Part shown: in pieces, positions 1 to 64,000 of the stretch
Layout: each line of letters starts with the position of its first letter
Numbering within the stretch: position 1 is the first letter of the stretch
Origin: Minisyncoccota bacterium
GTDB taxonomy: Bacteria > Patescibacteriota > Minisyncoccia > Phycocordibacterales > Phycocordibacteraceae
Assembly: GCA_041663025.1 (NCBI GenBank)
Contig: JBAZRE010000001.1
Location: 71,585 to 135,584, forward strand
Length of the DNA: 64,000 bases
Direction of reading: 5' to 3'
The notes under the pieces: generated by a model
Database searches by the model: none
Told to the model about the DNA's origin: nothing
Seen by the model: the letters and a program-made list of their open reading frames with translations, nothing else
Program-made: the position numbers and the translations under genes

Positions 1-924
1 GATGCTTTGAGGAGTCGATCCTGCCTCAGCGAGCGCGAGTTCACCCTTAGCACTGGTAAGTGCCGTCTGTGCACTCGTTAGTGTCGTGAGCGCGCTCGCC
101 ACACTCGTGCGCGCGCTGGCTATGTCTGCCTCATAACTCGCCACGTTCGCCGCAGATAGACCTATCTCTCTAGCAAGTACGGCTGCTGCATCATTGAGGA
201 AGGTTCTGACTTGTGTGAGATGTTGAACCGCCTGCGTTGCCGCTGACGACGGATCGCTCGTACTGAAAGATGGTGAAACTACCTGTACATTCCAAGCGGA
301 AAGCATAGGCTCAAGTGCAACACGTTCCTGCACAACCGTATTAACGAGAGTCGCGTCAGGCACTGTGAATGTGAGCTCTGCATCCGAATTGCGCGGATTG
401 ATGAAAAACTGATCTGCGTTGATGTGTACTGCGCTGTCAGAGACGGCATATGCACTCGCTATTGCATTGATGAGTGTGGCTTGAGCTTGTGCGACAGTAC
501 TTCGATCTATCGCGAGTTGTTCCTGGCGTGTGCCAACGGTGAGCGCGTCCAGATTCGCCTGCGCAGCGGCGAGAGTTGCTTCAGCTTGTTGGAGTGCAGC
601 AGATAGATTCCCTGTAGAGAGTGACGCAATGACCGCTCCAGCATTCACATGAGCGCCTAGATTGTAATAAACCTGTGCGATGGTACCCGTGTTTTGAAAG
701 CCGAGAGAGACACTCTTCATAGGCGTCGTGTTCCCTGTTACCGAGACGGTTTGAGTGATCGATCCCTTCGTCACGGTGACGAATTGATAAGTGGATTTCG
801 CGCTCCCGAAGAAATACCACATGCCACCGACGATAAAAATCGCCATGATACTCGCTAGTATCCAATGCGCGAAGAGAAATTTTTTCACTCGGCGCAAGCG
901 GGTGATGACGATAGTTGGTACCAT
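1..924 (-). CDS. Efflux transporter periplasmic adaptor (HlyD / membrane-fusion protein family); N-terminal 308 codons, 3' end runs off the window
   Basis: Own translation of the minus strand from ATG 924..922 down to position 1 gives no stop. The product has an N-terminal TM helix (HWILASIMAIFIVGGMWYFF) followed by an Ala/Gln-rich coiled-coil periplasmic region typical of MFPs. It is absent from the ORF track because no stop falls inside the window. Confidence 0.5.
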   Translation of the reverse strand, partial: MVPTIVITRLRRVKKFLFAHWILASIMAIFIVGGMWYFFGSAKSTYQFVTVTKGSITQTVSVTGNTTPMKSVSLGFQNTGTIAQVYYNLGAHVNAGAVIASLSTGNLSAALQQAEATLAAAQANLDALTVGTRQEQLAIDRSTVAQAQATLINAIASAYAVSDSAVHINADQFFINPRNSDAELTFTVPDATLVNTVVQERVALEPMLSAWNVQVVSPSFSTSDPSSAATQAVQHLTQVRTFLNDAAAVLAREIGLSAANVASYEADIASARTSVASALTTLTSAQTALTSAKGELALAEAGSTPQSI

Positions 925-930
925 AGAAAA

Positions 931-1161
931 TTATTTGGATTTTTTAATAAGTGTTTGTAGTGCACTAAAGTGCTTCGCCATACTCTCAAGCGCAGCGGGT
1001 CGCATTAGGAAAACACTGCCCTGATGAGCGATCACCATAAGCTTCGTTCCCTTAGATAGTTTGAGTGCTTCACGAATATCGGCCGGGATAACAATCTGCC
1101 CTTTCTCTCCAACAGTTGTAACGCCAATAAGCGACTCCTCTTTTTTGTGTCGTGTTGCCAT
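931..1161 (-). CDS. AbrB/MazE/SpoVT-family swapped-hairpin DNA-binding protein (76 aa)
   Basis: Motif VGEKGQIVIPADIREALKL is typical of the AbrB/MazE fold. The gene lies immediately upstream of the MFP gene on the same strand. Confidence 0.55.
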   Translation of the reverse strand: MATRHKKEESLIGVTTVGEKGQIVIPADIREALKLSKGTKLMVIAHQGSVFLMRPAALESMAKHFSALQTLIKKSK

Positions 1162-1215
1162 GTAGGAAATATCCTACACCCGCGCTCGCACGGTGTCAAG
1201 ATGATGAGATGTGAA

Positions 1216-1614
1216 TTATTGAAAAATAATTTTGAAGTTGTACATGCCCATGGCACAGAGTCCTTGCAGGGTACCTTGTGCTTGGTCGGCGGTAAGAGAG
1301 ATCTCCTCAGTACCAGATGGCTTGAGGAATTTTTGATACGAAAGCTTCGGGATGACGAGACTCGCGGAACAATCAAATGTTCCGTTTGTCGTCACCCGCA
1401 CGATGGTGGGGATACCGGCCTTCGCGTTGACCTGTCGCGGTGAGTAACCGCCCTTTGCTGTGATGTCTATGATTTGCTTTCCATCAGTGGTGGTGGCCGT
1501 TGGTGATGTTGCGACAGGACCCGCGCCAGCGTTCGGTCTCGCAGAAACAAGCCACACTGCCCCACCTATGATGAGGGCGCAGAATACGAGCGAGATGAAG
1601 AGTTGTTTATTCAT
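1216..1614 (-). CDS. Secreted cupredoxin-like small protein, last gene of the Cu operon; start set at internal ATG (MNKQLF...)
   Basis: The product has an N-terminal hydrophobic signal/TM segment followed by a beta-rich domain with Cys and a Met-rich CAMGM motif. The upstream part of the track ORF (to 1806) is R/S-rich and overlaps the preceding gene, so it was not used. Confidence 0.45.
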   Translation of the reverse strand: MNKQLFISLVFCALIIGGAVWLVSARPNAGAGPVATSPTATTTDGKQIIDITAKGGYSPRQVNAKAGIPTIVRVTTNGTFDCSASLVIPKLSYQKFLKPSGTEEISLTADQAQGTLQGLCAMGMYNFKIIFQ

Positions 1615-1624
1615 ACTTCTTATA

Positions 1625-2650
1625 TTATACGTTAAAGAGCGGGCTAATAATTCCAGCGGTAGCGAGTGTGTTCGCGAGATTGAAGAGTGCAAGCGCAATG
1701 ACAATGATACCAGCCGTCTTGAAGAAAATCCCCTTCCACGACTTCTGCGCAATGTTGAGCGAGCCAAAGGAGAGCAGTGCGAGAACGGGGAGTGTCCCGA
1801 GAGCAAAGACGGTCATCGTCAACGCCCCTTGCACGAAACTGCCCGTCGAGAGTGAATAGAGCTGCATAGATTGGGTGAATCCGCAGGGCAAGAAGAACGT
1901 CCCGATACCAACCAAGAGCGGCGCGAGATAATGATCTCTTTTGCTCCCACCCACGACTTTCTTAGAAAAACTGGTGGGCAGCGTGAATTGTAGCTTCTTG
2001 GTGAAGTGAAAGACGTCAAGCAAGTTGATGCCGAGAGTGAGCATCACGAGCGCGACGATCCCTCCGAGCACAATGTTTGCGGTTAACCCAAGATGCAGTG
2101 AATTTCCGATAACACCCACAAGACCACCAAGGATAAAGAATCCGCCAAGTCGACCAACATGGAAGAGTGATTGGGTTCGCCACGTGCCACCCTCTCTTGC
2201 CGAGCTCGCAGAGAGCGAGAGGACGAGCCCACCAACAATCGCGAGGCATGAAGAGACCGAGGCAATGAGTCCAATAATAAATGCTGTACCGTAACTCACG
2301 CTTGAACCCGTAATGAGCGAGGTAAGCCCTGCCTTTTGTAAGAGCAGAAATCCTGCGATGAGTACGAGAGCGATCGGGAGCGCATACGCGAAGTCGCCCC
2401 ACCCGGCACTCGATATCGCCTTTTCTACTGAGAGTGTATAGCCATGGGTTCGTATCAGCTCGGTCAATTCTTGCGCAACTTCTTCAGGCGAACCATCAAA
2501 TTCACCGGTCACCGTCACTTGGCTGTTCGCTAGAGACACCTCCGCATTCTCAATGTGCGGGAGCTCCGTAAAGGTGTCTTCTATAAGAACCGTGCACGCC
2601 TTGCAGTGCATGCCGTTCACATAGAAAAGATGCGTTGTTTTATTGTTCAT
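1625..2650 (-). CDS. HMA (GMHCxxC) metal-binding domain fused to a polytopic CcdA/DsbD_2-like membrane domain; putative metal/thiol transporter
   Basis: The N-terminus carries GMHCKAC. At least six TM helices follow, with Cys in TM segments (SSCLA, LPCG). The start codon overlaps the copA stop. Confidence 0.6.
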   Translation of the reverse strand: MNNKTTHLFYVNGMHCKACTVLIEDTFTELPHIENAEVSLANSQVTVTGEFDGSPEEVAQELTELIRTHGYTLSVEKAISSAGWGDFAYALPIALVLIAGFLLLQKAGLTSLITGSSVSYGTAFIIGLIASVSSCLAIVGGLVLSLSASSAREGGTWRTQSLFHVGRLGGFFILGGLVGVIGNSLHLGLTANIVLGGIVALVMLTLGINLLDVFHFTKKLQFTLPTSFSKKVVGGSKRDHYLAPLLVGIGTFFLPCGFTQSMQLYSLSTGSFVQGALTMTVFALGTLPVLALLSFGSLNIAQKSWKGIFFKTAGIIVIALALFNLANTLATAGIISPLFNV

Positions 2651-4878
2651 AGATTTTTTGTTTTAAGGCGCAATGAATTAGAGACGACCGAAACACTCGA
2701 GAGCGCCATCGCGAGTCCTGCGAAAACTGGGTTCAAGAGTATCCCGAAGAATGGATACAGCAGGCCACTCGCCACCGGGATGCCGACGATATTATACGCG
2801 AACGCCCAGAATAGATTCTGCTTGATGCCGCGCATCGTGAATTTGGAGAGGCGAATTGCCTTCACCATCTTGCTGATGTCGCCATTCAAGAGTGTGATGC
2901 CTGCACTCTCTATTGCCACATCAGTGCCCGTTGCCATCGCGATGCCCACATCTGCCTGCGCGAGCGCCGGTGCATCATTGATACCATCGCCTGCCATAGC
3001 GACGATGTGACTTTGTGATTGGAGCTCTTTGATTTTGTTCAATTTGTCTTCTGGCATTACCTCAGCGACAATTTCATCTATTCCCGCCTGCTCCGCGATA
3101 TACTGTGCCGTTTGTGCATTATCGCCCGTGAGCATGACAACGCGGATGCCGAGCTTATGGAGATTCGCGACTGCCTCCTTTGCTTCTGGCTTTATCGCGT
3201 CAGCCACCATCGCGACAGCAAGTGTCTTCCCATTCGCAATGAGGATAACCGGTGTCTTCCCCTCAGAGGTGTCTTTATCTAGTGACTCAAAAGATGCTCC
3301 AAGTTCTCTCGCAAGTTTTTCGCTGCCAACGTGATATGTCACACCGCCTATTGCCCCGACAACTCCTTTACCTTTCAGCATTTCAAACCCCTCTACCGGC
3401 ATAAACGGAATATTCTTCTCATGAGCATACGAGACAATCGCGTGAGCTATTGGGTGCTCCGATTTGTTATCAAGTGACGCGAGAATTGAGGTGATATCAG
3501 CATCGCTCTTTTCAGAAAAATTCTTTAGTGACACCAACTCCGGTTTCCCTCTTGTTATCGTACCTGTTTTATCAACTACGACTGTGGTTACTTTGTGCAA
3601 TTTTTCAAGTGTGCTCGCATCCTTGATGAGAATACCTTCTTTTGCACCTTTTCCGACACCGACAATAATCGCGGTTGGCGTTGCGAGCCCTAGCGCGCAA
3701 GGGCATGCAATGACCAGCACTCCGACAAACGAGACGAGCCCGAGCGAGAGCGCCTGTGCGAATCCGAGATATGCCGCCCCAACAAAAATCCAGAGCCCAA
3801 GTGAGGCAAAGGCTATGACGAGCACAATCGGCACAAAGACGCTCGAGATCTTATCCGCAAGCGCCTGGATGGGTGCCTTGCTCCCTTGTGCATCTTCAAC
3901 CATTTGAATGATGTGCGCGAGCAGAGTCTCAGAGCCGACCTTCGTTGCCTTGAAGGTGAACGAACCGGTGGTGTTCAGTGTCCCTGCCACGACCTTATCG
4001 CCAACATTCTTCTCTACCGGCACCGGCTCACCAGAGATCATCGCTTCATCTATATAAGATGATCCCTCGGTGATAACGCCATCCACGGGGATTCTGCCGG
4101 CGGGCTTCACGATGATGAGCTCACCATGCACCACTTGCTCTATGGGGATCTCTATCTCGACACCATCGCGAATCACGAGCGCAGTCTTCGCCTGCAAATT
4201 AAGCAATTTTTCAATTGCATCGCCAGTCTTCAACTTCGCCCTCGCCTCAAGATATTTACCGAGCGAGATAAACGCGATGACGACGATCGCCACATCGAAG
4301 TAGGCGACCTCAACATTCACATACGCGCTCAATTGCTCGGCAAATACCGTGACGGCTGTGCTGTAGAGAAACGCCGCGGAGGTACCGATGCCTATGAGTG
4401 TGTCCATGTTCGCCTTGCCATAGCGCACAAATCGGTAGAAGCCGAGTAAATAGGGCTTGCCAACGAAGAAGAGCGCGTAGGCCGCCATAACTGCCAAGAG
4501 ATAACGGAGGAAACCGCTCACTGCCTCTGGAGCAGCAACCACGCGATTGAATTCTACGAGAATATCCCACGACATGATGAAGATGGCGATGACCGCCATC
4601 GGCATGATGGTGAAGATCTTCGTCTTCATTACAGCGAGCTCGGCAAGTTTCTCGCCCTTAGATTGATTCGTAACAAATGAATAGCCGAGTGGTTCTATAT
4701 TTTTAGAAAGTTGTTGTGAGTTCGTTTTTGTTTCATCAAAAACTACTTTTGCCGATTCATTTCCATAATTCACTTGCACCTCCTCAACTCCAACAACTTT
4801 CTTTAAAGACTTTTCAATGATGTGTGCACAGGAGGCACAATGCATGCCGCGAATCCGATAGGTTTGTGTGGTATTCAT
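2647..4878 (-). CDS. copA: Copper-translocating P1B-type ATPase
   Basis: The product carries an N-terminal HMA motif GMHCASCA, the CPC ion-transduction motif, the DKTGT phosphorylation site and GDGINDAP. Length is 743 aa. Confidence 0.95.
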   Translation of the reverse strand: MNTTQTYRIRGMHCASCAHIIEKSLKKVVGVEEVQVNYGNESAKVVFDETKTNSQQLSKNIEPLGYSFVTNQSKGEKLAELAVMKTKIFTIMPMAVIAIFIMSWDILVEFNRVVAAPEAVSGFLRYLLAVMAAYALFFVGKPYLLGFYRFVRYGKANMDTLIGIGTSAAFLYSTAVTVFAEQLSAYVNVEVAYFDVAIVVIAFISLGKYLEARAKLKTGDAIEKLLNLQAKTALVIRDGVEIEIPIEQVVHGELIIVKPAGRIPVDGVITEGSSYIDEAMISGEPVPVEKNVGDKVVAGTLNTTGSFTFKATKVGSETLLAHIIQMVEDAQGSKAPIQALADKISSVFVPIVLVIAFASLGLWIFVGAAYLGFAQALSLGLVSFVGVLVIACPCALGLATPTAIIVGVGKGAKEGILIKDASTLEKLHKVTTVVVDKTGTITRGKPELVSLKNFSEKSDADITSILASLDNKSEHPIAHAIVSYAHEKNIPFMPVEGFEMLKGKGVVGAIGGVTYHVGSEKLARELGASFESLDKDTSEGKTPVILIANGKTLAVAMVADAIKPEAKEAVANLHKLGIRVVMLTGDNAQTAQYIAEQAGIDEIVAEVMPEDKLNKIKELQSQSHIVAMAGDGINDAPALAQADVGIAMATGTDVAIESAGITLLNGDISKMVKAIRLSKFTMRGIKQNLFWAFAYNIVGIPVASGLLYPFFGILLNPVFAGLAMALSSVSVVSNSLRLKTKNL

Positions 4879-4884
4879 AAAAAA

Positions 4885-5148
4885 TTATTTACGCTTCAGG
4901 CGATATACCTTGAGTATCTCACCTATCGCGGTGCGCTCCTTCCCCTTCTTAATCTGGTGCACCACGCAGGTTCCAAGATGCTGCTCCATGAGAGCATCTT
5001 CAATACCACAGAGTGCCTGCTTCACCGCAGAGGTCTGCGTGATGACATCAATACAATAAGAATCCTTCTCGAGCATCTCCTGCAATCCACGTACCTGCCC
5101 CTCTACGATCTTCAATCGCCGAATCAATTTTGCTTTATTTTGTTTCAT
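4885..5148 (-). CDS. csoR: CsoR/RcnR-family copper-sensing repressor; start set at ATG 5148 rather than the upstream TTG
   Basis: Signature LIRRLKIVEGQVRGLQEML plus a Cys...His...Cys metal site. The ATG at 5148..5146 sits directly behind the -10 element and operator. The TTG-extended ORF would include the operator, so it was rejected. Confidence 0.85.
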   Translation of the reverse strand: MKQNKAKLIRRLKIVEGQVRGLQEMLEKDSYCIDVITQTSAVKQALCGIEDALMEQHLGTCVVHQIKKGKERTAIGEILKVYRLKRK

Positions 5149-5154
5149 CCGCCC

Positions 5155-5184
5155 ATGATACCCCCCAGGGGTATCATCCGTCAA
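5155..5184 (-). promoter_or_regulatory. Putative sigma70-type promoter of the csoR-copA operon (TTGACG-N18-TATCAT); likely leaderless transcript
   Basis: Minus-strand -35 at 5184..5179 and -10 at 5160..5155. The predicted TSS falls at about the A of the csoR ATG (5148). Confidence 0.4.
5157..5175. promoter_or_regulatory. CsoR operator: perfect inverted repeat GATACCCC-cca-GGGGTATC
   Basis: An 8 bp perfect palindrome of the TACCC/GGGTA type, as bound by CsoR-family repressors. It overlaps the -10 element and is immediately upstream of csoR. Confidence 0.6.
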
Positions 5185-5190
5185 GCCGTC

Positions 5191-5218
5191 TACTTGTGAA
5201 CAACAGAAAACCGCCTTC
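5191..5218 (-). terminator. Intrinsic terminator after tRNA-fMet (hairpin CCGCC-agaa-GGCGG followed by a U-run)
   Basis: Plus-strand sequence aaaaccgccttctggcggtttt; on the minus strand the hairpin is followed by UUUUCUGUUG. Confidence 0.5.
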
Positions 5219-5238
5219 TGGCGGTTTTCTGTATTACG

Positions 5239-5523
5239 TGGTTGCGGGGGTCGGAATTGAACCGACGTCTGGAGGTTATGCTTACCACTACAATTTTCAT
5301 TGCCCTTTGGTTTGTGGTCTGGACTATGCCTTCATCCGCCAACTGGTGGATGTCTACCGTCTAGTCTCTACACCTTTTCCGCCGAAAGCGGAACTTGGCT
5401 CGGTGTTGCCTTTTGCTATTCGCAAGAGGGGTTCGCCGAATTTGGCAGATGATCTTATGCGCAATTGCTCGCGCACACGCCCGAATACTCAAGCCTCCCG
5501 AGGTACCTCTCCTCTACCCCGCT
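5239..5523 (-). tRNA. Initiator tRNA-fMet(CAU) interrupted by a 211 nt group I intron in the anticodon loop
   Basis: The 5' exon (5523..5492) and 3' exon (5280..5239, CCA encoded) fold as a canonical cloverleaf. Initiator hallmarks are present: A11:U24, unpaired 1:72, anticodon loop CUCAUAA. The 3' half is nearly identical to E. coli tRNA-fMet. Confidence 0.75.
5281..5491 (-). ncRNA. Group I intron (no ORF) inserted after U33 of tRNA-fMet
   Basis: The intron follows an exon U and ends with G (omega-G). P1 can form from exon GCU plus intron UGA paired with the IGS UCGGGC, giving a splice-site U:G wobble. R/S-like elements GAGACUAG and CAUAGUCC could form P7. Confidence 0.6.
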
Positions 5524-5528
5524 CCTAT

Positions 5529-5557
5529 AGTTTACTCTTCTGTAATGGAATTGGCTA
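5529..5557 (-). promoter_or_regulatory. Possible promoter of tRNA-fMet (TAGCCA-N17-TAAACT)
   Basis: The -10 TAAACT ends 6 nt before tRNA position 1. The -35 overlaps the stop codon of the upstream gene. Confidence 0.3.
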
Positions 5558-6133
5558 GATGGCCTTCAATTCACGGAAAACATTCTCGTAGTGCGCAATG
5601 GTGCGGCGCGCAAGAGTTTCAGAGAGATCAAAGGCGGATCCTTGGTGTGCAATCTGATTGCGCACCTTGTGCGCCTCCCACGCTTCTTGAAGTGTTTTAA
5701 ACTCTGTTGGCTCAACACTCTTCAATTTCTCGCCAACACCGTCACCTACATATCCATTTTTTGTAAGCAGGTCGTCGAGCATGATATCTGCCTCAATGAT
5801 TGCGTCTCGCCACTCGCTTGTAGTCGCACCGTTAATAAGCGACTCGATATGTTGCCAGCGCAGATTTGTTCCACCAATAGCATCAGGCGCGAGAATGACC
5901 GTGCTGTAATACTTTTCTTCACGCGCACGCAATTCGAAGATCCGTATGGTGCAATACACAATAATAAAGAGCCCAATAACTGCGAGCGCGTAACCGATGA
6001 TGACGATCCAGATCCAAAGATGTGCGAGCCACGCTGAGAGTCCAGTTAGTCCTGGCGACCCATAACACGTGCCACGTAGACAATCGTAAAGGAGACGGTA
6101 CCAGAATTCGACATTGAGCTGATTCGCCGGCAT
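5555..6133 (-). CDS. Hypothetical membrane-anchored protein with C-terminal HEPN-like Rx4H motifs (VRNQIAH, RRTIAH)
   Basis: The product has a 32-residue hydrophobic segment (1-2 TM) followed by an alpha-helical C-terminal domain ending in RN-x3-H, as in HepT/Abi HEPN RNases. No partner gene is present. Confidence 0.5.
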   Translation of the reverse strand: MPANQLNVEFWYRLLYDCLRGTCYGSPGLTGLSAWLAHLWIWIVIIGYALAVIGLFIIVYCTIRIFELRAREEKYYSTVILAPDAIGGTNLRWQHIESLINGATTSEWRDAIIEADIMLDDLLTKNGYVGDGVGEKLKSVEPTEFKTLQEAWEAHKVRNQIAHQGSAFDLSETLARRTIAHYENVFRELKAI

Positions 6134-6139
6134 GTGCGT

Positions 6140-7558
6140 TTATTGTAGCGCGGATCCGGCAGTGAAAAGCGAGTTTTCCGCCTGGTGCGGGGCGGTGATG
6201 TGAATGCCAACCGGGAGCTGCTTCCCTTCCCTTTCTACCGTGCCCATCGGGACAGAGATCGCCGGCATGCCAGTAAGATTTGCAGTCACGGTGAAGATAT
6301 CTTCAAGATACATTGAGAGCGGATCATTCTTATCGCCAAACTTGAATGCTGGAGATGGCGTTGTTGGGAAAGCGATGACATCGCATGATTCAAACGCTTT
6401 TTCGTATTCGCGACGCAACACAGCGCGTGCCGTGTCCGCTTTATAGTAATACGCATCAATATAACCAGAAGAGAGCACGAACGTGCCTAGCAAGATACGT
6501 CGACGCGTTTCTTCACCAAAGCCCTCGGTGCGCGAATTAATATAATCATCAAGGAGAGTCTCCCCACGCGCCGCATGCCCGTAGCGCATGCCATCGAGTC
6601 GTGCGAGATTTGTTGAGACTTCTGCAGGCATGATGACGTAGTATGCCGCGAGCGCAGTGGTGCTCATGGGCAGTTTGATCTCTATAATCTCATGCCCTGC
6701 TTGTGTAAGTTTATCGAGCACCGTATCGAATGCGGCGAGCACATCTTTATCAACGCCCTCGCCAAGTAGATGATAAGGAACTCCTATACGAAGGTGTTTG
6801 GAGATTTTATGCACACCATACAATCCATTTGGAATGGTTGTGGAGTCGAGTGCATCTTTACCGCTAATTGCATCATGGATAATGCGCGCATCAGTAATCG
6901 ATTTAGCCAAAGGACCGATTTGATCAAGCGAGGAGCCCATCGCAATAAGTCCATAGCGCGAGACTGCACCATACGTTGGTTTAAGACCAACAATACCGCA
7001 ATGAGCTGCCGGCTGACGTACTGAACCACCCGTATCACTGCCCAGAGCTGCAATACAAAGATGTGCGGCCACTGCAGCGGCAGAGCCTCCCGAAGAGCCG
7101 CCTGGCACACGCGAAATATCATGTGGATTTTTCGTTGGGCCGAAGGCCGAATGTTCGGTTGATGAACCCATCGCAAACTCGTCCATGTTGGTACGACCGA
7201 GAAATAATGCGCCGGCTTCTTTTAATTTTTTAATAACCGTTGCGTCATAGGTCGCGCGATAATTCTCAAGCATCTTAGACGCGGCGCTCGCAATCTTCCC
7301 TTCTATCAGAATGTTGTCTTTAATTGCGAGCGGAATGCCGCAAAGAAGTTGGGCTGATTCGCCTTCAGTATCAATGCGTTTTTGCGCTGATTCAATAGCC
7401 GCATCATCTGCTTCAAAAATTTCAAGATATGCGTGCAGTTCTGGATTCTTCTCGTGCGCGGCAGCCGCGCACGCATCCCAGAGCTCACGTACTGAGCATT
7501 CCCGCGCGCGGAGCGCGCGGGCAGCTTCTACGATCGTCATTTCATTTAATTTAGTCAT
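6140..7558 (-). CDS. gatA: Glu/Asp-tRNA amidotransferase subunit A (amidase signature family)
   Basis: Amidase signature GGSSGGSAAAVAA and a Ser-cisSer-Lys context. The start was set at MTKLNEMTIVEAARAL so that it overlaps the gatC stop by 8 nt. Confidence 0.9.
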   Translation of the reverse strand: MTKLNEMTIVEAARALRARECSVRELWDACAAAAHEKNPELHAYLEIFEADDAAIESAQKRIDTEGESAQLLCGIPLAIKDNILIEGKIASAASKMLENYRATYDATVIKKLKEAGALFLGRTNMDEFAMGSSTEHSAFGPTKNPHDISRVPGGSSGGSAAAVAAHLCIAALGSDTGGSVRQPAAHCGIVGLKPTYGAVSRYGLIAMGSSLDQIGPLAKSITDARIIHDAISGKDALDSTTIPNGLYGVHKISKHLRIGVPYHLLGEGVDKDVLAAFDTVLDKLTQAGHEIIEIKLPMSTTALAAYYVIMPAEVSTNLARLDGMRYGHAARGETLLDDYINSRTEGFGEETRRRILLGTFVLSSGYIDAYYYKADTARAVLRREYEKAFESCDVIAFPTTPSPAFKFGDKNDPLSMYLEDIFTVTANLTGMPAISVPMGTVEREGKQLPVGIHITAPHQAENSLFTAGSALQ

Positions 7559-7844
7559 GCTGGATGATCTGTTTGACCGAGAGTGCGTCGCCTTCGCGCG
7601 AGGGAAACTGCTCAGCAAGCTTCTCAGTGTAGGCATGTGCTTGGTGTGGCTCGCCATCCACACGCATCACATTGCGTAATACAGGAGGCAGGATGCAGGA
7701 TGCAGGATGCAGGTCTAGCGTCTCGAGTTGTCCGATATACGAGAGTATCGCGTCAAATTCGTTCGTGAATTTCTCGAGTTCTGTATCCTCCACTCGTATC
7801 CGCGCGAGCGCTGCGAGCTTTTTAACGTCTTCTGTCGTCGCCAT
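7551..7844 (-). CDS. gatC: Glu/Asp-tRNA amidotransferase subunit C
   Basis: 97 aa, beginning MATTEDVKKLAALARIRVEDTELEKFTNEFDAILSYIGQL, typical of GatC. It is translationally coupled to gatA. Confidence 0.85.
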   Translation of the reverse strand: MATTEDVKKLAALARIRVEDTELEKFTNEFDAILSYIGQLETLDLHPASCILPPVLRNVMRVDGEPHQAHAYTEKLAEQFPSREGDALSVKQIIQHD

Positions 7845-7857
7845 TCTATGCACTTTA

Positions 7858-9876
<2,019 letters not shown>

Positions 9877-9881
9877 TTATT

Positions 9882-10343
9882 TCAGTACACGGAGCTGATA
9901 CCGCGTGATACGAAGCGCGCTCCACCAGGAGTCTCCACCGTGCCACACGGAACATCATATCCTTGTGAGAACATGTAGGTCGTCCCTGAAACATTTTTAT
10001 AGATTGTTATGTCTGCGCAACGAGCACCGTCACCAAGTGACAACCGTGATTTATAAATGACGTTTGACGCATCAGTGCTACTGGCGATTCCAAACTGACT
10101 ACCACCACAGAATAATTCCATCCCTCCACCAGATTTAAAACGATCACTCACATAGTCTTCATAGAGTGCACACTCAATACCGGCATCGGCAGCATAAAAT
10201 GCCTGTTGCGATTCGATAGCCGCAGAGGCGAGCAGTTGCTGTTTATACCCAAGCGAGCTAATCGAGAGACCGAGTGCCAGCATAACTGACATAAAAATGA
10301 CGGAAATCAGAAGTGCAAACCCTCTGTTATGTTTGTTTTTCAT
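9882..10343 (-). CDS. Minor pseudopilin (prepilin-type N-terminus RG|FALLISV, no Glu5)
   Basis: A class III signal-like N-terminus followed by a hydrophobic helix. First gene of a run of four pseudopilin genes. Confidence 0.55.
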   Translation of the reverse strand: MKNKHNRGFALLISVIFMSVMLALGLSISSLGYKQQLLASAAIESQQAFYAADAGIECALYEDYVSDRFKSGGGMELFCGGSQFGIASSTDASNVIYKSRLSLGDGARCADITIYKNVSGTTYMFSQGYDVPCGTVETPGGARFVSRGISSVY

Positions 10344-10939
10344 TGCAATGGCTTGAGATTGTCGGTAATAGTCACTGAATGTGGTCTACTGTGATAACTC
10401 CACGATACTTCTGAAACAATCTTCTCATCGGTTGTAGACATGCCTGTTACTTGAATCGTGCGAATAAAAGGCGTTATTGTATCGATCTGTTGTTGCGTAT
10501 AAATATCCATATCTGAAAGATATAGTGGCTCAGTACACACATCACCAGTACAGCCGGTGAGCTCGCCAGCCAGTGGGTCAAGTGTACATATTTTCGGTGC
10601 TTGGCATAAGGCCACTGATGCTAAAAAGTCGTCCCATGCGCCAGAAGCGTCTCCGCCGTTATACGCAGCAAGATACGCATTGTCGCGTAATAAACGCGCA
10701 TATTCTATACCTTCTTGTGCGAGGTAAGAGGCAATTAGTTGATCGCGGGCGACTCCTGCGGCGACCATTGAACTATTCGCGGCAAAAAAGGATCCGGAGA
10801 TCGCGAGGGTGAGAATGGCTATAGCGACCATAGTTTCAACAAGGGTGAAGCCGCCGTAGTGAGCAGGAGGCAGGAGGCAGGAGGCAGGATTCGAATTCCT
10901 GCTTAGTGCTTGCTGCTTACTGCTTACTGAGTTGCTCAT
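10340..10939 (-). CDS. Pseudopilin with prepilin cleavage/methylation motif GG|FTLVE; unusually long 28 aa leader derived from a dispersed repeat
   Basis: Carries the GFTLVETMVAIAIL N-methylation domain. The first ~24 codons are encoded by the GCAGGAGG palindromic repeat at 10862..10930. Confidence 0.6.
   Translation of the reverse strand: MSNSVSSKQQALSRNSNPASCLLPPAHYGGFTLVETMVAIAILTLAISGSFFAANSSMVAAGVARDQLIASYLAQEGIEYARLLRDNAYLAAYNGGDASGAWDDFLASVALCQAPKICTLDPLAGELTGCTGDVCTEPLYLSDMDIYTQQQIDTITPFIRTIQVTGMSTTDEKIVSEVSWSYHSRPHSVTITDNLKPLQ
10862..10930. repeat. Imperfect palindromic dispersed repeat, copy A (agcaggaggcaggaggcaggaggcagga-ttcgaa-ttcctgcttagtgcttgctgcttactgcttactg), inside the 5' end of a pseudopilin ORF
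   Basis: A G-rich arm and a C/T-rich arm centred on GAATTC; a related tandem 7-mer (cctgcat x3) occurs inside gatC at 7672..7712. Confidence 0.5.
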
Positions 10940-11457
10940 AGGTCAATACCGCGCATGGCGGCTCCAGTTTCAACCGTAAAAGATTGTGGATCCCCGTGAC
11001 CAGAAGAAACTGTGCCGGAAACGGTGATGACCACATATGGTTGAGAACTGTCACCAGTCGACGTACCAGAGACATAAAAAGTCAGAGAAGAAACAGTAAC
11101 CGAGGGATCGGTGAGATTAGCAGAGACGCTACCTTGTGTTTGTGTAATGGAACCTCCAGAGAGCTCATAGGATACTACATTCCCTTTTGAGTTTCTTGTT
11201 GAGAAGCTGTCTCCCCCAGAACAATCGTCCCCAGTTATTGCAGGACAGTGATATTCTGTGCCAGTACGGATCGTGCGCGTCATCGTCTCAAGTGCGAATG
11301 AGAGGCTACCAATTCCGGTTGCAGTGCCTTGGGCCTTTCGTGTGAGATCTATCATTACGATATATGCACCTGAAGCAAGGGTCATCACAAGAGCGAAGAG
11401 TCCGACTGCGATAATAAGTTCAACGAGCGTGTATCCTCTTTTTATTTTCATAGGCAT
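10936..11457 (-). CDS. Pseudopilin (KRG|YTLVELIIAV)
   Basis: Canonical type IV prepilin N-terminus. Confidence 0.65.
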   Translation of the reverse strand: MPMKIKRGYTLVELIIAVGLFALVMTLASGAYIVMIDLTRKAQGTATGIGSLSFALETMTRTIRTGTEYHCPAITGDDCSGGDSFSTRNSKGNVVSYELSGGSITQTQGSVSANLTDPSVTVSSLTFYVSGTSTGDSSQPYVVITVSGTVSSGHGDPQSFTVETGAAMRGIDL

Positions 11458-12146
11458 GATGTGGCACTTGCGGTTATTCTCCCTGATTGGTCAACTGAGA
11501 CAAAATAGGTGCCGCCTTGTGGTGAAGCAATCGTCAAACATACTTTCGTTATCAGCTTCGAGTACGAACCGTTTGTACTGGTGAACACATCAGGGTTTGG
11601 GCGTGAGAACACGATGTCGAGCGAGGACAATCCCACACTGGAACATGACCAACTAACGTTAAAAACACAGAAGTCGCTCACTGTAATGCCATTCCCGAGC
11701 GTATACTCAACCACTTTTTGATCTTGAGCTGCTTGGTAGGCGCAGTCGCCAGGCTGGGCGTCAGGTGAAGTTATGAAACTCCTTGATACATGACAATTGT
11801 TTTCATCTGTAGTTGGAGATGGATAAATATCCGCAAAAAGGGTGAGTGAGCTAGGTGTCGCGGATTCGAAATGTACACCGTATCCAGTATTCGTGGATAT
11901 GATGACGCCCTCGTTTGTGCGCACACGACTGCCGAGACCATAGGTTTGTGCATTACGCAGAGTAAGCGCAATATCGTATGCGGTATTCTCGAGAATAATC
12001 GTCTTATTAAAAGAGCTCTGACCGGTCATGACGACTACCATAACGAACGTTATAATCGCCATTACGACGACGAGTTCTATAAGCATGAACCCGGCACCAG
12101 ATCTCAGTGGCTGGATAACGTCGCGATGAAGATGAAAGGATTCCAT
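11448..12146 (-). CDS. Pseudopilin (GAG|FMLIELVVVM)
   Basis: Prepilin-type N-terminal domain with Glu5. Confidence 0.6.
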   Translation of the reverse strand: MESFHLHRDVIQPLRSGAGFMLIELVVVMAIITFVMVVVMTGQSSFNKTIILENTAYDIALTLRNAQTYGLGSRVRTNEGVIISTNTGYGVHFESATPSSLTLFADIYPSPTTDENNCHVSRSFITSPDAQPGDCAYQAAQDQKVVEYTLGNGITVSDFCVFNVSWSCSSVGLSSLDIVFSRPNPDVFTSTNGSYSKLITKVCLTIASPQGGTYFVSVDQSGRITASATSCL

Positions 12147-12871
12147 TGGGTAAAGTATGCGAGAAGGAAGCCGGCGGCCAGATACGGCGCGAACGGCACC
12201 TCAACTCCCATTCTAGAGCCACTAGGCCTCCCCGCCAATATGATGATGCCGATAACTGCACCGATCCAGAATGAAAAGATGAACCCGGAGAAAGCGGCAG
12301 ATCCGGTGAGCAACGCTAGACCGAAGGAGAGAGGTGCGTCGGCGAGACCCATTGCACGACCGCGGGAAAAAACATGAATGAGTGCGAGCGAAAGTGCAAT
12401 AAGAAATGCTATGAAGAAAGAATTGAAAAAAGAGGTGTAAGATGGTGCGATAAGAAAACGAGTTATCACACTCGTGACAACAAAGAGAATAAGAAGTACC
12501 GAAGGCAATATCTGATGTGCAATGTCATAGAGGACGAGTGCGAGGAGTAGTGAGAGAGAAAGAAGCATACCAAACAACGCACTGGTGAGACCGAGCTTTA
12601 AATATGAGAGGAGAAAGAGGCCACCAAGCAGAAGTTCAGTAAGCGGCGCATACCATGAGATCCGCGCGCCACAGCAGCGCGCCCTCCCTCCCCAGCTCAC
12701 GAAAGAAATGATGGGCATAAGAGCAAGAGATGAGAGTGGCGCATCACACGCATCACAACGAGAACGTCCGATAACAAATCCCTGGCCCGTATAGAGACGC
12801 GCAACGAGCACACCGATAAAGCTCGCGATGATCGTGCCAAGTGCAAAAAATGCAATGGAAATGGGAAGCAT
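12104..12871 (-). CDS. pilD: Prepilin peptidase (A24 family)
   Basis: Polytopic membrane protein with a CxxC...CxxC zinc-binding tetrad (CDAC...CCGA) and a conserved Asp-containing loop. Confidence 0.8.
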   Translation of the reverse strand: MLPISIAFFALGTIIASFIGVLVARLYTGQGFVIGRSRCDACDAPLSSLALMPIISFVSWGGRARCCGARISWYAPLTELLLGGLFLLSYLKLGLTSALFGMLLSLSLLLALVLYDIAHQILPSVLLILFVVTSVITRFLIAPSYTSFFNSFFIAFLIALSLALIHVFSRGRAMGLADAPLSFGLALLTGSAAFSGFIFSFWIGAVIGIIILAGRPSGSRMGVEVPFAPYLAAGFLLAYFTQWNPFIFIATLSSH

Positions 12872-12947
12872 AGAAGCATCATAGCAGAAACCCGCTCGCC
12901 TATCGGCGGACGGGTTTCTGCTAATATAATATATTATGTCCTAGGAA

Positions 12948-13451
12948 CTATTCAGTTGAGGCACATGCTCCGCATACGACACCCGCAAGATCGTTTGCAT
13001 CAACGCCACAGTGTGCACCTGTACTGTCAATGCACCAATACGCTGAATCTGTTGATACTGCCACGTCTGCAGGCCGCGATACCGCTACCGCATAAGCTGT
13101 TTCTGACGAAATGCACTTTGCTGTGCCACCACCAGAGGCAACAAGGGCAGCAGCAATAGCATTTTCTATAGTCGTGTTGTAGAAGATGCTAGTGTCAGAA
13201 GTGTCGCCAGCTACCGGACAATCGGTCGAAGCTCCTGCTCCATCGTCGAGCGCCACGCCATACGATTCACTGTTGTCGGAGAGGAAGAGCGGCGCTTGGG
13301 TCGCGACGGTGCTCAGGTTTGATTTTATGGCTGCATCATTACCCTTGCCACGTGCTGAGTTAAGCGACGCGAGCACCACAGCCGAGAGGATGCCGATGAT
13401 TGCGATCACGACGAGCAATTCGATGAGAGTAAAACCGCGGTTATTCTTCAT
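12948..13451 (-). CDS. pilA: Type IV major pilin paralog 1
   Basis: N-terminus MKNNRGFTLIELLVVIAIIGILSAVVLASLN is the canonical PilA sequence. The C-terminus is Cys-containing and variable. Confidence 0.8.
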   Translation of the reverse strand: MKNNRGFTLIELLVVIAIIGILSAVVLASLNSARGKGNDAAIKSNLSTVATQAPLFLSDNSESYGVALDDGAGASTDCPVAGDTSDTSIFYNTTIENAIAAALVASGGGTAKCISSETAYAVAVSRPADVAVSTDSAYWCIDSTGAHCGVDANDLAGVVCGACASTE

Positions 13452-13474
13452 GCATTTAGGTTAATAAATAGTGA

Positions 13475-13942
13475 TTATGGACAAGTGAATGGAGCGGTAG
13501 GAAATGCGGTTGTACCTGTCAATACTGATTTAGCTACTCCACTCGAATCAACACACCACCATGACGCAGGTGTTCCGGTGAGCTTTACGGCGATGGCATA
13601 AGTCTGACCGGCAGCAACACATGCAAGATTACCTGCCGTTGAACCGCTCGCCGAATAAGCGGCTGTCAACGCGGCTTTAACGTTTGGATCAGCGAACATA
13701 GCAGAAGCGGTGCATCCAGCGAGTGTGTTGACAAAGCCTACCGTACCATAGACATTTGGACTCTGGGTGCCGTAGTATATCTCTGCTTGAGTCTGGACGG
13801 TATTGAGATCCGACATGATGGCCGCATTAGAACCCTTGCCGCGAGCTGTGTTAAGAGACGCGAGCACAACCGCCGAGAGGATGCCGATGATGGCAATCAC
13901 GACGAGGAGCTCGATGAGTGTGAAGCCGCGGTTATTCTTCAT
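13475..13942 (-). CDS. pilA: Type IV major pilin paralog 2
   Basis: First 30 aa identical to paralog 1; C-terminal domain diverged. Confidence 0.8.
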   Translation of the reverse strand: MKNNRGFTLIELLVVIAIIGILSAVVLASLNTARGKGSNAAIMSDLNTVQTQAEIYYGTQSPNVYGTVGFVNTLAGCTASAMFADPNVKAALTAAYSASGSTAGNLACVAAGQTYAIAVKLTGTPASWWCVDSSGVAKSVLTGTTAFPTAPFTCP

Positions 13943-13971
13943 AATTCCTAATTAATAAAGAATGAGACTCC

Positions 13972-14466
13972 CTACGATGCTGGGCAGGCGGTAGCTGTGC
14001 CGAGAGCTGTTGACCGCGAACCTGCAAAGCCTGTTGAGTCAACACACCAATATGATGCGGTACCAGTCAACGTTGAAGGAAGCTGAGAGGCGACAGCGTA
14101 GGCGACTCCTGCTGCAGCAACATTGCAAACAACTAGAGCAGAACCGTTAGCATTTTCTGCGCCAACGAGAGCATTTACAATTGATCCTGGGTCTACGAAT
14201 AGAGTAGTAGCAACTCCTGCGCCATTACAACCAGAGACTCCACCGGATGCCAAAGCCACATTGGCGCCATACTTATTTCCGTTATCTCCGTAGTAAATTT
14301 CTGCCTGTGTCTGAATGGTGCTCAAGTCTGATTGTACTGCAGCATCATTTCCTTTACTGCGAGCGGTGTTAAGCGATGCAAGCACGACTGCTGACAAGAT
14401 ACCGATGATTGCGATCACGACGAGTAATTCGATGAGGGTGAAACCTCGGGAACGATTTTTGTACAT
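13972..14466 (-). CDS. pilA: Type IV major pilin paralog 3
   Basis: Same conserved N-terminus (RGFTLIELLVVIAIIGILSAVVLASLN). Confidence 0.8.
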   Translation of the reverse strand: MYKNRSRGFTLIELLVVIAIIGILSAVVLASLNTARSKGNDAAVQSDLSTIQTQAEIYYGDNGNKYGANVALASGGVSGCNGAGVATTLFVDPGSIVNALVGAENANGSALVVCNVAAAGVAYAVASQLPSTLTGTASYWCVDSTGFAGSRSTALGTATACPAS

Positions 14467-14556
14467 AATATATTATATTTGGCTAATAACTGGATTATAC
14501 GCTATGCAAGTCATCAAATAAACACAGGTGTGGACAACCCAGACGCTTCGGTGTCT

Positions 14557-15762
14557 CTACATTGCACCGGTAAGGTTATAGATTGGGAGAAGTACGGCGG
14601 CAATAAGTGTCCCAACACCAAGGCCGAGAAGCACGACCATAATTGGCTCGATAAGGCCAACCAGCGTGTCAACGGCATTGGTAACCTCACGGTTATAAAA
14701 CTTGGCGAGTGTTAGGAGAATCTTCCCGAGCTCACCGGTCTCCTCACCAACTTTCGTCATCGCAATCATAATGCCCGGTATTTCAGGATGTTTGCCAAGA
14801 GCATCTGATATTGATGAACCACCCTTTACGTCTGTTCCGACATCAGTCATCGTCGCCGCGTAGATAGAGTTCCCCACGACCGAACCAGTAATCTCAATAG
14901 CCTCAACAACCGAGACGCCAGAAAGGAGCATGGTGGAGAAGTTGTCCGCGATGCGTGAAAGATAGAGTTTCTTATATAAGTCGCCTACATACGGTACCGA
15001 AAGCTTCAAACCATCAAGCACCATCTTGCCGTGCTCAGTCTTCTTGAGCTGCCACCCATAGAAGCCGAGCGCGACAAGCGCGATAAGTAAGAAGGCACCA
15101 TATTGCACAAGGAAGTTCGAAAAACCAATAACAATGGCTGTGTAGAGCGGTATGGGCTGGCCTGAATCAATCAAGACAGCACTAATCTTCGGGATAACGA
15201 GCGTGAGCATAAGCGCCATCACGGCGAAGAAGACCACGATGACAAAAATAGGATAGATAAGTGCATTCTCGGCTTTGCTCACGATGTCATAGGTGCGATC
15301 GAGGTAATCGGCGAGATATAAGAAGGTCTCTGACAATTTACCGGACTCTTCGCCCGCACGAACCATATTCACATAAAAAGATGAGAAGACCGCGGGATGC
15401 TGTGCAAGAGCCTTGCTGATAGGACTCCCGCCTTGGATATCATCCGCGACAGCAGAGAGAACGGTTGCGAGGCGCTTGCTGCCAACTTCAGCGGCTAGCA
15501 AACGGAATATGCGGAGTGAGGGTACTTGCGCTTCAAAGAGGGTCGCTATCTGACGCGAAAGGATGACAATGTCTTTGTTTGAGATCCTATCGAAGAGAGA
15601 AATATCAAGATCAAACAATGAACGCTTCTCGGCCGGTCCAATGATCGAAATAATGAGATTGCGTCGCTGAAGCGCAGAGACGGCAACCTCTTGAGAAGAA
15701 GCCTCAATAGTCCCGTCGCGCTCGTGCCCATCTTGATCAATCGCGTGGTAGGTGAATAACAT
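14557..15762 (-). CDS. pilC: Type IV pilus platform protein (GspF/PilC family)
   Basis: 401 aa with two T2SSF repeats and three TM segments. Confidence 0.9.
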   Translation of the reverse strand: MLFTYHAIDQDGHERDGTIEASSQEVAVSALQRRNLIISIIGPAEKRSLFDLDISLFDRISNKDIVILSRQIATLFEAQVPSLRIFRLLAAEVGSKRLATVLSAVADDIQGGSPISKALAQHPAVFSSFYVNMVRAGEESGKLSETFLYLADYLDRTYDIVSKAENALIYPIFVIVVFFAVMALMLTLVIPKISAVLIDSGQPIPLYTAIVIGFSNFLVQYGAFLLIALVALGFYGWQLKKTEHGKMVLDGLKLSVPYVGDLYKKLYLSRIADNFSTMLLSGVSVVEAIEITGSVVGNSIYAATMTDVGTDVKGGSSISDALGKHPEIPGIMIAMTKVGEETGELGKILLTLAKFYNREVTNAVDTLVGLIEPIMVVLLGLGVGTLIAAVLLPIYNLTGAM

Positions 15763-15771
15763 ATTTAAATA

Positions 15772-16833
15772 TCATAAATAGTGTTCAAACGTTTTTGGAT
15801 CCATCGTGTGTTCATAGGCGTGTTCAATGGTGACCTCGCCTCGGTGCACAAGCTCGGCGAGTGAACGATCTAGGTCAATCATACCCTCCTGAGAAGAGGT
15901 CTGGACCACTGCACTAATCTCGTGCGTCAACCCGTCACGAATTAGTGTGCTTATAGCGTTGTTGTTAATCAGGAGTTCGTAGGCCGGAATAAGACCTCCG
16001 GAGACACGCGGAATGAGCCGCTGGGAAAAGATACCCGCGAGAGACCCAGCCAATTGCACGCGCACTTGGGCTTGTTGTTCTGGAGGGAACATGTCGATGA
16101 TACGGTCGATGGTCTGCGCGGCGTTGTTTGTGTGAAGAGTTGAAAAGACCAAGTGGCCAGTCTCAGCGGCAGTGACCGCAGCTGAAATTGTCTCGTGGTC
16201 GCGCATTTCACCAACCATAATAACGTCCATATCCTCGCGAAAGGAGTTTTGTAATGCGGCATGAAAATCAGGCGTATCAATATGAACTTCGCGTTGATGG
16301 ATAAGCGACTTGTTCGGTGTGAACACATACTCAATAGGGTCTTCGATAGTGAGAATATGCTCGGCTCGTGAATCATTGATACGATTAAGCATAGCGGCAA
16401 GCGTAGTTGACTTGCCGTGCCCCACTGGCCCGACTACGATGAAAAATCCCTGTTTGCGCTGTGTGAAAACTTCGAGTATCGATGGCAAGTTTAATTCTGC
16501 AAATGTTTGAGCGATATGCGGTATAAGCCGGAGGGCGATAGCGGTTACTCCTTGTGCACAGTATCCATTGACGCGGAAACGCGCGTCCTTCTTGTGTTCA
16601 TACGAGAGGTCAATGGATTGGCTTTCTTTGAATATATTCCAACGGTGTTCTGGCACAATACTCTTGAGCATTGTTTCAGCTTCTTCGCCAGTGATAGCTG
16701 GATACTTCGTGAGTGGAACGAGTGTGCCAGCAACACGAATCATCGGCGGTCCTCCGGCATACACATGGAGATCCGAGCCGCCTTCTGCGACGACGCGGTC
16801 AAGAAGCTCTCCGAGACGGGCATTAGCAGTCAT
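15772..16833 (-). CDS. pilT: Twitching-motility retraction ATPase
   Basis: 353 aa with Walker A GPVGHGKSTT, Asp box and His box, typical of PilT. Confidence 0.88.
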   Translation of the reverse strand: MTANARLGELLDRVVAEGGSDLHVYAGGPPMIRVAGTLVPLTKYPAITGEEAETMLKSIVPEHRWNIFKESQSIDLSYEHKKDARFRVNGYCAQGVTAIALRLIPHIAQTFAELNLPSILEVFTQRKQGFFIVVGPVGHGKSTTLAAMLNRINDSRAEHILTIEDPIEYVFTPNKSLIHQREVHIDTPDFHAALQNSFREDMDVIMVGEMRDHETISAAVTAAETGHLVFSTLHTNNAAQTIDRIIDMFPPEQQAQVRVQLAGSLAGIFSQRLIPRVSGGLIPAYELLINNNAISTLIRDGLTHEISAVVQTSSQEGMIDLDRSLAELVHRGEVTIEHAYEHTMDPKTFEHYL

Positions 16834-17216
16834 GGTTTCCCTTCTATTATGCGCAGAGTCTCTGCAAGGACCTCAGAAGGAACCGCAGACGCTTTTATGA
16901 TATAGCCGGCGACCGCGAGCTGCTTCGCCTTCTCAATATCGGAGCTCTGACCCTGATTCGATAGAATGATGATCTTTGAGTCTTTTGCCAATTTTTCCTT
17001 GCGTATCGTCTCAAGCGCTTCAAAACCACTCACGCCAGGCATAATGATGTCGAGTAGGATGGCATCTGGCGCACTGGTATCTTTATTCCTAAGTGCAGAC
17101 AGGAGGTCCTCTCCACCACCGAACACACTCACCTCATGACCGGCGTTTTTAAACTTAACTGCATACAAATCAAGAAGGAACTTGTCGTCATCGACTAGAT
17201 AAATGTGATAGGCCAT
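16830..17216 (-). CDS. Single-domain response regulator (CheY-like REC only)
   Basis: Begins MAYHIYLVDDD, with phospho-acceptor Asp in LLDIIMPG and Lys in IILSNQG. It sits between pilB and pilT, and its stop overlaps the pilT start. Confidence 0.75.
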   Translation of the reverse strand: MAYHIYLVDDDKFLLDLYAVKFKNAGHEVSVFGGGEDLLSALRNKDTSAPDAILLDIIMPGVSGFEALETIRKEKLAKDSKIIILSNQGQSSDIEKAKQLAVAGYIIKASAVPSEVLAETLRIIEGKP

Positions 17217-17242
17217 TGGTAGATAGTATACACGCTTCAGCG

Positions 17243-19030
17243 TCAACTTATTTCCTCCTCGGGGAAAAGTTCCCCGCCGAGCGTATTTACCTCTTCAAAA
17301 GGTATCTCACCCGCAAGGGCCTTTATAATGGCATCTTCGCGCATGGTGAACATGCCCCCAGCGCGCGCGGCGGCATAGACATTCTCCTCAACCGGATTCT
17401 TCAATACTACTTGTTCAATATCCTTATTCATACGAAGTATTTCAAAGACAGCGGTACGACCGCGCGTGCCATTCGGGCTCTCAGCTGTTGCAGCGGCATG
17501 ATAGAAGTCCTTAAATGGAGGTAGGTTCCCTCTGTACTCTTTTGGCAAGTCCGCAAATTCACGCTCAAGGAGTATCTTGAGACTATCCGTAACTGGGAAA
17601 GGTTTCCCTCCACCTTCAGAAAACTTTCGGACGAGACGTTGTCCGATGACCGCAACGAGTGTTGGGGCAATAAGGAACGGGTCGACACCCATGTCGACTA
17701 GACGAGGAATCGCACCAGAAGCAGTATTGGTGTGAATAGTTGAGAATACGAGGTGACCGGTCAATGCCGCCTGAACAGCGAGTACCGCCGTCTCCTTATC
17801 ACGAATTTCTCCAACCATGATGATGTCAGGATCTTGGCGCAATACAGAGCGAAGTCCGCTCGCAAAAGTGTAACCAATCTCTGGTCGCACCTGACTCTGC
17901 GATACATTCGGGATCTCATATTCGACAGGATCTTCGAGCGACACGACGTTTGCCTTCTCGCGATCAAGCTCAGAAAGCATAGCGAAAAGTGTCGTCGACT
18001 TACCAGAACCAGTAGGGCCGGCTATGAGAATGATGCCATAGGGGGCCTTCACCATATCTCGCACGGCAATGAGATGAGTACTGGTGAATCCGACCGACTC
18101 AAGTGTTGCGGTCTTGGCTGATTGATCAAGAATACGCATCACCACCTTCTCACCATATTCAGTCGGGAACGTTGACACACGGAAGTCGATGCGGCGATTC
18201 TCTACAGTCGCCGAAAAACGTCCGTCCTGTGGTTTCCGCTTTTCATCGAGACGCAGTTTCGCGAGAATCTTGATGCGGGCAACAACCGCTTCGTGCACTT
18301 TTACCGGTAGTTCCAAAGAAGTGTGGAGGTCGCCGTCCATACGGAAACGAATGCGCGTTTTGGTTGGCGATGGCTCAACGTGAATATCTGACGAGTGCCC
18401 TTCAATGGCATACCGCAACATCGTTGAAACGATCTTTGTCACCGGAGCATCTTCCTTCAAGGTCTCATGGGGACCAGTTAGAACGAGTGATTCTTCGCTC
18501 CAGGCGGCTTCTTGTTGTGGAGTTGGCTCGCCACCCTTCTGTGCAGAGGCATCTCCAGGCGGCTTCGAGGTCGTTTCGTATTCAAAGAGCGCTTTGCCGA
18601 TTTCGCCAGAGAGATTTTCATACGCATTGAGTACTCGATCGAAATCTTCTTTTGTGATGAGAGAAATTTTATAGGGAATGCCTATTTTCCCAGAGATGAA
18701 CTGCAGTGCGTCGAGGGCTTCAATGTTGTCGGGATCGGTAATACCAACCTCGAGCGCGCCATCCACCTTCGCGAGCGGTACAAACCCATAATGTCGAGCT
18801 GAATCGATGGGCACATAGCTGAAAACAGAATCGTCAGCTGGCGGATCACCAAGAAGTCGCGTTGGGAGTCCATATTCCTTCCCCGCTTCGGCAAGTGCGC
18901 TCTCAAGTTTTACTCCGTGTTCAGAGAGCACTTCAGCAAGTGGACGCCCTTTCGCGAGATCCGATTCTACGATTGCTCGGTCGCTTGCAGAAAGGATTCC
19001 TTTATCAACAAATAATCCTAAAAGATTCAT
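17243..19030 (-). CDS. pilB: Type IV pilus assembly ATPase (GspE/PilB family)
   Basis: 595 aa with a T2SSE_N domain and Walker A LIAGPTGSGKSTTL. Confidence 0.9.
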   Translation of the reverse strand: MNLLGLFVDKGILSASDRAIVESDLAKGRPLAEVLSEHGVKLESALAEAGKEYGLPTRLLGDPPADDSVFSYVPIDSARHYGFVPLAKVDGALEVGITDPDNIEALDALQFISGKIGIPYKISLITKEDFDRVLNAYENLSGEIGKALFEYETTSKPPGDASAQKGGEPTPQQEAAWSEESLVLTGPHETLKEDAPVTKIVSTMLRYAIEGHSSDIHVEPSPTKTRIRFRMDGDLHTSLELPVKVHEAVVARIKILAKLRLDEKRKPQDGRFSATVENRRIDFRVSTFPTEYGEKVVMRILDQSAKTATLESVGFTSTHLIAVRDMVKAPYGIILIAGPTGSGKSTTLFAMLSELDREKANVVSLEDPVEYEIPNVSQSQVRPEIGYTFASGLRSVLRQDPDIIMVGEIRDKETAVLAVQAALTGHLVFSTIHTNTASGAIPRLVDMGVDPFLIAPTLVAVIGQRLVRKFSEGGGKPFPVTDSLKILLEREFADLPKEYRGNLPPFKDFYHAAATAESPNGTRGRTAVFEILRMNKDIEQVVLKNPVEENVYAAARAGGMFTMREDAIIKALAGEIPFEEVNTLGGELFPEEEIS

Positions 19031-19033
19031 TAC

Positions 19034-19333
19034 TTAAATTTCGCTTATTCCAGAAATAGGAGCGAATGGATCAAGGCGACCTGATGCTTCAGGGGCAATC
19101 GAGATAGTGAAATCGATCAGTGCATTGAAACGAGAGTCTGAAAAGATGCCGGTATCAAATGATATTGACTTCAATTCTCCAACTAGAGTCTGAAATTTAG
19201 TTTGTGCCTGATTTGATGACCCGCTCACAATCAAAGATGGCTGCTCTGTCCCGGTGAAGAAATACCAGTAACTAAATGCTGCAGCGATCAGTATGGCTAT
19301 TAAGAATGGGGTGACACTGGTTTTAGGTTTCAT
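19034..19333 (-). CDS. Small bitopic protein, possible PilP-like component (RLDPF motif)
   Basis: A single N-terminal TM helix followed by a periplasmic beta-rich region; located between pilO and pilB. Confidence 0.35.
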   Translation of the reverse strand: MKPKTSVTPFLIAILIAAAFSYWYFFTGTEQPSLIVSGSSNQAQTKFQTLVGELKSISFDTGIFSDSRFNALIDFTISIAPEASGRLDPFAPISGISEI

Positions 19334-19350
19334 AGTGGTACAGAGGCTTT

Positions 19351-19905
19351 TTAACGCAGCCAGTAAAGACGAAGATTTACGTTGTAGGTATACACACCTG
19401 TGCTGGAGCCCTTTACAACGATATCTTGTACATCAAGTAAGCGCTCACTCGACTCAACTTCTTTAAGAAAACTCTGCAGTGCTGTGTAGGTTCCAACAGC
19501 CGAGAGAGACATGTCAGCCGAACCTATCGGGTTCGTCACCGATGCTGGTAGGATTCCTGTAGAATCCTCAAGACTTTCTGAATTCGCTGTAACATCAACG
19601 TTAGAGAGCGAGATCCCTGTGCGTGCGGCAAGCGCGTTCAGGTTGAGAATAAGACCAACGTTATCAACGGAATCAGGCAAGAATACACTAAGCCGTTTGA
19701 TATCATTTGTGTTGATCGCGTTGCGCGCAGAAGAGAGTTGGTCTTGTTGCGCCCTATATTGACCCGCGGCAACGAGTGCCTGATCATCGGCAATGATGTT
19801 TGCTTTTGTTGTTGCTATTGAACCAGTCCATGCCGGATTGATATAACCAAAGAATATGCCTATGGCGGCAAGGAAGGCTATGGTGGGAAGAATTTTGTTA
19901 CTCAT
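19351..19905 (-). CDS. pilO: PilO-like pilus assembly protein
   Basis: N-terminal TM helix, then a coiled coil and an alpha/beta domain. Operon context is pilM-N-O. Confidence 0.55.
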   Translation of the reverse strand: MSNKILPTIAFLAAIGIFFGYINPAWTGSIATTKANIIADDQALVAAGQYRAQQDQLSSARNAINTNDIKRLSVFLPDSVDNVGLILNLNALAARTGISLSNVDVTANSESLEDSTGILPASVTNPIGSADMSLSAVGTYTALQSFLKEVESSERLLDVQDIVVKGSSTGVYTYNVNLRLYWLR

Positions 19906-20567
19906 GGTGTCGAAGTGGCAGTAGAAGTTGCCACCGGTGTAGTTATGCGCGGGGCTGCCACGCGTGACTTAGGAGAGAAGGCGATAAGCTCACGGTCAAG
20001 ATAGGCTGAGAGAGCGAAGGATACCGAATTGTTCTTTGGATTCACGACAATATCTGAGAAGATAGCGTCTTTGATGCGTCCATCTTTGGCAAATGCGGTT
20101 GAGGCAGCAGCTAGTGCATTGAAGTTCTTCGCGGTGCCAGAGCCTTCGAGCTTCACAGTGCCTGTGCTATCGACTGAGAGATGGAGCGACAAGAAACGAG
20201 TGTTAGAGGGTATGAGCGTTTCGAGGAGCGTGAAGAACCCAGAGAATGCCGTATGGTTCGTGAGGAGTTCTTGACCTGAAGTAAGACGGTTGCGAAGACG
20301 TACAAAATTCTCAGCCGCCTCAGAATCAATCGTCTTCTCTGCTTGAGCGAGTTCTGCATCCTTTGCAGACTGATTTGAAGCAAGTATACGACCATATGCA
20401 AAGATGCCGATCGCGAGCAAGAAAACAACACCCAAGGTGATGTACGCGAAAAAATTAAAAATGCTAGTCAAGTCAACGCGGAGACCATGCGTTGCTGTGG
20501 TCGAGTGAGGAACAAAGGACGTTGGTATGTTCGAGGGAAGGGCCATTTCTCTTTCAGTATACGACAC
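19902..20567 (-). CDS. pilN: PilN-like pilus assembly protein
   Basis: Short cytoplasmic N-terminus, a TM helix and a periplasmic domain; immediately downstream of pilM. Confidence 0.55.
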   Translation of the reverse strand: MSYTEREMALPSNIPTSFVPHSTTATHGLRVDLTSIFNFFAYITLGVVFLLAIGIFAYGRILASNQSAKDAELAQAEKTIDSEAAENFVRLRNRLTSGQELLTNHTAFSGFFTLLETLIPSNTRFLSLHLSVDSTGTVKLEGSGTAKNFNALAAASTAFAKDGRIKDAIFSDIVVNPKNNSVSFALSAYLDRELIAFSPKSRVAAPRITTPVATSTATSTP

Positions 20568-20608
20568 CTACGCAAGTAGTGTGCACAACCTCTGTGCAAA
20601 ACGTTTGC

Positions 20609-21724
20609 TCAAATCTCGTCAAGCTTGCGCAGCGCAATGCCGACGGCAACGGCAAACTCAGGACCAATCTCTGCAAGCACCGGACGGATGAAGGCCGGTG
20701 CTTCGGTTTTTGCAAAAGGATCTGCGACCTGCACGTCAATTGAAAAAACATTTTTTGCATATGCACCAAGCTCTTTGGTCACACCACCGCCACCAGTAAG
20801 TACAATGGATGTGATTGATTTTTTATGTGACATTTCATATTGCATCAAGACACGGCGTGCTTCAGAAAAGATACGTGAGAAAACGAGCTCAGGAGAGCCA
20901 AGTGTCCCGCCACTCTTAAGACCCTCTTCCTTTTTCAAAGTTTCGGCTTGTGCGATAGAGACGTTATTAGAAATCGAGATAGCGCGAGTGATGTCCTGAC
21001 TCCCAGCATTTATGGCATGAGAGAAGGCGACAACACCACGCTCGACAACATACGTCTTAGTCGAGGCAGCACCAACGTCGAGCACCATGACGGGCTTTAC
21101 TTTCTCACTGACAACGGCGCGGATGGTGCTGAAAATCTCAATCTCATAGAAACTCGCTTCTAGACCTGCACCAGCGATGACACTCTGCAACGCTAATAGT
21201 TCATTGCTATGAACCGCGACGAGAAGTACTTCAATCTTGTCGTTCGGAGTGGTCTTATCTCCGACATTTCCACCGCTCGGCTGCGATGGATTCGCCTTCG
21301 GCACGATGAACCAATCGAGTTGAACCTCACTCACAGGCACTGGGATGTATTTGCGTGCCTCGAGCTCGATGATGGTTTTTTGTTCTGCCGGATCTGCACG
21401 ATATGGGAGCTCAACCAGGGTGAGCAATGAACGTACGAAAGGTATCGAAACACCGCAGCTCTTGGTCGTCACCTTCGCTTCACGCAAGAGATCCTTCAAT
21501 GTCTCGGTAATCTGCTCGGATGAAAGATTTGTCGCTTGCCCCACTTCCCCTCCGCTATAGGGCCCGAGGGCAAGTTCGCCATAAGTCTCGAGTATCGCCT
21601 TGTCGTGCTCTTTGCGTAGCTGCACGACTTTCAAAGATGAGGATCCGAGGTCAACGCCGAGTACACTCTTTTCCTTCGCCTTAAAGAGATTATTTAGGAA
21701 CGACATATGCGAGAATAATACCAT
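20609..21724 (-). CDS. pilM: Actin-like ATPase PilM
   Basis: VLGVDLGSSSLKVVQL ASKHA phosphate-1 motif. The start is placed at MVLFSHMSF (or 18 nt later at MSF); the N-terminal extension of the track ORF was rejected. Confidence 0.8.
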   Translation of the reverse strand: MVLFSHMSFLNNLFKAKEKSVLGVDLGSSSLKVVQLRKEHDKAILETYGELALGPYSGGEVGQATNLSSEQITETLKDLLREAKVTTKSCGVSIPFVRSLLTLVELPYRADPAEQKTIIELEARKYIPVPVSEVQLDWFIVPKANPSQPSGGNVGDKTTPNDKIEVLLVAVHSNELLALQSVIAGAGLEASFYEIEIFSTIRAVVSEKVKPVMVLDVGAASTKTYVVERGVVAFSHAINAGSQDITRAISISNNVSIAQAETLKKEEGLKSGGTLGSPELVFSRIFSEARRVLMQYEMSHKKSITSIVLTGGGGVTKELGAYAKNVFSIDVQVADPFAKTEAPAFIRPVLAEIGPEFAVAVGIALRKLDEI

Positions 21725-22343
21725 GCTACGTTGGCTCGACTTCCTCTTTCCTCCACGTGTGGATGAAAACGCATTGCGTAACATCTCCCCCGATGAGTTT
21801 CTCACATTCGTCGCTCCGCGACTCGCGCCAGTAACCAGACCAGGCACGGTCGTATTACTTCCCTTCTCTAATCAGCTGGTACGGTCTGCTATTCACGAAG
21901 CCAAGTATCGCGGGAGCGAGCGCGCCTTCACCCTCCTCGCGCTTGCGCTCGCTGAATACCTTCGTGACTTTGATGATGAAAATTACGGACTTCGTAAGTC
22001 CGTAATTATCGTACCGGTGCCATTGGGGAAAGAACGGCGAAAAGAGCGTGGGTTTAATCAATCTGAAGAGATCTCCAGACGCGCGATTAAAGAGCTCAAC
22101 ATAACAATCGATACAACACTTCTTGAACGAACGCGCGAAACAACATCGCAAGTCTCACTCGCTCGAGAGAAACGTGAAAAGAACATGCGCGGCGCGTTCA
22201 AAGCAATTCGCCCAGCTGACACAAATAACACCTACGTGCTCATCGACGACGTCACCACCACCGGCGCCACGCTCCAAGCCGCCATTGATGCTCTCAAAGA
22301 AGCTGGCGCCGAGAACATCATCCCGCTCGCCCTTGCTCATTAA
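21723..22343 (+). CDS. comFC: ComF-family phosphoribosyltransferase-like competence protein
   Basis: PRTase motif VLIDDVTTTGATL. The start was set at internal ATG MLRWLDF, since the upstream part overlaps pilM. Confidence 0.75.
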   Translation: MLRWLDFLFPPRVDENALRNISPDEFLTFVAPRLAPVTRPGTVVLLPFSNQLVRSAIHEAKYRGSERAFTLLALALAEYLRDFDDENYGLRKSVIIVPVPLGKERRKERGFNQSEEISRRAIKELNITIDTTLLERTRETTSQVSLAREKREKNMRGAFKAIRPADTNNTYVLIDDVTTTGATLQAAIDALKEAGAENIIPLALAH

Positions 22344-22346
22344 AAC

Positions 22347-22391
22347 AAGGTGACTCCTTACGGAGTAAAGTGTCACCTTGTTTTGTAAGAT
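22347..22391 (+). terminator. Intrinsic terminator after comFC
   Basis: AAAACAAGGTGAC-loop-GTCACCTTGTTTT, a 10 bp stem flanked by an A-run and a T-run. Confidence 0.6.
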
Positions 22392-22394
22392 GCC

Positions 22395-22423
22395 TTGAGA
22401 AAAAACGAATAATAGAGCAATAT
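22395..22423 (+). promoter_or_regulatory. Putative promoter of tRNA-Ser (TTGAGA-N17-CAATAT)
   Basis: Positioned about 10 nt upstream of tRNA position 1. Confidence 0.35.
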
Positions 22424-22432
22424 GAAAGAAAC

Positions 22433-22521
22433 GGAGGGGTCGCATAGAGGCCTAGTGCGGCGGGTTGCTAACTCGCTATACGAGTAATATCGTATCGAGG
22501 GTTCGAATCCCTCCCCCTCCG
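22433..22521 (+). tRNA. tRNA-Ser(GCU), type II with long variable arm
   Basis: Acceptor GGAGGGG/CCCCTCC; anticodon stem GCGGG/CTCGC with loop TTGCTAA; a 6 bp variable-arm stem; T-arm GAGGG-TTCGAAT-CCCTC; discriminator G. Confidence 0.85.
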
Positions 22522-22524
22522 CAA

Positions 22525-22672
22525 TTTTGAAACGCAGTGAGAAACTGCGGATGGGAAAGCAAAGCGGAGCTTTGCGTGAGGGATTCGAAAGCCGGAGCGC
22601 GACGGCGCGAGGCGGGGTCGCGCAAATTTCTAGCAAGAAATTATGCGTGACCGGATCCCTCCCCCTCCGCAG
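22525..22672 (+). repeat. Degenerate duplicate of the tRNA-Ser 3' half (T-arm plus acceptor) interrupted by about 62 nt; includes a 17 nt exact direct repeat of the tRNA 3' end
   Basis: gagggAttcgaa[~62 nt]tccctccccctccgca compared with the tRNA's gagggttcgaatccctccccctccgca. Positions 22655..22671 are identical to 22506..22522. Confidence 0.45.
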
Positions 22673-22716
22673 CAACAAAAATGCCGATGCGAAAGCATCG
22701 GCATTTTTGTTGCTGA
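22673..22716. terminator. Perfect 19 bp palindrome with GAAA loop (bidirectional terminator-like)
   Basis: gcaacaaaaatgccgatgc-gaaa-gcatcggcatttttgttgc. Confidence 0.6.
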
Positions 22717-22727
22717 CAAAATAGGGA

Positions 22728-22961
22728 TTATTGCATCCCCGGAGCAGAATTGCCCATGCAGCAACTTCTCTTGGTGAATATGACCGCAAGTGCTGAGAGG
22801 CCAACAAGTAGGTAGACGAGATTCTCAACCGCCGGCATCGAGCCGAGAATGAGATTCACGACATTCAAGTTGCTGCCTGTGTAGGTACTGAGCGCGACAA
22901 GACCCCAGTTGAGGCCGCCGATAACAACAAGGACAAACGCTGTTTTATGCAGTGCTTTCAT
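22728..22961 (-). CDS. DUF378-family small membrane protein
   Basis: Carries GGLNWGLVAL, characteristic of DUF378, with two TM helices. Confidence 0.6.
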   Translation of the reverse strand: MKALHKTAFVLVVIGGLNWGLVALSTYTGSNLNVVNLILGSMPAVENLVYLLVGLSALAVIFTKRSCCMGNSAPGMQ

Positions 22962-23117
22962 GTGTGGTGAAAGATTGTTAAAGCGGGGGTGATAATCCGC
23001 TTCTTACAGTATGACTCCTTTCAAGCTATTTTGGAGACCGGCTGTGCAAAACCCAGTATCACTTTTGAAGTGGTACTGGGCAAAACGTTATTTGGGTGTC
23101 ACTATACCCAGTACTAC

Positions 23118-23819
23118 ATGCCACTTATCTTCATTACCTTATTTTCGATTGTCGCCGCCAGTGCCCTGTTCCTCATGCGCCCACGGCGATTCTATTTTGT
23201 CCGCCACGGCGAGACAATCTTGAATGCGAAACACATCCGTCAAGGTGAAGAAGGCGGCCTTTCTGAAAGCGGCCGGGACCAAGCAGAGAGAGTTGGCGTT
23301 TATCTTGCCGACTTCCCTATCACACGCATCATCGCGAGTAACTATCCTCGCGCGCAGGAGACTGCAATGATTATTAATAAGCACCTCGATGTGCCAGTTG
23401 TATACTCTGCACTCTTCGGTGAACGTAGGAACCCAAGGGAGATAATTGGAAAGAATAGAGACGAACCAGAGGTCATACGCATTATTGATCAGATGGATCT
23501 TGCATATCATACCGATGATTACCGGTTCTCTGATGAAGAGAACTTTGCAGATCTTAAGAAGCGCGCGAAAAAATGTCTGACTCTTCTCTCACGCCAGGTG
23601 ACACGCAATACTTGTGTCGTTACCCATCACGTTTTCCTCAAAATACTGCTCTCATATATGCTCCACAGCGAACAGTTGCGCGCTGCTGACTTTGCGAAAC
23701 TCGCCTTCTTTAATTATTCGGATAACGCAGGTGTCTCGGTTTGCGACTTTCACCCATGGAATATGTTCTCCCCAACACACGGTTGGGAGATAGTGACCTT
23801 CAACAAAACACCCTCCTAA
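23118..23819 (+). CDS. Histidine phosphatase superfamily protein (phosphoglycerate-mutase-like) with N-terminal TM anchor
   Basis: Catalytic motif FYFVRHGET. The start was placed at MPLIFITLF, and the upstream extension of the track ORF is uncertain. Confidence 0.7.
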   Translation: MPLIFITLFSIVAASALFLMRPRRFYFVRHGETILNAKHIRQGEEGGLSESGRDQAERVGVYLADFPITRIIASNYPRAQETAMIINKHLDVPVVYSALFGERRNPREIIGKNRDEPEVIRIIDQMDLAYHTDDYRFSDEENFADLKKRAKKCLTLLSRQVTRNTCVVTHHVFLKILLSYMLHSEQLRAADFAKLAFFNYSDNAGVSVCDFHPWNMFSPTHGWEIVTFNKTPS

Positions 23820-25761
<1,942 letters not shown>

Positions 25762-25769
25762 ATCGTTCT

Positions 25770-25800
25770 ATATAAATGAATAAAGCGCCCTGTGTTGAAG
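25770..25800 (-). promoter_or_regulatory. Possible groES promoter (TTCAAC-N17/18-TATATA) with a very short leader and no SD; no CIRCE element
   Basis: The -10 lies about 8 nt upstream of the ATG. Confidence 0.3.
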
Positions 25801-25845
25801 GAGTATAAGGATATCCACACCCGTTCGCAACCTCTCCTGCAACGC

Positions 25846-25874
25846 TTGACAAAAATGAGGCAGTATGCTAGACT
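25846..25874 (+). promoter_or_regulatory. Near-consensus sigma70 promoter TTGACA-N17-TAGACT driving the small secreted-protein gene
   Basis: Exact TTGACA at 25846..25851, a 17 nt spacer and TAGACT at 25869..25874. Confidence 0.5.
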
Positions 25875-25937
25875 GGTAGTTGGATGTTGTTTGGCAATAT
25901 ATAGGTATATAACTCAACCAAAAAGAGGAGGTGTGTT

Positions 25938-26225
25938 ATGTCGAAGACAAGATTCTTGGTCATTGGTGCGGTAGTGGTCACCATGTTCGCAGTTCTCGTC
26001 CCTTCCTTGCAAAAGGAAAACAGTCGGAACCTTCATTCATGGGAAATGATGTCTGAGCCAGAGATGGCAAGGATATCAAAACAGGCAACCACCCAAAAGG
26101 CTAAAGGCAAGGCAAAGTGTCTTGCATTGGCAACGGAAGCGACCACCAAAGACTATTACATAGTCGAGGTGCAAAACGTGGCAGGGCATCCTGAAATAGT
26201 TGGGAAGCCAGTGCCGATCAAATGA
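25938..26225 (+). CDS. Hypothetical small secreted/membrane protein (95 aa)
   Basis: A strong SD (AGGAGG) lies 8 nt upstream of the ATG. The product has an N-terminal hydrophobic signal sequence. Confidence 0.5.
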   Translation: MSKTRFLVIGAVVVTMFAVLVPSLQKENSRNLHSWEMMSEPEMARISKQATTQKAKGKAKCLALATEATTKDYYIVEVQNVAGHPEIVGKPVPIK

Positions 26226-26239
26226 TCTTTGTGAGATGC

Positions 26240-26280
26240 CCTGCAACCTAGTTGCGGGGCTCTCTTTTTTGTACACACCT
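26240..26280 (+). terminator. Intrinsic terminator after the small gene
   Basis: A 9 bp stem CCCUGCAAC/GUUGCGGGG followed by CUCUCUUUUUUG. Confidence 0.45.
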
Positions 26281-26320
26281 TGCGCATACTTCCCCACTTA
26301 TGCTATCCTTGCAGGTACAG

Positions 26321-26560
26321 ATGGAGGCATTCGTATCGGCACTGCCGTACGCAGAAATCATCCTCGCAACCCTCCTCATCGTTGGCATCGTGCTCCAGCA
26401 GCGCGGCGCAACCTTGGGTGGAGCTTTTGGCGGCGATAATTTCGCGTCGACCTTTTATAAGCGCAGAGGCGCCGAGAAATTTCTATTCAATGCGACAGTT
26501 GGTATTGCAGTCTTACTCGTGCTCGCAGCGATAGCAAACTTTCTCCTTGTGGGGTCATGA
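26321..26560 (+). CDS. secG: Preprotein translocase subunit SecG-like
   Basis: Two TM helices joined by a Gly-rich loop LGGAFGG. The start is ambiguous (26252, 26300 or 26321). Confidence 0.55.
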   Translation: MEAFVSALPYAEIILATLLIVGIVLQQRGATLGGAFGGDNFASTFYKRRGAEKFLFNATVGIAVLLVLAAIANFLLVGS

Positions 26561-28293
26561 GCGAAGAAACGCGTGAGCAGCTGACACGCCTGCGAAGCAT
26601 GCCGGCTCTTGAACGCTTGCATGAGCGTGTCCGCACATTTTCTTCAGGAGACCGCTTCCTCTTTTATGTACTCGCGACTTTCGTTGGTATCGCTTCTCTT
26701 TCTGGCCTCTACGCACTTGAACAATCACTCCTTATAGAAATACCGGCTTATGGTGGAACTTTGATTGAAGGAGAGGTTGGGAGTCCGAGATTCATAAATC
26801 CTCTCCTTGCCATAAGTGATGCTGATCGCGATCTCTCTACCCTCACCTATGCTGGCCTCATGGGTCTCTCGGGCTCTGGAGATTTCGTGCCAGTGCTCGC
26901 AGAGAGCTACACAATATCGACTGACGGCAAGACCTATACCTTCACTTTGCGTCCCGATGCAAAATTTTCAGACGGCACGCCCGTTACCGCAAATGATGTC
27001 GTTTTGACGGTAGAAAAAGCTCAGGACTCAGCGTTAAAAAGCCCTGAGTATGCGAATTGGTCTGGTGTAGATGTTATTGCTGTCGATCAGCGCACAGTGC
27101 GCTTCACTCTCCCGAAGGCCTATGCTCCATTCCTCGGACTCACTACCCTGGGCATCCTACCGGCTCACCTCTGGCAAAAGATCTCAGATGAACAATTCCC
27201 TTTCTCAGATCTGCAGACAAAACCAGTTGGTGCTGGACCATTCAAGATTGCAAGTATTTCGCGCAATGCATCCGGGCTCATTCAGAATGTGTCGCTTGTC
27301 GCGAATCCGTACTATGTGTCCGGTCGACCATATCTTGATAGTATTCGCTTCAATTTTTATTCGCGCACTGAAGATCTAGCGAATGCACTCGCGAGTGGTG
27401 CCATCGAGAGTGCCTATGACCTGCCTTCTGGAGAAGCAACAGATCGAACATTAACGGCACCGTATGCTCGTGTCTTTGGCGTGTTCTGGAACCCAGGTGA
27501 AAAGCAGGTGTACGCCCGCATTGAAGTACGCAAGGCGCTCTCCCTCGCTATAAACCGACAGACGATTATCGATACGGTTATTGGTGGTTATGCGACTGCA
27601 ATTATGGGACCAGTCCCACCGGGTGGGACGGTAAAACAAGTGCCAGTACCTCAATCAGAGAATTCTATAAAAGTTGCGGCACAGGTGCTCACGGCAGCTG
27701 GCTGGGTCTATGATGGCTCTACTCGAGTGTGGAAGAACGCATCTGCGAAACAAACGCTTGATGCTATCAATATTCGTACCTCAAACGTTCCTGAGCTGAA
27801 GAATGTCGCGAGTGCGGTGAAGGCAGATTGGGAAAAACTCGGTATTCCTGTCAACATCGAGCTTTATGAACCTGGCGATCTCTCGCAAAATGTCATCCGT
27901 CCTCGTAAATATGAGGCATTACTATATGGGATGGTCATCGGTCGCGACCAAGATCTCTACGCGTTCTGGGATTCACAAGAACGCAACGACCCAGGTCTCA
28001 ATATCGCTCTCTACGCGAATAAGACCGTTGATGCACTCCTCGAGGATGCGCGTAGTTCTACAAATCAGAAGGCGCGTATTTCTGATTTACAAAAAATTGA
28101 GGATCTCGTCGCTGCTGATTATCCAGCTGCTTTTATTTATGCACCAAATTTCACCTATGCCGTTCCCAATGGTCTCGAGGGAGTTGTTTTGCCACAGATT
28201 ATCATTCCTGCTGACCGATTTGCGACAGTCGCTTCGTGGTATCGCTCGACCGACGCAGTATGGCCGTTTTTAGTACATAAAAATAATAACTAA
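26557..28293 (+). CDS. ABC transporter substrate-binding protein, family 5 (oligopeptide/dipeptide OppA/DppA-like)
   Basis: 578 aa with an N-terminal TM/signal anchor and the SBP_bac_5 architecture. The ATG overlaps the secG stop. Confidence 0.8.
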   Translation: MSEETREQLTRLRSMPALERLHERVRTFSSGDRFLFYVLATFVGIASLSGLYALEQSLLIEIPAYGGTLIEGEVGSPRFINPLLAISDADRDLSTLTYAGLMGLSGSGDFVPVLAESYTISTDGKTYTFTLRPDAKFSDGTPVTANDVVLTVEKAQDSALKSPEYANWSGVDVIAVDQRTVRFTLPKAYAPFLGLTTLGILPAHLWQKISDEQFPFSDLQTKPVGAGPFKIASISRNASGLIQNVSLVANPYYVSGRPYLDSIRFNFYSRTEDLANALASGAIESAYDLPSGEATDRTLTAPYARVFGVFWNPGEKQVYARIEVRKALSLAINRQTIIDTVIGGYATAIMGPVPPGGTVKQVPVPQSENSIKVAAQVLTAAGWVYDGSTRVWKNASAKQTLDAINIRTSNVPELKNVASAVKADWEKLGIPVNIELYEPGDLSQNVIRPRKYEALLYGMVIGRDQDLYAFWDSQERNDPGLNIALYANKTVDALLEDARSSTNQKARISDLQKIEDLVAADYPAAFIYAPNFTYAVPNGLEGVVLPQIIIPADRFATVASWYRSTDAVWPFLVHKNNN

Positions 28294-28303
28294 CATATCA
28301 ATC

Positions 28304-30262
28304 ATGAACACAGCCCCAGCTCCAGCACCGTCGGCACGACCAAATCCTACACGCACAGATCGACCGTTTCCTGCGCGCCCGCTTCGCCGAAGCTTCAGTG
28401 AGACGAGTCCACGAAGACCGTTTGAGCGCCTGCCTGCCGGTAGGCAGGTTGGTCGCCCGCCCGTTGGTCGCGGAGCACCGCGCCCAGGTAGTGCATCGCG
28501 TCGTATTCAGCGCATACTGCGCCGCCCTTCAGCGAACCCTAGCCGTGTTGTCAAAGATGCGGACTACTTCCCTGAGCCAGTAGGGCCAACTTCGGTTCGC
28601 ATTATTCCGTTTGGTGGCGTTGAAGAAGTTGGTCGCAACATGCTTGCCGTTGAAGTGGGAGCAACTGGAGATATTCTCGTCCTCGATGCAGGATTCCAAT
28701 TTGTGTCTGAAGACGTCTCTCCTGGCGTCGACTACATTCTCCCGAATACGAAATATCTTGAGAAGAATGCCTCGCGTGTTAAGGGGGTCATAATCACTCA
28801 CGGTCACCTCGATCACATTGGCGGTATCCCATTCACCCTGCCGCGCTTTGGCACACCACCGATCTATACACAGAATCTGACATCAATCATGATCCAGAAG
28901 CGGCAAGAAGAATATCCAGACGTACCCAAATCAGAGATGATCATTGTCGAAGTAGGCCAATCGGTGACGATCGGCTCAACGAAGGTTAAATTCTTCCCAG
29001 TTACTCACTCGATTCCTGACTCTATGGGCGTTTCGATAGAAACTCCACAAGGCAATGTGGTCATCACTGGTGACTTGAAGCTCGAGCATGACGACGGTAC
29101 CCCATCAGAGCGCGAGCAGAAGACGTGGGGCGCCATCGGTAAAGACAAAAATATTTTCTTCATCGCTGATTCAACGAACGCCGAAAGGGACGGTTTCTCC
29201 ATCCCAGAGAAGCGTGTCATCCAGACGCTCGAGGATATCGTGAAGACAGTCTCTGGCCGCCTTATCATCGGCACCTTTGCTTCGCAATTCGAGCGCATGA
29301 TTCATATCATGGAGGCCGCGGAGAAATATAATAAGAAAATTGTTCTTGAAGGGCGCTCGATAAAAACTAATCTCGAGATTGCCGAGAAGACTGGACTTCT
29401 TAAGCTCGACAAGGGCACGATAATTCCAGCACAGGATATCGGCAATTATCCGCCTGATAAGATCGTCATTCTCTCGACCGGTGCGCAAGGCGAGGAATTT
29501 GCAGGACTCATGCGCATCGCAACAAAACAACATAAATACATCACGCTATCCGAGCGCGACACTATAGTGCTCTCTTCTTCAGTCATTCCTGGTAATGAAA
29601 TTTCTGTGCAAAAATTGAAGGATAACTTGTACCGTCATAATGTAACGCTTATTCACTATCGATCTTCAGATGTCCATTCAACCGGACATGGTAATGCCGG
29701 TGAGCTTGTGTGGATCAATCAGCAGGTACACCCGAAGTTCTTCATGCCATGCTATGGCTATCACTCGATGCTTCGCTGTCATGCAAAAGCTGTTGAACAA
29801 TCGGGATTCCCCAAAGAGAACATCGTGGTGCCGGACAATGGCTTTGTCATTGATATTGAGGATGGTGAGCGCATGAATGTGCATAAGCAAAAAGTGCCAT
29901 CTGCACAAATGGTAGTTGATGGGTTTAACATCGGTGACATTCAAGAAGTTGTGATTCGCGACCGCCAATCGCTCGCAAAAGATGGCATGTTTGTGATTAT
30001 CGCGAGCGTGAACCTGAAGACCGGCAAATTACGCAAGAGTCCAGACATCATCAGTCGCGGATTTATCTACTTGCGCGAATCACAAAATCTCCTCAACGAG
30101 GCACGTATTCTCATCAAAAAGACCGTTGAGGATTCAACGCGCAACATGAATCCGATTGATCTTGATTATGTGAAAAATAATCTCACCGACACCATCGCTG
30201 GCTACCTATTCAATCGCACCAACAAAGCCCCGATGGTAATTCCGGTGCTCATAGGAATGTAG
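28304..30262 (+). CDS. rnj: Ribonuclease J (MBL + beta-CASP) with a ~95 aa Arg/Pro-rich N-terminal extension
   Basis: Carries VRIIPFGGVEEVGRNM, the HxHxDH motif ITHGHLDHIGG, a beta-CASP domain and a C-terminal domain. Confidence 0.88.
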   Translation: MNTAPAPAPSARPNPTRTDRPFPARPLRRSFSETSPRRPFERLPAGRQVGRPPVGRGAPRPGSASRRIQRILRRPSANPSRVVKDADYFPEPVGPTSVRIIPFGGVEEVGRNMLAVEVGATGDILVLDAGFQFVSEDVSPGVDYILPNTKYLEKNASRVKGVIITHGHLDHIGGIPFTLPRFGTPPIYTQNLTSIMIQKRQEEYPDVPKSEMIIVEVGQSVTIGSTKVKFFPVTHSIPDSMGVSIETPQGNVVITGDLKLEHDDGTPSEREQKTWGAIGKDKNIFFIADSTNAERDGFSIPEKRVIQTLEDIVKTVSGRLIIGTFASQFERMIHIMEAAEKYNKKIVLEGRSIKTNLEIAEKTGLLKLDKGTIIPAQDIGNYPPDKIVILSTGAQGEEFAGLMRIATKQHKYITLSERDTIVLSSSVIPGNEISVQKLKDNLYRHNVTLIHYRSSDVHSTGHGNAGELVWINQQVHPKFFMPCYGYHSMLRCHAKAVEQSGFPKENIVVPDNGFVIDIEDGERMNVHKQKVPSAQMVVDGFNIGDIQEVVIRDRQSLAKDGMFVIIASVNLKTGKLRKSPDIISRGFIYLRESQNLLNEARILIKKTVEDSTRNMNPIDLDYVKNNLTDTIAGYLFNRTNKAPMVIPVLIGM

Positions 30263-30266
30263 GAAG

Positions 30267-30950
30267 CTACTTCGCTTTAGGCCAGCGGAGTGCCGCAGGT
30301 GGCCAGAGTTTGGTGAGTGGGTGCCGGGTGCAGTCATGCGGGCGGGCAGGACAAATGTAGCGACCGTAGAGGACGAGGCCGTTGTTTACATATTTCCAAT
30401 CTTTTTTGGGAATTAGCGCTTCAAGATCTTTTGAGATTTTTTTGAGGTCAGTATTATTTGTGAGATCAAACTTTTTCGCGAAGCGCTTCACGTGCGTATC
30501 AGTCGCGATGCCCTCCCAGGTATCATAGATCTCACCCAGAATCACATGTGCCGTTTTATATCCCACACCCGAGATCGTTACTAGCTCTGCTTCAGTCTGC
30601 GGAACTTTGCCGCCATACTTCCCCACTATCACCTGTGCTGCACTTAGAATCGCTTTGGCTTTATTTCTGAAAAAAGGTATCGAGGAAATTTCTTTTGTAA
30701 AAATCTTCAAATCTGCATTCGCAAAATTTTTTACTGTTTTATATTTTTTAAAAAGCGTTTTAGTGAGTTCATTTACTTTTTTATCCGTGCACTGTGCCGA
30801 GAGTATAACCGCAGCAACAAATTGAAACTGTGTTTGGTATTTGAGTTCACTCTTCGGCTTGGGATATGTTTTCTTCAGATACGCGACTATCTTTTTAGCT
30901 CGTTCCGCGCGGCTTGCCCCGTTAGAAATCTGATTTCTAACGGGGGTCAT
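30267..30950 (-). CDS. nth: HhH-GPD DNA glycosylase (endonuclease III-like)
   Basis: HhH motif LVTISGVGYKTAHVIL plus a catalytic Lys/Asp context. Only two Cys lie in the C-terminal region (CPARPHDC), so the FeS cluster may be incomplete. Confidence 0.7.
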   Translation of the reverse strand: MTPVRNQISNGASRAERAKKIVAYLKKTYPKPKSELKYQTQFQFVAAVILSAQCTDKKVNELTKTLFKKYKTVKNFANADLKIFTKEISSIPFFRNKAKAILSAAQVIVGKYGGKVPQTEAELVTISGVGYKTAHVILGEIYDTWEGIATDTHVKRFAKKFDLTNNTDLKKISKDLEALIPKKDWKYVNNGLVLYGRYICPARPHDCTRHPLTKLWPPAALRWPKAK

Positions 30951-32128
30951 AACAATTCAGAAGTATTTTCGCCGGAAAATGTAAAATCGAAGAAAATCTG
31001 TAGCAAGGCACCCGCAGCAAAGAACATGAGTAGAAATACAACAATCAAACCGATGGTTGGGATGAGCGAGATAATAGAGAGTACGAGCATACCGAGTACA
31101 CCATCGTGCCAAAGCGTTGTCTCGCGATGTATATAGCGACGCACGAATAGTCCGCCAAGAAGGATACCCGCGTATATGAGTGCGAGGAATACAACGAGTG
31201 CATAGGCAATAAAGAGGAGAAGTGCGATGCCGATACCAACGAACGTGAGCATTAGCACAACGAGGAGAATCGGTGTTGCAACGAGTATCGCGAATCCGAG
31301 TAAGATTGTGAGGAATATACTTCGTAAACGTTTTTTATAGGCATGTTCAACGACTGCTTGTGTTAGCTTAGGGAAAAGACCTGCGAGAAGACCCGCGAGA
31401 ATAAGTGCCCCGAGAATGCGCACAAGCAAAAAGAATCCGACGCTTACGAATGAAAGTATGCGCGACGTGCCCGCATTTGGCAGGTACGAGATGTTTTTAT
31501 ACTCAATTCCACCAAGTATTGTTACCGATGCTGGTAGATTTATCTTTTCTGGAGCCTCATAGGATAGCTTGCCATGAATCGTCGTACTCGCCATAACCCC
31601 CAAGTGACCGCCTGCGACAACCGTGACATCACCAGCGAAGTCACCAGCGAGCGAAACATTATTGCCATAGATGGTAACCGGGCCCACGGCTCCATTAGTC
31701 AGTGTCGTGTTCAGGGCAGTAATAAAAACGCTTCCGCTTGTGCGGCTAGAGTCATATACAGAGAAACCGAGGGCAACAAGGTCTCCTTTTATCGGTTTTT
31801 CAACAGAAATGCTCCCTCCAATAGCTCGAAAGTCTCCCGACACTTGAGCACGCGACCTTATAGATCCTGCGATGAGTAGTTCATCGCCTGCTACTGGTGC
31901 GGCAGTAATGACACTACCGCCAATCGCTGAGAGGTCACCCTCCACAGGAGCGGTGGTGACGACTGAAGCGCCAATAAAGTATGCATTCCCAGGAGAAGAG
32001 CTAGCGGAAAGAAGCGAACGTGCTGCTAAAAATGAGGATGGATTTGCCGCAAAGGCATTGCTTGCCGGCAGGCCTACACCCGCTGGAACGAGGAGCGAGA
32101 AGAGAAAAGTGAACACCACACGATTCAT
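30947..32128 (-). CDS. Signal-peptide protein with bactofilin-like beta-helix repeats and a C-terminal 4-5 TM domain
   Basis: Repeated units of the form GDxxAIGGSxxxxxPxxGD; the C-terminal third is hydrophobic. Confidence 0.5.
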   Translation of the reverse strand: MNRVVFTFLFSLLVPAGVGLPASNAFAANPSSFLAARSLLSASSSPGNAYFIGASVVTTAPVEGDLSAIGGSVITAAPVAGDELLIAGSIRSRAQVSGDFRAIGGSISVEKPIKGDLVALGFSVYDSSRTSGSVFITALNTTLTNGAVGPVTIYGNNVSLAGDFAGDVTVVAGGHLGVMASTTIHGKLSYEAPEKINLPASVTILGGIEYKNISYLPNAGTSRILSFVSVGFFLLVRILGALILAGLLAGLFPKLTQAVVEHAYKKRLRSIFLTILLGFAILVATPILLVVLMLTFVGIGIALLLFIAYALVVFLALIYAGILLGGLFVRRYIHRETTLWHDGVLGMLVLSIISLIPTIGLIVVFLLMFFAAGALLQIFFDFTFSGENTSELL

Positions 32129-32559
32129 GGCTGTGCAACCTTCATCACCGGCTCTATCAGACTCGCAAAAATCAAAACGATGAGCGCAATGAGTGCCGAA
32201 ACAAGACAGTAGATACAGAGTGCATGAATAACAAATATTTCAAGGAACGTGAGATAGGTTGACGCGACAACTCCAATAAGAGAAGCTGCCTGTAATACTC
32301 GACGCAATAGCCGATCGAATACAACGAGCTCGAGAGCTGCAACGACGAAAATGAAGGCATAGAACATTACACCGTATTCAGCAATCGAAATGCCGAGAAA
32401 GTGTGAGTATTGACTTGCAGCAACGATATTACAGCCAGAGAGATTATCAACGTTACAGATCAGCGGTGTATCACTCGCTTCAGTTTGGGCGAGATATATC
32501 GAGTCAGAAAGCCCAAAAAAGGCAAAGAGTAGGATGAGTATGACACCCACGCGTTTCAT
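32125..32559 (-). CDS. Vitamin K epoxide reductase (VKOR) family thiol-disulfide oxidoreductase
   Basis: Four TM helices, loop cysteines CNVDNLSGC and the active-site CIYC in a TM helix. Confidence 0.65.
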   Translation of the reverse strand: MKRVGVILILLFAFFGLSDSIYLAQTEASDTPLICNVDNLSGCNIVAASQYSHFLGISIAEYGVMFYAFIFVVAALELVVFDRLLRRVLQAASLIGVVASTYLTFLEIFVIHALCIYCLVSALIALIVLIFASLIEPVMKVAQP

Positions 32560-32601
32560 GATGCTAGAATACGCGTTTTGCTGATTCTGTGCAATCTATG
32601 A

Positions 32602-32787
32602 TTAAATGAAGCGCCGTGCGACAAAGAGCGCAATACCCGCAGCCAAATGAAGCCAGTTAGAAGCTCCATTCGTAACAAATAGAGCATTTTCGCCAATAAA
32701 CGGGTTTGAAGTGAATCCGAGAAGTCCGAGAAGCACAAAAATGGTACCGAGTATAATCGCAAATCTTTTGGTCATGTTCATAAGCAT
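32602..32787 (-). CDS. Small membrane protein (61 aa), unknown
   Basis: Two predicted TM helices; low evidence. Confidence 0.3.
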   Translation of the reverse strand: MLMNMTKRFAIILGTIFVLLGLLGFTSNPFIGENALFVTNGASNWLHLAAGIALFVARRFI

Positions 32788-32816
32788 ACTCCTCCAAGAA
32801 TAGGATAGGTTTCTGT

Positions 32817-33467
32817 GTGATGACGTCTGTGTATAACAAATCTGTTAGAATGAGACGATTCTTCCCCATGTTTGATTTTATTTCCCATCTTATCAACAGT
32901 GTGGCTGGTAATCCGATTATCTTGTCACTAACGATTATCGTCGGAACACTTTTTCTTGAAGATGCTGTTTCGGTCATTGTCGGCGTACTGGCTGCTGATG
33001 GTCATATATCAATTCCGCTCGCATTATTTTCACTCTACACTGGCGTTGTCGCAGGTGACATCGGATTCTATTTGCTCGGCTGGCTTGCAAGTACCCACAA
33101 GCGGCTCTCAAAGTATGTGGATCATGACCTCGTTGCGCCTTTGCGCGCATGGCTGGAGACACGTTTTATTCTCGCTGTTTTTTCTGCTCGATTTATCCCA
33201 GGCACCCGCTTCGCGACGTATACGGCGAGTGGTTTTTTCCGTTCTCCTTTTGCAACTTTTGTTGGCACAGCAATTACCGCAACTTCGGTTTGGATAACGT
33301 TTCTCTTCTTCTCATCATATCTGTTTGGTCATCTAACCTCAACGTGGATTGGGCCGGTGCGTTGGGGTGTAGCACTTATCTTCCTTCTTGTGCTTTTCTT
33401 TGTTGGTCGACATAATCTCCTCTCATACCGCGCAAAGCGGGATGAGTTGCGTGACACTATAAAATGA
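32817..33467 (+). CDS. DedA/TVP38 (VTT domain) membrane protein
   Basis: Motifs LFLEDAVS...GDIGFYLLG...ARFIPGTRFATYTASG. The start may be the internal MFDF. Confidence 0.75.
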   Translation: MMTSVYNKSVRMRRFFPMFDFISHLINSVAGNPIILSLTIIVGTLFLEDAVSVIVGVLAADGHISIPLALFSLYTGVVAGDIGFYLLGWLASTHKRLSKYVDHDLVAPLRAWLETRFILAVFSARFIPGTRFATYTASGFFRSPFATFVGTAITATSVWITFLFFSSYLFGHLTSTWIGPVRWGVALIFLLVLFFVGRHNLLSYRAKRDELRDTIK

Positions 33468-34381
33468 AAACGAAAATAATTCGTGCCGTCATCGCGATAC
33501 TCCTCACCTTCTCTGCTGGCGCCGCGGGATATACGCTCCGTGGAGAAACAATCGTTAGCACCCCTAGCATTCCCGCACAGACGGTCACCGCGCCAGCGGC
33601 AAATTCAGTGCGCGTGATCTATAGTTTGGACCAAAAGCAAAATGATAAAGAGATTATCGCGCTCATTGATGCCGCAAAAAGTCGTGTCTATTTCGCAATT
33701 TACACTTTTACCCTCCCAAGTATCGCCGATGCCCTCGTCGCCGCGAAAAAGCGCGGTGTGGATGTGCGCGGCATCATAGATTCAGAGCAAAGTAGTAATA
33801 GTTATGGCGCGCCCATTACTGCAAAACTACTCGCGGCAGGAATCCCAGTCGTGACCGAAAAACACTCAACTGGTAATGGCATCATGCATATAAAAACGCT
33901 CGTGACCGAATCAGCGTATGCCACCGGCAGCTACAACTGGACGAAGTCTGCAACAACCATAAATGATGAGATCCTCGAGATTGGAACTAATCCGGCGCTC
34001 CGTCAGACATATGAAAATATTTTAATAAAGTTACTCAACGCCTATAAAGGCAACAACGCGGTCCCGCTCAAAAGCGGGACCGCTTCCGTTTCTATCGGAC
34101 TTATTGATTACACCGAAGCCCCTAATCATATCGGCGAGACCGCCTCGGTGCGTGGCACCCTCGTCGAGGCTTACACCAGCAAGACCGGCACGGTCTTCCT
34201 CGACTTCTGCCAGAGCTACAAAACCTGCCCCTTCTCTGGGGTTATCTTCTCTGATGACGTAAAAGCCTTCGGCGACCTCTCGCGCTACGCTGGCACCACC
34301 GTCACCATCACCGGCAAAATCTCCTCCTACCAAGGCAAGGCCGAAATCGTCCTCTCCGACCCGAGCCAGATTTCAAAATGA
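33464..34381 (+). CDS. Secreted phospholipase D-family (Nuc-like) nuclease with C-terminal OB-fold domain
   Basis: Signal peptide; a single HKD motif MHIKTLV...GSYNWT; a C-terminal OB-like segment GKISSYQGKAEIVLSD. Confidence 0.7.
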   Translation: MKTKIIRAVIAILLTFSAGAAGYTLRGETIVSTPSIPAQTVTAPAANSVRVIYSLDQKQNDKEIIALIDAAKSRVYFAIYTFTLPSIADALVAAKKRGVDVRGIIDSEQSSNSYGAPITAKLLAAGIPVVTEKHSTGNGIMHIKTLVTESAYATGSYNWTKSATTINDEILEIGTNPALRQTYENILIKLLNAYKGNNAVPLKSGTASVSIGLIDYTEAPNHIGETASVRGTLVEAYTSKTGTVFLDFCQSYKTCPFSGVIFSDDVKAFGDLSRYAGTTVTITGKISSYQGKAEIVLSDPSQISK

Positions 34382-34426
34382 TATTGCGTTCCCTACCCTT
34401 TCCGTGCTATAGTCACCTTACTTCCA

Positions 34427-34987
34427 GTGGCTACTGAACGACTTCGCATAAATAATGAGATTCGCGCACCAGAGCTGCGCGTTATCGGTGCGGATGGTGG
34501 AAATCTCGGAGTTCTCTCGCTCGCCGATGCGCTCGCGGCCGCGAAGACCGCCGGATTGGATATTATCGAGATTTCTCCCTCGGCCGTCCCGCCCGTTGCG
34601 AAGATCATGGATTATGGTAAATTTGAATACGAGCGTAGCAAGAAGGAGAAGGTAGCCAAATCGAAGGTCAAAATATCAGAAACCAAGGAGGTCCAGATCA
34701 AGGTGGGCACTGGTGATAATGATATGCTCCTAAAGGCAAAAAAGGCAGCAGAATGGCTCGCCGAAGGGCACCGTGTCCGCGCCGAGCTCTTTCTGAAGGG
34801 TCGTTACAAGGGCATGAGTGAGGAGTTCCTCAAGACTCGTCTCGAGAAGTTCCTTTTGTGCATCCCCTACGCCTATAAGATTGCAGAGCCGGTCACTCGA
34901 AGCCCCAAGGGCTTCGCGGGCGTTATCGAGCGAGATGTAATCGCTCAGCAGAAGAGAGAAAAAGAGAATCCCACACCAAAATCATGA
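34427..34987 (+). CDS. infC: Translation initiation factor IF-3
   Basis: Begins RINNEIRAPELRVIGADGGNLGVLSLADAL, with a GTG start as is typical for infC. Confidence 0.9.
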   Translation: MATERLRINNEIRAPELRVIGADGGNLGVLSLADALAAAKTAGLDIIEISPSAVPPVAKIMDYGKFEYERSKKEKVAKSKVKISETKEVQIKVGTGDNDMLLKAKKAAEWLAEGHRVRAELFLKGRYKGMSEEFLKTRLEKFLLCIPYAYKIAEPVTRSPKGFAGVIERDVIAQQKREKENPTPKS

Positions 34988-35178
34988 AAACTAATAAATC
35001 ATATTCTAAGAGAATCCGCGTGACCCGTACGGGCAAGCTTATGGCGCGTAAGCCAGGCCAGGACCACTTCAACGCGAAGCAGAGCGGCTCAGAGCGAAGT
35101 GCCAAGCGTCGCTCGGTCTCTATCACGCTCTCCGCGCGCACTCGCCGACGCTTCCTCCCGGGAACGGGCGCTAAGTAA
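34984..35178 (+). CDS. rpmI: 50S ribosomal protein L35
   Basis: MKTNKSYSKRIRVTRTGKLMARK. Confidence 0.9.
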   Translation: MKTNKSYSKRIRVTRTGKLMARKPGQDHFNAKQSGSERSAKRRSVSITLSARTRRRFLPGTGAK

Positions 35179-35201
35179 TTAATTTTAGTAATAATTTTCG
35201 T

Positions 35202-35549
35202 ATGACAAGAATCAAAGGAGGTGTGCAGGCACAGAAGCGCCGCAAGAATGTGCTCGAAAGAGCGAAGGGCTTCCGCGGTGTCCGCTCGAAGAAGGAGCGT
35301 TACGCACACGAGGCGCTTATGCGCGCGGGCAAGTACTCCTTCGCCCACCGCCGCGATAAGAAGACCGACTTCCGCCAGCTCTGGATCGTTCGCCTTAATG
35401 CGGCGGTTCGTGAGGCAGGTCATAAGTCATACTCCACCTTTATTGCAAAGTTGAAGAAGAACGGCTTCACTCTGGATCGTAAGGTCCTCGCCGAATTCGC
35501 CGCCGACCGCCCCGAAATCTTCGAGAGAATCCAGAAGCAGGTTGTGTAA
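35202..35549 (+). CDS. rplT: 50S ribosomal protein L20
   Basis: MTRIKGGVQAQKRRKNVLERAKGFRG. Confidence 0.93.
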   Translation: MTRIKGGVQAQKRRKNVLERAKGFRGVRSKKERYAHEALMRAGKYSFAHRRDKKTDFRQLWIVRLNAAVREAGHKSYSTFIAKLKKNGFTLDRKVLAEFAADRPEIFERIQKQVV

Positions 35550-35659
35550 TGAAACAAACCTCGCCACGGAACTTGACTCTTTCACTAAATTAGTGATACC
35601 ATAGAGTTGGTGCTGGTTGGGCTGTCTTAATAGAGATAGATCATGAAAGGAGATGAACG

Positions 35660-35872
35660 ATGCTCGCTCACAAGAGGTTTAAAGAAAAAGTCCCTGTAGT
35701 AAATAAGGAAACTGGTCAAGAAGTTGGGGTGGCGCGCCCTTCATCTATACTTGCAGCGCACTTGCACAACAATTCGGTTTCGTGTTTGAAATTCGAGGGT
35801 AGGTATGTAGCGTGCATATTCGACCCCGATAACCCAACCGAAATTCAAATCTTCCCAACGAAAGATTTATAA
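35660..35872 (+). CDS. Hypothetical 70 aa protein
   Basis: AAAGGAG SD 8 nt upstream of the ATG; followed by an intrinsic terminator. Confidence 0.45.
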   Translation: MLAHKRFKEKVPVVNKETGQEVGVARPSSILAAHLHNNSVSCLKFEGRYVACIFDPDNPTEIQIFPTKDL

Positions 35873-35898
35873 CCCGCCTCAATGAATGAGGCATTGAG

Positions 35899-35925
35899 AC
35901 CCCACCGCTGTGGGGTTTTATATTA
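35899..35925 (+). terminator. Intrinsic terminator (CCCCAC-cgct-GTGGGG-TTTTATATT)
   Basis: Hairpin followed by a T-run. A second palindrome, CACCCCGCTC-gcaa-GAGCGGGGTG, lies at about 35985..36008. Confidence 0.6.
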
Positions 35926-36023
35926 TCCACACTAGCACTTGATTTTATCTAAGCGGTAGGATACATTGACTGAACAAACGGCTTCGGCCTGCACCCCGCT
36001 CGCAAGAGCGGGGTGAGAACGTT

Positions 36024-36416
36024 TTATAGGGAGAAACTTACTCTAACGACCTCTTGTAGAAGCGCACGAAACAGCTTTTCATCGAGAGTGCATATCTTAT
36101 TTTTCAATCGCTTGCGATCAATGAAGCGAACCTGTGAGAGTACCGCCACAGCATCTCGATCTTCGATTTTGCCAACAGAGAAATAATACTTACCCTGTTT
36201 TGGTCTCCCGGTTAGCGGCACGATAAGACATGCATCAAGGTTGAATTTTTTGAGGATAACAACGGGGCGTTCGAAGTCTTGACCACCATCTTGTTCAAAG
36301 CCAATATTTGCACCCAAGGCACACCACCACACTTCCCTTTCATGAAATAGAGCCGTGCCTTCAACCTTATTGAGATGTTCTTTTTTGGTATGCCACTTCC
36401 AAAAATCTTTTTCCAT
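36024..36416 (-). CDS. mazF: MazF/PemK-family endoribonuclease toxin (orphan)
   Basis: Blocks REVWWCALGANIGFEQDG-ERPVVILK, ACLIVPLTGRPKQGKYYF and DAVAVLSQVRFIDRKRL align with E. coli MazF. No antitoxin ORF lies in the 18 nt upstream gap. Confidence 0.75.
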   Translation of the reverse strand: MEKDFWKWHTKKEHLNKVEGTALFHEREVWWCALGANIGFEQDGGQDFERPVVILKKFNLDACLIVPLTGRPKQGKYYFSVGKIEDRDAVAVLSQVRFIDRKRLKNKICTLDEKLFRALLQEVVRVSFSL

Positions 36417-36434
36417 GCTTTTAAGTTTAAATAT

Positions 36435-37826
36435 TTAAATCTTTTTTACTGATTCTTTCGTGATCTCCCAGGTTTGGCCGACTTCGGGGACTATGGCGCG
36501 GGCGCCGAGGTAGTCGTGGACACGCTGAGCGAGAAATCGCTCGGTGGCGGGCTCACCCATCGCGACAAAGATCGCTTTTGGCCGCTTCTCGGCGAGCGCC
36601 GCCTCGGCGAAGGTGAGAAGTTCGTCCCGGTCAGCGTGTGCCGACCAACCCTCCAGAAGCTCCACTTTTGCTCTTATTTTGACCTCATGGCCATTGAGGC
36701 GTACAGAGGGCGAACCCTCCGCCATGCGCCTCCCAGGGCTCCCAGGGGCCTGATAACCGGCGATTATCAGGGTCGTGGTTGGATCGGGCAGATAGAGCGA
36801 CTCCCACTTCCCTATCCTGCCGCCATGACTCATGCCAGCGCCAGCGATAATGATCTTCGGGTTTGGAGTATTCTTTATCGCCTCAGACTCCTCGCGTGAA
36901 AGCGTCTCCTTGAGGAACGGAAATTCAAAAATACTTTTTTCTCTTTTCATCTCCTCTTCGGTCTCGGGCTTAAAATATTTCATCCCCCACTTTTCATAAA
37001 TAGCCGTAACGTGTATCGCGAGTGGCGAATCAAGAAAGACAGGGATCTTTGTTAATTGTTTGGCATCAAAAAAATTAGAGAGCTCATAGAGCATAAGTTG
37101 TGTGCGCTCGAGTGAAAATGCGGGGATGAGGATGGTGCCGTTCTTCGCAATTGCCTTTTTCAGCACCTCGACCAAGATCTCAGTGCGTCGCTGCTGCTCC
37201 GGATGAATTCTATCTCCGTACACACTCTCCATCACCATCGCATCGGCGTCAGGCACTGGCTCCCAATTGGGCAAGAGTGGTGAGGGTGAATTACCAATGT
37301 CGCCAGTTAGTACAATCGTTGTTCCCTCTTCATCAGTGATTCGCACGCTCGCCGAGCCAAGTATATGACCGGTATTGCGAAGATATATTGAAAGACCATC
37401 GGCAATTTTTTTCTCTTTATGATATTCAAGTGTTTCGATAAGCGAGATTGCCAGATCAACATCCTTTTCTTCATAGATAGGCAGCACGCCGTTTCTAGCA
37501 GCCTCTTCGCCCAAGATGCCAACCGAGTCACGCAAGATAAGCTCAGCGAGATCCTTGGTCGGCGGCGTCATGTATATCTTCCCGCGAAACCCGTCTCGAA
37601 CTAATTTTGGAATACGGCCGACATGGTCAAGATGTGCGTGCGTTAATACAAGCGCTTCAATAGTTTTTGCATCATACGGAAACGCATCGTGCATGTGTGC
37701 CTCACTGAAGTCATGGCCTTGTTCTATTCCACAATCAACGAGAATTTTTCCTTTTGATCCTTCAACCAAAAAATTTGAACCGGTTACTTTCCCGGTGCCA
37801 CCATAAAAACTTAAACGCAATGACAT
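36435..37826 (-). CDS. MBL-fold beta-CASP RNA-metabolising hydrolase (COG1236/CPSF73-like)
   Basis: HxHxDH motif LTHAHLDHVGR, beta-CASP motifs and a C-terminal His. Length is 463 aa. Confidence 0.75.
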   Translation of the reverse strand: MSLRLSFYGGTGKVTGSNFLVEGSKGKILVDCGIEQGHDFSEAHMHDAFPYDAKTIEALVLTHAHLDHVGRIPKLVRDGFRGKIYMTPPTKDLAELILRDSVGILGEEAARNGVLPIYEEKDVDLAISLIETLEYHKEKKIADGLSIYLRNTGHILGSASVRITDEEGTTIVLTGDIGNSPSPLLPNWEPVPDADAMVMESVYGDRIHPEQQRRTEILVEVLKKAIAKNGTILIPAFSLERTQLMLYELSNFFDAKQLTKIPVFLDSPLAIHVTAIYEKWGMKYFKPETEEEMKREKSIFEFPFLKETLSREESEAIKNTPNPKIIIAGAGMSHGGRIGKWESLYLPDPTTTLIIAGYQAPGSPGRRMAEGSPSVRLNGHEVKIRAKVELLEGWSAHADRDELLTFAEAALAEKRPKAIFVAMGEPATERFLAQRVHDYLGARAIVPEVGQTWEITKESVKKI

Positions 37827-37844
37827 ATAAGAACTTTAACACGT

Positions 37845-37882
37845 GAAAAAACCGTCCTCGCTGTTAGCGGGACGGTTTTTTC
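37845..37882. terminator. Bidirectional intrinsic terminator (A6-AACCGTCC-loop-GGACGGTT-T6)
   Basis: An 8 bp stem with a flanking A-run and T-run. Confidence 0.6.
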
Positions 37883-38072
37883 ACGGAGTCATTCCCTAGA
37901 GCAACTTTATCTTGCCAGGTGGGTGCTCTATCGCACACTCATCGGAACGCCGAAGCACTCAACCAGAATACGCGAACTAACGAGCTCCCAAAATATAGGC
38001 AAGTTGCGAAAAAAAGGAACGACTCCACTTACAAGTATACACCCCGTGTCAATAGATTTGATGAAGGATGGG

Positions 38073-38549
38073 TTAGAACGATTCTTCGGCGTTAATGAAT
38101 CCAAAATCATTACGCGTATAATCAAAAAGCTCCTCCTCTTTAAAGAATCGAGTGACTTCTGTGACACCTGCTTCGACACTATCTGACGCATGAACGATGT
38201 TTGATTGCATAGAGAGCGAGAGATCACCACGGATCGTGCCCGCAGCAGCCTCATAGGCCTTCGTCGGGCCGACAATAAGACGAGTTGCGGCAACCGCATT
38301 AATCCCCGAGAGAGCCATGACTACCACGGGAGCTGATTTCATATAGCTCTTGATGCCACTAAAGAACGGCTTATCCTTGATATGCGCATAATGTGCTTCG
38401 AGGAGAGCGTCTTCGAGCTGGATCATCTTCATGCCGATAATCTTGAGACCTTTGCGCTCTAAGCGACTGATGACTTCTCCCATAAGTCCGCGGTGCACCG
38501 CATCGGGTTTAAGAATAATAAGAGCCTTTTCTTCTTTTGGATGTGCCAT
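38073..38549 (-). CDS. ndk: Nucleoside diphosphate kinase
   Basis: Active-site His in NIVHASDS; 158 aa. Confidence 0.92.
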   Translation of the reverse strand: MAHPKEEKALIILKPDAVHRGLMGEVISRLERKGLKIIGMKMIQLEDALLEAHYAHIKDKPFFSGIKSYMKSAPVVVMALSGINAVAATRLIVGPTKAYEAAAGTIRGDLSLSMQSNIVHASDSVEAGVTEVTRFFKEEELFDYTRNDFGFINAEESF

Positions 38550-39313
38550 TATCTTGTGATGATACGCGCTCCGTCCTTTTGGAGCAAGATCGTGTGCTCG
38601 AAGTGGGCTGAACGCGAACCATCTTTTGTTCTGAAGGTGTAGCCGTCGGGAGAAAGTGTGACCGCTGATTTTCCTGCGGCTGAGATCGGCTCGAGAGCGA
38701 GTACCATACCTTCTTTCAGTTCTATCCCCTTACCAGCGCGGCCGAAGTTAGAGATATACGGTTCTTCGTGCACTTCATCACCCACTCCGTGCCCGCCGAG
38801 TGCCTTCACCACACTGAATCCTGCTCCTTCAATTTCTTCTTGAATCGCGTGTGAAATATCTCCCATATGACCTCCCACTTTTGCTGCGGCAATACCTGCA
38901 GCGAGTGCTGCTTCGGTAGTATGGAGCAACTTTTTTGATTCTCCATCTATTTTCCCAACGGGGACAGTAACAGCAGCATCAACAACAACGCCTTCATGAG
39001 TGAGCCCGAAATCCAAACCGACTATGTCACCTTCTTTCAAAACTTTCGGTGACTCATTTGGAATGCCGTGCACGACTTCGTCGTTTATCGAGACGCAAAG
39101 CGCTGCTGGATAAGAGCGCGAAGCGCCATCAGGTGTGTAGCCGAGGAAAGCGGGAGAATCACCACCTTCACGAATGAGTTGCTCAACCAAATCATCAAGC
39201 TCTTCTGCTGTTACCCCAGCCGCAACCTTGTCGCGAAGCACGGCCATGATGCGCGCGAGACGCTTCCCTGCTTCGACAAGCTTCTCCTGCTCAGAAGCAT
39301 TTGTAATTATCAT
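38549..39313 (-). CDS. map: Methionine aminopeptidase type I
   Basis: Pita-bread fold motifs and metal ligands (D, D, H, E, E) in the expected contexts. Confidence 0.92.
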   Translation of the reverse strand: MIITNASEQEKLVEAGKRLARIMAVLRDKVAAGVTAEELDDLVEQLIREGGDSPAFLGYTPDGASRSYPAALCVSINDEVVHGIPNESPKVLKEGDIVGLDFGLTHEGVVVDAAVTVPVGKIDGESKKLLHTTEAALAAGIAAAKVGGHMGDISHAIQEEIEGAGFSVVKALGGHGVGDEVHEEPYISNFGRAGKGIELKEGMVLALEPISAAGKSAVTLSPDGYTFRTKDGSRSAHFEHTILLQKDGARIITR

Positions 39314-39882
39314 TGCAAATTAAGCACCTTGAGAATATCTTCTGCGATTGGCTCGCGCGCCCGCTCGCCGTCTATTTCAATAAGCATGCCTTTCTCGCGA
39401 AACATCTCGACGACCGGCTCGGTGTTCGCATAATATTCTTTCAAACGCTCATCAACAATACTCCCCGTATCGTCCACGCGACCTTGAATCTCTTTGCGCA
39501 AAGAAATTCGTTTTTTAATTTCTTCATCAGATACTTTTAAATACAAAACAGAGAACGATCGGTTAAGCCAGCTAAGAGCTTCAACCGCCAGTTCTGCTTC
39601 GGGAAGTTTTCGGCTGAATCCGTCAAAGATGATACTTTCATCTTCTGCGAGCGAAAAAAGATTTTTTAAAAATAAATAGACGGCGAACCAGTGCGGAGCG
39701 AGAAGTCCAGCGTCTATTTCTGCTTTCATTTTTCGTCCAACCGGAGTATCTTCGGCCGCTATCGCGCGGAAGCCGTCTCCACTCGACAAGATTCTCCATC
39801 CTGTTTTTTCCGAGAGAAACTTCGACTGATCATCTTTCCCGCAGCCCGGCTTCCCGATAAAAAAAATGGTTTTTGTTTCCAT
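39310..39882 (-). CDS. adk: Adenylate kinase
   Basis: P-loop GKPGCGKDDQ with LID/NMP-binding segments. Confidence 0.9.
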   Translation of the reverse strand: METKTIFFIGKPGCGKDDQSKFLSEKTGWRILSSGDGFRAIAAEDTPVGRKMKAEIDAGLLAPHWFAVYLFLKNLFSLAEDESIIFDGFSRKLPEAELAVEALSWLNRSFSVLYLKVSDEEIKKRISLRKEIQGRVDDTGSIVDERLKEYYANTEPVVEMFREKGMLIEIDGERAREPIAEDILKVLNLQ

Positions 39883-39970
39883 CTGACTACTTTAACATTC
39901 TCGAAATGTTTCGCAATAAAATGAAAAACCTCCGAATCTCTGCTTGCGCAAAGACCCGGAGGGTAAAACT

Positions 39971-40360
39971 TTATTCAATTTCAATCCTCCCTTCACTTAC
40001 TGCTCTCCTTACGTCGACTGCTGCCACTTCCCGAAGCCAATTCAAGATTGAATTCATATCGAACGGCTTTTCAATCACTTCGTCGGCAAGATGATCGATT
40101 GGCACCCCATTTGGGTTACCGGTTATGATGAGTACCGGCATATTTGATTTTTGGCATTTTGCTATTTTCGTTAGCTCGGCGCCGTCCATTCTTGGCATCT
40201 CTAAGTCAGTGATTAATACATCTGCGTTGTTGAGATACTGAATAGCACTTCCTCCGTCTACACACGCGATTACTTCGAATTCGAAATTCTCAAGAAACCC
40301 TTTAAGAAATTCTCGCATCGTTTTCGAATCGTCAACAAGTAGCACTTTCTTTTTTCTCAT
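39971..40360 (-). CDS. Single-domain response regulator (REC only) inserted between secY and adk
   Basis: Begins MRKKKVLLVDDS, with DLEMPRMDG and a conserved Lys. AGGAGG SD 8 nt upstream; extended -10 TGaTATACT further upstream. Confidence 0.75.
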   Translation of the reverse strand: MRKKKVLLVDDSKTMREFLKGFLENFEFEVIACVDGGSAIQYLNNADVLITDLEMPRMDGAELTKIAKCQKSNMPVLIITGNPNGVPIDHLADEVIEKPFDMNSILNWLREVAAVDVRRAVSEGRIEIE

Positions 40361-40448
40361 CTCTATGCCTCCTCTTTTTAGACTTGTTTTGTACTTCTTA
40401 TCTCTGTCTGTGGAACAGTATATCACCCTTTTTGCAAAACGCAAACGG

Positions 40449-41723
40449 TTAATATTCCCGGAGGGAAACTTGTGCGTCGATCTTCTGTGCAAGGTCAAGA
40501 GCTACTTGGACAGCGATAAGGAGTGCCGTACCGCCAAGAACGAGTGTTGTAACGCCCGTGATGCCTTGAATGATTGATGGCGCAACTGCGAGAAGACCGA
40601 GGAAGCAGGCTCCGGGGAGCGTGACACGGGTCACAATGTTGCCGATGTATTCTTCAGTCTCACGGCCAGGGCGCACGCCAGGAACAAAGGCGCCTGTTTT
40701 CTGAAGATTCTCCGCGACGCGATGCGGCTCGAAGGTGACGGCAGTATAGAAGTAGGTGAAGAGCACAACGAGGACAAAATAGACCGCGCCATATTGCCAC
40801 GGATTAGAGAGGAAGGCGGTATACCAGAGTGCTGCACCAGCAGCAAACGAGACATGCACCGCACCCAACATCGAGAGCACCATCTGCGGTAAGAGTAGGA
40901 GTGAGAGTGCAAAAATAATCGGGATAACGCCCGCCTGCAAGAGACGTATCGGGAGATAGGTCGCCGCACCTTGAGACATCGCGGCGCCGCGCACCGCTCG
41001 CGCATACGCGATCGGTATAGAACGTTCAGCATCAGAGACGACAACGACTGCATAAATCATTGCGATTGCGAGGGCGAGAAAGGCGAGGTATGCCGGAATA
41101 TTTGCGGCAGTAGAAGCAAAAATGGCATTTGAGATACTTGAGGGCACGCTTGCGAGAATCCCTGCGAGAATGATGAGTGACACGCCATTGCCGATACCGA
41201 ATTCGGTGACGAGCTCGCCGAGCCACATGAGGAGCATCGATCCGGCAGCAACAATCGCGATGTCAGTGATAAACGCGACTGTGCCGAGACGCATCAAGAC
41301 ACCCTGGCTCTGGAGAAGAAGCAAGAATCCAATCGCTTGAAGGATAGCAATCGGAATAGTGAGAAGACGGCTCCATTCGATGAAACGAGCACGACCGGCC
41401 TCTCCTTCCTCAAAGTAAGCCTGCTTTATTTGTGGGAAGATGATCGTCCCAAGCTGCATGATGATTGAAGCGGTAATGTAGGGACCAACGCCAAGCATCA
41501 CAATGGAGAGTTGTGAGAGCCCGCCACCAGAAAAGATATTCAAAAGACCGAAAAATTGATTACTCGCAAAGAATGATGCGAGTGCAACACGATCAACACC
41601 AGGTATCGGTATCGAAGCGAGAAGGCGGAAGAGTGCGAGTGCACCGAGAAGAAAAAGTATGCGACGACGGATTTCAGAGTCGCCGAAAGCGAGTTTAATC
41701 TTCCGAATAAAAGAATTAAGCAT
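40449..41723 (-). CDS. secY: Preprotein translocase SecY
   Basis: Ten TM helices; start set at MLNSFIRKIK. Confidence 0.93.
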   Translation of the reverse strand: MLNSFIRKIKLAFGDSEIRRRILFLLGALALFRLLASIPIPGVDRVALASFFASNQFFGLLNIFSGGGLSQLSIVMLGVGPYITASIIMQLGTIIFPQIKQAYFEEGEAGRARFIEWSRLLTIPIAILQAIGFLLLLQSQGVLMRLGTVAFITDIAIVAAGSMLLMWLGELVTEFGIGNGVSLIILAGILASVPSSISNAIFASTAANIPAYLAFLALAIAMIYAVVVVSDAERSIPIAYARAVRGAAMSQGAATYLPIRLLQAGVIPIIFALSLLLLPQMVLSMLGAVHVSFAAGAALWYTAFLSNPWQYGAVYFVLVVLFTYFYTAVTFEPHRVAENLQKTGAFVPGVRPGRETEEYIGNIVTRVTLPGACFLGLLAVAPSIIQGITGVTTLVLGGTALLIAVQVALDLAQKIDAQVSLREY

Positions 41724-42168
41724 TGCAGGTACCGCCGGCTGCGAGAAGTGCCGCACGCGCAACGACTGAAACAGTACACCCGTTAACGATAAATGCCTTC
41801 GTGAGCGGGCCCTTACCGAGAATCTTCACGACTGGAGCGCGACCTTTCGCACGACGCACGAGCCCTTTCGCGAGAAGCGTCGATGGCGAAACGGTCTCGC
41901 CTGAAGTATACATCGCCTCAAGCTCTGTGAGATTAACTGCGGTAAGATCATTTCGGTTTGTTCGGACCGTGCGTGAACGATTCTTGCCATGCCCGCGAAG
42001 CTTCGGGAGTTTCTTGATCATGTCGCGCGATTCTGGACGAATCTTGTGCCCGGCGCGAGCACTCTGCCCCTTATGTCCGTGACCGCTGGTCTTGCCACGC
42101 TTGCCACCGCGACCAACTGGTTCGGGCTTCTTGTTCTTGGTGCGAGGGGCGATTGTGTTGAGTTGCAT
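41716..42168 (-). CDS. rplO: 50S ribosomal protein L15
   Basis: Gly/Lys/Arg-rich N-terminus GRGGKRGKTSGHGHKGQ. Confidence 0.9.
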   Translation of the reverse strand: MQLNTIAPRTKNKKPEPVGRGGKRGKTSGHGHKGQSARAGHKIRPESRDMIKKLPKLRGHGKNRSRTVRTNRNDLTAVNLTELEAMYTSGETVSPSTLLAKGLVRRAKGRAPVVKILGKGPLTKAFIVNGCTVSVVARAALLAAGGTCNA

Positions 42169-42181
42169 AATAGTAGAAAAG

Positions 42182-42802
42182 CTATTTTGAACGAAGCTTC
42201 TTCAGCGCCACAACGGTTGCCCGCGCGATCGTGAGCTTATTCTTCGAACGAGTGTGAATCTTCGTCACTACGTCGCTCACTCCTGCCAAGTCGAGAACCG
42301 TGCGCACTGCCGAACCAGCAACCAAGCCACGACCCTCTGAAGGAATGATTTCTACGGTGGAGGAGGCGTACCTTGCTTGCACAGAGTGCGGGATAGAACC
42401 CGACTTGGTGCGGAGAACGGTTATGAGATGTTTCTTGGCATCGCGTGTTGCCTTGTCGATGGCAAGTGCCGTGTCGACGGCCTTTCCCAAGCCGACGCCA
42501 ACACGACCCTTCTTATCACCGATGACAATCACGAGGGAGAAATTGAAACGGCGACCACCTGCCATAACGCGCGCCACGCGACGCACATCAATCGTCACCT
42601 GATCGAACTCTCCGCGTTCGCGTGGAGCTCTGCCACGGGCACCACCAGAACGTGGCGCGCGACCACGAATTGCGCCGCGACCACCACCGCGCGGTGCGGC
42701 AACACCAGCAATCTCAGCCGGAGCTACAACCTCTTCAGTGACTGCTGCTTTTCCTGGCACAATCACCTCCTCTATGATTTCTGTTTCCACTGGTGTAGTC
42801 AT
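42182..42802 (-). CDS. rpsE: 30S ribosomal protein S5 (with N-terminal extension)
   Basis: Contains GRRFNFSLVIVIGDKKGRVGVGLGKA. No rpmD (L30) lies between rpsE and rplO. Confidence 0.9.
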   Translation of the reverse strand: MTTPVETEIIEEVIVPGKAAVTEEVVAPAEIAGVAAPRGGGRGAIRGRAPRSGGARGRAPRERGEFDQVTIDVRRVARVMAGGRRFNFSLVIVIGDKKGRVGVGLGKAVDTALAIDKATRDAKKHLITVLRTKSGSIPHSVQARYASSTVEIIPSEGRGLVAGSAVRTVLDLAGVSDVVTKIHTRSKNKLTIARATVVALKKLRSK

Positions 42803-42807
42803 AATTA

Positions 42808-43158
42808 TTAAAAAGTGAGTCCGCCCTCACGTGCCGCATCGGCAAGTGCTTTTATCTGCCCTGCATAGCGATACCCAGCGCGATCGAAGACGATAGTGGT
42901 GATGCCCGCCGCCTTTGCCGCCTTCGCGATCGCAGAACCAACCGCCTTCGCCTGCAACGATTGCGATCCCTTGAAGTCGCGACCGTGCGCAGCGGCAACT
43001 GTGTTCCCTACTTCATCATTGATGAGTTGTGCGGAGACGAAGCGATTGCTGCGGAAGACCGCTAGACGCGGGCGCTCTGCCGTGCCCTTAATCATGGCCC
43101 TCACTCGCACGTGGCGGCGCTTGCGGAGTTCACTCGTGGTGGTTGGTTTTTTGTTCAT
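42808..43158 (-). CDS. rplR: 50S ribosomal protein L18
   Basis: RLAVFRSNRFVSAQLIND. Confidence 0.9.
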   Translation of the reverse strand: MNKKPTTTSELRKRRHVRVRAMIKGTAERPRLAVFRSNRFVSAQLINDEVGNTVAAAHGRDFKGSQSLQAKAVGSAIAKAAKAAGITTIVFDRAGYRYAGQIKALADAAREGGLTF

Positions 43159-43164
43159 GGTAGA

Positions 43165-43695
43165 TTACACGGCCTTCTTACCCTGCTTGCGGCGGATAAT
43201 CTCGCCATCATAGCGAATGCCTTTTCCGAGATATGGTTCTGGCGGCTTCACCCGGCGAATATTTGCTGCAAACTGCCCAGCTGACTCCTTGTTGATGCTC
43301 TCGATTTTCATGATGTTCTTCTCGAGCACAACCGTCACATCCTCGGGGATCGCGAGCGGGACGGTGTGCGAGAAGCCGACGGTCAATACCAAATCTTTGC
43401 CCTTGAGCTCAACGCGATAGCCGACGCCCTCGAGAATCAGTTTTATCATATAGGGCGTCTCGACGCCCTGCACCATATTCTTCACATGCGAGGCAAAGGT
43501 GCCCGTGAGCGCCTTCGCGAGCTTGGAGTGATCCTTCGGTGTGATCATGACACCATCCGCACCGACATTAATATCAACCGCTGGGTGCACGCGCTTGGTG
43601 AGCGTGCCCTTGGTGCCCTTCACCGTCAGCGTGCCACCAGCGACCGAAACAGCGGTCTTTCCTACGGCTATTGGCTTCTTTGCAAGGCGTGACAT
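43165..43695 (-). CDS. rplF: 50S ribosomal protein L6
   Basis: Begins MSRLAKKPIAVGKTAVSVAGGTLTVKG, with the start at an internal Met 16 nt after the rpsH stop. Confidence 0.9.
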   Translation of the reverse strand: MSRLAKKPIAVGKTAVSVAGGTLTVKGTKGTLTKRVHPAVDINVGADGVMITPKDHSKLAKALTGTFASHVKNMVQGVETPYMIKLILEGVGYRVELKGKDLVLTVGFSHTVPLAIPEDVTVVLEKNIMKIESINKESAGQFAANIRRVKPPEPYLGKGIRYDGEIIRRKQGKKAV

Positions 43696-43711
43696 ACAAA
43701 AATAATTACAA

Positions 43712-44113
43712 TTACCAAATCTCAAAAAGCTCTTCGCCACCCGTGCGATTCTTGCGTGCCTCCGCATCAGAGATGATGCCAACTGAGGAGGAGAGTATGC
43801 GCGCTCCCGTGCCACCCTTCACCGAGTGTGCAGCAGTAGAAGGAGTATAAAGTCGGCGACCTGGCTTAGAGATGCGCTTCACCCCACGGAGCTTCGCCTC
43901 GCCACGCTCGTTGTAGGAGAGCGTTATAACGAGCATTCTTCCTTTTGTATTTGCATCGCCGTCAATAGCAATCGTGGCGATAAACCCGAGCTCCTTGAGC
44001 TTCTTCGCAATAGCGAGCAGGTGTGCTGAATATGGAGCGACGACTTCACGCTTGCCGACCATGGCGGCATTCTGTAAACGAATTATGAAATCTCCAACGC
44101 GGTCAGTTACCAT
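43712..44113 (-). CDS. rpsH: 30S ribosomal protein S8
   Basis: Begins MVTDRVGDFIIRLQNA, with the start 4 nt after the rpsN stop. Confidence 0.9.
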   Translation of the reverse strand: MVTDRVGDFIIRLQNAAMVGKREVVAPYSAHLLAIAKKLKELGFIATIAIDGDANTKGRMLVITLSYNERGEAKLRGVKRISKPGRRLYTPSTAAHSVKGGTGARILSSSVGIISDAEARKNRTGGEELFEIW

Positions 44114-44117
44114 ACAA

Positions 44118-44387
44118 TTACCAAGAGGCTTTCTTAACACCAGGGATCTTGCCGTCGCGAGCGAGCTCGCGGAACTGGATGCGAGAGAGGCCGAAGGCGC
44201 GCATATAGCCGCGCGAGCGGCCCGTGATCGCACAACGGTTCTTGAGGCGCACTGGTGAGGAGTTTCTCGGGAGCTTCTGGAGACCTTCAGAGTCGCCAGC
44301 CAACTTCAAAGCAGCACGCTTGACCGCGTACTTCTTAACGAGTTTCGTCTTTTTGACTAGTCGTGCGAGTTGGGACTTTTTAGCCAT
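44118..44387 (-). CDS. rpsN: 30S ribosomal protein S14 (long, non-zinc type)
   Basis: [20 protein letters not shown]...[17 protein letters not shown]. Confidence 0.88.
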
Positions 44388-44648
44388 GAAAAAATAATGG
44401 CTCCGAAGAGCTCCTGCTACTGTAGCAAATAGGCACTACGCCGTCAAACGACCCTCGGAAGCAACCAAAACTTGCCCAACAAAAGCCCTCCCCTCCTACG
44501 GGCAGGTATCCCTATTTTCTGCTATAGCAGTATTATTGGGTCATAAGTAGGGGTTAGCCCTCGTTGCTATTGCCCCTGAATCTGGTACCGTCTGGATAGA
44601 AGCAAATGTTGGTTGTAAAAATATAAAACAGAAAGGGGGTAAGAAGAG

Positions 44649-44930
44649 ATGGCAAGAAAGGGAATAGTGGTAAAAACAGAAATAACGGTGAACAAAGTTC
44701 CTAAGATTCCTGAGTGGCCAGAGTCGCTTCGAGAAGCCATGCTGGGCGTCGTGTTGGCTGGATGCAACCGCCCAGATGGGTTTGCTGTTGTTTGGGTGAC
44801 CATTCACGCGGCCCTTATGAAGAAGGGGGTTGCCGAGGCAAGCCTGTTCATGAAAAATCTTCCCCTGCATGTGAATCATTTTCTTTTCAAAAAATCTGGG
44901 AAGATTGAAATTGTTCCTTTCCCACAATAA
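44649..44930 (+). CDS. Hypothetical 93 aa protein encoded antisense within the spc operon
   Basis: AAAGGGGGT SD-like element 8 nt upstream; followed by an intrinsic terminator. No recognisable motifs. Confidence 0.35.
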   Translation: MARKGIVVKTEITVNKVPKIPEWPESLREAMLGVVLAGCNRPDGFAVVWVTIHAALMKKGVAEASLFMKNLPLHVNHFLFKKSGKIEIVPFPQ

Positions 44931-44952
44931 CTGCACATAAGGTGCCTAAACC

Positions 44953-44995
44953 AAAACCCGCTCTACGAGCGGGTTTTCACTTTTTTATTTTTAAA
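44953..44995. terminator. Intrinsic terminator (AAAACCCGCTC-tac-GAGCGGGTTTT + T-run)
   Basis: Downstream of both the plus-strand small ORF and minus-strand rplE. Confidence 0.55.
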
Positions 44996-45004
44996 TCTGT
45001 AAAC

Positions 45005-45571
45005 TTATTTCTTTGGCGCGGCTGAATCAACGATGAGCGGCATGCCGAGATGTCGGAAGAATGCTTCTGCCTCGGGCTTCGATTTGGCGGTAGTCACGAC
45101 GGTCACCGCGAGACCGAAAACATCTTTCAAATCTTCATCAGATGTTTCTGGAAAAATGGTGTGATCCTTGAGCCCAATTGTGATGTTGCCCATGTCATCG
45201 ATCGCCTTGGCCGAGAGACCACGGAAGTCGCGTGTGCGCGGGAGCGCGATGTGGATGAGCTTGTCGATAAAGTCATACATACGCGCGCCGCGCAGCGTCA
45301 CTTGGAGGCCAACCGTGTCACCCTCACGCACCTTGAAGGCGGCGATGGAGGTCTTGGCAGAGCGCGGTGCAGCTTTCTGACCGGTAATCTTTGCAAGACG
45401 ATCGGCGATGAGCTCAAGCTGCTTTTTATCGCGCTTCTTGCCGACACCCGAGGAGACAATCGCCTTGGTGATGCGCGCACCCTGCATCGGGCTGGTGTAG
45501 CCAAACTCCTTCGCGAGCGCGAGGTAGGCGGACTGCTGTCTTTGTTTGGTGATTGAAATTGGAGTAGCCAT
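45005..45571 (-). CDS. rplE: 50S ribosomal protein L5
   Basis: 188 aa, canonical L5. Confidence 0.92.
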   Translation of the reverse strand: MATPISITKQRQQSAYLALAKEFGYTSPMQGARITKAIVSSGVGKKRDKKQLELIADRLAKITGQKAAPRSAKTSIAAFKVREGDTVGLQVTLRGARMYDFIDKLIHIALPRTRDFRGLSAKAIDDMGNITIGLKDHTIFPETSDEDLKDVFGLAVTVVTTAKSKPEAEAFFRHLGMPLIVDSAAPKK

Positions 45572-45573
45572 AA

Positions 45574-45831
45574 TTATTTTACGCTCAAGAGAGACTCTTT
45601 CTTCTTGGTAACGCCCGACTGTACCCGCTTCACGTTTGAGGCATCGATCGCGCGCGGGCGTTCAACAATGCGACCCACCTTCCCTGCCGCACCCTTCAAA
45701 TGGCGCTTATAGAGCGCAACGCCATCAATCACGACCTTATTCTCACTCGGGAGTGCACGCACGATAGCTCCGGACTTGCCCTTGTCCTTACCCGATATCA
45801 CCAATACTTCATCTCCTTTTTTTACATGCAT
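45574..45831 (-). CDS. rplX: 50S ribosomal protein L24
   Basis: KOW motif KKGDEVLVISGKDKGKSG. Confidence 0.85.
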   Translation of the reverse strand: MHVKKGDEVLVISGKDKGKSGAIVRALPSENKVVIDGVALYKRHLKGAAGKVGRIVERPRAIDASNVKRVQSGVTKKKESLLSVK

Positions 45832-45841
45832 ACAAATATAA

Positions 45842-46219
45842 TTAGACGACTTCTTGTGCCAGAGACACAATAGAGTGCCAGCCCTTCTCTGATAGTTCGC
45901 GTGGCACGGGGCCGAAGATACGATTCCCCTTCGGGCCCATCTCCTTGCCCTGCTTCTCTATCAGTACGATCGCATTCTCATCAAAGCGGATGCTGGAACC
46001 ATCTTTTCGTTGAAACGGTTTAACTTGGCGCACGACCACCGCACGGAAGATGTCCTTCTTCTTCACCGCTTTGCGCGGTTCAGCAGTCTGCACCGAAATA
46101 ACAACCGTATCGCCAATGCGTGCATAGCGACGATGCGATCCGCCGAGCACCTTGAAAACTCGTGCAACTTTGCCGCCTGAGTTATCTGCAATCATGACGA
46201 TGGATTGTGGTTGTAACAT
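45842..46219 (-). CDS. rplN: 50S ribosomal protein L14
   Basis: MLQPQSIVMIADNSGGKVARVFKVLGG. Confidence 0.92.
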   Translation of the reverse strand: MLQPQSIVMIADNSGGKVARVFKVLGGSHRRYARIGDTVVISVQTAEPRKAVKKKDIFRAVVVRQVKPFQRKDGSSIRFDENAIVLIEKQGKEMGPKGNRIFGPVPRELSEKGWHSIVSLAQEVV

Positions 46220-46220
46220 A

Positions 46221-46541
46221 TTATTTTTCCGAGTCAGCCGAGGAGACACCTCGCGGCGAGGAGTCACCTCGGCTGGTGTCTCCTCGGTCTGATTTCTCGA
46301 TTTTTGAAATCTTGAAACGCTTCAACTTTGAAATCGGACGTGTAGCTACGATAGTTACCTTGTCACCGACCTGTGCTGTATTGCCGACATCATGCACAAG
46401 GTACTTTTTAGAGAGCACAAAATATTTCTTCAACTTCGCATTCTTCTCGAAACGATCGACACGAACCGTGGCCGTATCTTTCATGGCCGTCTTCACGACG
46501 ACGCCAGAGAATGATTGTGGGTTTGAGGTTTCTTTTTTCAT
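46221..46541 (-). CDS. rpsQ: 30S ribosomal protein S17 (with C-terminal extension)
   Basis: VVKTAMKDTATVRVDRFEKNAKLKKY. Confidence 0.88.
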   Translation of the reverse strand: MKKETSNPQSFSGVVVKTAMKDTATVRVDRFEKNAKLKKYFVLSKKYLVHDVGNTAQVGDKVTIVATRPISKLKRFKISKIEKSDRGDTSRGDSSPRGVSSADSEK

Positions 46542-46546
46542 AGGAT

Positions 46547-46747
46547 TTATACGGCCTTCAGATTACGACCATGTTGCTCGGTCAGAATACGCGCGATAGT
46601 CGTGCGAAGTTTCTTCGGAGCATTACTCTCTTTAGCACGTGAGCCAGCAGCTGAGAAACGCTCGGTGCGCAGGGCGGCACGCGTATCGGCAAGAAGCCCC
46701 GTGAGCTCCTGGTCAGTCTTGGTTGTCATAGATTCTTTTTTTGTCAT
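46547..46747 (-). CDS. rpmC: 50S ribosomal protein L29
   Basis: 66 aa, with the LTGLLADTRAALRTERF helix. Confidence 0.85.
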   Translation of the reverse strand: MTKKESMTTKTDQELTGLLADTRAALRTERFSAAGSRAKESNAPKKLRTTIARILTEQHGRNLKAV

Positions 46748-46768
46748 ACAAATGGAAGAAAAGCAAAC

Positions 46769-47191
46769 TTAATGGGATAGAACGATCGCTGTCTTGACCG
46801 GAAGCTTCATGCCAGCCTTGCGCAGGTGCTCACGTGCGATTGCTTCTGGGACACCGTCATACTCGAATAGAACACGGCCCGGACGCACCTCAAAAACGTA
46901 GTGCTTTGGTTCGCCCTTTCCACTTCCCATGCCCACTTCCGCTGGCTTCTGCGTCACGGGGCGGTCGGGAAAGATGCGAATCCAGAGCTTGCCGGTCTTC
47001 GCTGTTGCGCGTGTGAGCACCTTGCGCGCCGCCTCAATCTGATTGCTCGTTACGCGCGCACTCGAGAGCGCCTTGAGTGCAATTGAGCCGAAGACCACAG
47101 TGATACCGCGTGTGTCAGGACGCGAAAGACGCTTCAAGCTCTTGCGCTGCGTCTGCCACTTGCGATGCTTAACTTTTTTAGGAAACAACAT
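46769..47191 (-). CDS. rplP: 50S ribosomal protein L16
   Basis: Begins [17 protein letters not shown], with the start at an internal Met 10 nt after the rpsC stop. Confidence 0.92.
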
Positions 47192-47201
47192 ACAAAAAAT
47201 A

Positions 47202-47903
47202 TTAGCCGCGTGACACTCCCTCAGGAATGCGCACTGGGGTCTTCTTGTCTTGATAGACATTCCCGCGGAAGATCCACACCTTGATGCCGATAACACCATA
47301 CGGCAAGTGCGCTTCCTCATAAGCAAAGTCAATGTCGGCACGGAAGGTTTGGAGTGGAATACGACCTTTCTTCGCCTCCTCCTTGCGGCTCATCTCTGCT
47401 CCGCCCAAGCGACCAGAGAGAGTGATGCGAACGCCCTCGACCTCGCGCGCCGCAATAACCTTCTCAACCGTTTGCTTCATTACCCGGCGAAACGGCATGC
47501 GCTTCTCGAGTCCTTCAGCAACCATGTAGGCGACGACCGCAGCGTCGGTCTCTGGCTGACGCATTTCGACAATGTCGAGCTTCAAGGTACGCGTATCCTT
47601 TGGCGCAACAGCGCGGATAGCATCTGATACCTCCTTACGCAACTTGGTCGCGTTCTCTCCTGAACGTCCGATGACGAGTCCTGGGCGCGCAGTCGAGAGA
47701 ATAACGCGAAGCGTACTCGCCGAGCGCTCGATCTCGATGCCACTCGTATAGGTACCGCGAAGACGCTTTGTGAGGAAGCGACGAATCGTCTCATCGACCT
47801 TGATGTTCTCGCAGTAACTCTTCTTATCGGCAGCGAACCAACGACTCTTCCAATCTCGGATGATGCCGAGACGGTGTGCGTAAGGATGTACTGTGTGAGT
47901 CAT
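47202..47903 (-). CDS. rpsC: 30S ribosomal protein S3
   Basis: KH domain plus an S3 C-terminal domain; 233 aa. Confidence 0.93.
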   Translation of the reverse strand: MTHTVHPYAHRLGIIRDWKSRWFAADKKSYCENIKVDETIRRFLTKRLRGTYTSGIEIERSASTLRVILSTARPGLVIGRSGENATKLRKEVSDAIRAVAPKDTRTLKLDIVEMRQPETDAAVVAYMVAEGLEKRMPFRRVMKQTVEKVIAAREVEGVRITLSGRLGGAEMSRKEEAKKGRIPLQTFRADIDFAYEEAHLPYGVIGIKVWIFRGNVYQDKKTPVRIPEGVSRG

Positions 47904-47907
47904 AAGT

Positions 47908-48228
47908 TTATGCGAGCGTCACGATTACCCTGCTCTTGCGACGGCGAATAGCTGAAGCACGTCCGAATGCACGCGGCATAAAGCGTTTCGTCATACCGGC
48001 ATTCTCGACAATAATGTTTTTCACTATAAGTTCATCGGGTTTTTTGCCCTGCTCCTTTGCACTCGCAACCGCGCTCTTGATGAGCTTCGCCACCGGCTCT
48101 GCAGCGCGCTTGGGGAGGAACTGGAGTGCGGCGAGTGCGGCGGCAATCTTCTTGCCCTTAACGAGCTCAGTCACCAAGCGCGTCTTGCGCGGTGATTGAT
48201 TATGACTCTTGAGTGTTGCATTCGCCAT
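47908..48228 (-). CDS. rplV: 50S ribosomal protein L22
   Basis: 106 aa. Confidence 0.9.
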   Translation of the reverse strand: MANATLKSHNQSPRKTRLVTELVKGKKIAAALAALQFLPKRAAEPVAKLIKSAVASAKEQGKKPDELIVKNIIVENAGMTKRFMPRAFGRASAIRRRKSRVIVTLA

Positions 48229-48230
48229 AC

Positions 48231-48587
48231 TTATTTTTTAGCGGCGGGTTTCGCAGCGGCAGTAGATTCTTTTGCCGCTTTTGCAGAAGCAATCTCAGAC
48301 TCGGCCTTCTTGGCCTCCATCTCCTTCTGCATCTTGCCGCCATGACGGATGAACTTCTTGGTTGGCGAGAATTCGCCGAGGCGATGCCCCACCATCTCTT
48401 CAGAGACGAGCACCTCGAGATGTTGCTTGCCGTTATGGACACCAAAGGTGAAGCCGATCATGTCTGGGCTGATCTGGCTGCGGCGTGCCCACGTCTTAAT
48501 CACTCCCGCCGTGGACGGTTTTGCATTCTGAACCTTCTTCAAGAGTTTGAAGTCTATGAAAGGTCCTTTTTTGAGTGAGCGTGACAT
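48231..48587 (-). CDS. rpsS: 30S ribosomal protein S19 (with Lys/Ala-rich C-terminal tail)
   Basis: [19 protein letters not shown]...GHRLGEF. Confidence 0.92.
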
Positions 48588-48599
48588 GTAAAAGCAATG

Positions 48600-48627
48600 A
48601 AAAGCCCGCGCAGCGGGATAGTTAGAA
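48600..48627 (-). terminator. Hairpin CCCGC-gca-GCGGG followed by a T-rich tract, immediately upstream of rpsS
   Basis: On the minus strand: CCCGCUGCGCGGG followed by CUUUUCAUUGCUUUUAC. Confidence 0.4.
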
Positions 48628-48727
48628 GATACAGGAAGGCGTCTGTAGAGTCAACTGTACCGTTCCCAGACACCCTCATAAATCCTAGGCGATTTCAGAA
48701 CCTTGACAAATGCAAAATAAGACGTGC

Positions 48728-49840
48728 TTAGAGAGCGAAGACCTTCGCACGGGTCATAGGCCCAAACCACCCCGTCGGAGGGAGCCCGACACTCTTCTGG
48801 AATTTTATGAGTGCCGTATAGGTTTTGAAGCCGAAGTAGGTAGTCTCATTGCCGGGAGAGCCGACACCGCCAGCAGCGATACTGAAGCCGTGGGTATTGA
48901 GGAATTGCTGGAGCACTTTGACGTCATTATTTGTCTGGTAGAGCGAGAGATTACGCGTAAAGGAAAACGAAGTTTTTTTAGTAGAAGCGGATGTGATGGG
49001 AGTGGAAGTGGCTGGAGAAGATGGGGCTGTGAACGCCACTTTTACCGAAGAAGATTGTGGAGAAACGCGGCCTTTTGTGTCATACGATGCGATTGTATAG
49101 GTATGTGTGCTTCCTGGGGAGACAGTTGCTGTATACGAGGTCAATGTGGTGTTTCCGATCTGATATCCATCCTGATAGATATAATATCCAACGACGGAGG
49201 CTGATGGGCTCCATGAGAGCGTCACCTGATAGGAACTATTTGCTGTCGCGGTGAGATTGGTCGGTTGTGGAAGCGATATACCAATAACAGATGCTGGGGT
49301 TGGCGATGGTTGCGTTGTTATCGTAGCAGTCGGTTGTGGTGCACTCGATCCTGATGACGATTGTGTTGTGTTAGAAGAAGGGTTTGAAGCGGGAGCAGAA
49401 GTAACAGGGGCAGAAGTAATTTGAGCTATTGCTTTATGTACTTCACTGGAGAAAGCGCTTTCGTTTCCAGATGTATCAACCGCACTGGTGGAAAAATAAT
49501 ATGTTTGGCCATTGGTCAGGCCGGTGAATGCATAGGTCGTAACGTTGCCTACAGTAATACCCGTGATGTATCCGCACGTGCCACACACCTTGGGGTCAGT
49601 ACCAGTTCGCGGCGAAGTACCATAGTAGATTCTATAATTCGCAAGATCCGATTCGGTGTTGGCATTCCATGTTAGTGTGGCCGTCCCTGTCCCTGAACCA
49701 ATCACTGCAGCCACGTTTGATTTTAGAATCTGATTCTGGAAAAGAGTAACGATGCTTGGATAAGAGACCCATGCAACCCCGGCGAGTAACACCACCGCGA
49801 TTGTCGCCACCACCAGAGTTAGTGCTTTTTTGTTATTCAT
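48728..49840 (-). CDS. Membrane-anchored surface protein with two fibronectin type III domains, Ser/Thr/Pro linker and C-terminal PG_binding_1 peptidoglycan-binding domain
   Basis: FN3 signature LTWNANTESDLANYRIYYGTS. PG-binding motif VKVLQQFLNTHGF...GVGSPGNETTYFGFKTYTALIKFQKSVGLPPTGWFGPMT. Start set at MNNKKALTL. Confidence 0.7.
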   Translation of the reverse strand: MNNKKALTLVVATIAVVLLAGVAWVSYPSIVTLFQNQILKSNVAAVIGSGTGTATLTWNANTESDLANYRIYYGTSPRTGTDPKVCGTCGYITGITVGNVTTYAFTGLTNGQTYYFSTSAVDTSGNESAFSSEVHKAIAQITSAPVTSAPASNPSSNTTQSSSGSSAPQPTATITTQPSPTPASVIGISLPQPTNLTATANSSYQVTLSWSPSASVVGYYIYQDGYQIGNTTLTSYTATVSPGSTHTYTIASYDTKGRVSPQSSSVKVAFTAPSSPATSTPITSASTKKTSFSFTRNLSLYQTNNDVKVLQQFLNTHGFSIAAGGVGSPGNETTYFGFKTYTALIKFQKSVGLPPTGWFGPMTRAKVFAL

Positions 49841-49915
49841 ACGTAACCCGACACGGCCTATGGTAGCACGCAAACTAAAATCCCGTGCCAAGGCACGGGA
49901 TTTTAGTTTTCGGTG

Positions 49916-50764
49916 TTACCCTTTCCTCTTTTTGCCGACTTTGCGGCGAGAGACGATGAAGACGTTTGAATACTTCTTCGGGGTGCGGGTCTTCTGACCC
50001 TTGCCGGACGGCTTGCCCCACATGGTCTTAGCACGTTTGAGGCCTCTACCCTGCTTGCCCTCGCCGCCGCCATGCGGATGGTCAACAGGGTTCATCGCGG
50101 TGCCACGAACGGTAGGACGAATACCGAGCCATCGGGAGCGACCTGCTTTACCGATGACGACGAGGTTGTATTCTTCATTTCCAACTGCTCCTATGGATGC
50201 CCAGCAGAGATCGGAGATCTTTCGAATCTCGGTTGACGGGAGCTTCACCTGCGCGTAGCCGGAGTCATGTGCGACAACTTCTGCAAATACTCCTGCACCA
50301 CGTGCAAGAATAGCGCCTGCTGCAGGAGAAAGTTCAATATTATAAACAAATGTACCAACAGGGATCTTCCCGAGCGGCATGCGATTGCCCATGGTGAGCG
50401 GTGCGTTCTCTCCGACGACAAAAGTCGAGCCGACCTTCATCTCCTTTGGCAAGATGACATAGCGGCGCTCGCCGTCTCGATAGAGTGCGAGGCCGATGAA
50501 GGCCGAACGGAACGGATCGTATTCAACAGTTTCAATCTTCGCAGGGATATCCTTCTTGTTGTAGGAGAAATCAACATCGCGATAGCACTTCTTGTGTCCG
50601 CCGCCCTGATGACGCGTCGTGATACGCCCGAAGCCGTTACGGCCACCCTTGCTTCTGTTCGCCTTCATCAAAGGCTTGTGCGGCGCATCACCCGAGAGAA
50701 GCTCTCGGTATGGCAGTGTGGTCATGAAACGACGACTCTTGGTGGTTGGCTTGTAGGTTTTCAT
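49916..50764 (-). CDS. rplB: 50S ribosomal protein L2
   Basis: 282 aa, with the conserved HPHGGGEGK stretch. Confidence 0.95.
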   Translation of the reverse strand: MKTYKPTTKSRRFMTTLPYRELLSGDAPHKPLMKANRSKGGRNGFGRITTRHQGGGHKKCYRDVDFSYNKKDIPAKIETVEYDPFRSAFIGLALYRDGERRYVILPKEMKVGSTFVVGENAPLTMGNRMPLGKIPVGTFVYNIELSPAAGAILARGAGVFAEVVAHDSGYAQVKLPSTEIRKISDLCWASIGAVGNEEYNLVVIGKAGRSRWLGIRPTVRGTAMNPVDHPHGGGEGKQGRGLKRAKTMWGKPSGKGQKTRTPKKYSNVFIVSRRKVGKKRKG

Positions 50765-50794
50765 ATTTGTAAATTGAAAATTGGGAATTAAAAA

Positions 50795-51178
50795 TTATGA
50801 AAACTGTATGGTGTCTCCGGCATTTAGATACACCGAAGCCTTGCGGCGTGCAGGACGCGTGCCGACGCCACGCTTCGTGCGCATCGCCTTCTTCTTGCCT
50901 GGTAGATTCACAATGCAGATTTTGCGAGGTTCAACCTTGTAAATTTCTTTTACTGCTGCAGCAATCTCAGCCTTGGTTGCACGCTTGGGCACCATGAATG
51001 TATAGATGCCCTTGTCGGTCACGATGAGTGCCTTCTCTGAGAACCATGGTGCACGAAGAATCTCATTGGCCATGCCATCAGCGAGCTTCGTCGTGCGTGC
51101 ATGATGCACTCGAGCAGTTTTTGCTGTTTTCGCTTTTTTTGTCTTCTTTTCTACCTTTTTGTTGCCAAATAGTGCCAT
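50795..51178 (-). CDS. rplW: 50S ribosomal protein L23 (about 35 aa Lys-rich N-terminal extension, or internal start at 51073)
   Basis: EILRAPWFSEKALIVTDKGIYTFMV. Confidence 0.88.
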   Translation of the reverse strand: MALFGNKKVEKKTKKAKTAKTARVHHARTTKLADGMANEILRAPWFSEKALIVTDKGIYTFMVPKRATKAEIAAAVKEIYKVEPRKICIVNLPGKKKAMRTKRGVGTRPARRKASVYLNAGDTIQFS

Positions 51179-51188
51179 ACGTATTTAA

Positions 51189-51932
51189 TTATTTTCCGCC
51201 GGAGGCGGATTCGCCTTTGGCGAAAGATGCCACGCGAGCAACTAGCGCCGCAAAAACCTCCTCAGGCTTCTCAATGACGAGATACTTGTGCGTCATGATA
51301 GAGAGTGGGTTCAGGTTGCGAGCCTCTTCGGTGAGCACGCTACCGATATTGCTGAAGCTCTTCACTGTATTGGTGTCATAGGCCGCAAGCGCGAGCAACG
51401 CGGCGTTCTTCTTCTTGGTCGCGAGGAACTTGGCATCGCTACCTGCCGCAAGCGCAACGAGAGCAGATTTCGCTGTTGCTGTTTTTGGTGTGGCAAAGGC
51501 AAAAGAGTTAACGAGAATAATCTCTCCATCTTTCGCTTTACGTGAGAGAACTGCGAGGAGCGCGCCAACGCGCATCTTGCGATTAATCTTTTCACTATAG
51601 TCGCGCTCTGAGAGCGGACCGAATGTCACGCCGCCGTGGCGCCAGATCGGTGAGCGATTTGATCCTGTACGCGCTTGACCGGTGCCTTTCTGCTTCCACG
51701 GTTTCTTGCCACCACCCGAGACTTCAGAGCGATCTTTTGTGTTCGCGCGATTCTGACGGAGGTTGGCCTGCATCGCGGTTGTCACCTGATGCACGAGGTC
51801 ATTCTTCCATGCCACATTAAAAACGCTCGCAGGAAGTGCGATGCTCCCAACCTTCTTGCCTTCCATAGAAAAAATAGACATCTCTGTTGGTGCCTCTTTA
51901 GTTTTCTTCGCGATTTTGTTTGCCGTAGACAT
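51189..51932 (-). CDS. rplD: 50S ribosomal protein L4
   Basis: Start at an internal Met 10 nt after the rplC stop; 247 aa. Confidence 0.9.
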   Translation of the reverse strand: MSTANKIAKKTKEAPTEMSIFSMEGKKVGSIALPASVFNVAWKNDLVHQVTTAMQANLRQNRANTKDRSEVSGGGKKPWKQKGTGQARTGSNRSPIWRHGGVTFGPLSERDYSEKINRKMRVGALLAVLSRKAKDGEIILVNSFAFATPKTATAKSALVALAAGSDAKFLATKKKNAALLALAAYDTNTVKSFSNIGSVLTEEARNLNPLSIMTHKYLVIEKPEEVFAALVARVASFAKGESASGGK

Positions 51933-51942
51933 ACTATTGAAA

Positions 51943-52611
51943 TTATTTATCGATTGCGCCGTGCTTCTTAGTAGGTACTGAAACGATCTCAAGGAGAGTA
52001 CCGCGTGCCCCCGGCACTGCGCCCGAGACAATGATCTTGCCCGCTTTCACATCCACAGCGAGAATCTTCAAATTCTCAACGCGAACGCGATCTTGACCCA
52101 TACGTCCGGCCATGCGGATGCCCTTGGCGACACGGCCGCCGGCACGACCGCCCGATCCGCCGATAGACCCTGGCTCGCGCTCAGAGTGTTTCTGTCCGTG
52201 CGAACGTGGGCCGCCGTGGAATCCGTGACGCTTCACCCCGCCTTGGAAGCCTTTGCCCTTCGTCAAACCCGAAACACTGACCATGTCACCGACAGCAAAT
52301 GTAGAAGCATCGATAGTACCGCCAACCTCAGCCGCATTATTGATCGCATCAGAACCGCCAAAAGCGACCGGGAACTCGCGAATTGCTTCATAGCCCTTAC
52401 CCTTGGTGTGGCCCAAGACCGACTTAGAGATATTCTTCACCTTACGGACGCCCATGCCGACCTGGACTGCTGAGTAGCCATCCTTCCCCTCCTTGGTCTT
52501 CACGGCAGTCACGGTGATTGGGTTGGCAACGAGAATAGTCCCCGCGCGGGCGCGGCCATCCTCCCCGAAGATACGGGTCATGCTTTCTTTTTTGGCTAGA
52601 ATGAATTTCAT
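51943..52611 (-). CDS. rplC: 50S ribosomal protein L3
   Basis: MKFILAKKESMTRIFGEDGRA. Confidence 0.93.
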   Translation of the reverse strand: MKFILAKKESMTRIFGEDGRARAGTILVANPITVTAVKTKEGKDGYSAVQVGMGVRKVKNISKSVLGHTKGKGYEAIREFPVAFGGSDAINNAAEVGGTIDASTFAVGDMVSVSGLTKGKGFQGGVKRHGFHGGPRSHGQKHSEREPGSIGGSGGRAGGRVAKGIRMAGRMGQDRVRVENLKILAVDVKAGKIIVSGAVPGARGTLLEIVSVPTKKHGAIDK

Positions 52612-52623
52612 TTTTTAAAGCAA

Positions 52624-52652
52624 AACGCGCGATGACAGACGCATCGCGCGTT
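52624..52652 (-). promoter_or_regulatory. Leader hairpin 12 nt upstream of the rplC start (GCGCGATG-acagac-CATCGCGC); candidate autoregulatory/attenuator structure
   Basis: A 10 bp stem followed on the minus strand by UUUGCUUUAAAAAA. Confidence 0.35.
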
Positions 52653-52687
52653 CTGCCATAGGACCAGCCGCGGGCACTGTTCTTAGC

Positions 52688-52715
52688 GTTATAAGCACTC
52701 TACACTAGGCGACAA
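52688..52715 (-). promoter_or_regulatory. Candidate promoter for rplC-...-rpsS (TTGTCG-N16-TATAAC)
   Basis: Located between the rpsJ terminator and the rplC leader hairpin. Confidence 0.3.
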
Positions 52716-52753
52716 AAACATGCAACCGCCCCAGAGGGGCGGTTGCATGTTTT
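52715..52753. terminator. Strong bidirectional intrinsic terminator 17 nt after rpsJ (AAAACATGCAACCGCCCC-agag-GGGGCGGTTGCATGTTTT)
   Basis: Perfect 18 bp stem flanked by A and T runs. Confidence 0.6.
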
Positions 52754-52769
52754 CTATCTTGGCGATCGG

Positions 52770-53192
52770 TTAAACCATCTTCACATCAATCGTGACTCCC
52801 GAGGGGAGATTGAGGTTCGTGAGGGCCTCAACCACCTTTTGTGAGGGATTCATGATGTCGATAAGGCGCTTATGAATGCGCATTTCAAACTGTTCGCGCG
52901 CATCCTTGTGCACGAATGTTGAGCGATTGACCGTCCAACGCTTGATTTCGGTCGGGAGTGGAACTGGACCAACGACGATCGCATCGAAACGAGCAGCGGT
53001 GTCCATGATCTGCTTTACCGAGAGATCGAGAATCTTGTGTTCATAGGCGCGGACGCGAATGCGGAGTTTGTGCTCCACCAGAGCAGGTGCTGCGACTTTT
53101 TTCGTCACAACTCTCGCCCGCGGCGCCTTCGGCGCCGCGACTTTGGGGGCTGCGCGTTTTACTTTTGGTTTTGTGGCTGTCGCTGTAGGCAT
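52770..53192 (-). CDS. rpsJ: 30S ribosomal protein S10 (38 aa Lys/Ala/Pro-rich N-terminal extension, or a later start)
   Basis: HKLRIRVRAYEHKILD...VGPVPLPT...HKDAREQFEMRIHKRLIDI. Confidence 0.9.
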   Translation of the reverse strand: MPTATATKPKVKRAAPKVAAPKAPRARVVTKKVAAPALVEHKLRIRVRAYEHKILDLSVKQIMDTAARFDAIVVGPVPLPTEIKRWTVNRSTFVHKDAREQFEMRIHKRLIDIMNPSQKVVEALTNLNLPSGVTIDVKMV

Positions 53193-53198
53193 AATTGA

Positions 53199-53262
53199 AT
53201 AGTTAGCAGGAGGCAGTAGCTGGAGGCAGGAATTTCAGACTGCTTGGTGCTCCTGCTTACTG
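53199..53262. repeat. Imperfect palindromic dispersed repeat (GCAGGAGGCAG...CTGCTTACTGCTTAC), copy B, filling the tuf-rpsJ spacer
   Basis: Same architecture as the copy at 10862..10930. Confidence 0.5.
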
Positions 53263-53263
53263 C

Positions 53264-54463
53264 TTACGCAGTTATTTTAGTTACGACACCGGCACCAACG
53301 GTCTTGCCGCCTTCGCGAATAGCGAAGTGCTGTTGCTCTTCAAGAGCGACTGGCGCAACAAGCTTCACTTTGAAAGTGACTGTGTCACCAGGCATGACCA
53401 TCTCCTTACCCTCTGCGAGGGTCACTTCACCCGTCACGTCTGTCGTGCGGATATAGAACTGTGGCTTGTAGCCAGAAAAGAACGGCGTGTGACGGCCACC
53501 TTCATCCTTGCCCAAGATGTAGACCTCAGCGTCAAAGTCCGTGTGCGGAGTAACCGCTCCAGTCTTCGAGAGAACTTGTCCACGATGCACGTCTTCTTTC
53601 TTGGTACCGCGAAGGAGGATACCAGCATTGTCGCCTGCCTGACCTTCTTGGAGCTGCTTGTTGAACATTTCAATACCAGTGACGGTCGTCTTCATGGTCG
53701 GCTTGATGCCAACGATTTCAACCTCTTCACCAACTTTGATGACACCGCGCTCAATGCGGCCAGTGACCACAGTGCCCCTGCCTTCAATCGAGAAGATGTC
53801 TTCAATCGGCATGAGGAACGGTTTGGTAACTTCACGCTCTGGTTGATCGAAGTATGTGTCCATCGTGTCAACGAGCTCCTTAACCTTAACCGCCCACTCA
53901 TCACTGACGTCCTTAGCATCAAGTGCTTTGAGGCCAGAACCGCGGATAATCGGCGTATTTGCGCCATCGTAGCCCTGCTTTGTGAGAAGCTCGCGAATCT
54001 CCTCTTCGACGAGATCAATAAGATCTGCCTCGGCGACCATATCTACTTTGTTCAAGAAAACGATGAGTTTCTTGAGACCCACCTGCTTTGCAAGCAAAAT
54101 GTGCTCGCGCGTTTGCGGCATAACGCCGTCAGTCGCGGCGACTACGAGAACTGCACCGTCCATCTGGGCCGCACCCGTAATCATGTTCTTGATGTAGTCA
54201 GCGTGTCCTGGCGCGTCGATGTGCGCGTAGTGACGATTCGGTGTCTCGTACTCCGAGTGGTGGAGCGCAATGGTGATACCGCGTGCCTTCTCTTCTGGTG
54301 CACTGTCGATCTTATCAACGCCCTCAACACGCGCGCTGTAGCCCGATCCTGTCAACATTGAGAGGATGTGCAGGATGCTTGCGGTGAGGGTCGTCTTGCC
54401 GTGGTCAACGTGGCCAATGGTGCCGACGTTCATGTGCGGCTTGCTGCGATTAAATTCTGCCAT
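53264..54463 (-). CDS. tuf: Elongation factor Tu
   Basis: [14 protein letters not shown] and NKxD motifs; 399 aa. Confidence 0.97.
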
Positions 54464-54680
54464 ATATCGGATAATTTATTTAATAAATCACGAATAAATC
54501 CGACGTGAGTCGGAACAATCTAAGGCTTGCCGACTCACAGAAGCAGACAAGCCAAAGAGCGACGCCAAGATGCGTTATGAACACTATACGCAAACCTATA
54601 AGGAAATGCAAATGATTGTGGGGAAACACTAAAGCCTACCGCGAGGCAGGCTTTATTGGATGAAGTGGTTTGGCCACCAC

Positions 54681-54878
54681 TTATTCTTCAGGTGACCCAC
54701 GCATCAATTCGGTTACACAGAACACTGCGAGGGCAAGAAACAGTAGAAATCCTACCCGCCACAACCCCATACCGAAATAATTAACTAGAACAAAGAGGAA
54801 CAGGGTCGCTAGTACCGTGATGCTACAGAAATACCGTTTGTTTGTACCAAAGAACAAAAGAACCAATTTATTATTCAT
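54681..54878 (-). CDS. Hypothetical 65 aa two-TM membrane protein between fusA and tuf
   Basis: AGGAGG SD 7 nt upstream; a hairpin AAAGCCU...AGGCUUU just downstream. Confidence 0.45.
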   Translation of the reverse strand: MNNKLVLLFFGTNKRYFCSITVLATLFLFVLVNYFGMGLWRVGFLLFLALAVFCVTELMRGSPEE

Positions 54879-54965
54879 GACTTCCCTCCTCTTTGTAGTT
54901 GAACTTCTGACAAAAACCTCCTCAATCTGACCGTAGCATAGCGCATTAGGTCAGCTTTATCAAAC

Positions 54966-57113
54966 TTACTTACGCGAGGCGATGATATCCGTCGCAATGT
55001 TGTTCGGCACCGTGTCGTAGTGGTCAAATTCCATCGTCATACTGCCGCGGCCTTCGGTCATGGAACGGAGGGTAGTGGTGTAGCCGAACATTTCAGAGAG
55101 CGGCACTTTAGCATGCACGATTTTGTTCTGACCTCGCTCTTCCATACCCTCTATCTGACCGCGCTTGCCTGAGAGATTGCCGGTGATATCGCCCATGAAT
55201 TGTTCTGGAACAATGACGTCAACTTTCATAATCGGTTCAAGAATAACTGCCTTCGCTTTCGAAGCGGCCTCTTGGAAAGCCATAGATGCAGCAATTTTGA
55301 AAGCGATTTCTGAAGAGTCCACATCGTGGAATGACCCATCGTAGAGGTCGACAGAGATGTCCACCATCGGGAAGCCTGCGAGGAATCCTCTCGACATCGC
55401 CTCGCGTATACCCTTCTCCACGGGAGCAATGAACTCTTGTGGAATAACACCGCCCTTGATGTTGTTGATGAACTCGAAGTGATCTTCGCGCGTGATATTT
55501 TTTGAAACTTTCTTATCCGGATCCACTGGTTCCATCTTCTTCATCTTGATCTTCACATGACCATACTGGCCGCGACCGCCGGTCTGCTTGATGTACTTCC
55601 CTTCTGCTTCGGCGGAGCCGAGAATTGTCTCACGATATGCCACCTGCGGCTTACCCACATCAGCGACAACGTTAAATTCGCGCTTCATGCGCTCCACGAG
55701 AATTTCCAAGTGCAACTCGCCCATACCAGAGATAATCGTCTCCCCAGTCTCTTCGTCGGTCTTGATGCGGAAGGTCGGATCTTCATCTGAGAGCTTACGG
55801 AGCGCGATGCCCATCTTCTCTTGATCTGCCTTTGTCTTCGGCTCAATGCGGAGCGACACCACCGGCTCAGGGAATTTAATCTGTTCAAGAATGATCGGAT
55901 TCGCTTCATCGCAGAGTGTGTGCGATGTTTTGGTATCTTTGAGACCAACAGCCGCAGCAATCTCACCAGTGAATACCTGCGCCACTTCTTCACGCTTGTC
56001 AGCCTGGAGGCGCACAATGCGACCAACGCGCTCCTTACCACCAGTGGTCGAGTTATAGACATACGAACCAGCAGTGAGTGTGCCTGAATACACACGGAAG
56101 AAGGTCAGAGCACCAACGAATGGGTCGGTCTGGAGCTTGAAGGCGAGCGCACAAAACGGCTCATCGTCTGACGCATGGCGCTCAACCGGCTCGCCGGTCT
56201 TTGGGTTGATACCGGTGACAGGCTTCAGATCTACTGGAGATGGGAGAAGATCGACGACCGCATCAAGCACCAACTGGACACCCTTATTCTTCAACGCAGA
56301 GCCGGTGAATACCGGGAATATCTCATTGTTAATGACTGCGTTACGCAAGATCGCCTTCAATTCTTCAAGACTCGGCTCTTTGCCGTCCAAGTAGGCGCCC
56401 ATTGCTGCATCATCTTGCTCCACAATGCGCTCAATAAGCTCGGCGCGATATTTCTTCGCATCTTCCAAGAGATTCGCGGGTATTTCACCCTCAACCACTT
56501 CTTCGCCCATGTTCCCCACAAAGGTGTATGCCTTCATGGTGAGGAGATCGACAGAACCCTCGTGTGCTCCCTCTTCGCCAATCGGGATTTGCATGCGAAT
56601 CGCCTTGGGTGAGAGTCGATCGAGGATGCTTGCGTAAGAACGCTCAAAGGACGCACCCGTGCGGTCAAGCTTGTTGATGAAACAGAGACGTGGCACTGCG
56701 GCATCATCGGCATAACGCCAGTTGGTCTCAGACTGCGGCTCGACGCCTGACACGCCGTCGAAGACAACAATAGCGCCATCAAGCACGCGCATCGAGCGCT
56801 GCACCTCGGCGGTGAAGTCGATGTGTCCGGGGGTGTCGATAATATTGAAACGATTTTTCTTCGCAGTATCTTTTTTATCTTTCTCGCCTGTCTTGGTCCA
56901 GAAGCAGGTGATAGCGGCGGAGGTGATGGTGATGCCACGCTCGCGCTCCTGCTCCATCCAGTCGGTGGTAGTCTCGCCCTCATGCACTTCACCGATCTTG
57001 TGCTGACTGCCAGTATAGAAAAGGATGCGCTCACTGCAGGTAGTTTTCCCCGCGTCGATGTGAGCGATGATGCCGAAATTTCGAACTTTCTCTAGTGGGT
57101 AATCTCTGTTCAT
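54966..57113 (-). CDS. fusA: Elongation factor G
   Basis: Begins [14 protein letters not shown]; 715 aa; all five EF-G domains. Confidence 0.97.
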
Positions 57114-57127
57114 AAAGTTTTTAAAAA

Positions 57128-57150
57128 AATAATCCGCCGGCTGGCGGACG
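57128..57150 (-). terminator. Hairpin CCGCC-ggct-GGCGG followed by U7, only 14 nt upstream of the fusA start
   Basis: Minus strand: GGCGUCCGCCAGCCGGCGGAUUAUUUUUUUAAAAAC. Confidence 0.4.
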
Positions 57151-57194
57151 CCGTAGCGCTAAGGAGAGAATAACCCAAATGAGGTGAAAAGAAA

Positions 57195-57228
57195 AGAGGC
57201 GGTGTTTCCATCCGCCTCTCGGAACTCG
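57195..57228 (-). terminator. Intrinsic terminator after the 104 aa gene (GAGGCGG-loop-CCGCCUC + UUUUCUUUUC)
   Basis: Hairpin followed by a U-run on the minus strand. Confidence 0.5.
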
Positions 57229-57236
57229 TCGCAACC

Positions 57237-57551
57237 TTAGGGCTGCACTTCGAAACGAACATTCACTCGTGATAGAGCTTTCTTAAGTAACTTTTTTGTA
57301 GAGTCCAGAAGAGGCTGTGGCGAAGTAACTTTTGCTCCTCCCGCAACAGAACACTCTCCTGTTACATTAACCTGAACGAGTACCTCTTCTGCCCGTTTAC
57401 ACCACCGACAAGCTGGCACATACAACTCCGCGCACCTTTGTTCTAAATTGAAACGAGTTTTTGCTCCCAACAATTTGGCGACTTCATCTAACTCCTTTCG
57501 AAATTCGCTGACATAAGAGCCACCGCTATCCTTCCAAGCATTTCTAGACAT
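57237..57551 (-). CDS. Hypothetical 104 aa protein (start at ATG 57551 with GGGAGG SD); contains a CRWC pair
   Basis: Strong SD 7-8 nt upstream of the internal ATG; the TTG-extended track ORF (to 57596) was rejected. Confidence 0.5.
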   Translation of the reverse strand: MSRNAWKDSGGSYVSEFRKELDEVAKLLGAKTRFNLEQRCAELYVPACRWCKRAEEVLVQVNVTGECSVAGGAKVTSPQPLLDSTKKLLKKALSRVNVRFEVQP

Positions 57552-57658
57552 AGCATTACCTCCCTCTCTCTTTATTGTACTGGCGTTATATACCAAAAGA
57601 CCCGATTTATCTCGATTCTTTTTACCACTCTCTATAAGAAAAGTCGAGTCGAGGTACC

Positions 57659-57685
57659 ATGTTCTAAGGTTAAACCTCAGAACAT
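57659..57685. repeat. REP-like 27 bp palindrome IR1 (ATGTTCTAAGG-TTAAA-CCTCAGAACAT)
   Basis: 11 bp arms with a 5 nt loop; the first of four copies bounding gene cassettes next to the RAYT transposase. Confidence 0.7.
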
Positions 57686-58006
57686 TTGCCCGTGCGATAT
57701 CGTATACTTAAACATGTGGTAACAAACACGATTACAAAACGACGAGATATATCCTGCTCGATATGCGGGAAATCCATGCACGTCGTCTTTTATAAAGACC
57801 GCAGGTATAGGGGCGGACATTACTTTGGGGAAGTACCTGTGTATTCTAAATCCGAGTTGGCGAAAATGCACAGAAGCGGAACTCACCAATCAAAAATTAC
57901 ACCGACGTGGACCATAGATGTGTGTAATTATGATCCAAAACCCCATGCACATTTTGAATATTGGGAGTGCCCGAACTGCTATTGGCATCCGAAATCTAAA
58001 TCTTGA
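57686..58006 (+). CDS. Hypothetical 106 aa zinc-ribbon protein (CSIC...CPNC) bounded by IR1 and IR2
   Basis: Four Cys in two CxxC pairs; the track start is TTG, and an internal ATG at about 57776 is possible. Confidence 0.4.
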   Translation: MPVRYRILKHVVTNTITKRRDISCSICGKSMHVVFYKDRRYRGGHYFGEVPVYSKSELAKMHRSGTHQSKITPTWTIDVCNYDPKPHAHFEYWECPNCYWHPKSKS

Positions 58007-58033
58007 GTGTTCTGAGGTTTAACCTTAGAACAT
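58007..58033. repeat. REP-like palindrome IR2 (inverted orientation: gTGTTCTGAGG-TTTAA-CCTTAGAACAT)
   Basis: Reverse complement of IR1 apart from one base. Confidence 0.7.
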
Positions 58034-58051
58034 CATGCTATGATTTAACCC

Positions 58052-58732
58052 ATGGCGAACAATATCTGTGTTACTGGCGAGTGGTATCACTGCTACAACC
58101 GCGGAACGGATAAAAGAACTGTGTTTGAAGATGTTGCTGATTATGAAAGGTTCCTCACCCTGCTATATGTCAGTAACGGCACAAATTCAATTCGAATTTC
58201 TGATCAACGAACAGGCAGCTTATCTATGTTCCTTGAAAATACATCTATCGACCGCACAGAACCGCTTGTAGAGATTGGTGCGTACGCTCTTATGCCGAAC
58301 CATCCGCATCTAATCTTAAAACAAGTGGCGGATGGGGGCATTGCCCGTTTTATGCAAAAAGTATTCACCGGTTATACCATGTATTTCAATCTTAAAAATA
58401 AACGCACTGGTGCACTTTTTGCGGGTACATATAAATCACGGCACATATCCAACGATCAATATCTGAAACAGGCTATTTCGTACGTTCTGTTGAACCCTGC
58501 AGAGTTGTTCGCAGACGACTGGAAAAAAGGAATGATAGATCTTTCCCAAATAAGAGAGCCTCTCCTTGCCTACCGCTTTTCAAGTCTTTCGGATTTCCTC
58601 GGATCAAAAAGACAAGAAAACAAGATCGTCACAGAGATGGGTGAGTTTTATGAGAAAAAACCAACCCTGGATGAAATGCTCTCGTATGCGATTTCCTACC
58701 ACCAAGAGAACCCCGCAGATACGGAGGTTTAA
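58052..58732 (+). CDS. REP-associated tyrosine transposase (RAYT / IS200-like Y1 HUH transposase, TnpA_REP)
   Basis: HUH motif MPNHPHLIL and catalytic Tyr in ISYVLLNPAE (Y-x3-NP). The stop codon TAA lies in the loop of IR3. Confidence 0.75.
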   Translation: MANNICVTGEWYHCYNRGTDKRTVFEDVADYERFLTLLYVSNGTNSIRISDQRTGSLSMFLENTSIDRTEPLVEIGAYALMPNHPHLILKQVADGGIARFMQKVFTGYTMYFNLKNKRTGALFAGTYKSRHISNDQYLKQAISYVLLNPAELFADDWKKGMIDLSQIREPLLAYRFSSLSDFLGSKRQENKIVTEMGEFYEKKPTLDEMLSYAISYHQENPADTEV

Positions 58733-58741
58733 CCTTAGAAC
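58715..58741. repeat. REP-like palindrome IR3 (left arm degenerate: agatacGGAGG-TTTAA-CCTTAGAACAT)
   Basis: Right arm and loop identical to IR2/IR4. Confidence 0.55.
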
Positions 58742-59509
58742 ATGTGCCGCTTTTTATTTGAAGCGGTGTTTGCTTGAAACGCATTCGTGAGCTCTTCATG
58801 CGAAGGTTGGCGATGTTCTTCTTTAGCCTTACGCATTACTCGACACACCGGACAGTCATCGTCTTCTTTCGAGGAACCTTCGTGTAACCATTCGCTTATA
58901 AGAGTCAAATTTTCTTCAATTTCTGAAACAGAAAGATCTGCTGGTTCAACGTTTCCGTGGATGACTTCATTGTATACCTCACGCGAATCTCGAATGTGGC
59001 GTGAACGTATGATCTCCCAATCTCGGACGGTTGGTTGCAACGCTAATACAGAGGAATTAAGAACTCTCCACTCACCTTTTATTGGAGCAATCCTGCATAT
59101 AAAAACATCTCCTGCGGCAACATCCAAAACACCCGCAGTATCAGCTATCTCATACTGTTTACTGTCATCAATGGCCATCAACATCATGCGGCCATGATTT
59201 GTTGCTTTCACTTCGAAATATCCAAAACGATTGTGTTCCAAAATTGACTTGAGACCCTCGAGGTCCTCGAGGGAAAAATTAAGTGGGTTTGTTCTATGGG
59301 TATAACTAAGCGGCGTTTCGCTTCCCTGATAATGAAAGTTGAAAAGAAACCAATCTAGAAAATATTCGTAAGCATCTTCGCTAATTGGGCCAGTGTCTCC
59401 CGAAAATTCATCCATAGCACGATGGACTTCATTGCCAAACATCCATACATGATCTGGGTGAAGAAAATAATTCAACAAACGTGAAAGTATTTCGACAAGC
59501 ATGCCCATA
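58735..59509 (-). CDS. Hypothetical 257 aa protein (cassette cargo), acidic with C-terminal CPVC
   Basis: Bounded by IR3 and IR4; start set at ATG (MGMLVEIL) with GGAGG 12 nt upstream. No recognised domain. Confidence 0.5.
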
Positions 59510-59535
59510 TTAAAACACAAACCTCCGATGCCAGG

Positions 59536-59562
59536 AGGTTCGGAGGTTTAACCTTAGAACAT
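59536..59562. repeat. REP-like palindrome IR4 (AGGTTCGGAGG-TTTAA-CCTTAGAACAT)
   Basis: 9/11 match in the left arm; the right arm is perfect. Confidence 0.65.
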
Positions 59563-59572
59563 TCTCAGTGGA

Positions 59573-60037
59573 CTACCACGCGAAGTGAGCAAAGGCCTTG
59601 TTGGCTTCAGCCATGCGATGCATCTCGTCCTTCTTCTTAATCGCATCGCCCTCATTCTTAGCAGCGAGCTGGAGTTCGGTGGCAAGTTTGTCTGCCATCG
59701 GCTTGCCCTTCTTGGCACGGGCGGCGTTGATGAGCCAACGGAACGAGAGCGCGAGGCGGCGCGCCTGAGGCACTTCGCGCGGCACCTGATAGTTCGCCCC
59801 GCCGACGCGACGTGAACGCACCTCCATCAGTGGCGACACGTTGCGGAGTGCTGACTCAAAAGTTTCAAGAGGATTCGCACCGTCCTTTTCAATAACCGCG
59901 AGAGCATCATAGACAATAGTGCGCGCTGTATCTTTCTTACCGTTCCACATGATGGCATTGATAAAACGAGAGAGCGTCTCCGAACCGTATTTCAGATCAG
60001 GTCTCCATGTTCTCTTGTGCTTAAGTGGTCGGCGCAT
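59573..60037 (-). CDS. rpsG: 30S ribosomal protein S7
   Basis: SETLSRFINAIMWNGKKDTARTIVYDAL. Confidence 0.95.
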   Translation of the reverse strand: MRRPLKHKRTWRPDLKYGSETLSRFINAIMWNGKKDTARTIVYDALAVIEKDGANPLETFESALRNVSPLMEVRSRRVGGANYQVPREVPQARRLALSFRWLINAARAKKGKPMADKLATELQLAAKNEGDAIKKKDEMHRMAEANKAFAHFAW

Positions 60038-60039
60038 AA

Positions 60040-60447
60040 TTATTTCGGTCTTTTAGCACCATAGCGCGAGCGACCGCGACGGCGCTTATCAACACCACTG
60101 GCATCGAGCTTGCCGCGGACGATGGTGTACTGCACACCAATATCCTTCACACGGCCGCCACGAAGCATCACGACAGAGTGCTCTTGGAGATTGTGTCCGA
60201 TGCCCGGAATATAGGCGGTCACCTCCATGCCGTTGGTGAGCTTCACGCGGGCGATCTTACGAATAGCGGAGTTCGGCTTCCTCGGGGTCTTGGTGGTCAC
60301 CTTGGTGCAAACGCCGCGCTTGAAGGGCGATGGATAGTAGGTCGGGCGATTCTTGAGTGCATTAAAGCCACGGGCCAGCGCAAGCACGCTCGTCTTCGAC
60401 GTGCGATCCTTGCGACCTCTCTTAGAGAGCTGGTTGATGGTGGGCAT
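60040..60447 (-). CDS. rpsL: 30S ribosomal protein S12
   Basis: MPTINQL...PKKPNSA-like...RGGRVKDLPGV-like; 135 aa. Confidence 0.95.
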
Positions 60448-60586
60448 TTTTTTAAGTAAAACTTCCTCCCTTCGCTTGCCTCAGACAAATGCATGAGGAC
60501 ATGCTTTGCCACTCGGCTCACTTGGTAGTAGAAAGCCCGCGAACGCGGGATATGAGCACTATATATAAGGACACGATGAAATGCAA

Positions 60587-61384
60587 CTATTTTTCGTCGA
60601 GAGGCTCACGGTATGGGTCAGTCGAGTATGGCCGAACTGTAGCAGCTGGTTTTATGAATTCGATTTTTGGAATCGCTGGCCCTCCTCCGCTCAGAGCCGC
60701 TGCGGGGCGCGGCGAAGGTCGAACCTTGGGCATGGCGGGCGATGTCATTGTACCCGGGAGATTCGGTGGTACTGAGTTTTTATTCAAATCAATATGGGGT
60801 TCTTCGTGATCTTCAAGTAGTCTGCCGATATTTACTGCTCTCGCTGGCTGTATTTGCGGGACACTAGGCGCTGGTGCAATCTGCTGTTGTATCGGACGAG
60901 GTTGTACTGGTGGAGGTGCCTGAACGATTGGTTGAGCAGGCTTTGGAGGAATAGGTTGAGGCGAGGACTGTTTCGGTTGCGCATATGCATAACTCGGCAC
61001 CGGCGCTTGCACTTGCACTGGTCGTGGTGCGGGCGGTGTTGCTGTTTGTGGACGCTGTTGTGAGGTATTCCCTGCCCCACTTTTCATCTGTTCGCGCAAA
61101 GGAACAAAAATCTTTTGGTTAATCTCTGTCATGATCTCTCGCGCATCTTTGTCTGAGACTCCAGCCGCAATCAATTCTTTCAAAAAATCTTCAGGACCGA
61201 TAAGTCCGAGGAGCATTAGCACATTTAGTGCGGCTATTTTCCCTATCACATCGATGTGAAGACCGAGACGAGTTCCAAGCCCAGAAATAGTCGCTGCGGT
61301 TGTCTTTGCTTCAATTGCTTTCTGCACAGGCAATGGCGACGCATCCATCAACTTTATTAATTCATCATTTGAATAGGAGCGCAT
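60587..61384 (-). CDS. Hypothetical protein with a structured N-terminal domain and a long Pro/Gln-rich low-complexity C-terminal region
   Basis: 265 aa; PxQP-type repeats; downstream of the large membrane protein on the same strand. Confidence 0.5.
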   Translation of the reverse strand: MRSYSNDELIKLMDASPLPVQKAIEAKTTAATISGLGTRLGLHIDVIGKIAALNVLMLLGLIGPEDFLKELIAAGVSDKDAREIMTEINQKIFVPLREQMKSGAGNTSQQRPQTATPPAPRPVQVQAPVPSYAYAQPKQSSPQPIPPKPAQPIVQAPPPVQPRPIQQQIAPAPSVPQIQPARAVNIGRLLEDHEEPHIDLNKNSVPPNLPGTMTSPAMPKVRPSPRPAAALSGGGPAIPKIEFIKPAATVRPYSTDPYREPLDEK

Positions 61385-61387
61385 ACA

Positions 61388-63547
61388 TTAAGGAATACTA
61401 TAGTAAGCTTTGAACTTCGGATTTACCGCAGCCGCAGCCAAGTCCGCAGCAAGAGCCGGTGGTACACCAGCGGCAATTACTCCTCGCACATATGTAGCGA
61501 TTGTTGTCTTCTCTCCTGGTTGCAGTTTTGCACTTCGAATATTGTCAAAATCGTCTGCTGTGAGATTTTCGTACACTTCTCGTTTCTCAAGAATTTTTCC
61601 TCCGAGTGCAACGCGCTCGTCTTCAGTCATGCGCCCAAGTGCAGCTGCACTTGTCGCATGTGTAGCAAATTGAGCCTCCCACTTCGTTTTGATCTGAGAT
61701 TTTTCGCTATCAAGAAGATTTTTGTTCTTCATCAGACTGTCATATGCGGTCGGTCTAAGAGCTTGAATAAGCCGATCTTGACCCTGACGGATGCCTTTCA
61801 GTTCGGCAAGTTCATCGTCAGACATCTTCTTAAGTTCTGACTGCAGCGCGCCTGGTGCTCCAGTAGCGAGAATATCTTTACGTTTGAGATCTGCTGCCGC
61901 CTTTTCGTGCTCTTTTGATGACTCTCTAAACCATTCTTTTGTGGGTTTCAACCCATATTGCTTTTCTTGTAATTGTTTCGCCGTTAATTGAGAGGGAGCA
62001 CCAGCATTAATACCTAATGATCCAAGCCCAGATTGGGCGCCTGGCATGTTCCGAACATCAAATGTTCTATTTTGTAGACGCTTGCCAGTGAAGGACAATG
62101 CTCTTGAACCGTATTTTATGAACCTATTGTCACTGACGGCACCTCTCTTAATTAATCTGTTGCCCAGAAGACCCCTGCCGATAGCTGTGCCGACAGTAGC
62201 GCGACCAGCCCACGCAGTTGCACCAAAAGTGAGCTTACCAGCGCCCTTCGTCGCCAAGTCAGCGCCAACGGCGGACATACTTTTTGCTTTAATCACCACA
62301 ATCATAAGGAGCCCCATTGCGACGAGGAAAGAGAGCATCATGCTCGCGAAACCGGTAAAGTTACCGTTTGCAAATCCTGTCCAATCAGGAGTGCAGTTAA
62401 GATTGGTCGAGCCTGCAGCAGGAATACAGAAGCCGGTAAGGAAATGTGCATCAGTAATAACCGCGAGCGCAACATAGAGCAAGAGAAGTAATACAGGTGC
62501 AGTGATAATTTGTTCAGTGAAATGCTTCCACCACTGACTCATCCGGTACTCTAGCCAAGGCACCGCCCACCCCATAAAAGCGACTGGGGAAACAAGTATG
62601 AGGAAGATGAGTGCGACGAAACGTGCAATGAGTATGAATGCGAGTGAGAACATTACAAATGCTGTAACAATGAAAAGAAGGATCGCCATAAAACCAATGA
62701 CCCAGGTATTCCCCGCTTGGAATATTTCTGTTTTTACAGCCCCGTTGCCATAGATTGTCTGCAATCCAACCTGACTCATAATTTTATTTGAAATGCCGTC
62801 ATTTTGCACAGAAACTTTATCAAAGTTCTTCGCCCCAGACGGTTTACCTCCATTGATCTGTGTATAAAACTGAGTTGCTACGAGATTGGTGCCATCAATC
62901 ATCGCCTCTGAAACGAAAAGCGAGAAATTAATGAGAACCGCGGCAATCAGTAATTTCGGAAGCAATTTTGTTCCAAATCCGTATTGATCAACATTTAGAA
63001 TTATCGCGATACCAGATCCGATGAAACCAAAGATAAGCAAAATGTTCGCGAGGTCGCGCAAAATGCGCCACGCAACGCCGATGGCAGAGAGTTTAGACAC
63101 ATAGTCCCCCATTGTAACCACGGTGTAGTACACCGCATTGTCGAGTGTAATCGCCGCAACACCTACGAGCCACGCAAAGAGGCTCATGATCCAGATCATG
63201 ACGCTGCTATATTGAGAGCCAGCATCTTTCCCGAGATTTGGATCAGTCGGTGTTTTAGTGGCAGCGATGTCTGCAGCTGTTTGTGTACCACCTACAGTTG
63301 CTGTGAGATTTGCTTGTGCCTTCGCTGCATCGGCAGCTTTCTGGGAGTTGGGGACGCAGGTGTTGAGTTGGGGACTGTTCTGAATAAGTTCGCAATATGA
63401 AGTCGCCGGGTCGCAGGCCGAGTCGTTTTCTTCACTACAGGCACTTCCGATTGCAGCGTGCACGGCGGGCGCTGCGCCCGCCGTGCCTACAAGAAGCGCG
63501 AGGATGACAAACGCTGTGGTAAAGAAATTACGCATATCATGCATCAA
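61388..63547 (-). CDS. Large polytopic membrane protein (719 aa): signal peptide, Cys-rich extracytoplasmic N-domain, at least six TM helices and a C-terminal coiled-coil domain; tentatively TrbL/VirB6-like
   Basis: Hydrophobicity pattern only; no catalytic motif recognised. Confidence 0.55.
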   Translation of the reverse strand: MMHDMRNFFTTAFVILALLVGTAGAAPAVHAAIGSACSEENDSACDPATSYCELIQNSPQLNTCVPNSQKAADAAKAQANLTATVGGTQTAADIAATKTPTDPNLGKDAGSQYSSVMIWIMSLFAWLVGVAAITLDNAVYYTVVTMGDYVSKLSAIGVAWRILRDLANILLIFGFIGSGIAIILNVDQYGFGTKLLPKLLIAAVLINFSLFVSEAMIDGTNLVATQFYTQINGGKPSGAKNFDKVSVQNDGISNKIMSQVGLQTIYGNGAVKTEIFQAGNTWVIGFMAILLFIVTAFVMFSLAFILIARFVALIFLILVSPVAFMGWAVPWLEYRMSQWWKHFTEQIITAPVLLLLLYVALAVITDAHFLTGFCIPAAGSTNLNCTPDWTGFANGNFTGFASMMLSFLVAMGLLMIVVIKAKSMSAVGADLATKGAGKLTFGATAWAGRATVGTAIGRGLLGNRLIKRGAVSDNRFIKYGSRALSFTGKRLQNRTFDVRNMPGAQSGLGSLGINAGAPSQLTAKQLQEKQYGLKPTKEWFRESSKEHEKAAADLKRKDILATGAPGALQSELKKMSDDELAELKGIRQGQDRLIQALRPTAYDSLMKNKNLLDSEKSQIKTKWEAQFATHATSAAALGRMTEDERVALGGKILEKREVYENLTADDFDNIRSAKLQPGEKTTIATYVRGVIAAGVPPALAADLAAAAVNPKFKAYYSIP

Positions 63548-64000
63548 CCTCCATAAGAATTACTGCATACGGATTGCGCCGTATTGAGCTCCGTTTGGAA
63601 CGATGCGATGAGTCCCTTTGCATTTGCACTGATGAGATTCATTCGATCGACCGTGGTGCCACCTGAGACCGTGAGTGTCATTGCCGGTGCCGCACCATAG
63701 GCAGGTTTTGTTCCGTCCCAATTCAGTGCGGTAGCAGCACCGGTCGCTGTCGCGTCTGATTGCGCATTCATGACATCAATTGCTCCAGGAGGCATTTGCG
63801 CGAGTGATGCAACATCAATACTGAATTGCATCGGATCTTCAATAGGAACCACTGCGGCTTCTTCTTGAACTTTAAGTGCGATCGCCTTGGTCGTCGATGC
63901 ACTCTCGAATGCCGTATTCACCGAGGTGAACACCGAGCCGATTGTTCCTGCCGGTGTCAACATCTCCTGTGCTTGTGCAAACGCCGCCTGAGCATTGGCA
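63544..64000 (-). CDS. Hypothetical protein, 5' end beyond the window end (reading frame open through 64000); overlaps the start of the 719 aa gene (ATGA)
   Basis: No in-frame stop between 63964 and 64000; Ala/Thr-rich soluble sequence. Confidence 0.4.
   Translation of the reverse strand, partial: ANAQAAFAQAQEMLTPAGTIGSVFTSVNTAFESASTTKAIALKVQEEAAVVPIEDPMQFSIDVASLAQMPPGAIDVMNAQSDATATGAATALNWDGTKPAYGAAPAMTLTVSGGTTVDRMNLISANAKGLIASFQTELNTAQSVCSNSYGG

Follow-up and report, generated by a model that had tools for sequence, protein, structure and literature searches.

The MazF-like endoribonuclease gene at positions 36024 to 36416 (minus strand) of the window, by which we mean the whole 64-kb stretch of DNA that was analysed, has no protein partner and is accompanied by a conserved promoter and structured-RNA element, which occurs in a nearly one-to-one relationship with the mazF gene. 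The encoded protein retains the MazF fold and the MazF catalytic residues. Sequence comparison indicates a genuine MazF-fold endoribonuclease whose subfamily is a separate one, marked by an N-terminal extension and apparently never paired with MazE. This subfamily is probably controlled by a convergent RNA antitoxin of about 54 nt.

The MazF-like protein and the absence of a protein antitoxin

The 130-aa ORF matched the Pfam family PF02452 (PemK_toxin) over residues 27-123 (E = 3.7e-12; 46.8 bits as compared to a cutoff of 23.1), and the MazF-like paralogs of loci L023 and L077 matched the same family. The best PDB match found with phmmer was S. aureus MazF, with whose catalytic Arg and Thr residues R50 (in the motif ERPVV) and T69 (in PLTGR) align. 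These two residues, which correspond to the pair R25/T48 of the B. subtilis enzyme, did not vary across 26 homologs. An AlphaFold2 model of the protein (pLDDT 72, with residues 19-35 badly modelled) was compared with the PDB by Foldseek, and the top matches were all MazF proteins from S. aureus and B. subtilis (4mzp, 4me7, and 7bxy), with E-values down to 4e-6 and TM-scores of 0.58-0.69; the model thus shows the SH3-like barrel of MazF and Kid. The family assignment made in the original prediction is confirmed by these results, and the catalytic Arg and Thr, whose loss would have spoken against it, are retained. The label that annotation pipelines give to such genes is "type II toxin-antitoxin system PemK/MazF family toxin"; the defence models of PADLOC did not match the gene.

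The N-terminal extension, of about 25 aa, is specific to the family. It is rich in W, K, and H, is predicted to form a helix at residues 5-16, and is common to all of the approximately 1000 family clusters, whereas canonical MazF is without it. Close homologs numbered 380, and the subfamily as a whole formed 1035 clusters at 50% identity (E ≤ 1e-10). Its distribution is patchy, since it was found in 220 of 185,579 species genomes; it extends across Patescibacteria and also includes Campylobacterota plasmids and phage protein families.

The start of the mazF gene is separated by exactly 18 nt from the upstream gene, also on the minus strand, that codes for a beta-CASP/MBL RNA-metabolising enzyme. 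A TANNNT motif lies 5-9 nt before the mazF start in 32 of 63 related loci, as compared to 7% of random windows, TACAAT being the commonest form, and among these loci the mazF promoter usually consists of a -10 box only. In the window, TAAACT (36424-36429, minus strand), 7 nt 5' of the ATG, may tentatively be taken as this box, in which case the mazF mRNA would be leaderless.

The original prediction described an orphan toxin placed directly behind a co-oriented beta-CASP gene, with a gap too short for an antitoxin gene, and this description held. The gap contains no ORF, and no ORF of at least 30 aa in the orientation of mazF fits between the two genes or just upstream. Using two peptide patterns we retrieved 80 related GTDB loci, which therefore sample one subfamily. 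A MazE or PemI gene was present in none of them, and clustering of all ORFs of at least 35 aa within 3 kb of mazF returned no conserved neighbour protein. An adjacent, co-transcribed protein antitoxin of AbrB or RHH fold, as in type II MazEF systems, is thus missing. Small same-strand ORFs flanking the toxin gene were considered as overlooked antitoxins and rejected, since they either had nothing in common with one another or were artefacts of reading the RNA element described below as coding sequence; the 70-aa ORF at 35660-35872 was rejected as a partner as well, because its homologs occur in no related locus. The peptides GRSRLF, AEAVC, and RPKPF, shared among loci, turned out to be a single DNA motif read in three frames, which pointed to an RNA element.

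The MazE/AbrB-like gene noticed earlier some 35 kb away is indeed present (931-1161, minus strand; Pfam MazE_antitoxin, 4.4e-8). The suggestion that its product might act as an antitoxin in trans found no support, since homologs of this protein were not detected in the 1.5 Mb around some 200 to 208 related loci.

The convergent RNA element

The predicted sRNA, about 54 nt long, extends from 35974 to 36027 on the plus strand and is convergent with mazF, the stop codon of which (36024-36026) coincides in part with the U-run at the 3' end of the RNA. The covariance model of the element (R1) gave a sole match in the 64-kb window, at 35968-36037 (+), with a score of 72 bits, and the predicted RNA folds with a minimum free energy of -26.9 kcal/mol (z = -3.5). 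Transcription is predicted to begin at the initial A of the single-stranded 5' tail ACAAAC (35974-35979; family consensus AYAAAY), the conservation of which is evident in alignments A2 and A4. The tail is followed by hairpin 1, GGC-UUCG-GCC (35980-35989), which is near-invariant in the main subfamily, its columns being invariant among 63 aligned sequences. In divergent subfamilies this hairpin takes the form GGCC-N4-5-GGCC or GCC-UUCG-GGC, which indicates that the stem has been kept through sequence changes. Hairpin 2 (35992-36015), with a GC-rich stem of 10 bp and a GCAA loop, is the predicted terminator of the sRNA; downstream of it come GAGAAC and, at 36022-36025, a U-run. Compensatory changes were observed at nine of its nine analysed pairs, with 96% of the cells paired, and none of 500 shuffles equalled this result.

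The orientation of the element can be read from hairpin 2. Of the 77 elements, 48 have a run of at least three U residues after the hairpin when read on the sRNA strand, and none has one when read on the mRNA strand. The counts of G-U versus A-C combinations (27 vs. 15) tend mildly toward the sRNA strand, and for the strand call the U-tract asymmetry is the clearer indication. In the main subfamily the U-run sits 5-6 nt past the stem, and for this reason hairpin 2 is no textbook terminator. Two further hairpins were recognised from the sequence past the MazF stop (35900-35915 and 35876-35892). The palindromic hairpins that the original prediction mentioned in passing are present and appear to be the key feature of the locus, as part of a predicted conserved gene for a convergent small RNA.

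The element corresponds to no known RNA family or tRNA. With Rfam 15, cmscan returned no family at E ≤ 1 over positions 35000-38500 and, over 35880-36480, nothing above noise at E ≤ 10, and no Rfam family was found at the element in 10 diverse loci. An integron attC site, or another site acting at the DNA level, was considered and set aside because the flanks consist of ordinary housekeeping genes, neither the inverse-core nor the core motif fits, and the conserved boxes are accounted for by the geometry of the promoter. A search of the related loci and the window for a second target of the conserved 16-mer, with up to three mismatches, returned the cis site only.

The predicted sRNA promoter lies at 35939-35967 on the plus strand and consists of a -35 box TTGATT (35939-35944), a 17-nt spacer, and a -10 box TACATT (35962-35967). 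The sigma-70 pattern TTGNNN-N16-18-TANNNT was present at this place in 74 of 77 elements, as compared to 0.8% of random windows. The -35 box was TTGACT or TTGACA in 55 elements, and in 65 of the 74 promoter matches the -10 box ended exactly 6 nt before the conserved A. The hexamers of the window itself are mediocre, with 8 of 12 consensus matches, and fall under the threshold of a simple scanner. In metagenome loci, the promoter accompanied 54 of 56 motif matches adjacent to mazF and 6 of 63 non-adjacent ones. A near-consensus sRNA promoter, together with a mazF promoter that usually has a -10 box only, would correspond to the strong-antitoxin/weak-toxin layout typical of RNA-antitoxin systems.

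The sequence TTATCCACA (35923-35931, plus strand), which resembles a DnaA box, lies 7 nt upstream of the -35 box. Boxes of this kind, counted in either orientation and with at most one mismatch when they stood at a fixed position immediately before the -35 box, were found in 27 of 77 elements against a background of 2.5%. The enrichment was replicated in metagenome elements (11 of 60 vs. 0.65%; P = 2e-13). A DnaA-like box therefore precedes the promoter in 18-35% of the elements, the one in the window among them.

The RNA element and the toxin gene are closely coupled. The covariance model detected the element on the opposite strand at the 3' end of mazF in 70 of the 80 GTDB loci, and sequence variants of it were recognised by eye in eight more; in gene architecture, and in that respect only, a predicted antisense RNA gene overlapping the toxin transcript, as in type I systems, is thus present in 78 of the 79 assessable loci, where the RNA either overlaps the stop codon or abuts it. 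Every extra match of the model was located at an extra MazF paralog (L023, L035, L036, L060, L065, and L080). The same architecture of toxin and RNA was observed on the Nitratiruptor plasmid pNitYY0814_PLS, with a MazF of 37% identity, and the MazF homolog of a Helicobacter plasmid (30% identical) is likewise followed by a comparable series of hairpins. In the reverse test, carried out on metagenomes, 60 cases of the motif with its promoter were recovered, and in 54 of them the neighbouring MazF-like ORF was intact; the remaining six were mostly cut contigs or decayed toxins, and in one (L096) the element was beside an unrelated ORF. A remnant locus had lost the core of the toxin and retained the sRNA together with the sRNA promoter and a DnaA-like box. 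About half of the metagenome matches of the 18-mer alone occurred by chance inside unrelated coding sequence, and the 18-mer is specific only jointly with the promoter and hairpin 2. Two matches of the 18-mer in viral contigs were discarded as chance.

Possible modes of action

From this architecture we infer that the sRNA is expressed and that it neutralises MazF, by a route that may be as follows. The sRNA would be transcribed toward the toxin gene from a strong sigma-70 promoter placed about 50 nt past the stop codon. Since a U-tract is missing after hairpin 2 on the mRNA strand, transcription of mazF should continue across the sRNA gene, and the abundant sRNA would then pair with the 3' end of this mRNA in a perfect duplex of at least 50 nt. 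Convergent transcription may directly interfere as well. Either the duplex or the interference would lower MazF synthesis, in a way comparable to the type I systems txpA/RatA, bsrG/SR4, and par/Fst, whose genes overlap at the 3' ends. Antisense pairing in cis does not require the tail and hairpin 1 to be invariant, which suggests an added step of sequence-specific recognition, possibly direct binding of MazF in the style of type III systems. We propose that toxin and sRNA together form a compact, mobile two-gene module.

Two features sit uneasily with a purely antisense mechanism, which does not predict such a strong sequence invariance and for which a rigid 3-bp cUUCGg hairpin would be a poor kissing loop. 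Nearly all known type I toxins are small membrane peptides. A broader proposal, which we hold only tentatively and put at somewhat less than even chances, is that the subfamily as a whole is neutralised by the sRNA and not by MazE, that in a substantial subset the transcription of the sRNA is wired to DnaA through the promoter box, and that this explains at least part of the excess of solo MazF. With such wiring, the activity of the toxin would report the status of replication initiation.

The invariance of the RNA can also be explained if the sRNA binds the MazF protein directly, as in type III systems, the antisense layout being secondary. The AYAAAY tail would serve as a pseudo-substrate lodged in the groove of the active site, with the UUCG hairpin held by the N-terminal helix. 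ToxN, the type III toxin, has a fold related to MazF and Kid. This explanation, which we regard as rather unlikely both in general and in this detailed form, would account for the near-invariance of the tail and hairpin 1 between loci in which third-codon positions are only 37% identical, for an N-terminal extension that canonical MazF lacks, and for the different tails of paralogs in the same genome (ACAAAC vs. ACAGUU), as expected of insulated systems. However, the RNA gene is single-copy, downstream, and convergent, with no same-strand array of tandem repeats upstream, and binding in trans, if nothing else mattered, would leave the strict overlap with the stop codon without explanation. Moreover, Foldseek groups the protein with MazF proper, ToxN being absent among the 50 matches listed, and no simple correlation was found between the type of hairpin 1 and the N-terminal sequence.

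It is less probable still, and in our judgement quite improbable, that the element only insulates transcription or terminates it in both directions, has an antisense promoter but no antitoxin role, and that MazF either is a non-toxic housekeeping RNase or is restrained by a MazE/AbrB protein in trans (e.g., that of 931-1161), by low expression, or by low activity. Hairpin 2 does resemble a terminator, an AbrB/MazE-domain gene is present in the window, and solo toxins are common and have been proposed to be regulated in trans (PMC2701414). Yet a terminator requires neither a near-consensus promoter directed into the gene nor an invariant sequence of 16 nt, and homologs of the AbrB-like protein were found in 0 of 208 loci. 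The patchy spread of the family, its tandem multi-copy arrays, its plasmid relatives, and its decayed copies all argue against a housekeeping RNase. The control of MazF by the convergent sRNA remains the reading that we prefer.

The gene upstream of mazF belongs to a different context. The beta-CASP/MBL enzyme (36435-37826, minus strand; 463 aa), with Beta-Casp (3e-26), Lactamase_B, and RMMBL domains in Pfam, has at least 7967 homologs at E ≤ 1e-50, and it is a neighbour located outside the module. Its synteny, secY-adk-map-ndk-betaCASP, is kept. In three close relatives (L203, L205, and L206) the enzyme is 80-83% identical and its stop codon lies 24-28 nt from that of rplT. Being directly convergent with rplT in these genomes, it shows that MazF sits in sequence that they lack, namely a segment of about 880 bp between rplT and the beta-CASP gene (35550-36434) that contains MazF, the sRNA, the 70-aa ORF, and the hairpins. 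At the same junction a further relative (L204) carries other genes instead (DUF1653 and MFS). By synteny the beta-CASP gene is a core gene and the placement of MazF beside it is incidental. The earlier idea of a domesticated, co-evolved pair or operon of RNases, which the shared orientation and the short gap would permit through co-transcription in the window, is hardly tenable and effectively refuted by synteny, since a beta-CASP gene is adjacent to the MazF-like gene in 0 of 80 loci (tblastn found a single homolog within 6 kb, 2.8 kb away), close relatives have the beta-CASP gene at the same position without MazF, and a core gene contrasts with a rare and patchy MazF family.

Significance and comparison with known systems

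In the literature on MazF in connection with Patescibacteria, RNA antitoxins, antisense RNA, and the pemK motif we found no earlier description of this arrangement. Solo toxins are a large share of MazF-like genes and their tolerance has been puzzling since a comparative survey of 2009, which merely speculated that small RNAs might replace the missing antitoxins (PMC2701414). Here a whole MazF subfamily is provided with a specific, conserved, and testable predicted RNA partner. If the prediction is right, a "type II" toxin would be combined with an RNA antitoxin, a combination not described before, and the boundary between types I and III on one side and type II on the other would be less sharp. 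Bacteria of the CPR, with their small genomes, would control an RNase toxin without using protein, by means of a compact toxin-plus-sRNA cassette. Assays of this cassette could use E. coli or carriers that are in cultivation (the plasmid of Nitratiruptor sp. YY08, and possibly Methylocystis suflitae NLS-7 and the plasmid of Helicobacter sp. NHP21005). If it is functional, the DnaA-box-like site would tie the control of the toxin to the replication initiator.

The candidate cis-regulatory pemK RNA motif of Rfam (RF02913) is likewise a conserved RNA and is named after genes of the MazF/PemK family, but cmscan with Rfam 15 gave no match to it, either in the window (E ≤ 10) or among 10 diverse loci. 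Type I systems whose toxins are nucleases include SymE/SymR and RalR/RalA. RalR is a DNase and SymE a protein of AbrB fold, whose gene is overlapped by SymR at the 5' end and the ribosome-binding site. A nuclease-type toxin under the control of an antisense RNA would be common to these systems and, as predicted, to the present one, but neither of their toxins is MazF.

With the type II systems MazEF and PemIK (Kid/Kis) the toxin shares its fold, Pfam family, and catalytic Arg and Thr. It differs in the N-terminal extension and in the lack of MazE or PemI throughout the 80 loci, and its mRNA is apparently leaderless and monocistronic, whereas theirs derives from an antitoxin-first operon. The type III systems ToxIN, CptIN, and TenpIN also combine an RNase toxin with an RNA partner, here predicted, that has conserved sequence elements. 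Antitoxins of the ToxI type are tandem repeats located upstream on the same strand and processed by the toxin; no such repeats were found near the MazF gene, the RNA being single-copy, downstream, and antisense, and the protein groups with MazF.

The closest parallels are type I systems in which the two genes are convergent and overlap at their 3' ends, such as txpA/RatA and bsrG/SR4 of B. subtilis and par of E. faecalis (Fst, RNA I/RNA II). As in these systems, the genes of the toxin and the predicted small RNA converge and overlap around a hairpin common to both, a strong promoter for the RNA is combined with a weak one for the toxin, and the whole is a compact two-gene unit that occurs in multiple copies and on plasmids. 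However, the toxin is not a small hydrophobic peptide: in place of a membrane peptide of less than 60 aa, the module described here encodes a soluble 130-aa protein with the MazF fold of an RNase. The RNA is also very short, at about 54 nt, its non-terminator part is invariant in sequence although it overlaps no coding sequence, and in a subset of loci its promoter carries a DnaA-box-like site.

The MazF-like protein and its neighbours

The 130-residue product of the ORF at 36024-36416 (minus strand) matches Pfam PemK_toxin with 46.8 bits (cutoff 23.1), and its closest solved relatives are MazF of S. aureus and B. subtilis. The equivalents of the catalytic Arg and Thr, R50 and T69, are invariant across 26 homologs, which confirms the original prediction of a MazF-family protein with intact catalytic residues. 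An AlphaFold2 model of moderate quality (pLDDT 72, residues 19-35 poor), used to search solved structures, gave MazF chains as 50 of the 50 matches listed (TM 0.58-0.69). The N-terminus is about 25 residues longer than that of canonical MazF, and residues 5-16 (FWKWHTKKEHLN) are predicted to form a helix. In the family, which contains 1,035 clusters (50% identity, E<=1e-10), this extension is common to almost all of the best 150 clusters listed, since their alignments begin with the query's first residues. The protein, extension included, is also matched by a phage protein family, phrog_9567. An identical deposited protein is labelled "Candidatus Paceibacterota", which assigns the window to a CPR/Patescibacteria genome. 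A candidate -10 box is located 5-9 nt upstream of the MazF start codon in 32 of 63 loci, as compared to 7% of random windows. This box suggests a leaderless mazF mRNA, transcribed from a weak promoter.

The gene of the beta-CASP/MBL enzyme (463 aa, 36435-37826, minus strand) is indeed co-oriented with mazF and separated from it by exactly 18 nt. The idea that the two form an RNase pair was not supported by comparison. When GTDB was scanned with one genome for each species, 220 loci proved to encode a relative of this MazF; among the 80 that were compared, tblastn with the window's beta-CASP protein detected a homolog in only one, 2.8 kb away. The enzyme is a core gene product for which a threshold of E<=1e-50 yields at least 7,967 homologs. 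Three close relatives (beta-CASP 80-83% identical) share the same secY-adk-map-ndk-betaCASP block and have no MazF at this junction, the beta-CASP gene being directly convergent with rplT (gap of 24-28 nt); a fourth relative has other genes there. Because beta-CASP abuts rplT or other genes in these relatives, window positions 35550-36434 represent a stretch of about 880 bp without counterpart in them, located at a variable junction. The adjacency of beta-CASP to MazF is incidental.

In NCBIfam the beta-CASP protein scores best against the type VII CRISPR Cas14 MBL/beta-CASP model (386 bits, far short of the cutoff of 800), which reflects a shared fold only; no CRISPR-like features were found near the gene. 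A strong hairpin (37847-37883), flanked by A and T runs in the shape of a bidirectional terminator, lies between ndk (38073-38549, minus strand) and the beta-CASP gene, only about 20 nt ahead of the start codon of the latter (37826). The ndk-to-beta-CASP gap is 246 nt in the window, 18 nt in the close-relative loci L203 and L204, and 273 nt in L205. Within the ribosomal-protein/secY block, a response-regulator receiver gene between secY and adk (39971-40498, minus strand) is also present in L203 and L204 and absent from L205. The segment absent from the close relatives also holds a 70-aa ORF of uncertain gene status (35660-35872, plus strand), accompanied by hairpins at 35876-35892 and 35900-35915 and having its own terminator-like hairpin plus T-run; Pfam, NCBIfam, PHROG and PADLOC gave no match for it, and no homolog was found among 208 related loci.

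Clustering of every ORF located up to 3 kb from mazF over the 80 loci brought out no conserved neighbour protein, in agreement with the predicted lack of an adjacent protein antitoxin. Small downstream ORFs sharing GRSRLF, AEAVC and RPKPF were spurious and reflected one DNA motif, GGCCGAAGCCGTTTGT, translated in three different frames. The MazE/AbrB-like ORF proposed to act in trans does exist (931-1161, minus strand; Pfam MazE_antitoxin, 4e-8); its role as antitoxin is not supported. It is a solo SpoVT/AbrB (MazE-domain) gene with no toxin adjacent, adjoining heavy-metal P-type ATPase and HMA-domain genes (neighbours at 1216-1806, 1625-2650 and 2647-4878, all on the minus strand), and its product may be a transcription regulator of this metal cluster rather than an antitoxin.

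A predicted convergent small RNA element at the MazF stop codon

If up to three mismatches are allowed, the window and 67 of the 80 loci contain the motif GGCCGAAGCCGTTTGT; in 62 of those loci it is anchored within 60 nt of the MazF stop, usually 26-45 nt past it. The corresponding element, a predicted sRNA gene, reads on the strand opposite MazF and has four parts: promoter, tail start, hairpin 1, and hairpin 2 with a U-run. In the promoter the -35 box, which is TTGACT or TTGACA in 55 of 74 (TTGATT at 35939-35944 in the window), is separated by 16-18 nt from a -10 box with the pattern TANNNT (TACATT, 35962-35967). Exactly 6 nt beyond the -10 box stands a conserved A, the first base of ACAAAYGG; in the window the predicted transcription start is 35974 and the 5' tail spans 35974-35979. 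Hairpin 1, GGC-UUCG-GCC (35980-35989), is followed by a 2-4-nt linker and by hairpin 2 (35992-36015), which is GC-rich, variable in sequence and closed by a GNRA-like loop. The U-run (36022-36025) overlaps the MazF stop codon (36024-36026).

This promoter pattern was found in 74 of 77 elements as compared to 0.8% of random windows. Hairpin 2 shows compensatory changes at 9 of 9 pairs, with 96% of cells paired, and none of 500 shuffles was as good. Of the 77 elements, 48 have a U-run of at least three behind hairpin 2 when read on the sRNA strand, and none has one on the mRNA strand; therefore, hairpin 2 can terminate the sRNA and not the transcript of mazF, which would be expected to continue across the sRNA gene. 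With a covariance model derived from 31 sequences, the 64-kb window gave a single match (35968-36037, plus strand, 72 bits), and 70 of the 80 loci showed the element next to MazF. Eight more loci carry variants missed by the model, with GGCC-N4-5-GGCC or GCC-UUCG-GGC stems, so that hairpin 1 covaries between subfamilies. Altogether the element is present in 78 of 79 assessable loci (one of the 80 is cut by a contig end) and missing from one. Between loci with less than 60% protein identity the 18-nt core is 86% identical, a value that is partly a product of how loci were anchored, vs. 37% at third-codon positions. No Rfam family matched the element, the pemK motif RF02913 included.

A DnaA-box-like site, TTATCCACA (up to one mismatch, either orientation), lies, where present, at a constant place immediately ahead of the sRNA -35 box; the window copy (35923-35931, plus strand) is a perfect match. 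The site occurs in 27 of 77 elements from the GTDB loci against a background of 2.5% (about 14-fold enriched), and this was replicated in 11 of 60 independent metagenome elements against 0.65% (about 28-fold, P=2e-13).

Coupling of mazF-like and predicted small RNA genes

Additional covariance-model matches in the loci all lie at the 3' end of additional MazF-like paralogs. Some genomes have two or three such modules, in tandem arrays or within a few kb (L060, 6001-7448; L035, 4892-6390; L065, 255-1330; L023, 6001-10104; L036, 2309-4147). The sRNA 5' tail differs between paralogs of one genome (ACAAAC vs. ACAGUU), and such differences may insulate parallel systems from one another.

In a reverse test, metagenome contigs were scanned for the 18-mer. 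About half of the matches were chance occurrences inside unrelated coding sequence. The promoter accompanied 54 of 56 MazF-adjacent matches vs. only 6 of 63 others, and these six were mostly truncated contigs or decayed toxins, with one (L096) beside an unrelated ORF. At locus L084 (2288-2570) an internal deletion has left a 44-aa toxin stump, with the sRNA and its promoter intact together with a perfect DnaA box and a leaderless-type -10 box; L130 carries the same element.

A distant MazF relative on a Nitratiruptor plasmid (37% identity) has the same layout with other hairpin sequences: TTGCAT-N17-TATAAT-N6-AUAAAUC on the opposite strand, then two hairpins abutting the stop. A Helicobacter plasmid homolog (30% identical) has a similar hairpin run downstream, where the promoter was not resolved. 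On the Nitratiruptor plasmid pNitYY0814_PLS (L207), a 62-aa ORF, RHH/CopG-like by eye (1955-2143, plus strand), has its start within the predicted sRNA promoter, at the -35 region. It follows the MazF homolog and precedes the plasmid rep gene, and may encode a protein antitoxin of that lineage or a repressor that controls plasmid copy number. A LOOT RNA (Rfam RF03000, 75 bits) about 2 kb from the MazF-like gene of a Kaiserbacteria contig (L048, 8577-8696, plus strand) is probably unrelated to it.

Possible function and comparison with known systems

The predicted sRNA gene is a previously undescribed, convergent and constant companion of a large MazF subfamily. A mobile toxin-antitoxin-like module fits the data better than a housekeeping RNase, because the distribution is patchy (220 of 185,579 species genomes), arrays of several copies, relatives on plasmids and toxin-decayed remnants exist, close relatives are without the segment at the junction, and the sRNA promoter is near-consensus, in contrast to the weak promoter of mazF. 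Within such a module the sRNA gene most likely encodes an RNA antitoxin; sRNA expression, protein toxicity and neutralisation are all inferred. The most likely mechanism would be antisense repression of mazF by the convergent sRNA. A serious alternative, or an added step, is that MazF recognises the sRNA directly, perhaps via its N-terminal helix, because the 5' tail and hairpin 1 are near-invariant beyond antisense needs, a feature that a purely antisense mechanism leaves unexplained.

The excess of solo toxins has been noted, and small-RNA antitoxins merely speculated on (Makarova et al., 2009, PMC2701414); our literature search brought up no account of a MazF that has an RNA as its partner. 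If the sRNA is an antitoxin, the module would add a variant to the toxin-antitoxin systems known so far and would offer, for one class of "orphan" MazF toxins, a concrete explanation that can be tested. Direct binding would resemble type III systems, whose RNA is recognised by the toxin. Antisense repression would instead liken the module to 3'-overlapping type I systems, with which it shares, as far as the sequence alone tells, convergent transcription, 3'-end overlap and mRNA read-through over the sRNA gene.

Follow-up and report, generated by a model that had tools for sequence, protein, structure and literature searches.

The secY-adk gap of the 64-kb stretch of Kaiserbacteria (CPR) DNA analyzed (the window) contains a gene for a single-domain response-regulator receiver, here called REC1, and we put at about 70% the probability that REC1 is a monocistronic orphan receiver that entered an operon boundary by a single insertion, has descended vertically since, probably serves in phosphotransfer or as a phosphate sink, and lies where it does incidentally. 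As a lineage-specific accessory gene at a boundary where relatives have other insertions, REC1 is of an ordinary kind, and only its location is somewhat unusual. The interval 39883..40448 is exactly the gap between the start of adk (39882) and the stop of secY (40449), both on the minus strand, and the REC-only protein that the first-pass annotation placed there is borne out by a minus-strand reading frame matching the Pfam receiver profile. The features of the locus are as follows, in the order of transcription.

40449..41723, minus strand: secY (424 aa; Pfam SecY, E = 8e-94), last gene of the L15-secY block
40417..40444, minus strand: predicted REC1 promoter, with a -35-like TTGCGT (40444..40439), a 16-nt spacer, and an extended -10 element, TGaTATACT (40425..40417)
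40361..40410, minus strand: putative REC1 5' leader of ~50 nt, purine/A-rich and unstructured, with the Shine-Dalgarno (SD) site AGGAGG (40373..40368) 7 nt before the ATG
39971..40360, minus strand: REC1 coding sequence, ATG at 40360 (129 aa plus stop; MRKKKVLLVDDS...), a single-domain response-regulator receiver (Pfam PF00072 Response_reg, E = 2e-18, 67 bits against a cutoff of 30.2, residues 6 to 107)
39921..39962, minus strand: intrinsic-terminator-like hairpin, with a 15-bp stem and a 4-nt loop followed by UUUUUCAUUUU, 9 nt past the REC1 stop
39882..39916, minus strand: predicted leaderless-type adk promoter, with TTGCGA (39916..39911), a 16-nt spacer, and TGtTAAAGT (39897..39889), 6 nt before the ATG at 39882
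39310..39882, minus strand: adk (190 aa; Pfam ADK, E = 3.9e-26), first gene of the adk-map-ndk unit

Longer versions of REC1 have been called (the mechanical open reading frame begins with a TTG at 40498, and the JGI call is 151 aa), but the real coding sequence starts with the ATG at 40360: all homologues begin there, sharing the start M(K/R)K..LVVDD, and each has a G-rich SD site before it. The listed reading frame of secY, with its start at 41762, similarly begins upstream of the start common to all homologues, whose length is 424 aa. On the other side, map (Peptidase_M24, E = 1.7e-41) starts within adk, with an overlap of 4 nt, and the start of ndk (NDK, E = 1.4e-47) and the stop of map share the single base 38549.

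REC1 is, as far as its predicted promoter, SD site, and terminator tell, a self-contained monocistronic cassette. Both the extended -10 element and the SD site, which the first-pass annotation had credited to this gene, proved to be phylogenetically conserved. The promoter block AAAGGGTGATATACT has the same letters in the window and in the relatives L086 and L085, TGNTATA(C/G)T is kept in all six aligned species and was found also in L170 and L172, and an extended -10 element follows secY in L086, L085, L169, L006, L168, L170, and L172, species between which dS is >1. We rest the promoter call on this conservation because motif counts are at the level of chance (10 matches to the pattern TGNTAWANT against 11.3 expected; neither the -10 nor the SD motif is significant by count alone) and because a promoter scan with a strict threshold (-35 matching at 4 or more of 6 positions) called neither the REC1 promoter nor that of adk, each -35 having only 3 to 4 of 6 matches. 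The leader is partially conserved across the aligned species (block AGAGATAAGAAGTACAAAA) and folds at -1.7 kcal/mol (z = -0.57); a riboswitch or leader element 5' of REC1 was considered and dropped, as no RNA family in Rfam matched positions 39700..40700 and the leader lacks structure. SD sites are few in the window, and that of REC1 is atypically strong for an SD-poor genome.

The hairpin past the REC1 stop folds at -26.5 kcal/mol (z = -7.1), and none of 200 shuffled sequences folds as well. It has the hallmarks of an intrinsic terminator, namely, a stable GC-rich stem, a U-run directly after it, and conservation of the structure rather than of the sequence: equivalent hairpins with changed stems occur at this position in L086, L006, and L085, and terminator-like hairpins in L168, L169, and L170 were recognized by reading the alignment or the sequence only. 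This predicted terminator is a part of the cassette that the first-pass annotation did not have. The adk start beyond it has the features of a leaderless start: there is no SD before the ATG at 39882, and TTA(A/G)AGTA is kept 6 nt before that ATG in all six REC-bearing species aligned (the window and five others). REC-less relatives carry TG(C/T)TAGAGT, 6 nt, and the ATG inside an 18-nt secY-adk spacer, and, of 18 short secY-adk junctions that were listed, most show the same -10 spacing. A leaderless-type adk promoter appears to be conserved across many Kaiserbacteria. Taken together, the noncoding elements (the REC1 promoter and SD site, its terminator, and the promoter of adk) persist in five other species across distances at which synonymous sites have reached saturation.

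The window copy of REC1 keeps the full receiver quintet (D10, D11, D52, T80, and K98), with these residues at the ends of predicted strands. Loss of the Asp and Lys residues had been named beforehand as the mark of a pseudo-receiver; with Asp, Thr, and Lys all present, the window copy passes as a receiver. Its AlphaFold2 model is confident (pLDDT 91.3) and has strands at residues 5 to 9, 29 to 33, 48 to 52, 76 to 80, and 94 to 97, along with helices 1, 2, 3, and 5. The place of helix α4 holds only a three-residue turn (83 to 85) in the model, within a predicted loop, G81-D93, that has the conserved pattern G-x4-VP-xx-HLAD; P87, H90, A92, and D93 of this β4-β5 linker are conserved in the family. 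The switch position three residues before the Lys (K-3) is the nonaromatic Val95. Ahead of the loop, the family consensus reads MPVLIMTG and then a variable residue, or P-V-L-I-(I/M)-T-G-(N/K/R) in its variants.

No Pfam match to HisKA, HATPase_c, or Hpt was found among 42 scanned reading frames of the window, a result that supports the earlier statement that it holds no cognate kinase. These 42 take in most of the longer frames that do not belong to the ribosomal/translation-factor cluster; the set leaves aside frames shorter than ~95 aa, several frames for pilins and minor pilins, the majority of the ribosomal proteins, and GroEL/GroES, IF3/L35/L20, EF-Tu, and EF-G. The same scanned frames include no che or fli genes, and a search of the literature on two-component systems or leaderless mRNAs in Kaiserbacteria or other members of the CPR returned nothing specific.

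We propose the following course of events. REC1 would have been inserted once between two transcription units, the ribosomal-protein/secY block and the leaderless adk-map-ndk unit, and would have been inherited vertically since, being lost in the sister lineage of the window and losing its active site in another relative. Its transcription would start from its own extended -10 promoter, with read-through from secY probably adding to the transcript because the terminator scan of the window picked up nothing from the secY stop to REC1. Translation would use one of the few strong SD sites of the genome, and transcription would end at the strong predicted terminator, which would also insulate adk. 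Asp52 most likely accepts a phosphoryl group, given that the window copy keeps a complete phospho-acceptor site, and the phosphoryl group would come from a small molecule or from a kinase or Hpt protein whose gene lies beyond the window. Because helix α4 is missing from the model and a Val takes the place of the aromatic switch, REC1 probably lacks the classical α4-β5-α5 allosteric output. It is more likely to be a Rec-only phosphotransfer intermediate or a phosphate sink, or else a binder of partners through the VPxxHLAD β4-β5 linker; for α4-less Rec-only domains, shuttling or absorption of phosphoryl groups, instead of switching of the 4-5-5 face, has been suggested (PMC9981736). The sink or intermediate mechanism rests on analogy, and the FATGUY motif of such domains (PFxFATG[G/Y] on β4 and the following loop; PMC9981736) is only partly present in the family (P-V-L-I-I/M-T-G).

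A second receiver in the window raises the question of a role in the type IV pilus.

16830..17246, minus strand: REC2, a receiver of 138 aa with a TTG start (Pfam Response_reg, E = 6.3e-19), separate from the REC1 cassette

REC2 lies between pilB (17243..19030) and pilT (15772..16833), overlapping each by 4 nt, within a type IV pilus operon of the order pilM..pilB-REC2-pilT-pilC-pilins-pilD; Pfam matches around it include T2SSE for both PilB and PilT, T2SSF, PilM, PilO, and the A24 prepilin peptidase. The first-pass annotation had already recognized a receiver at this place, and only its start has been revised: instead of the ATG at 17216, we favor the TTG at 17246 because an AGGAGG (17259..17254) is spaced 7 nt upstream of it. 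By a reading of its sequence, REC2 looks canonical, with a Ser at the Thr position and a Tyr at K-3; a single-sequence AlphaFold2 model reached a pLDDT of 41 and was set aside. Its overlap with both neighbors inside the pilM..pilD cluster makes a pilus role for REC2 reasonable.

Whether REC1 could share that role is a separate matter. It might regulate pili or twitching alongside REC2, for example, as a phosphate sink competing with it as PilH does against PilG. A complete pilus cluster with an embedded REC2 makes phospho-signaling into pili plausible in this genome, pairs of single-domain regulators are documented to control pili (PMC7029496) and furnish a precedent for such a pair, a canonical REC2 and a REC1 with no α4 in its model and no aromatic switch would suit a division of labor between effector and sink, and the enrichment of CheY-like genes in metagenome-assembled genomes of attached ultra-small bacteria (PMC9938205) fits as well. 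We nonetheless consider this role unlikely, and the first-pass proposal that REC1 feeds pilus or twitching control is not supported: REC1 is monocistronic and 23 kb away from the pil cluster, with no genetic linkage to it, is confined to one small subclade within which it has been lost or degraded, and is only 24% identical to REC2, and no CheA/ChpA-like kinase is present among the scanned reading frames of the window. The specificity positions of helix α1, read from the sequences, also differ (T/M/F/F in REC1 and F/L/L/K in REC2), which suggests that the two receivers have different partners. At 24% identity, REC1 as a recent duplicate of REC2 was likewise rejected.

The distribution of REC1 bears on whether its place between secY and adk carries meaning. 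The family has at least 18 sequence clusters, the window's own and 17 more from profile searches; nine clusters came from a word-index search and nine more, short single-domain members, from an exhaustive HMMER search. A single-sequence protein search had left REC1 without any relative above 34% identity, a picture that we discarded as an artifact of the word index. A metagenome scan with the family alignment retrieved generic receivers through degenerate patterns, the best being 41% identical among the matches listed, and did not serve to identify members of the family. Gene order is secY-REC-adk in all eight family clusters with a readable context, and the bearers known to date all fall in a single subclade of Candidatus Kaiserbacteria (Paceibacteria, CPR). 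In a neighbor-joining tree built by plain distances from five proteins (L6, L18, S5, L15, and SecY), the REC-bearing loci and the REC-less L083 form one clade (bootstrap, 0.895 and 0.86), in which the window and L083, despite the lack of the gene in the latter, are sisters (bootstrap, 1.0).

Among relatives, the secY-adk junction takes several forms: (i) a spacer of 18 nt that contains the leaderless -10 element and nothing else (L008, L011, L015, L024, and L083); (ii) a terminator plus that -10 element (L014, L017, and L023); (iii) a guanylate kinase gene, seen in related Paceibacteria (L004, L020, L030, and L046) and in L173, where it replaces adk; and (iv) DUF559, PaaX_M-like, or unknown ORFs in other relatives. 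To judge from these junction sequences, the site is a transcription-unit boundary that tolerates insertions and receives them recurrently in related genomes. The first-pass annotation had placed REC1 in the ribosomal-protein operon; at such a permissive site, that position is no clue to function and indicates no functional link to secY or adk. It seems improbable to us, therefore, that REC1 is tied to its neighbors, be it through read-through coexpression that couples growth-rate-dependent transcription to signaling or by modulating SecY, translation, or the nucleotide kinase. The strict synteny in the eight clusters would agree with such a tie, as would the missing terminator between secY and REC1, through which spc-operon transcripts should enter REC1 and stop at its terminator; but the synteny is accounted for by a single insertion followed by vertical inheritance within a shallow clade, REC1 has its own conserved predicted promoter and terminator, sister lineages hold unrelated genes or nothing at the junction, and the closest sampled relative lacks REC1. 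A broader synthesis would make the family a CPR-specific α4-less Rec-only class with the VPxxHLAD linker in place of the usual output face; its level would track the growth rate, as part of it would come from read-through out of the ribosomal-protein/secY operon, and in a cell whose two-component repertoire is minimal the protein would serve as a phosphate sink or phosphotransfer hub coupled to growth. We regard this combination as a long shot.

Within the family, the acceptor Asp is retained in 17 of 18 members and the whole quintet in at least 13 of 18. The exceptions are graded: the L085/P0139 orthologue has four of the five active-site residues replaced (N, S, V, and R) and, to go by these residues, has become a pseudo-receiver; P0142 has lost the active-site Lys; and in P0379 DD has changed to DN. 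Together with the loss of the gene in L083, this decay shows that REC1 is dispensable, and in some lineages it may be drifting. For nearly every pair the synonymous sites are saturated, which leaves only L006-L168 roughly informative; in this least-saturated pair omega is 0.19 for REC1. Nonsynonymous divergence makes REC1 the fastest-evolving gene of its neighborhood (dN of 0.35 to 0.47, against ~0.22 for Adk, ~0.15 for Map, and 0.05 to 0.09 for SecY), and these estimates indicate that it is under purifying selection while evolving fast. Least credible of all is that REC1 is a functionless passenger, horizontally acquired or duplicated and now decaying, a view that its pace, its loss in L083, the destruction of the active site in L085/P0139 and its partial loss in P0142 and P0379, a GC content (42%) below the average for genes (50%, sd 3.9), and a strong SD site atypical of the genome would favor, but against which stand the omega of ~0.2, the retention of the acceptor Asp and the quintet in most members, the conservation of its regulatory DNA despite saturated synonymous sites, and the confident prediction of its fold.

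Taken as an orphan receiver at a permissive boundary, REC1 by itself opens no long-standing question. With its family, CPR bacteria, whose signaling has received little study, gain a small set of orphan single-domain receivers not described before, and the natural variants, intact and partly or fully degraded, can help in exploring the role of Rec-only proteins in minimal genomes. The locus also counsels caution with guilt by association, since a gene that appears to be inside a ribosomal-protein operon is in fact at a transcription-unit boundary that has repeatedly accepted unrelated genes. The leaderless-type adk promoter and the few SD sites of the window suggest that expression signals in this lineage are unlike those of textbook operon models.

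The best sequence and fold matches of REC1 in the PDB (PDB search and Foldseek) are Spo0F, RR468, CheY, and the receiver domains of PhoP, CpxR, and PorX, and these searches, like that of NCBIfam, returned generic receiver matches without reaching a subfamily. NCBIfam equivalogs scored below their cutoffs (CpdR, 55.5 against 180 bits; DVU0259_DivK, 49.5 against 160; CheY_Halo, 44.8 against 200), and the 25 top-ranking NCBIfam matches listed include none to a Spo0F model. As in CheY, Spo0F, DivK, and CpdR, there is one receiver domain with a complete acidic pocket, the Thr, and the Lys, and no output domain; unlike these classical Rec-only regulators, REC1 is predicted to have the G-x4-VP-xx-HLAD loop in place of α4, and it has a Val at the aromatic switch and no che, fli, or spo partners nearby. 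Membership in the CheY family is further contradicted by the subthreshold CheY_Halo score, by Val95 at the equivalent of Tyr106, and by the absence of che and fli genes from the scanned frames. PilG/PilH-type proteins are small CheY-like regulators that control pilus extension and retraction, whereas REC1 shows no linkage to pil genes, and the scanned reading frames of the window encode no Chp/CheA-like kinase; REC2 shares with that type the linkage to pil genes only. Compared with the other insertions at secY-adk junctions, a receiver occurs there in the REC1 subclade only, and with its own predicted promoter and terminator.

REC1 can also be compared, by its predicted structure, with α4-less Rec-only receivers. 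Absence of α4 and a nonaromatic β5 residue have been reported for the Rec-only or intermediary receivers Sma0114, SdrG, and CckA-Rec, and these receivers are probably independent of allosteric control via the 4-5-5 face (PMC9981736). The REC1 family differs from FATGUY proteins in that it has the T-G of the motif but neither Phe nor the final Gly/Tyr, in that its β4-β5 linker is conserved whereas that of CckA-Rec is described as variable, and in that it is a CPR orphan whereas those proteins are alphaproteobacterial and kinase associated. With Sma0114, SdrG, MrrA, and the CckA receiver, REC1 shares, according to its model, the missing α4, a β5 without the aromatic residue, and a T-G after β4.

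The gap at 39883..40448 is the exact interval from adk (39310..39882) to secY (40449..41723), both on the minus strand, and its sole gene encodes the receiver-only protein REC1. Residues 6 to 107 form one Response_reg domain (Pfam, E=2e-18, 67 bits against a cut-off of 30.2), with no other domain recovered by the Pfam search; the neighbors were recognized as SecY, ADK, Peptidase_M24 (map), and NDK. Since the SecY homologs bear the source names Candidatus Kaiserbacteria, Paceibacterota, and Minisyncoccota, the window organism is a CPR bacterium; the secY-REC1-adk locus is also found in NCBI assembly GCA_041667065.1. The features of this locus, and a second receiver-only gene, REC2, are as follows.

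Features of the secY-adk gap and REC2
40444..40439 (-): -35-like TTGCGT of REC1, read from the sequence after the secY stop
40425..40417 (-): extended -10 TGaTATACT of REC1, read from the sequence
40373..40368 (-): SD AGGAGG of REC1, 7 nt before the ATG at 40360
39971..40360 (-): REC1 CDS, 129 aa, MRKKKVLLVDDSKTMREF..., sole gene in the gap
39962..39929 (-): terminator-like hairpin of REC1, 15-bp stem, 9 nt past the stop codon, then UUUUUCAUUUU
39916..39911 (-): -35-like TTGCGA of adk, 16-nt spacer to TGtTAAAGT
39897..39889 (-): extended -10 TGtTAAAGT of adk, six nt upstream of the adk ATG
16830..17246 (-): REC2, overlapping pilB and pilT by 4 nt each

A 16-nt spacer separates TTGCGT from TGaTATACT, and the purine-rich leader of ~50 nt that carries the AGGAGG is unstructured (fold -1.7 kcal/mol, z=-0.57), with no Rfam match in the REC1 region. 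The hairpin 3' of the gene folds at -26.5 kcal/mol (z=-7.1), and no SD was seen in the sequence read in front of the window adk. The extended -10 pattern occurs 10 times against 11.3 expected, such short motifs not being significant on counts alone, and a strict promoter scan called neither the REC1 nor the adk promoter; hence, the case for these signals rests on conservation. Synonymous sites are saturated between the REC-bearing species (dS above 1 in nearly every pair), yet in the alignment of the REC1 upstream region AAAGGGTGATATACT is identical in three species. All six aligned species have TGNTATA(C/G)T and a G-rich SD upstream of the receiver gene, as well as TTA(A/G)AGTA six nt upstream of the adk ATG; the relatives' loci L170 and L172 have similar extended -10 elements. 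A hairpin and U-run with differing stem sequences follow the receiver gene in L086, L006, and L085 (-23 to -30 kcal/mol), and the same stem pattern was recognized by sequence reading in L168 and L169 (aligned) and L170. These comparisons give good evidence that REC1 is an independent unit with a promoter and terminator of its own. The first-pass annotation, which had described a stand-alone receiver between secY and adk with its own SD and extended -10, is thus right as judged from the sequence: the gene is confirmed with its lone domain, and both elements are present and kept across the aligned species. In L085 (5276..5300) and L168 (3891..3915), an extra GTGGAGG-TTTAA-CCTCCAC hairpin lacking a T-run stands right after the secY stop; the window lacks it.

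REC1 is mildly atypical in its GC content (42%; gene mean 50%, sd 3.9) and in having a strong SD in a genome poor in such sites. By a loose test, about 14 of 76 window genes have an SD, most genes lacking one, and few genes carry AAGAGGAGG, REC1 and a 95-aa ORF (25938..26225) among them. A TAnnnT element lies 5 to 8 nt upstream of many start codons (e.g., 6133, 12871, 32559, 37826, 39882, and 58052), which suggests that many mRNAs of this Kaiserbacterium are leaderless; a useful by-product of the analysis is the evidence that Kaiserbacteria have leaderless-type promoters. Two metallo-beta-lactamase/beta-CASP ribonuclease-like genes were also observed (28304..30262, plus strand, and 36435..37826, minus strand), one of the RNase J type with a roughly 100-aa N-terminal extension and the other of the beta-CASP/RMMBL type, directly 3' of ndk, with a leaderless-type TGTTAAAGT promoter and followed by a PemK/MazF-like toxin gene (36024..36416). 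At 58052..58732, a 226-aa ORF shows a weak IS200-like Y1 transposase match (E=0.002, under the Pfam cut-off), and repeated gttctgaggtttaaccttagaac-like sequences surround it, lying upstream of three neighboring ORFs (57680..59530).

The place of REC1 becomes clearer from REC-less Kaiserbacteria, in which the secY-adk spacer is often only 18 nt, AAGTG(C/T)TAGAGTAAGCGG-ATG, i.e., an extended -10 followed after six nt by the ATG; in L014, L017, and L023, a hairpin and T-run precede the same -10 element. These spacers point to an ancestral leaderless-type adk promoter and to a transcription unit boundary between secY and adk. The junction further holds a guanylate kinase in L004, L020, L030, and L046 (in L173 one follows secY, apparently replacing adk). 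L027 has both a DUF559 endonuclease-like and a weak DUF5680-like gene there, L040 has a PaaX_M-like gene, and L007 and L012 have unknown ORFs. Across the L003-L082 and L173 loci, the junction is a recurrent site of insertion or replacement in Paceibacteria. As different genes fill the junction elsewhere, the best reading of the place of REC1 "in the ribosomal operon" is that it landed at a permissive site; the operon boundary tolerates insertions, and this explains the odd address. Separately, two opposite-strand genes, one PaaX_M-like (193 aa) and the other an ORF of 86 aa, are inserted between rplE and rpsN of the spc operon in the close relative L086 (94..1119). A non-ribosomal gene also sits inside the window's S10 operon: a 387-aa ORF with fibronectin type III and PG_binding_1 (peptidoglycan-binding) domains (48728..49891, minus strand) between rplB (49916..50764) and rpsS (48231..48587).

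The apparent want of a close REC1 homolog in a single-sequence search was a sensitivity artifact, as other searches recovered relatives. SecY scans of one genome per species, with neighboring genes placed by tblastn, found a receiver of 42% identity at the equivalent position in L006. Contigs of the closest SecY relatives showed a 110-aa receiver in L086/L087 (SecY 91%), a 107-aa ORF with no recorded Pfam match in L085 (SecY 93%), and no receiver in L083/L084 (SecY 95%), where adk starts 18 nt past secY. A profile built from four proteins of this set recovered nine clusters at 122 to 196 bits (next matches, 103 bits or less); a further nine short single-domain members sharing the signature came from an exhaustive HMMER search, giving at least 18 sequence clusters. 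Wherever the contig was readable (the window, L006, L085, L086, L168, L169, L170/L171, and L172), members are in the order secY-REC-adk or, on short contigs, adjoin one of the two genes. The family is new, small, and lineage specific; the kind of protein itself is very well known.

A neighbor-joining tree of concatenated L6, L18, S5, L15, and SecY unites all REC-bearing loci and REC-less L083 in one clade (bootstrap 0.895; 0.86 once L173 was added), with the window and L083 as sisters (1.0) and L173, of the guanylate kinase lineage, outside. In the simplest history, REC1 was gained once, and the L083 lineage later lost it or had the allele replaced; because the L083 spacer resembles the ancestral 18-nt form, recombinational replacement is as plausible as precise deletion. 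REC1 has a dN of 0.35 to 0.47, against about 0.22 for Adk, about 0.15 for Map, and 0.05 to 0.09 for SecY, i.e., ~2 times the nonsynonymous rate of Adk and five to eight times that of SecY; omega is 0.19 in the least saturated pair. Of the 18 members, 17 retain the acceptor Asp; Asp stands at the first acidic position in 16 or 17 (depending on the alignment of P0389 VVEDD) and at the second in 16; Thr or Ser is present in 17 and Lys in 16. The L085 protein (P0139) has lost four of five active-site residues (DD to DN, D to S, T to V, and K to R), and its beta3-alpha3 loop carries a deletion; P0142 lacks the Lys, and P0379 has DN. The receiver gene is under purifying selection in most lineages, including that of the window, yet dispensable, and its intact, degraded, and lost copies form a useful natural series.

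REC2, likewise anticipated by the first-pass annotation, lies in a cluster encoding PilM, a PilO-like protein, PilB, PilT, PilC, three pilin-like proteins (the N-terminal methylation motif being Pfam confirmed in one), and a prepilin peptidase. Within window positions 16830..17259 (minus strand), its start is probably TTG 17246 rather than ATG 17216, given an AGGAGG 7 nt upstream of the TTG inside the pilB 3' end, and the REC2 stop overlaps the start of pilT. By sequence reading, REC2 looks canonical (Ser at the T position, Tyr at K-3), and a role in pilus control is reasonable. That REC1 would join it there as a sink-type partner is unlikely: the two are only 24% identical and, by sequence reading, differ at alpha1 positions by which partner specificity is usually determined, and REC1 is unlinked to pil genes and restricted to one subclade. 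CheY-like genes are 2 times as frequent in sediment-attached as in planktonic ultra-small groundwater MAGs (PMC9938205), which is in keeping with an accessory role linked to lifestyle.

No HisKA, HATPase_c, or Hpt domain was found with Pfam among 42 window ORFs scanned (most of the longer ones outside the ribosomal/translation factor cluster), in agreement with the earlier remark that the window holds no cognate kinase. Asp52 of REC1 would probably accept a phosphoryl group from a kinase or Hpt protein encoded elsewhere or from a small-molecule donor, and REC1 might then serve as a phosphotransfer intermediate or sink or act by binding a partner via the conserved linker. Action as a CheY-type allosteric switch is unlikely. 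The AlphaFold2 model (nine-member alignment; pLDDT 91.3, pTM 0.84) has beta1 at 5-9, alpha1 at 13-24, beta2 at 29-33, alpha2 at 36-45, beta3 at 48-52, alpha3 at 60-70, beta4 at 76-80, beta5 at 94-97, and alpha5 at 102-122; as only a three-residue turn (83-85) lies between beta4 and beta5, alpha4 is absent from the predicted fold. In the family, this region is a loop with the signature G-x4-(V/I/L)P-xx-H-x-A-D, and K-3, the classical aromatic switch position, is Val in REC1.

No NCBIfam equivalog was approached in a search with REC1, and PDB sequence and fold searches recovered only generic receivers (TM about 0.75-0.80), namely, Spo0F, RR468, CheY, and the receiver domains of PhoP, CpxR, and PorX. 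According to a structural study of receiver domains, missing helices are known for the Rec-only proteins Sma0114 and SdrG and the CckA receiver, and such intermediaries probably do without allosteric control of the alpha4-beta5-alpha5 face (PMC9981736). The PFxFATG[G/Y] motif of alpha4-less Rec-only proteins is absent from REC1, which is not a member of that group. With Sma0114, SdrG, and the CckA receiver it shares a missing alpha4 (predicted for REC1), a nonaromatic beta5 residue, and T-G after beta4, and it might work similarly at most by analogy.

Follow-up and report, generated by a model that had tools for sequence, protein, structure and literature searches.

In a Paceibacteria-type (CPR/Patescibacteria) genome, a gene that does not code for a ribosomal protein is found in the middle of the S10/spc cluster, between rplB and rpsS. 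This raises the question whether the gene is part of a ribosomal operon or whether it occupies a position where accessory genes are tolerated. The locus was analysed within the 64-kb stretch of DNA that surrounds it, which we call the window. The gene between the two ribosomal protein genes is called the cargo gene.

49916..50764, minus strand: rplB (uL2), assigned by Pfam Ribosomal_L2_N and Ribosomal_L2_C; the final gene of the upstream ribosomal protein unit
48728..49840, minus strand: cargo gene, characterized by Pfam, by sequence matches to PDB entries 1k85 and 5tv7, by hydropathy and by linker composition
48231..48587, minus strand: rpsS (uS19), assigned by Pfam Ribosomal_S19 and by gene order; opens the downstream unit (rpsS to rplE)

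The cargo gene is a real ORF

The cargo gene codes for 370 aa when read from the ATG at 49840, which is the likely start codon. The longest frame (48728..49891, minus strand, 387 aa) begins at a TTG. This TTG at 49891 was discarded because it is located within the loop of the hairpin that follows rplB and because it adds a 17-residue extension which is not conserved. When started at the ATG, the product begins with MNNKK, followed by a stretch of 19 residues with a mean Kyte-Doolittle hydropathy of 2.6. A 164-aa ORF on the plus strand (48710..49204) was treated as a chance antisense ORF within the cargo gene.

It had to be considered that the ORF is an artefact, caused by misassembly, by a chance ORF or by a frameshifted spacer, the last having been raised as a possible annotation error in the first-pass annotation. 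We found no support for this. A strong GC skew is seen within the cargo gene (48800-49550) and could hint at odd or foreign sequence, but it fits the composition of the Ser/Thr/Pro/Ala-rich linkers. Pfam domains score above their curated cut-offs along the entire frame, and full-length homologues exist with 52-59% sequence identity. The identical protein is present in further, independent public assemblies (ENA, Logan). Among the samples with this contig are ENA ERZ27249449 and SRR6484324. On a long ENA contig, the cargo gene is followed by rpsS, rplV, rpsC and the rest of the cluster, and another gene ends 75 nt upstream of it; a Logan contig with the identical protein carries little beyond the cargo gene. 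The probability that the ORF is an artefact is thus considered negligible.

Domain architecture of the cargo protein

The protein consists of a membrane helix (residues 6-27, approximately), a first FN3 domain (approximately 43-137), a linker (138-190), a second FN3 domain (191-271), a second linker (272-303), and a C-terminal PG_binding_1 domain (304-366). Pfam and residue composition thereby agree with the architecture proposed in the first-pass annotation, which had described a membrane-anchored protein of 370 aa that contains two FN3 domains and a Ser/Thr/Pro-rich linker and ends in PG_binding_1. The Pfam check that had been suggested there was carried out and both families score above the curated cut-offs. 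The fn3 profile (PF00041) matches two stretches, with 39.7 bits (gathering cut-off: 25), and PG_binding_1 (PF01471) matches residues 304-366 over profile positions 2-56 of 57, with 49 bits (cut-off: 23). The second FN3 domain (residues 192-268) matches that of chitinase A1 (PDB 1k85, E = 6.5e-6) and the C-terminus matches the sequence of a peptidoglycan-binding protein (PDB 5tv7). In the linkers (136-190 and 271-303), Ser, Thr, Pro and Ala together account for 67-69% of the residues.

A model was computed with AlphaFold2 from a 4-sequence alignment and was used only for the order of secondary structure elements. Because confidence in this model is low (mean pLDDT 54, pTM 0.33), the architecture is taken from the sequence profiles. 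The beta-strand blocks (43-137 and 194-271) and the helices (305-369) of this low-confidence model fit the domain layout.

No catalytic domain was detected in the cargo protein. As judged from its sequence, it is most likely a wall-anchored surface protein which has been gained recently. It would be a non-enzymatic envelope protein that is held in the membrane by its N-terminal helix, with two FN3 modules reaching outward on flexible Ser/Thr/Pro linkers, and with a C-terminal PG_binding_1 domain that may bind the peptidoglycan either of its own wall or of a host cell. Both the membrane orientation and the ligand of PG_binding_1 are inferred. Two proteins that are encoded at the same position in related genomes also end in PG_binding_1, one of them carrying Big_7 domains (L003 in our set of loci), the other a BspA-type LRR (L154). 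This fits a role of PG_binding_1 as a wall-anchor module for variable surface domains. Taken by itself, the cargo gene is an ordinary accessory surface protein gene.

The rplB-rpsS spacer in related genomes

The first-pass annotation had started from the premise that the rplB-rpsS junction is normally tight (0-20 nt) and had proposed a comparison with related genomes. When this comparison was made, the junction proved to be tight in about 60 other bacteria, with an approximate gap between the matches of -22 to 138 nt, but it is never tight in the clade to which the window belongs, a clade delimited by record titles and by only three further CPR loci in which the junction is tight (L048, L076, L078). 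For this clade the premise fails: all 53 related loci that hold both genes have a spacer of 78-4846 nt. All 12 species-representative genomes that belong to the clade (with record titles Kaiserbacteria, Taylorbacteria, Zambryskiibacteria, Paceibacterota and Minisyncoccia) have 164-4846 nt, and all 41 metagenomic relatives (62-92% rplB identity) have 78-3886 nt. The rplB protein from the window is 71% identical to one from Kaiserbacteria and up to 92% identical to those from metagenomic relatives. Other junctions of the ribosomal cluster are mostly tight.

The position, which we refer to as the slot, is occupied by a wide range of unrelated genes. Toxin-antitoxin systems are represented by MazE/MazF (L001) and Phd/PemK (L144), and toxins by PemK (L094), ParE (L146), and HicA with an upstream partner ORF (L153, L160). 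A DUF3298/PdaC-like protein is encoded in 15 loci and a DAG kinase in 6 loci. Further cargo consists of a reverse transcriptase (L155), an NYN-domain protein, a Fic protein, a GT2 glycosyltransferase, large surface proteins, and an IS200-like Y1 transposase (L013). Some slot cargo is encoded on the opposite strand and has its own signals. Among the nine short spacers (78-233 nt), eight were scanned and contain no ORF of at least 50 aa, and the ninth (L090, 233 nt) was outside the ORF scan. The cargo gene is inserted between the hairpin that follows rplB and a conserved block upstream of rpsS. The site had been described as being inside the S10 operon; it is rather an operon boundary with a variable slot, as even empty spacers have the hairpin, the promoter and the leader that are described below. 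Searches of the open-access literature gave no paper in which rplB and rpsS are described as split, or as separated by an insertion, in CPR, Parcubacteria or Patescibacteria; such an absence is weak evidence.

The hairpin after rplB and the question of operon membership

Two elements are located between rplB and the start of the cargo gene.

49869..49912, minus strand: long hairpin (inverted repeat I1, 95% complementary), 4 nt past the rplB stop codon
49860..49868, minus strand: TGCTACCAT, a purely hypothetical extended -10 element for the cargo gene, read from the sequence

The long hairpin has arms of 21 nt and a loop of 2 nt. It is preceded by an A-run and followed by a U-rich run, and the folded segment has a free energy of -37 kcal/mol. 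Most relatives have an equivalent hairpin after rplB, although the sequences are unrelated, and such hairpins are also present at empty spacers. These features point to a likely function as a bidirectional intrinsic terminator.

If the cargo gene were a true member of the S10 operon, it would be co-transcribed, so that the amount of the envelope protein follows ribosome synthesis and growth rate. Its orientation is the same as that of both flanking ribosomal genes, no clade-type promoter (TTGAC-N17-TAnnnT) was found ahead of it, it has no terminator of its own, and its stop codon is located about 15 nt upstream of the conserved block that precedes rpsS. Orientation, missing signals and the near stop codon make read-through from rplB a plausible source of its transcript. 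However, signals that separate the gene from both neighbours are found at the sequence level, namely the 21-bp hairpin with its U-rich tail upstream and the conserved promoter of rpsS downstream. Nor is its position conserved, the gene being absent from this site in 53 of 53 related loci, with its closest homologues at unrelated loci. Its GC3 is 0.46, compared to 0.51-0.62 in the adjoining ribosomal protein genes. We consider operon membership quite unlikely. The cargo gene appears to be the local content of a variable slot between separately promoted units rather than part of a ribosomal operon. Its transcription would probably result from read-through of the rplB hairpin or from the weak extended -10 element, and the transcripts would run into the rpsS leader, where a hairpin and U-run may stop them.

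Promoter and leader of rpsS

The region between the cargo gene and rpsS contains the following elements.

48682..48712, minus strand: start of the conserved block, containing a promoter-like TTGTCA-N16-TAGGAT (promoter scan)
48626..48654, minus strand: predicted rpsS core promoter TTGACT-N17-TATCTT (promoter scan and conservation)
48588..48617, minus strand: rpsS leader, consisting of a hairpin, then CUUUUCAUUGCUUUUAC, then the ATG, without a Shine-Dalgarno sequence

The upstream block aligns in 18 of 24 close relatives, irrespective of the cargo, and the TTGAC and TAT-TT positions of the core promoter are invariant in the alignment of the 24 relatives. Of 54 loci of the clade, 48 have a TTGAC-N17-19-TAnn[AT]T motif in the region of about 250 nt ahead of rpsS; the background expectation is about 0.02 per 250 nt. 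This supports the earlier proposal that rpsS is re-promoted. Because promoter, hairpin and leader module are conserved at the boundary, it is well supported at the level of sequence that rpsS and the downstream genes have their own promoter; transcription would be initiated there, at a start site that is predicted.

The hairpin in the leader (CCCGC-TGC-GCGGG, 48617..48605, with the T-run onward) starts 8 nt past the -10 box. According to the terminator scan, it has 5 pairs, all of them G-C, a 3-nt loop, and the tail CTTTTCATTG. With its GC-rich stem-loop directly followed by a U-run, it has the form of an intrinsic terminator. In MAFFT alignments of the leaders, the hairpins are out of register across subclades, with stems being offset by 1-2 columns, and thus a direct test for a hairpin with U-run was applied and compared to shuffled leaders. 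Among 36 short leaders, 35 have the module, which starts 5-10 nt past the -10 box and shows 11 distinct stem sequences; in shuffled leaders, the number is 0.83 +/- 0.86. A search of Rfam 15 (positions 44000-55000, E <= 5) gave no match to a ribosomal leader family; weak matches to Leu and Trp leaders, well under the gathering scores, are on terminator-like hairpins.

In the window, rpsN, rplC and fusA are also directly preceded by a hairpin with U-run, and another one is found downstream of a promoter-like element of tuf. This suggests that the hairpin is a feature of translation-gene leaders and not of the insertion.

The first-pass annotation had placed a hairpin with T-tract and the TTGACT-N17-TATCTT element between cargo gene and rpsS. 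Both exist, but the hairpin is downstream of the promoter and not between the cargo gene and the promoter. One interpretation would be that the hairpin and T-tract end the cargo transcript and that the promoter then restarts transcription for rpsS; in its favour, the cargo gene lacks another terminator and the leader hairpin is the first structure able to stop its transcripts. The order on the coding strand is promoter, hairpin with T-run, and ATG, so that the hairpin is located in the rpsS leader, 8 nt past the -10 box. The same arrangement is found at empty sites and in nearly all short leaders, and the module also occurs by the other translation genes of the window. We thus assign the hairpin to the rpsS leader, and consider it unlikely that it serves as a terminator of the cargo gene ahead of a restart. 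The fixed distance from the -10 box suggests a hairpin at the 5' terminus of the mRNA that acts as a stabiliser, an attenuator, or a terminator that affects only transcripts started further upstream. The stem is short (4-7 bp, about -7 kcal/mol) and is placed at about +1 of the rpsS transcript, so that the hairpin may stop transcription inefficiently.

Origin of the cargo gene

Apart from identical copies, the best homologue of the cargo protein among 5.8 billion proteins shows 59% sequence identity. Two full-length homologues, P0002 (59%) and P0003 (52%), adjoin VTT-domain and MurJ/LepA genes and are thus encoded at non-ribosomal loci. A tblastn search with the cargo gene gave no match in any locus among L083-L162, and among L001-L080 only L003 matches, through its PG_binding_1 end alone. 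The window contains neither a paralogue of the cargo gene nor a relocated DUF3298 gene. In a rough neighbour-joining tree of rplB, which is without support values, the nearest neighbours carry nothing in the slot, an unknown 191-aa ORF, or islands of more than 4.5 kb, and the slot holds a DUF3298 gene on deeper branches. The DUF3298-family gene is the commonest occupant of the slot in the family-level group of the window and is probably ancestral there. The cargo gene was most likely gained recently, in the lineage of the window only, and probably after loss of the DUF3298-family gene.

It was considered that the cargo gene arrived within a dedicated mobile element, such as an insertion sequence, a cassette similar to those of integrons, or an IS200/IS605-type element that targets hairpins, with the slot being the attachment site. 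The cargo gene is almost a bare ORF and resembles a promoterless cassette, hairpins are found on both sides of the slot, and cargo in other genomes includes the Y1 transposase and the reverse transcriptase mentioned above. However, the spacer of the window contains no transposase and no other ORF with a recombinase domain. Neither flanking direct repeats nor a target-site duplication were found for this spacer, and apart from the rplB hairpin it has no terminal inverted repeat. The hairpins after rplB differ in sequence among genomes, unlike attC or att sites, and a transposase is found in only 1 of 54 loci. Transfer by a dedicated mobile element is considered very unlikely.

A probable variable slot at an operon boundary

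We consider it likely that the ribosomal cluster of this lineage has been cut into separately promoted units, that the rplB/rpsS junction is a clade-wide variable slot, and that the gene with two FN3 domains and PG_binding_1 is a recent cargo restricted to one lineage. The S10/spc cluster would then not be a single operon, and in the genome of the window further cuts seem to exist at rplE/rpsN and rpsJ/rplC. In the proposed order, rplB is followed by a terminator-like hairpin and then by the conserved promoter, after which come directly a small GC-rich stem-loop, a U-rich tract and the rpsS start codon. The slot would lie between the first hairpin and this promoter, and would contain different accessory genes in different genomes. 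Such a boundary may tolerate insertions, and the extremely conserved flanking genes would be good arms for homologous recombination, the putative mechanism of cargo turnover.

Only tentatively do we go further and suggest that Paceibacteria have a permanent slot with fast turnover within the gene cluster that is most conserved among bacteria, where genes are exchanged by recombination on the ribosomal flanks, are expressed by read-through of highly transcribed units, and are followed by a new leader element. If so, accessory, toxin-antitoxin, defence-like and surface genes would be swapped at the rplB/rpsS cut, and at the two lesser cuts, via near-invariant ribosomal protein genes, and the hairpin with U-run would form a so far undescribed leader element in translation genes of this clade (a 5' stabiliser, an attenuator, or a terminator of upstream transcripts). 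Descriptions of the clade-wide slot or of the leader module were not found in the open-access literature. Both are more interesting than the cargo gene.

The S10/spc cluster is a standard example of conserved gene order and the source of marker proteins that place the CPR on the tree. A clade in which it is always cut at one junction, and in which this junction serves as a variable slot, would indicate that rearrangement is tolerated even here once the cluster has been divided into separate transcription units. The slot has a fixed address that is easy to find, at which the accessory genes of uncultured bacteria that depend on a host can be sampled, among them genes for surface and adhesion proteins, toxin-antitoxin systems and defence-like genes; it could also help to tell strains apart. 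With the module of promoter, hairpin and U-run, a concrete promoter consensus and a candidate for a regulatory leader become available in organisms for which experimental genetics hardly exist.

Comparison with known systems

In surface proteins and wall enzymes that combine FN3 and PG_binding_1 (chitinase A1 of Bacillus circulans, 1k85; 5tv7), both domains match those of the cargo protein by sequence. The cargo protein differs from these in that no catalytic domain was detected, and in that it begins with a membrane helix and ends with PG_binding_1. In related proteins from Paceibacteria, the middle part is exchanged (Big_7, LRR, beta-helix) and the same C-terminal PG_binding_1 domain is kept.

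The S10 operon of E. coli has a leader attenuator that is controlled by L4. The module described here is similar in that a hairpin with U-run is found in the 5' leader of a ribosomal protein unit. In contrast to the E. coli leader, it precedes rpsS, rpsN, rplC, tuf and fusA, is located 5-10 nt past the -10 box, has a stem of 4-7 bp, and matches no leader in Rfam.

Gene cassettes of integrons are also compact ORFs without recognisable promoter, which are inserted beside a hairpin and follow a strongly transcribed region. The slot differs from these in that it has neither an integrase nor a conserved attC-like site, that the hairpins are unrelated between genomes, and that some of the cargo is encoded on the other strand and has signals of its own.

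Hotspots of gene gain and loss are found between core genes, with variable "islets" turning up repeatedly at one interval among related genomes. The slot is similar, as conserved genes bracket content that differs between close relatives and is rich in toxin-antitoxin, defence-like and surface genes. It differs from such hotspots in being located in the middle of the S10/spc cluster, which is tightly packed at this point in other bacteria, in being enlarged in all members of a class-level clade that were sampled, and in coinciding with a conserved terminator/promoter boundary.

The cargo gene and its protein

Between rplB and rpsS of the window lies an ORF of 370 aa, the cargo gene. All three genes are on the minus strand, in the order rplB, ORF, rpsS.

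Features of the rplB-rpsS junction
49916..50764, minus strand: rplB, upstream neighbour of the ORF
49869-49889 and 49892-49912: arms (21 nt each) of the hairpin after rplB, starting 4 nt past its stop codon
48728-49840, minus strand: cargo gene
48709..48682: second promoter-like element, TTGTCA-N16-TAGGAT, within a conserved block upstream of rpsS
48231..48587, minus strand: rpsS, downstream neighbour of the ORF

With a TTG start the ORF begins at 49891, where the TTG sits within the hairpin loop. The ATG at 49840 yields the 370-aa product, whose first residues, MNNKK, lead into a strongly hydrophobic segment (mean hydropathy 2.6 over the 19-residue window LTLVVATIAVVLLAGVAWV). The first-pass annotation had described a gene for two FN3 domains and a peptidoglycan-binding domain at this position, and the Pfam scan it proposed confirms this: fn3 scores 39.7 bits (cut-off 25) in two stretches and PG_binding_1 scores 49 bits (cut-off 23) at residues 304-366. 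Sequence comparison aligns the FN3 domain of chitinase A1 (PDB 1k85) with residues 192-268 and a peptidoglycan-binding protein (PDB 5tv7) with the C-terminus. Both linkers consist of Ser, Thr, Pro and Ala to 67-69%. The AlphaFold model, which is of low confidence (mean pLDDT 54), has its elements in the expected order: helix 3-36, beta block 43-137, disordered region 140-190, beta block 194-271 (pLDDT 74-82), linker, and helices 305-369.

The domain hits, the homologues (full-length ones share 52-59% identity) and independent assemblies rule out that the ORF is an artefact such as an annotation error. The identical protein occurs in further public assemblies, and on a long ENA contig rpsS, rplV, rpsC and further genes come after it. 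The cargo gene is real.

The rplB-rpsS junction in related genomes

In a one-genome-per-species collection, the closest rplB records are titled Kaiserbacteria, Taylorbacteria, Zambryskiibacteria, Paceibacterota and Minisyncoccia, and the window is thus assigned to a Paceibacteria-type CPR bacterium. The junction had been taken to be normally tight, which does not hold for this lineage. The spacer measures 164-4846 nt in all 12 such related loci holding both genes. Searching metagenomes with an N-terminal part of rplB specific to the lineage provided 80 more relatives (62-92% rplB identity); the spacer is 78-3886 nt in each of the 41 that have both genes, and in five others rpsS is not reached over more than 3 kb past rplB. 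For about 60 loci of other phyla the approximate gap between the rplB and rpsS matches is -22 to 138 nt; among them are one Absconditabacterales locus and two further loci, from more distant relatives, whose junctions are tight. The remaining junctions of the cluster are mostly tight, with sporadic expansion at rpsJ-rplC, rplE-rpsN and tuf-rpsJ. Judged from these sequences, rplB-rpsS is an operon boundary with a variable slot across a clade whose limits are based on few outgroup loci.

A second break in the ribosomal-protein cluster of the window is the rplE-rpsN gap (44388-45004, 617 nt). It carries a convergent 93-aa ORF (44649..44930, plus strand) with a strong Shine-Dalgarno sequence and without Pfam match, and a bidirectional terminator-like hairpin (44953..44977). 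This junction is likewise expanded in the genome loci L002 (~660 nt) and L006 (~1490 nt). In the rpsJ-rplC spacer (52612-52769, 158 nt; ~630-1030 nt in four related loci), a long terminator-like hairpin directly 3′ of rpsJ is followed by a possible promoter, TTGTCG-N16-TATAAC, so that rpsJ may form a transcription unit by itself. The metagenomic locus L143 has no rpsS within 4 kb of rplB; envelope housekeeping genes follow rplB there (6840-10955), resembling FtsW/RodA, PAP2, undecaprenyl-diphosphatase and SecD as judged by reading translations rather than by family search, and this cluster may be physically broken, not merely expanded. Lys/Ala-rich extensions occur in the window at the C-terminus of uS19 (~26 residues, 48231-48310) and at the N-termini of uS10 (~38 residues, 53080-53192) and uL23 (~30 residues, 51090-51178).

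Content of the slot and origin of the cargo

The content of the slot differs in almost every genome.

Slot occupants in genome loci (L001-L080) and metagenomic loci (L083-L162)
MazE/MazF toxin-antitoxin: L001
Phd/PemK toxin-antitoxin: L144
PemK toxin: L094
ParE toxin: L146
HicA toxin with upstream partner ORF: L153, L160
Reverse transcriptase (RVT_1): L155, 8591-9589
NYN-domain protein adjoining a PemK-type toxin: L094, 4457-5611
Fic protein: L089
GT2 glycosyltransferase: L083
DUF5674: L005
Prokaryotic diacylglycerol kinase: 6 loci
DUF3298/PdaC-like protein, membrane-anchored, ~255-295 aa, opposite strand: 15 loci (L085, L099, L101, L107, L108, L122-L127, L129-L131, L136)
Big_7 + PG_binding_1, large secreted/surface protein, 1439 aa: L003, 5389-9708
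LamG + GSDH + PKD, large secreted/surface protein, 1176 aa: L114
PKD/CARDB, large secreted/surface protein: L013
IS200-like Y1 transposase: L013, 10043-10735
Two beta-helix proteins, large secreted/surface type: L098
BspA-type LRR + PG_binding_1, large secreted/surface type: L154, 3443-4984

Many small ORFs without family match are also found, and the eight short spacers scanned for ORFs (78-233 nt; all short ones but L090, 233 nt) contain none of at least 50 aa. Cargo of mobile or defence-like type in relatives comprises the reverse transcriptase of L155, the Y1 transposase of L013 and the NYN/PemK-type pair of L094. Arrival of the cargo gene by a dedicated mobile element would be in line with the IS200-like gene in the slot of one relative, but is not supported, as no recombinase, target duplication or conserved site was found.

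By tblastn, the cargo protein of the window has no match in any metagenomic relative, and among the genome loci L003 alone matches it, through the PG_binding_1 end. Of the two full-length homologues, one adjoins a VTT-domain gene and the other MurJ/LepA, not ribosomal genes. By this comparison the cargo is unique to its lineage. In a neighbour-joining tree of rplB labelled with cargo states, which is rough and without support values, the slot of the nearest neighbours of the window is empty (L090) or taken by an unknown 191-aa ORF (L093) or by islands of several genes (L094, L098), and the DUF3298 gene sits on deep branches of the family-level group. From this placement, the FN3-PG gene looks like a recent, lineage-specific gain. 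The DUF3298/PdaC-like gene, the commonest slot occupant in this group and absent from the 64 kb of the window, is probably the ancestral one.

Boundaries of the slot

The hairpin after rplB is preceded by an A-run and followed by a U-rich run. Most relatives have an equivalent strong hairpin 3′ of rplB, unrelated in sequence in each. At the other end, TTGAC-N17-19-TAnn[AT]T is found on the coding strand within ~250 nt upstream of rpsS in 12 of 13 loci of the first set and 36 of 41 of the second; elsewhere in the same loci it occurs 25 times in ~325 kb (~0.02 expected per 250 nt). The positions of TTGAC and TAT-TT are invariant in 24 close relatives, and a further upstream block of ~60 nt is conserved in 18 of these. 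In the window the cargo stop codon lies ~15 nt ahead of this block, so that the gene occupies precisely the interval from the rplB hairpin to the conserved control region of rpsS, bringing neither a clade-type promoter nor a terminator of its own. The hairpin 3′ of rplB contradicts functional operon membership, as do the lack of conservation and a GC3 of 0.46, versus 0.51-0.62 in the neighbouring ribosomal-protein genes.

The rpsS leader module

A hairpin with T-tract and a promoter element had been noted ahead of rpsS and read as termination before a restart. Both are present, but not in that order: on the coding strand the -10 box is followed by 8 nt, CCCGC-TGC-GCGGG, CUUUUCAUUGCUUUUAC and AUG. 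Hairpin and T-tract therefore belong to the rpsS leader. If transcription begins at the usual distance of 6-8 nt past the -10 box, the very 5′ end of the mRNA would carry the hairpin. This module (a U-run preceded by a GC-rich stem of 4 bp or more whose start lies 5-10 nt past the -10 box) occurs in 35 of 36 short-leader loci, compared with 0.83 ± 0.86 (maximum 4) in composition-matched shuffled leaders, and is found at empty sites too. Its structure is conserved, not its sequence: pairing is kept in eleven different stems, among them CCCG/CGGG, CCGC/GCGG, CGCG/CGCG, GAGCTC/GAGCTT, AACGC/GCGTT and GTTGCC/GGCAAT. No Rfam family matches it. Cargo-gene promoters have no such module; their leaders are short or absent.

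In the window, a hairpin and U-run also occur just before rpsN, which has its own element TTGACG-N17-TACAGT ahead of them, before rplC and fusA, and downstream of a promoter-like element of tuf; in relatives, promoter, hairpin and U-run together are also found 5′ of tuf and rpsN. At rplC, the hairpin (25 nt) and U-run reach almost to the start codon; at fusA they precede the start at 57113. The fusA-tuf gap (54464-54965) contains a 65-aa ORF (54681..54878, minus strand) that encodes two hydrophobic segments and has AGGAGG as its Shine-Dalgarno sequence, and past it TTTGCA-N18-TATAGT, a small hairpin and a ~110-nt leader before tuf.

Three readings of the leader hairpin fit: a 5′-terminal stabiliser followed by a U-rich ribosome-loading region without Shine-Dalgarno sequence, an attenuator, or a terminator acting only on transcripts from upstream, which would spare those started at the promoter because their 5′ ends lie at or within the 5′ arm. 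Less probable is a DNA operator, since the sequence varies while pairing and U-run persist.

Proposed mechanism

Insertions are probably tolerated at a boundary between two transcription units, which may explain why the slot persists; flanks that hardly vary would in addition promote exchange by homologous recombination. Transcripts of the cargo gene could arise when polymerase reads through the rplB hairpin, or could start at a weak extended -10 element (TGCTACCAT, 49868..49860), and presumably end at the rpsS leader hairpin. Its protein would be anchored by the N-terminal helix and extend two FN3 modules on flexible linkers, while the C-terminal domain would bind peptidoglycan, either of the cell's own wall or of a host's. 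The same C-terminal PG_binding_1 is found behind different repeat domains in other slot cargo and in many database homologues. The otherwise unrelated surface proteins of L003 (Big_7), L154 (BspA-type LRR) and the window (FN3x2; 48743-48931) have it in homologous form, with 53% identity between the C-termini of L003 and the window. This suggests that PG_binding_1 serves the surface proteins of Paceibacteria as a general wall-anchor module to which exchangeable outer domains are attached.

Comparison with known systems

A full-text search of open-access papers returned no description of an rplB-rpsS split or slot. The cargo gene adds a member to domain families already known, and the leader module is an undescribed candidate element. 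The slot itself is a variant of the hotspots known to occur between core genes, here at an unexpected place.
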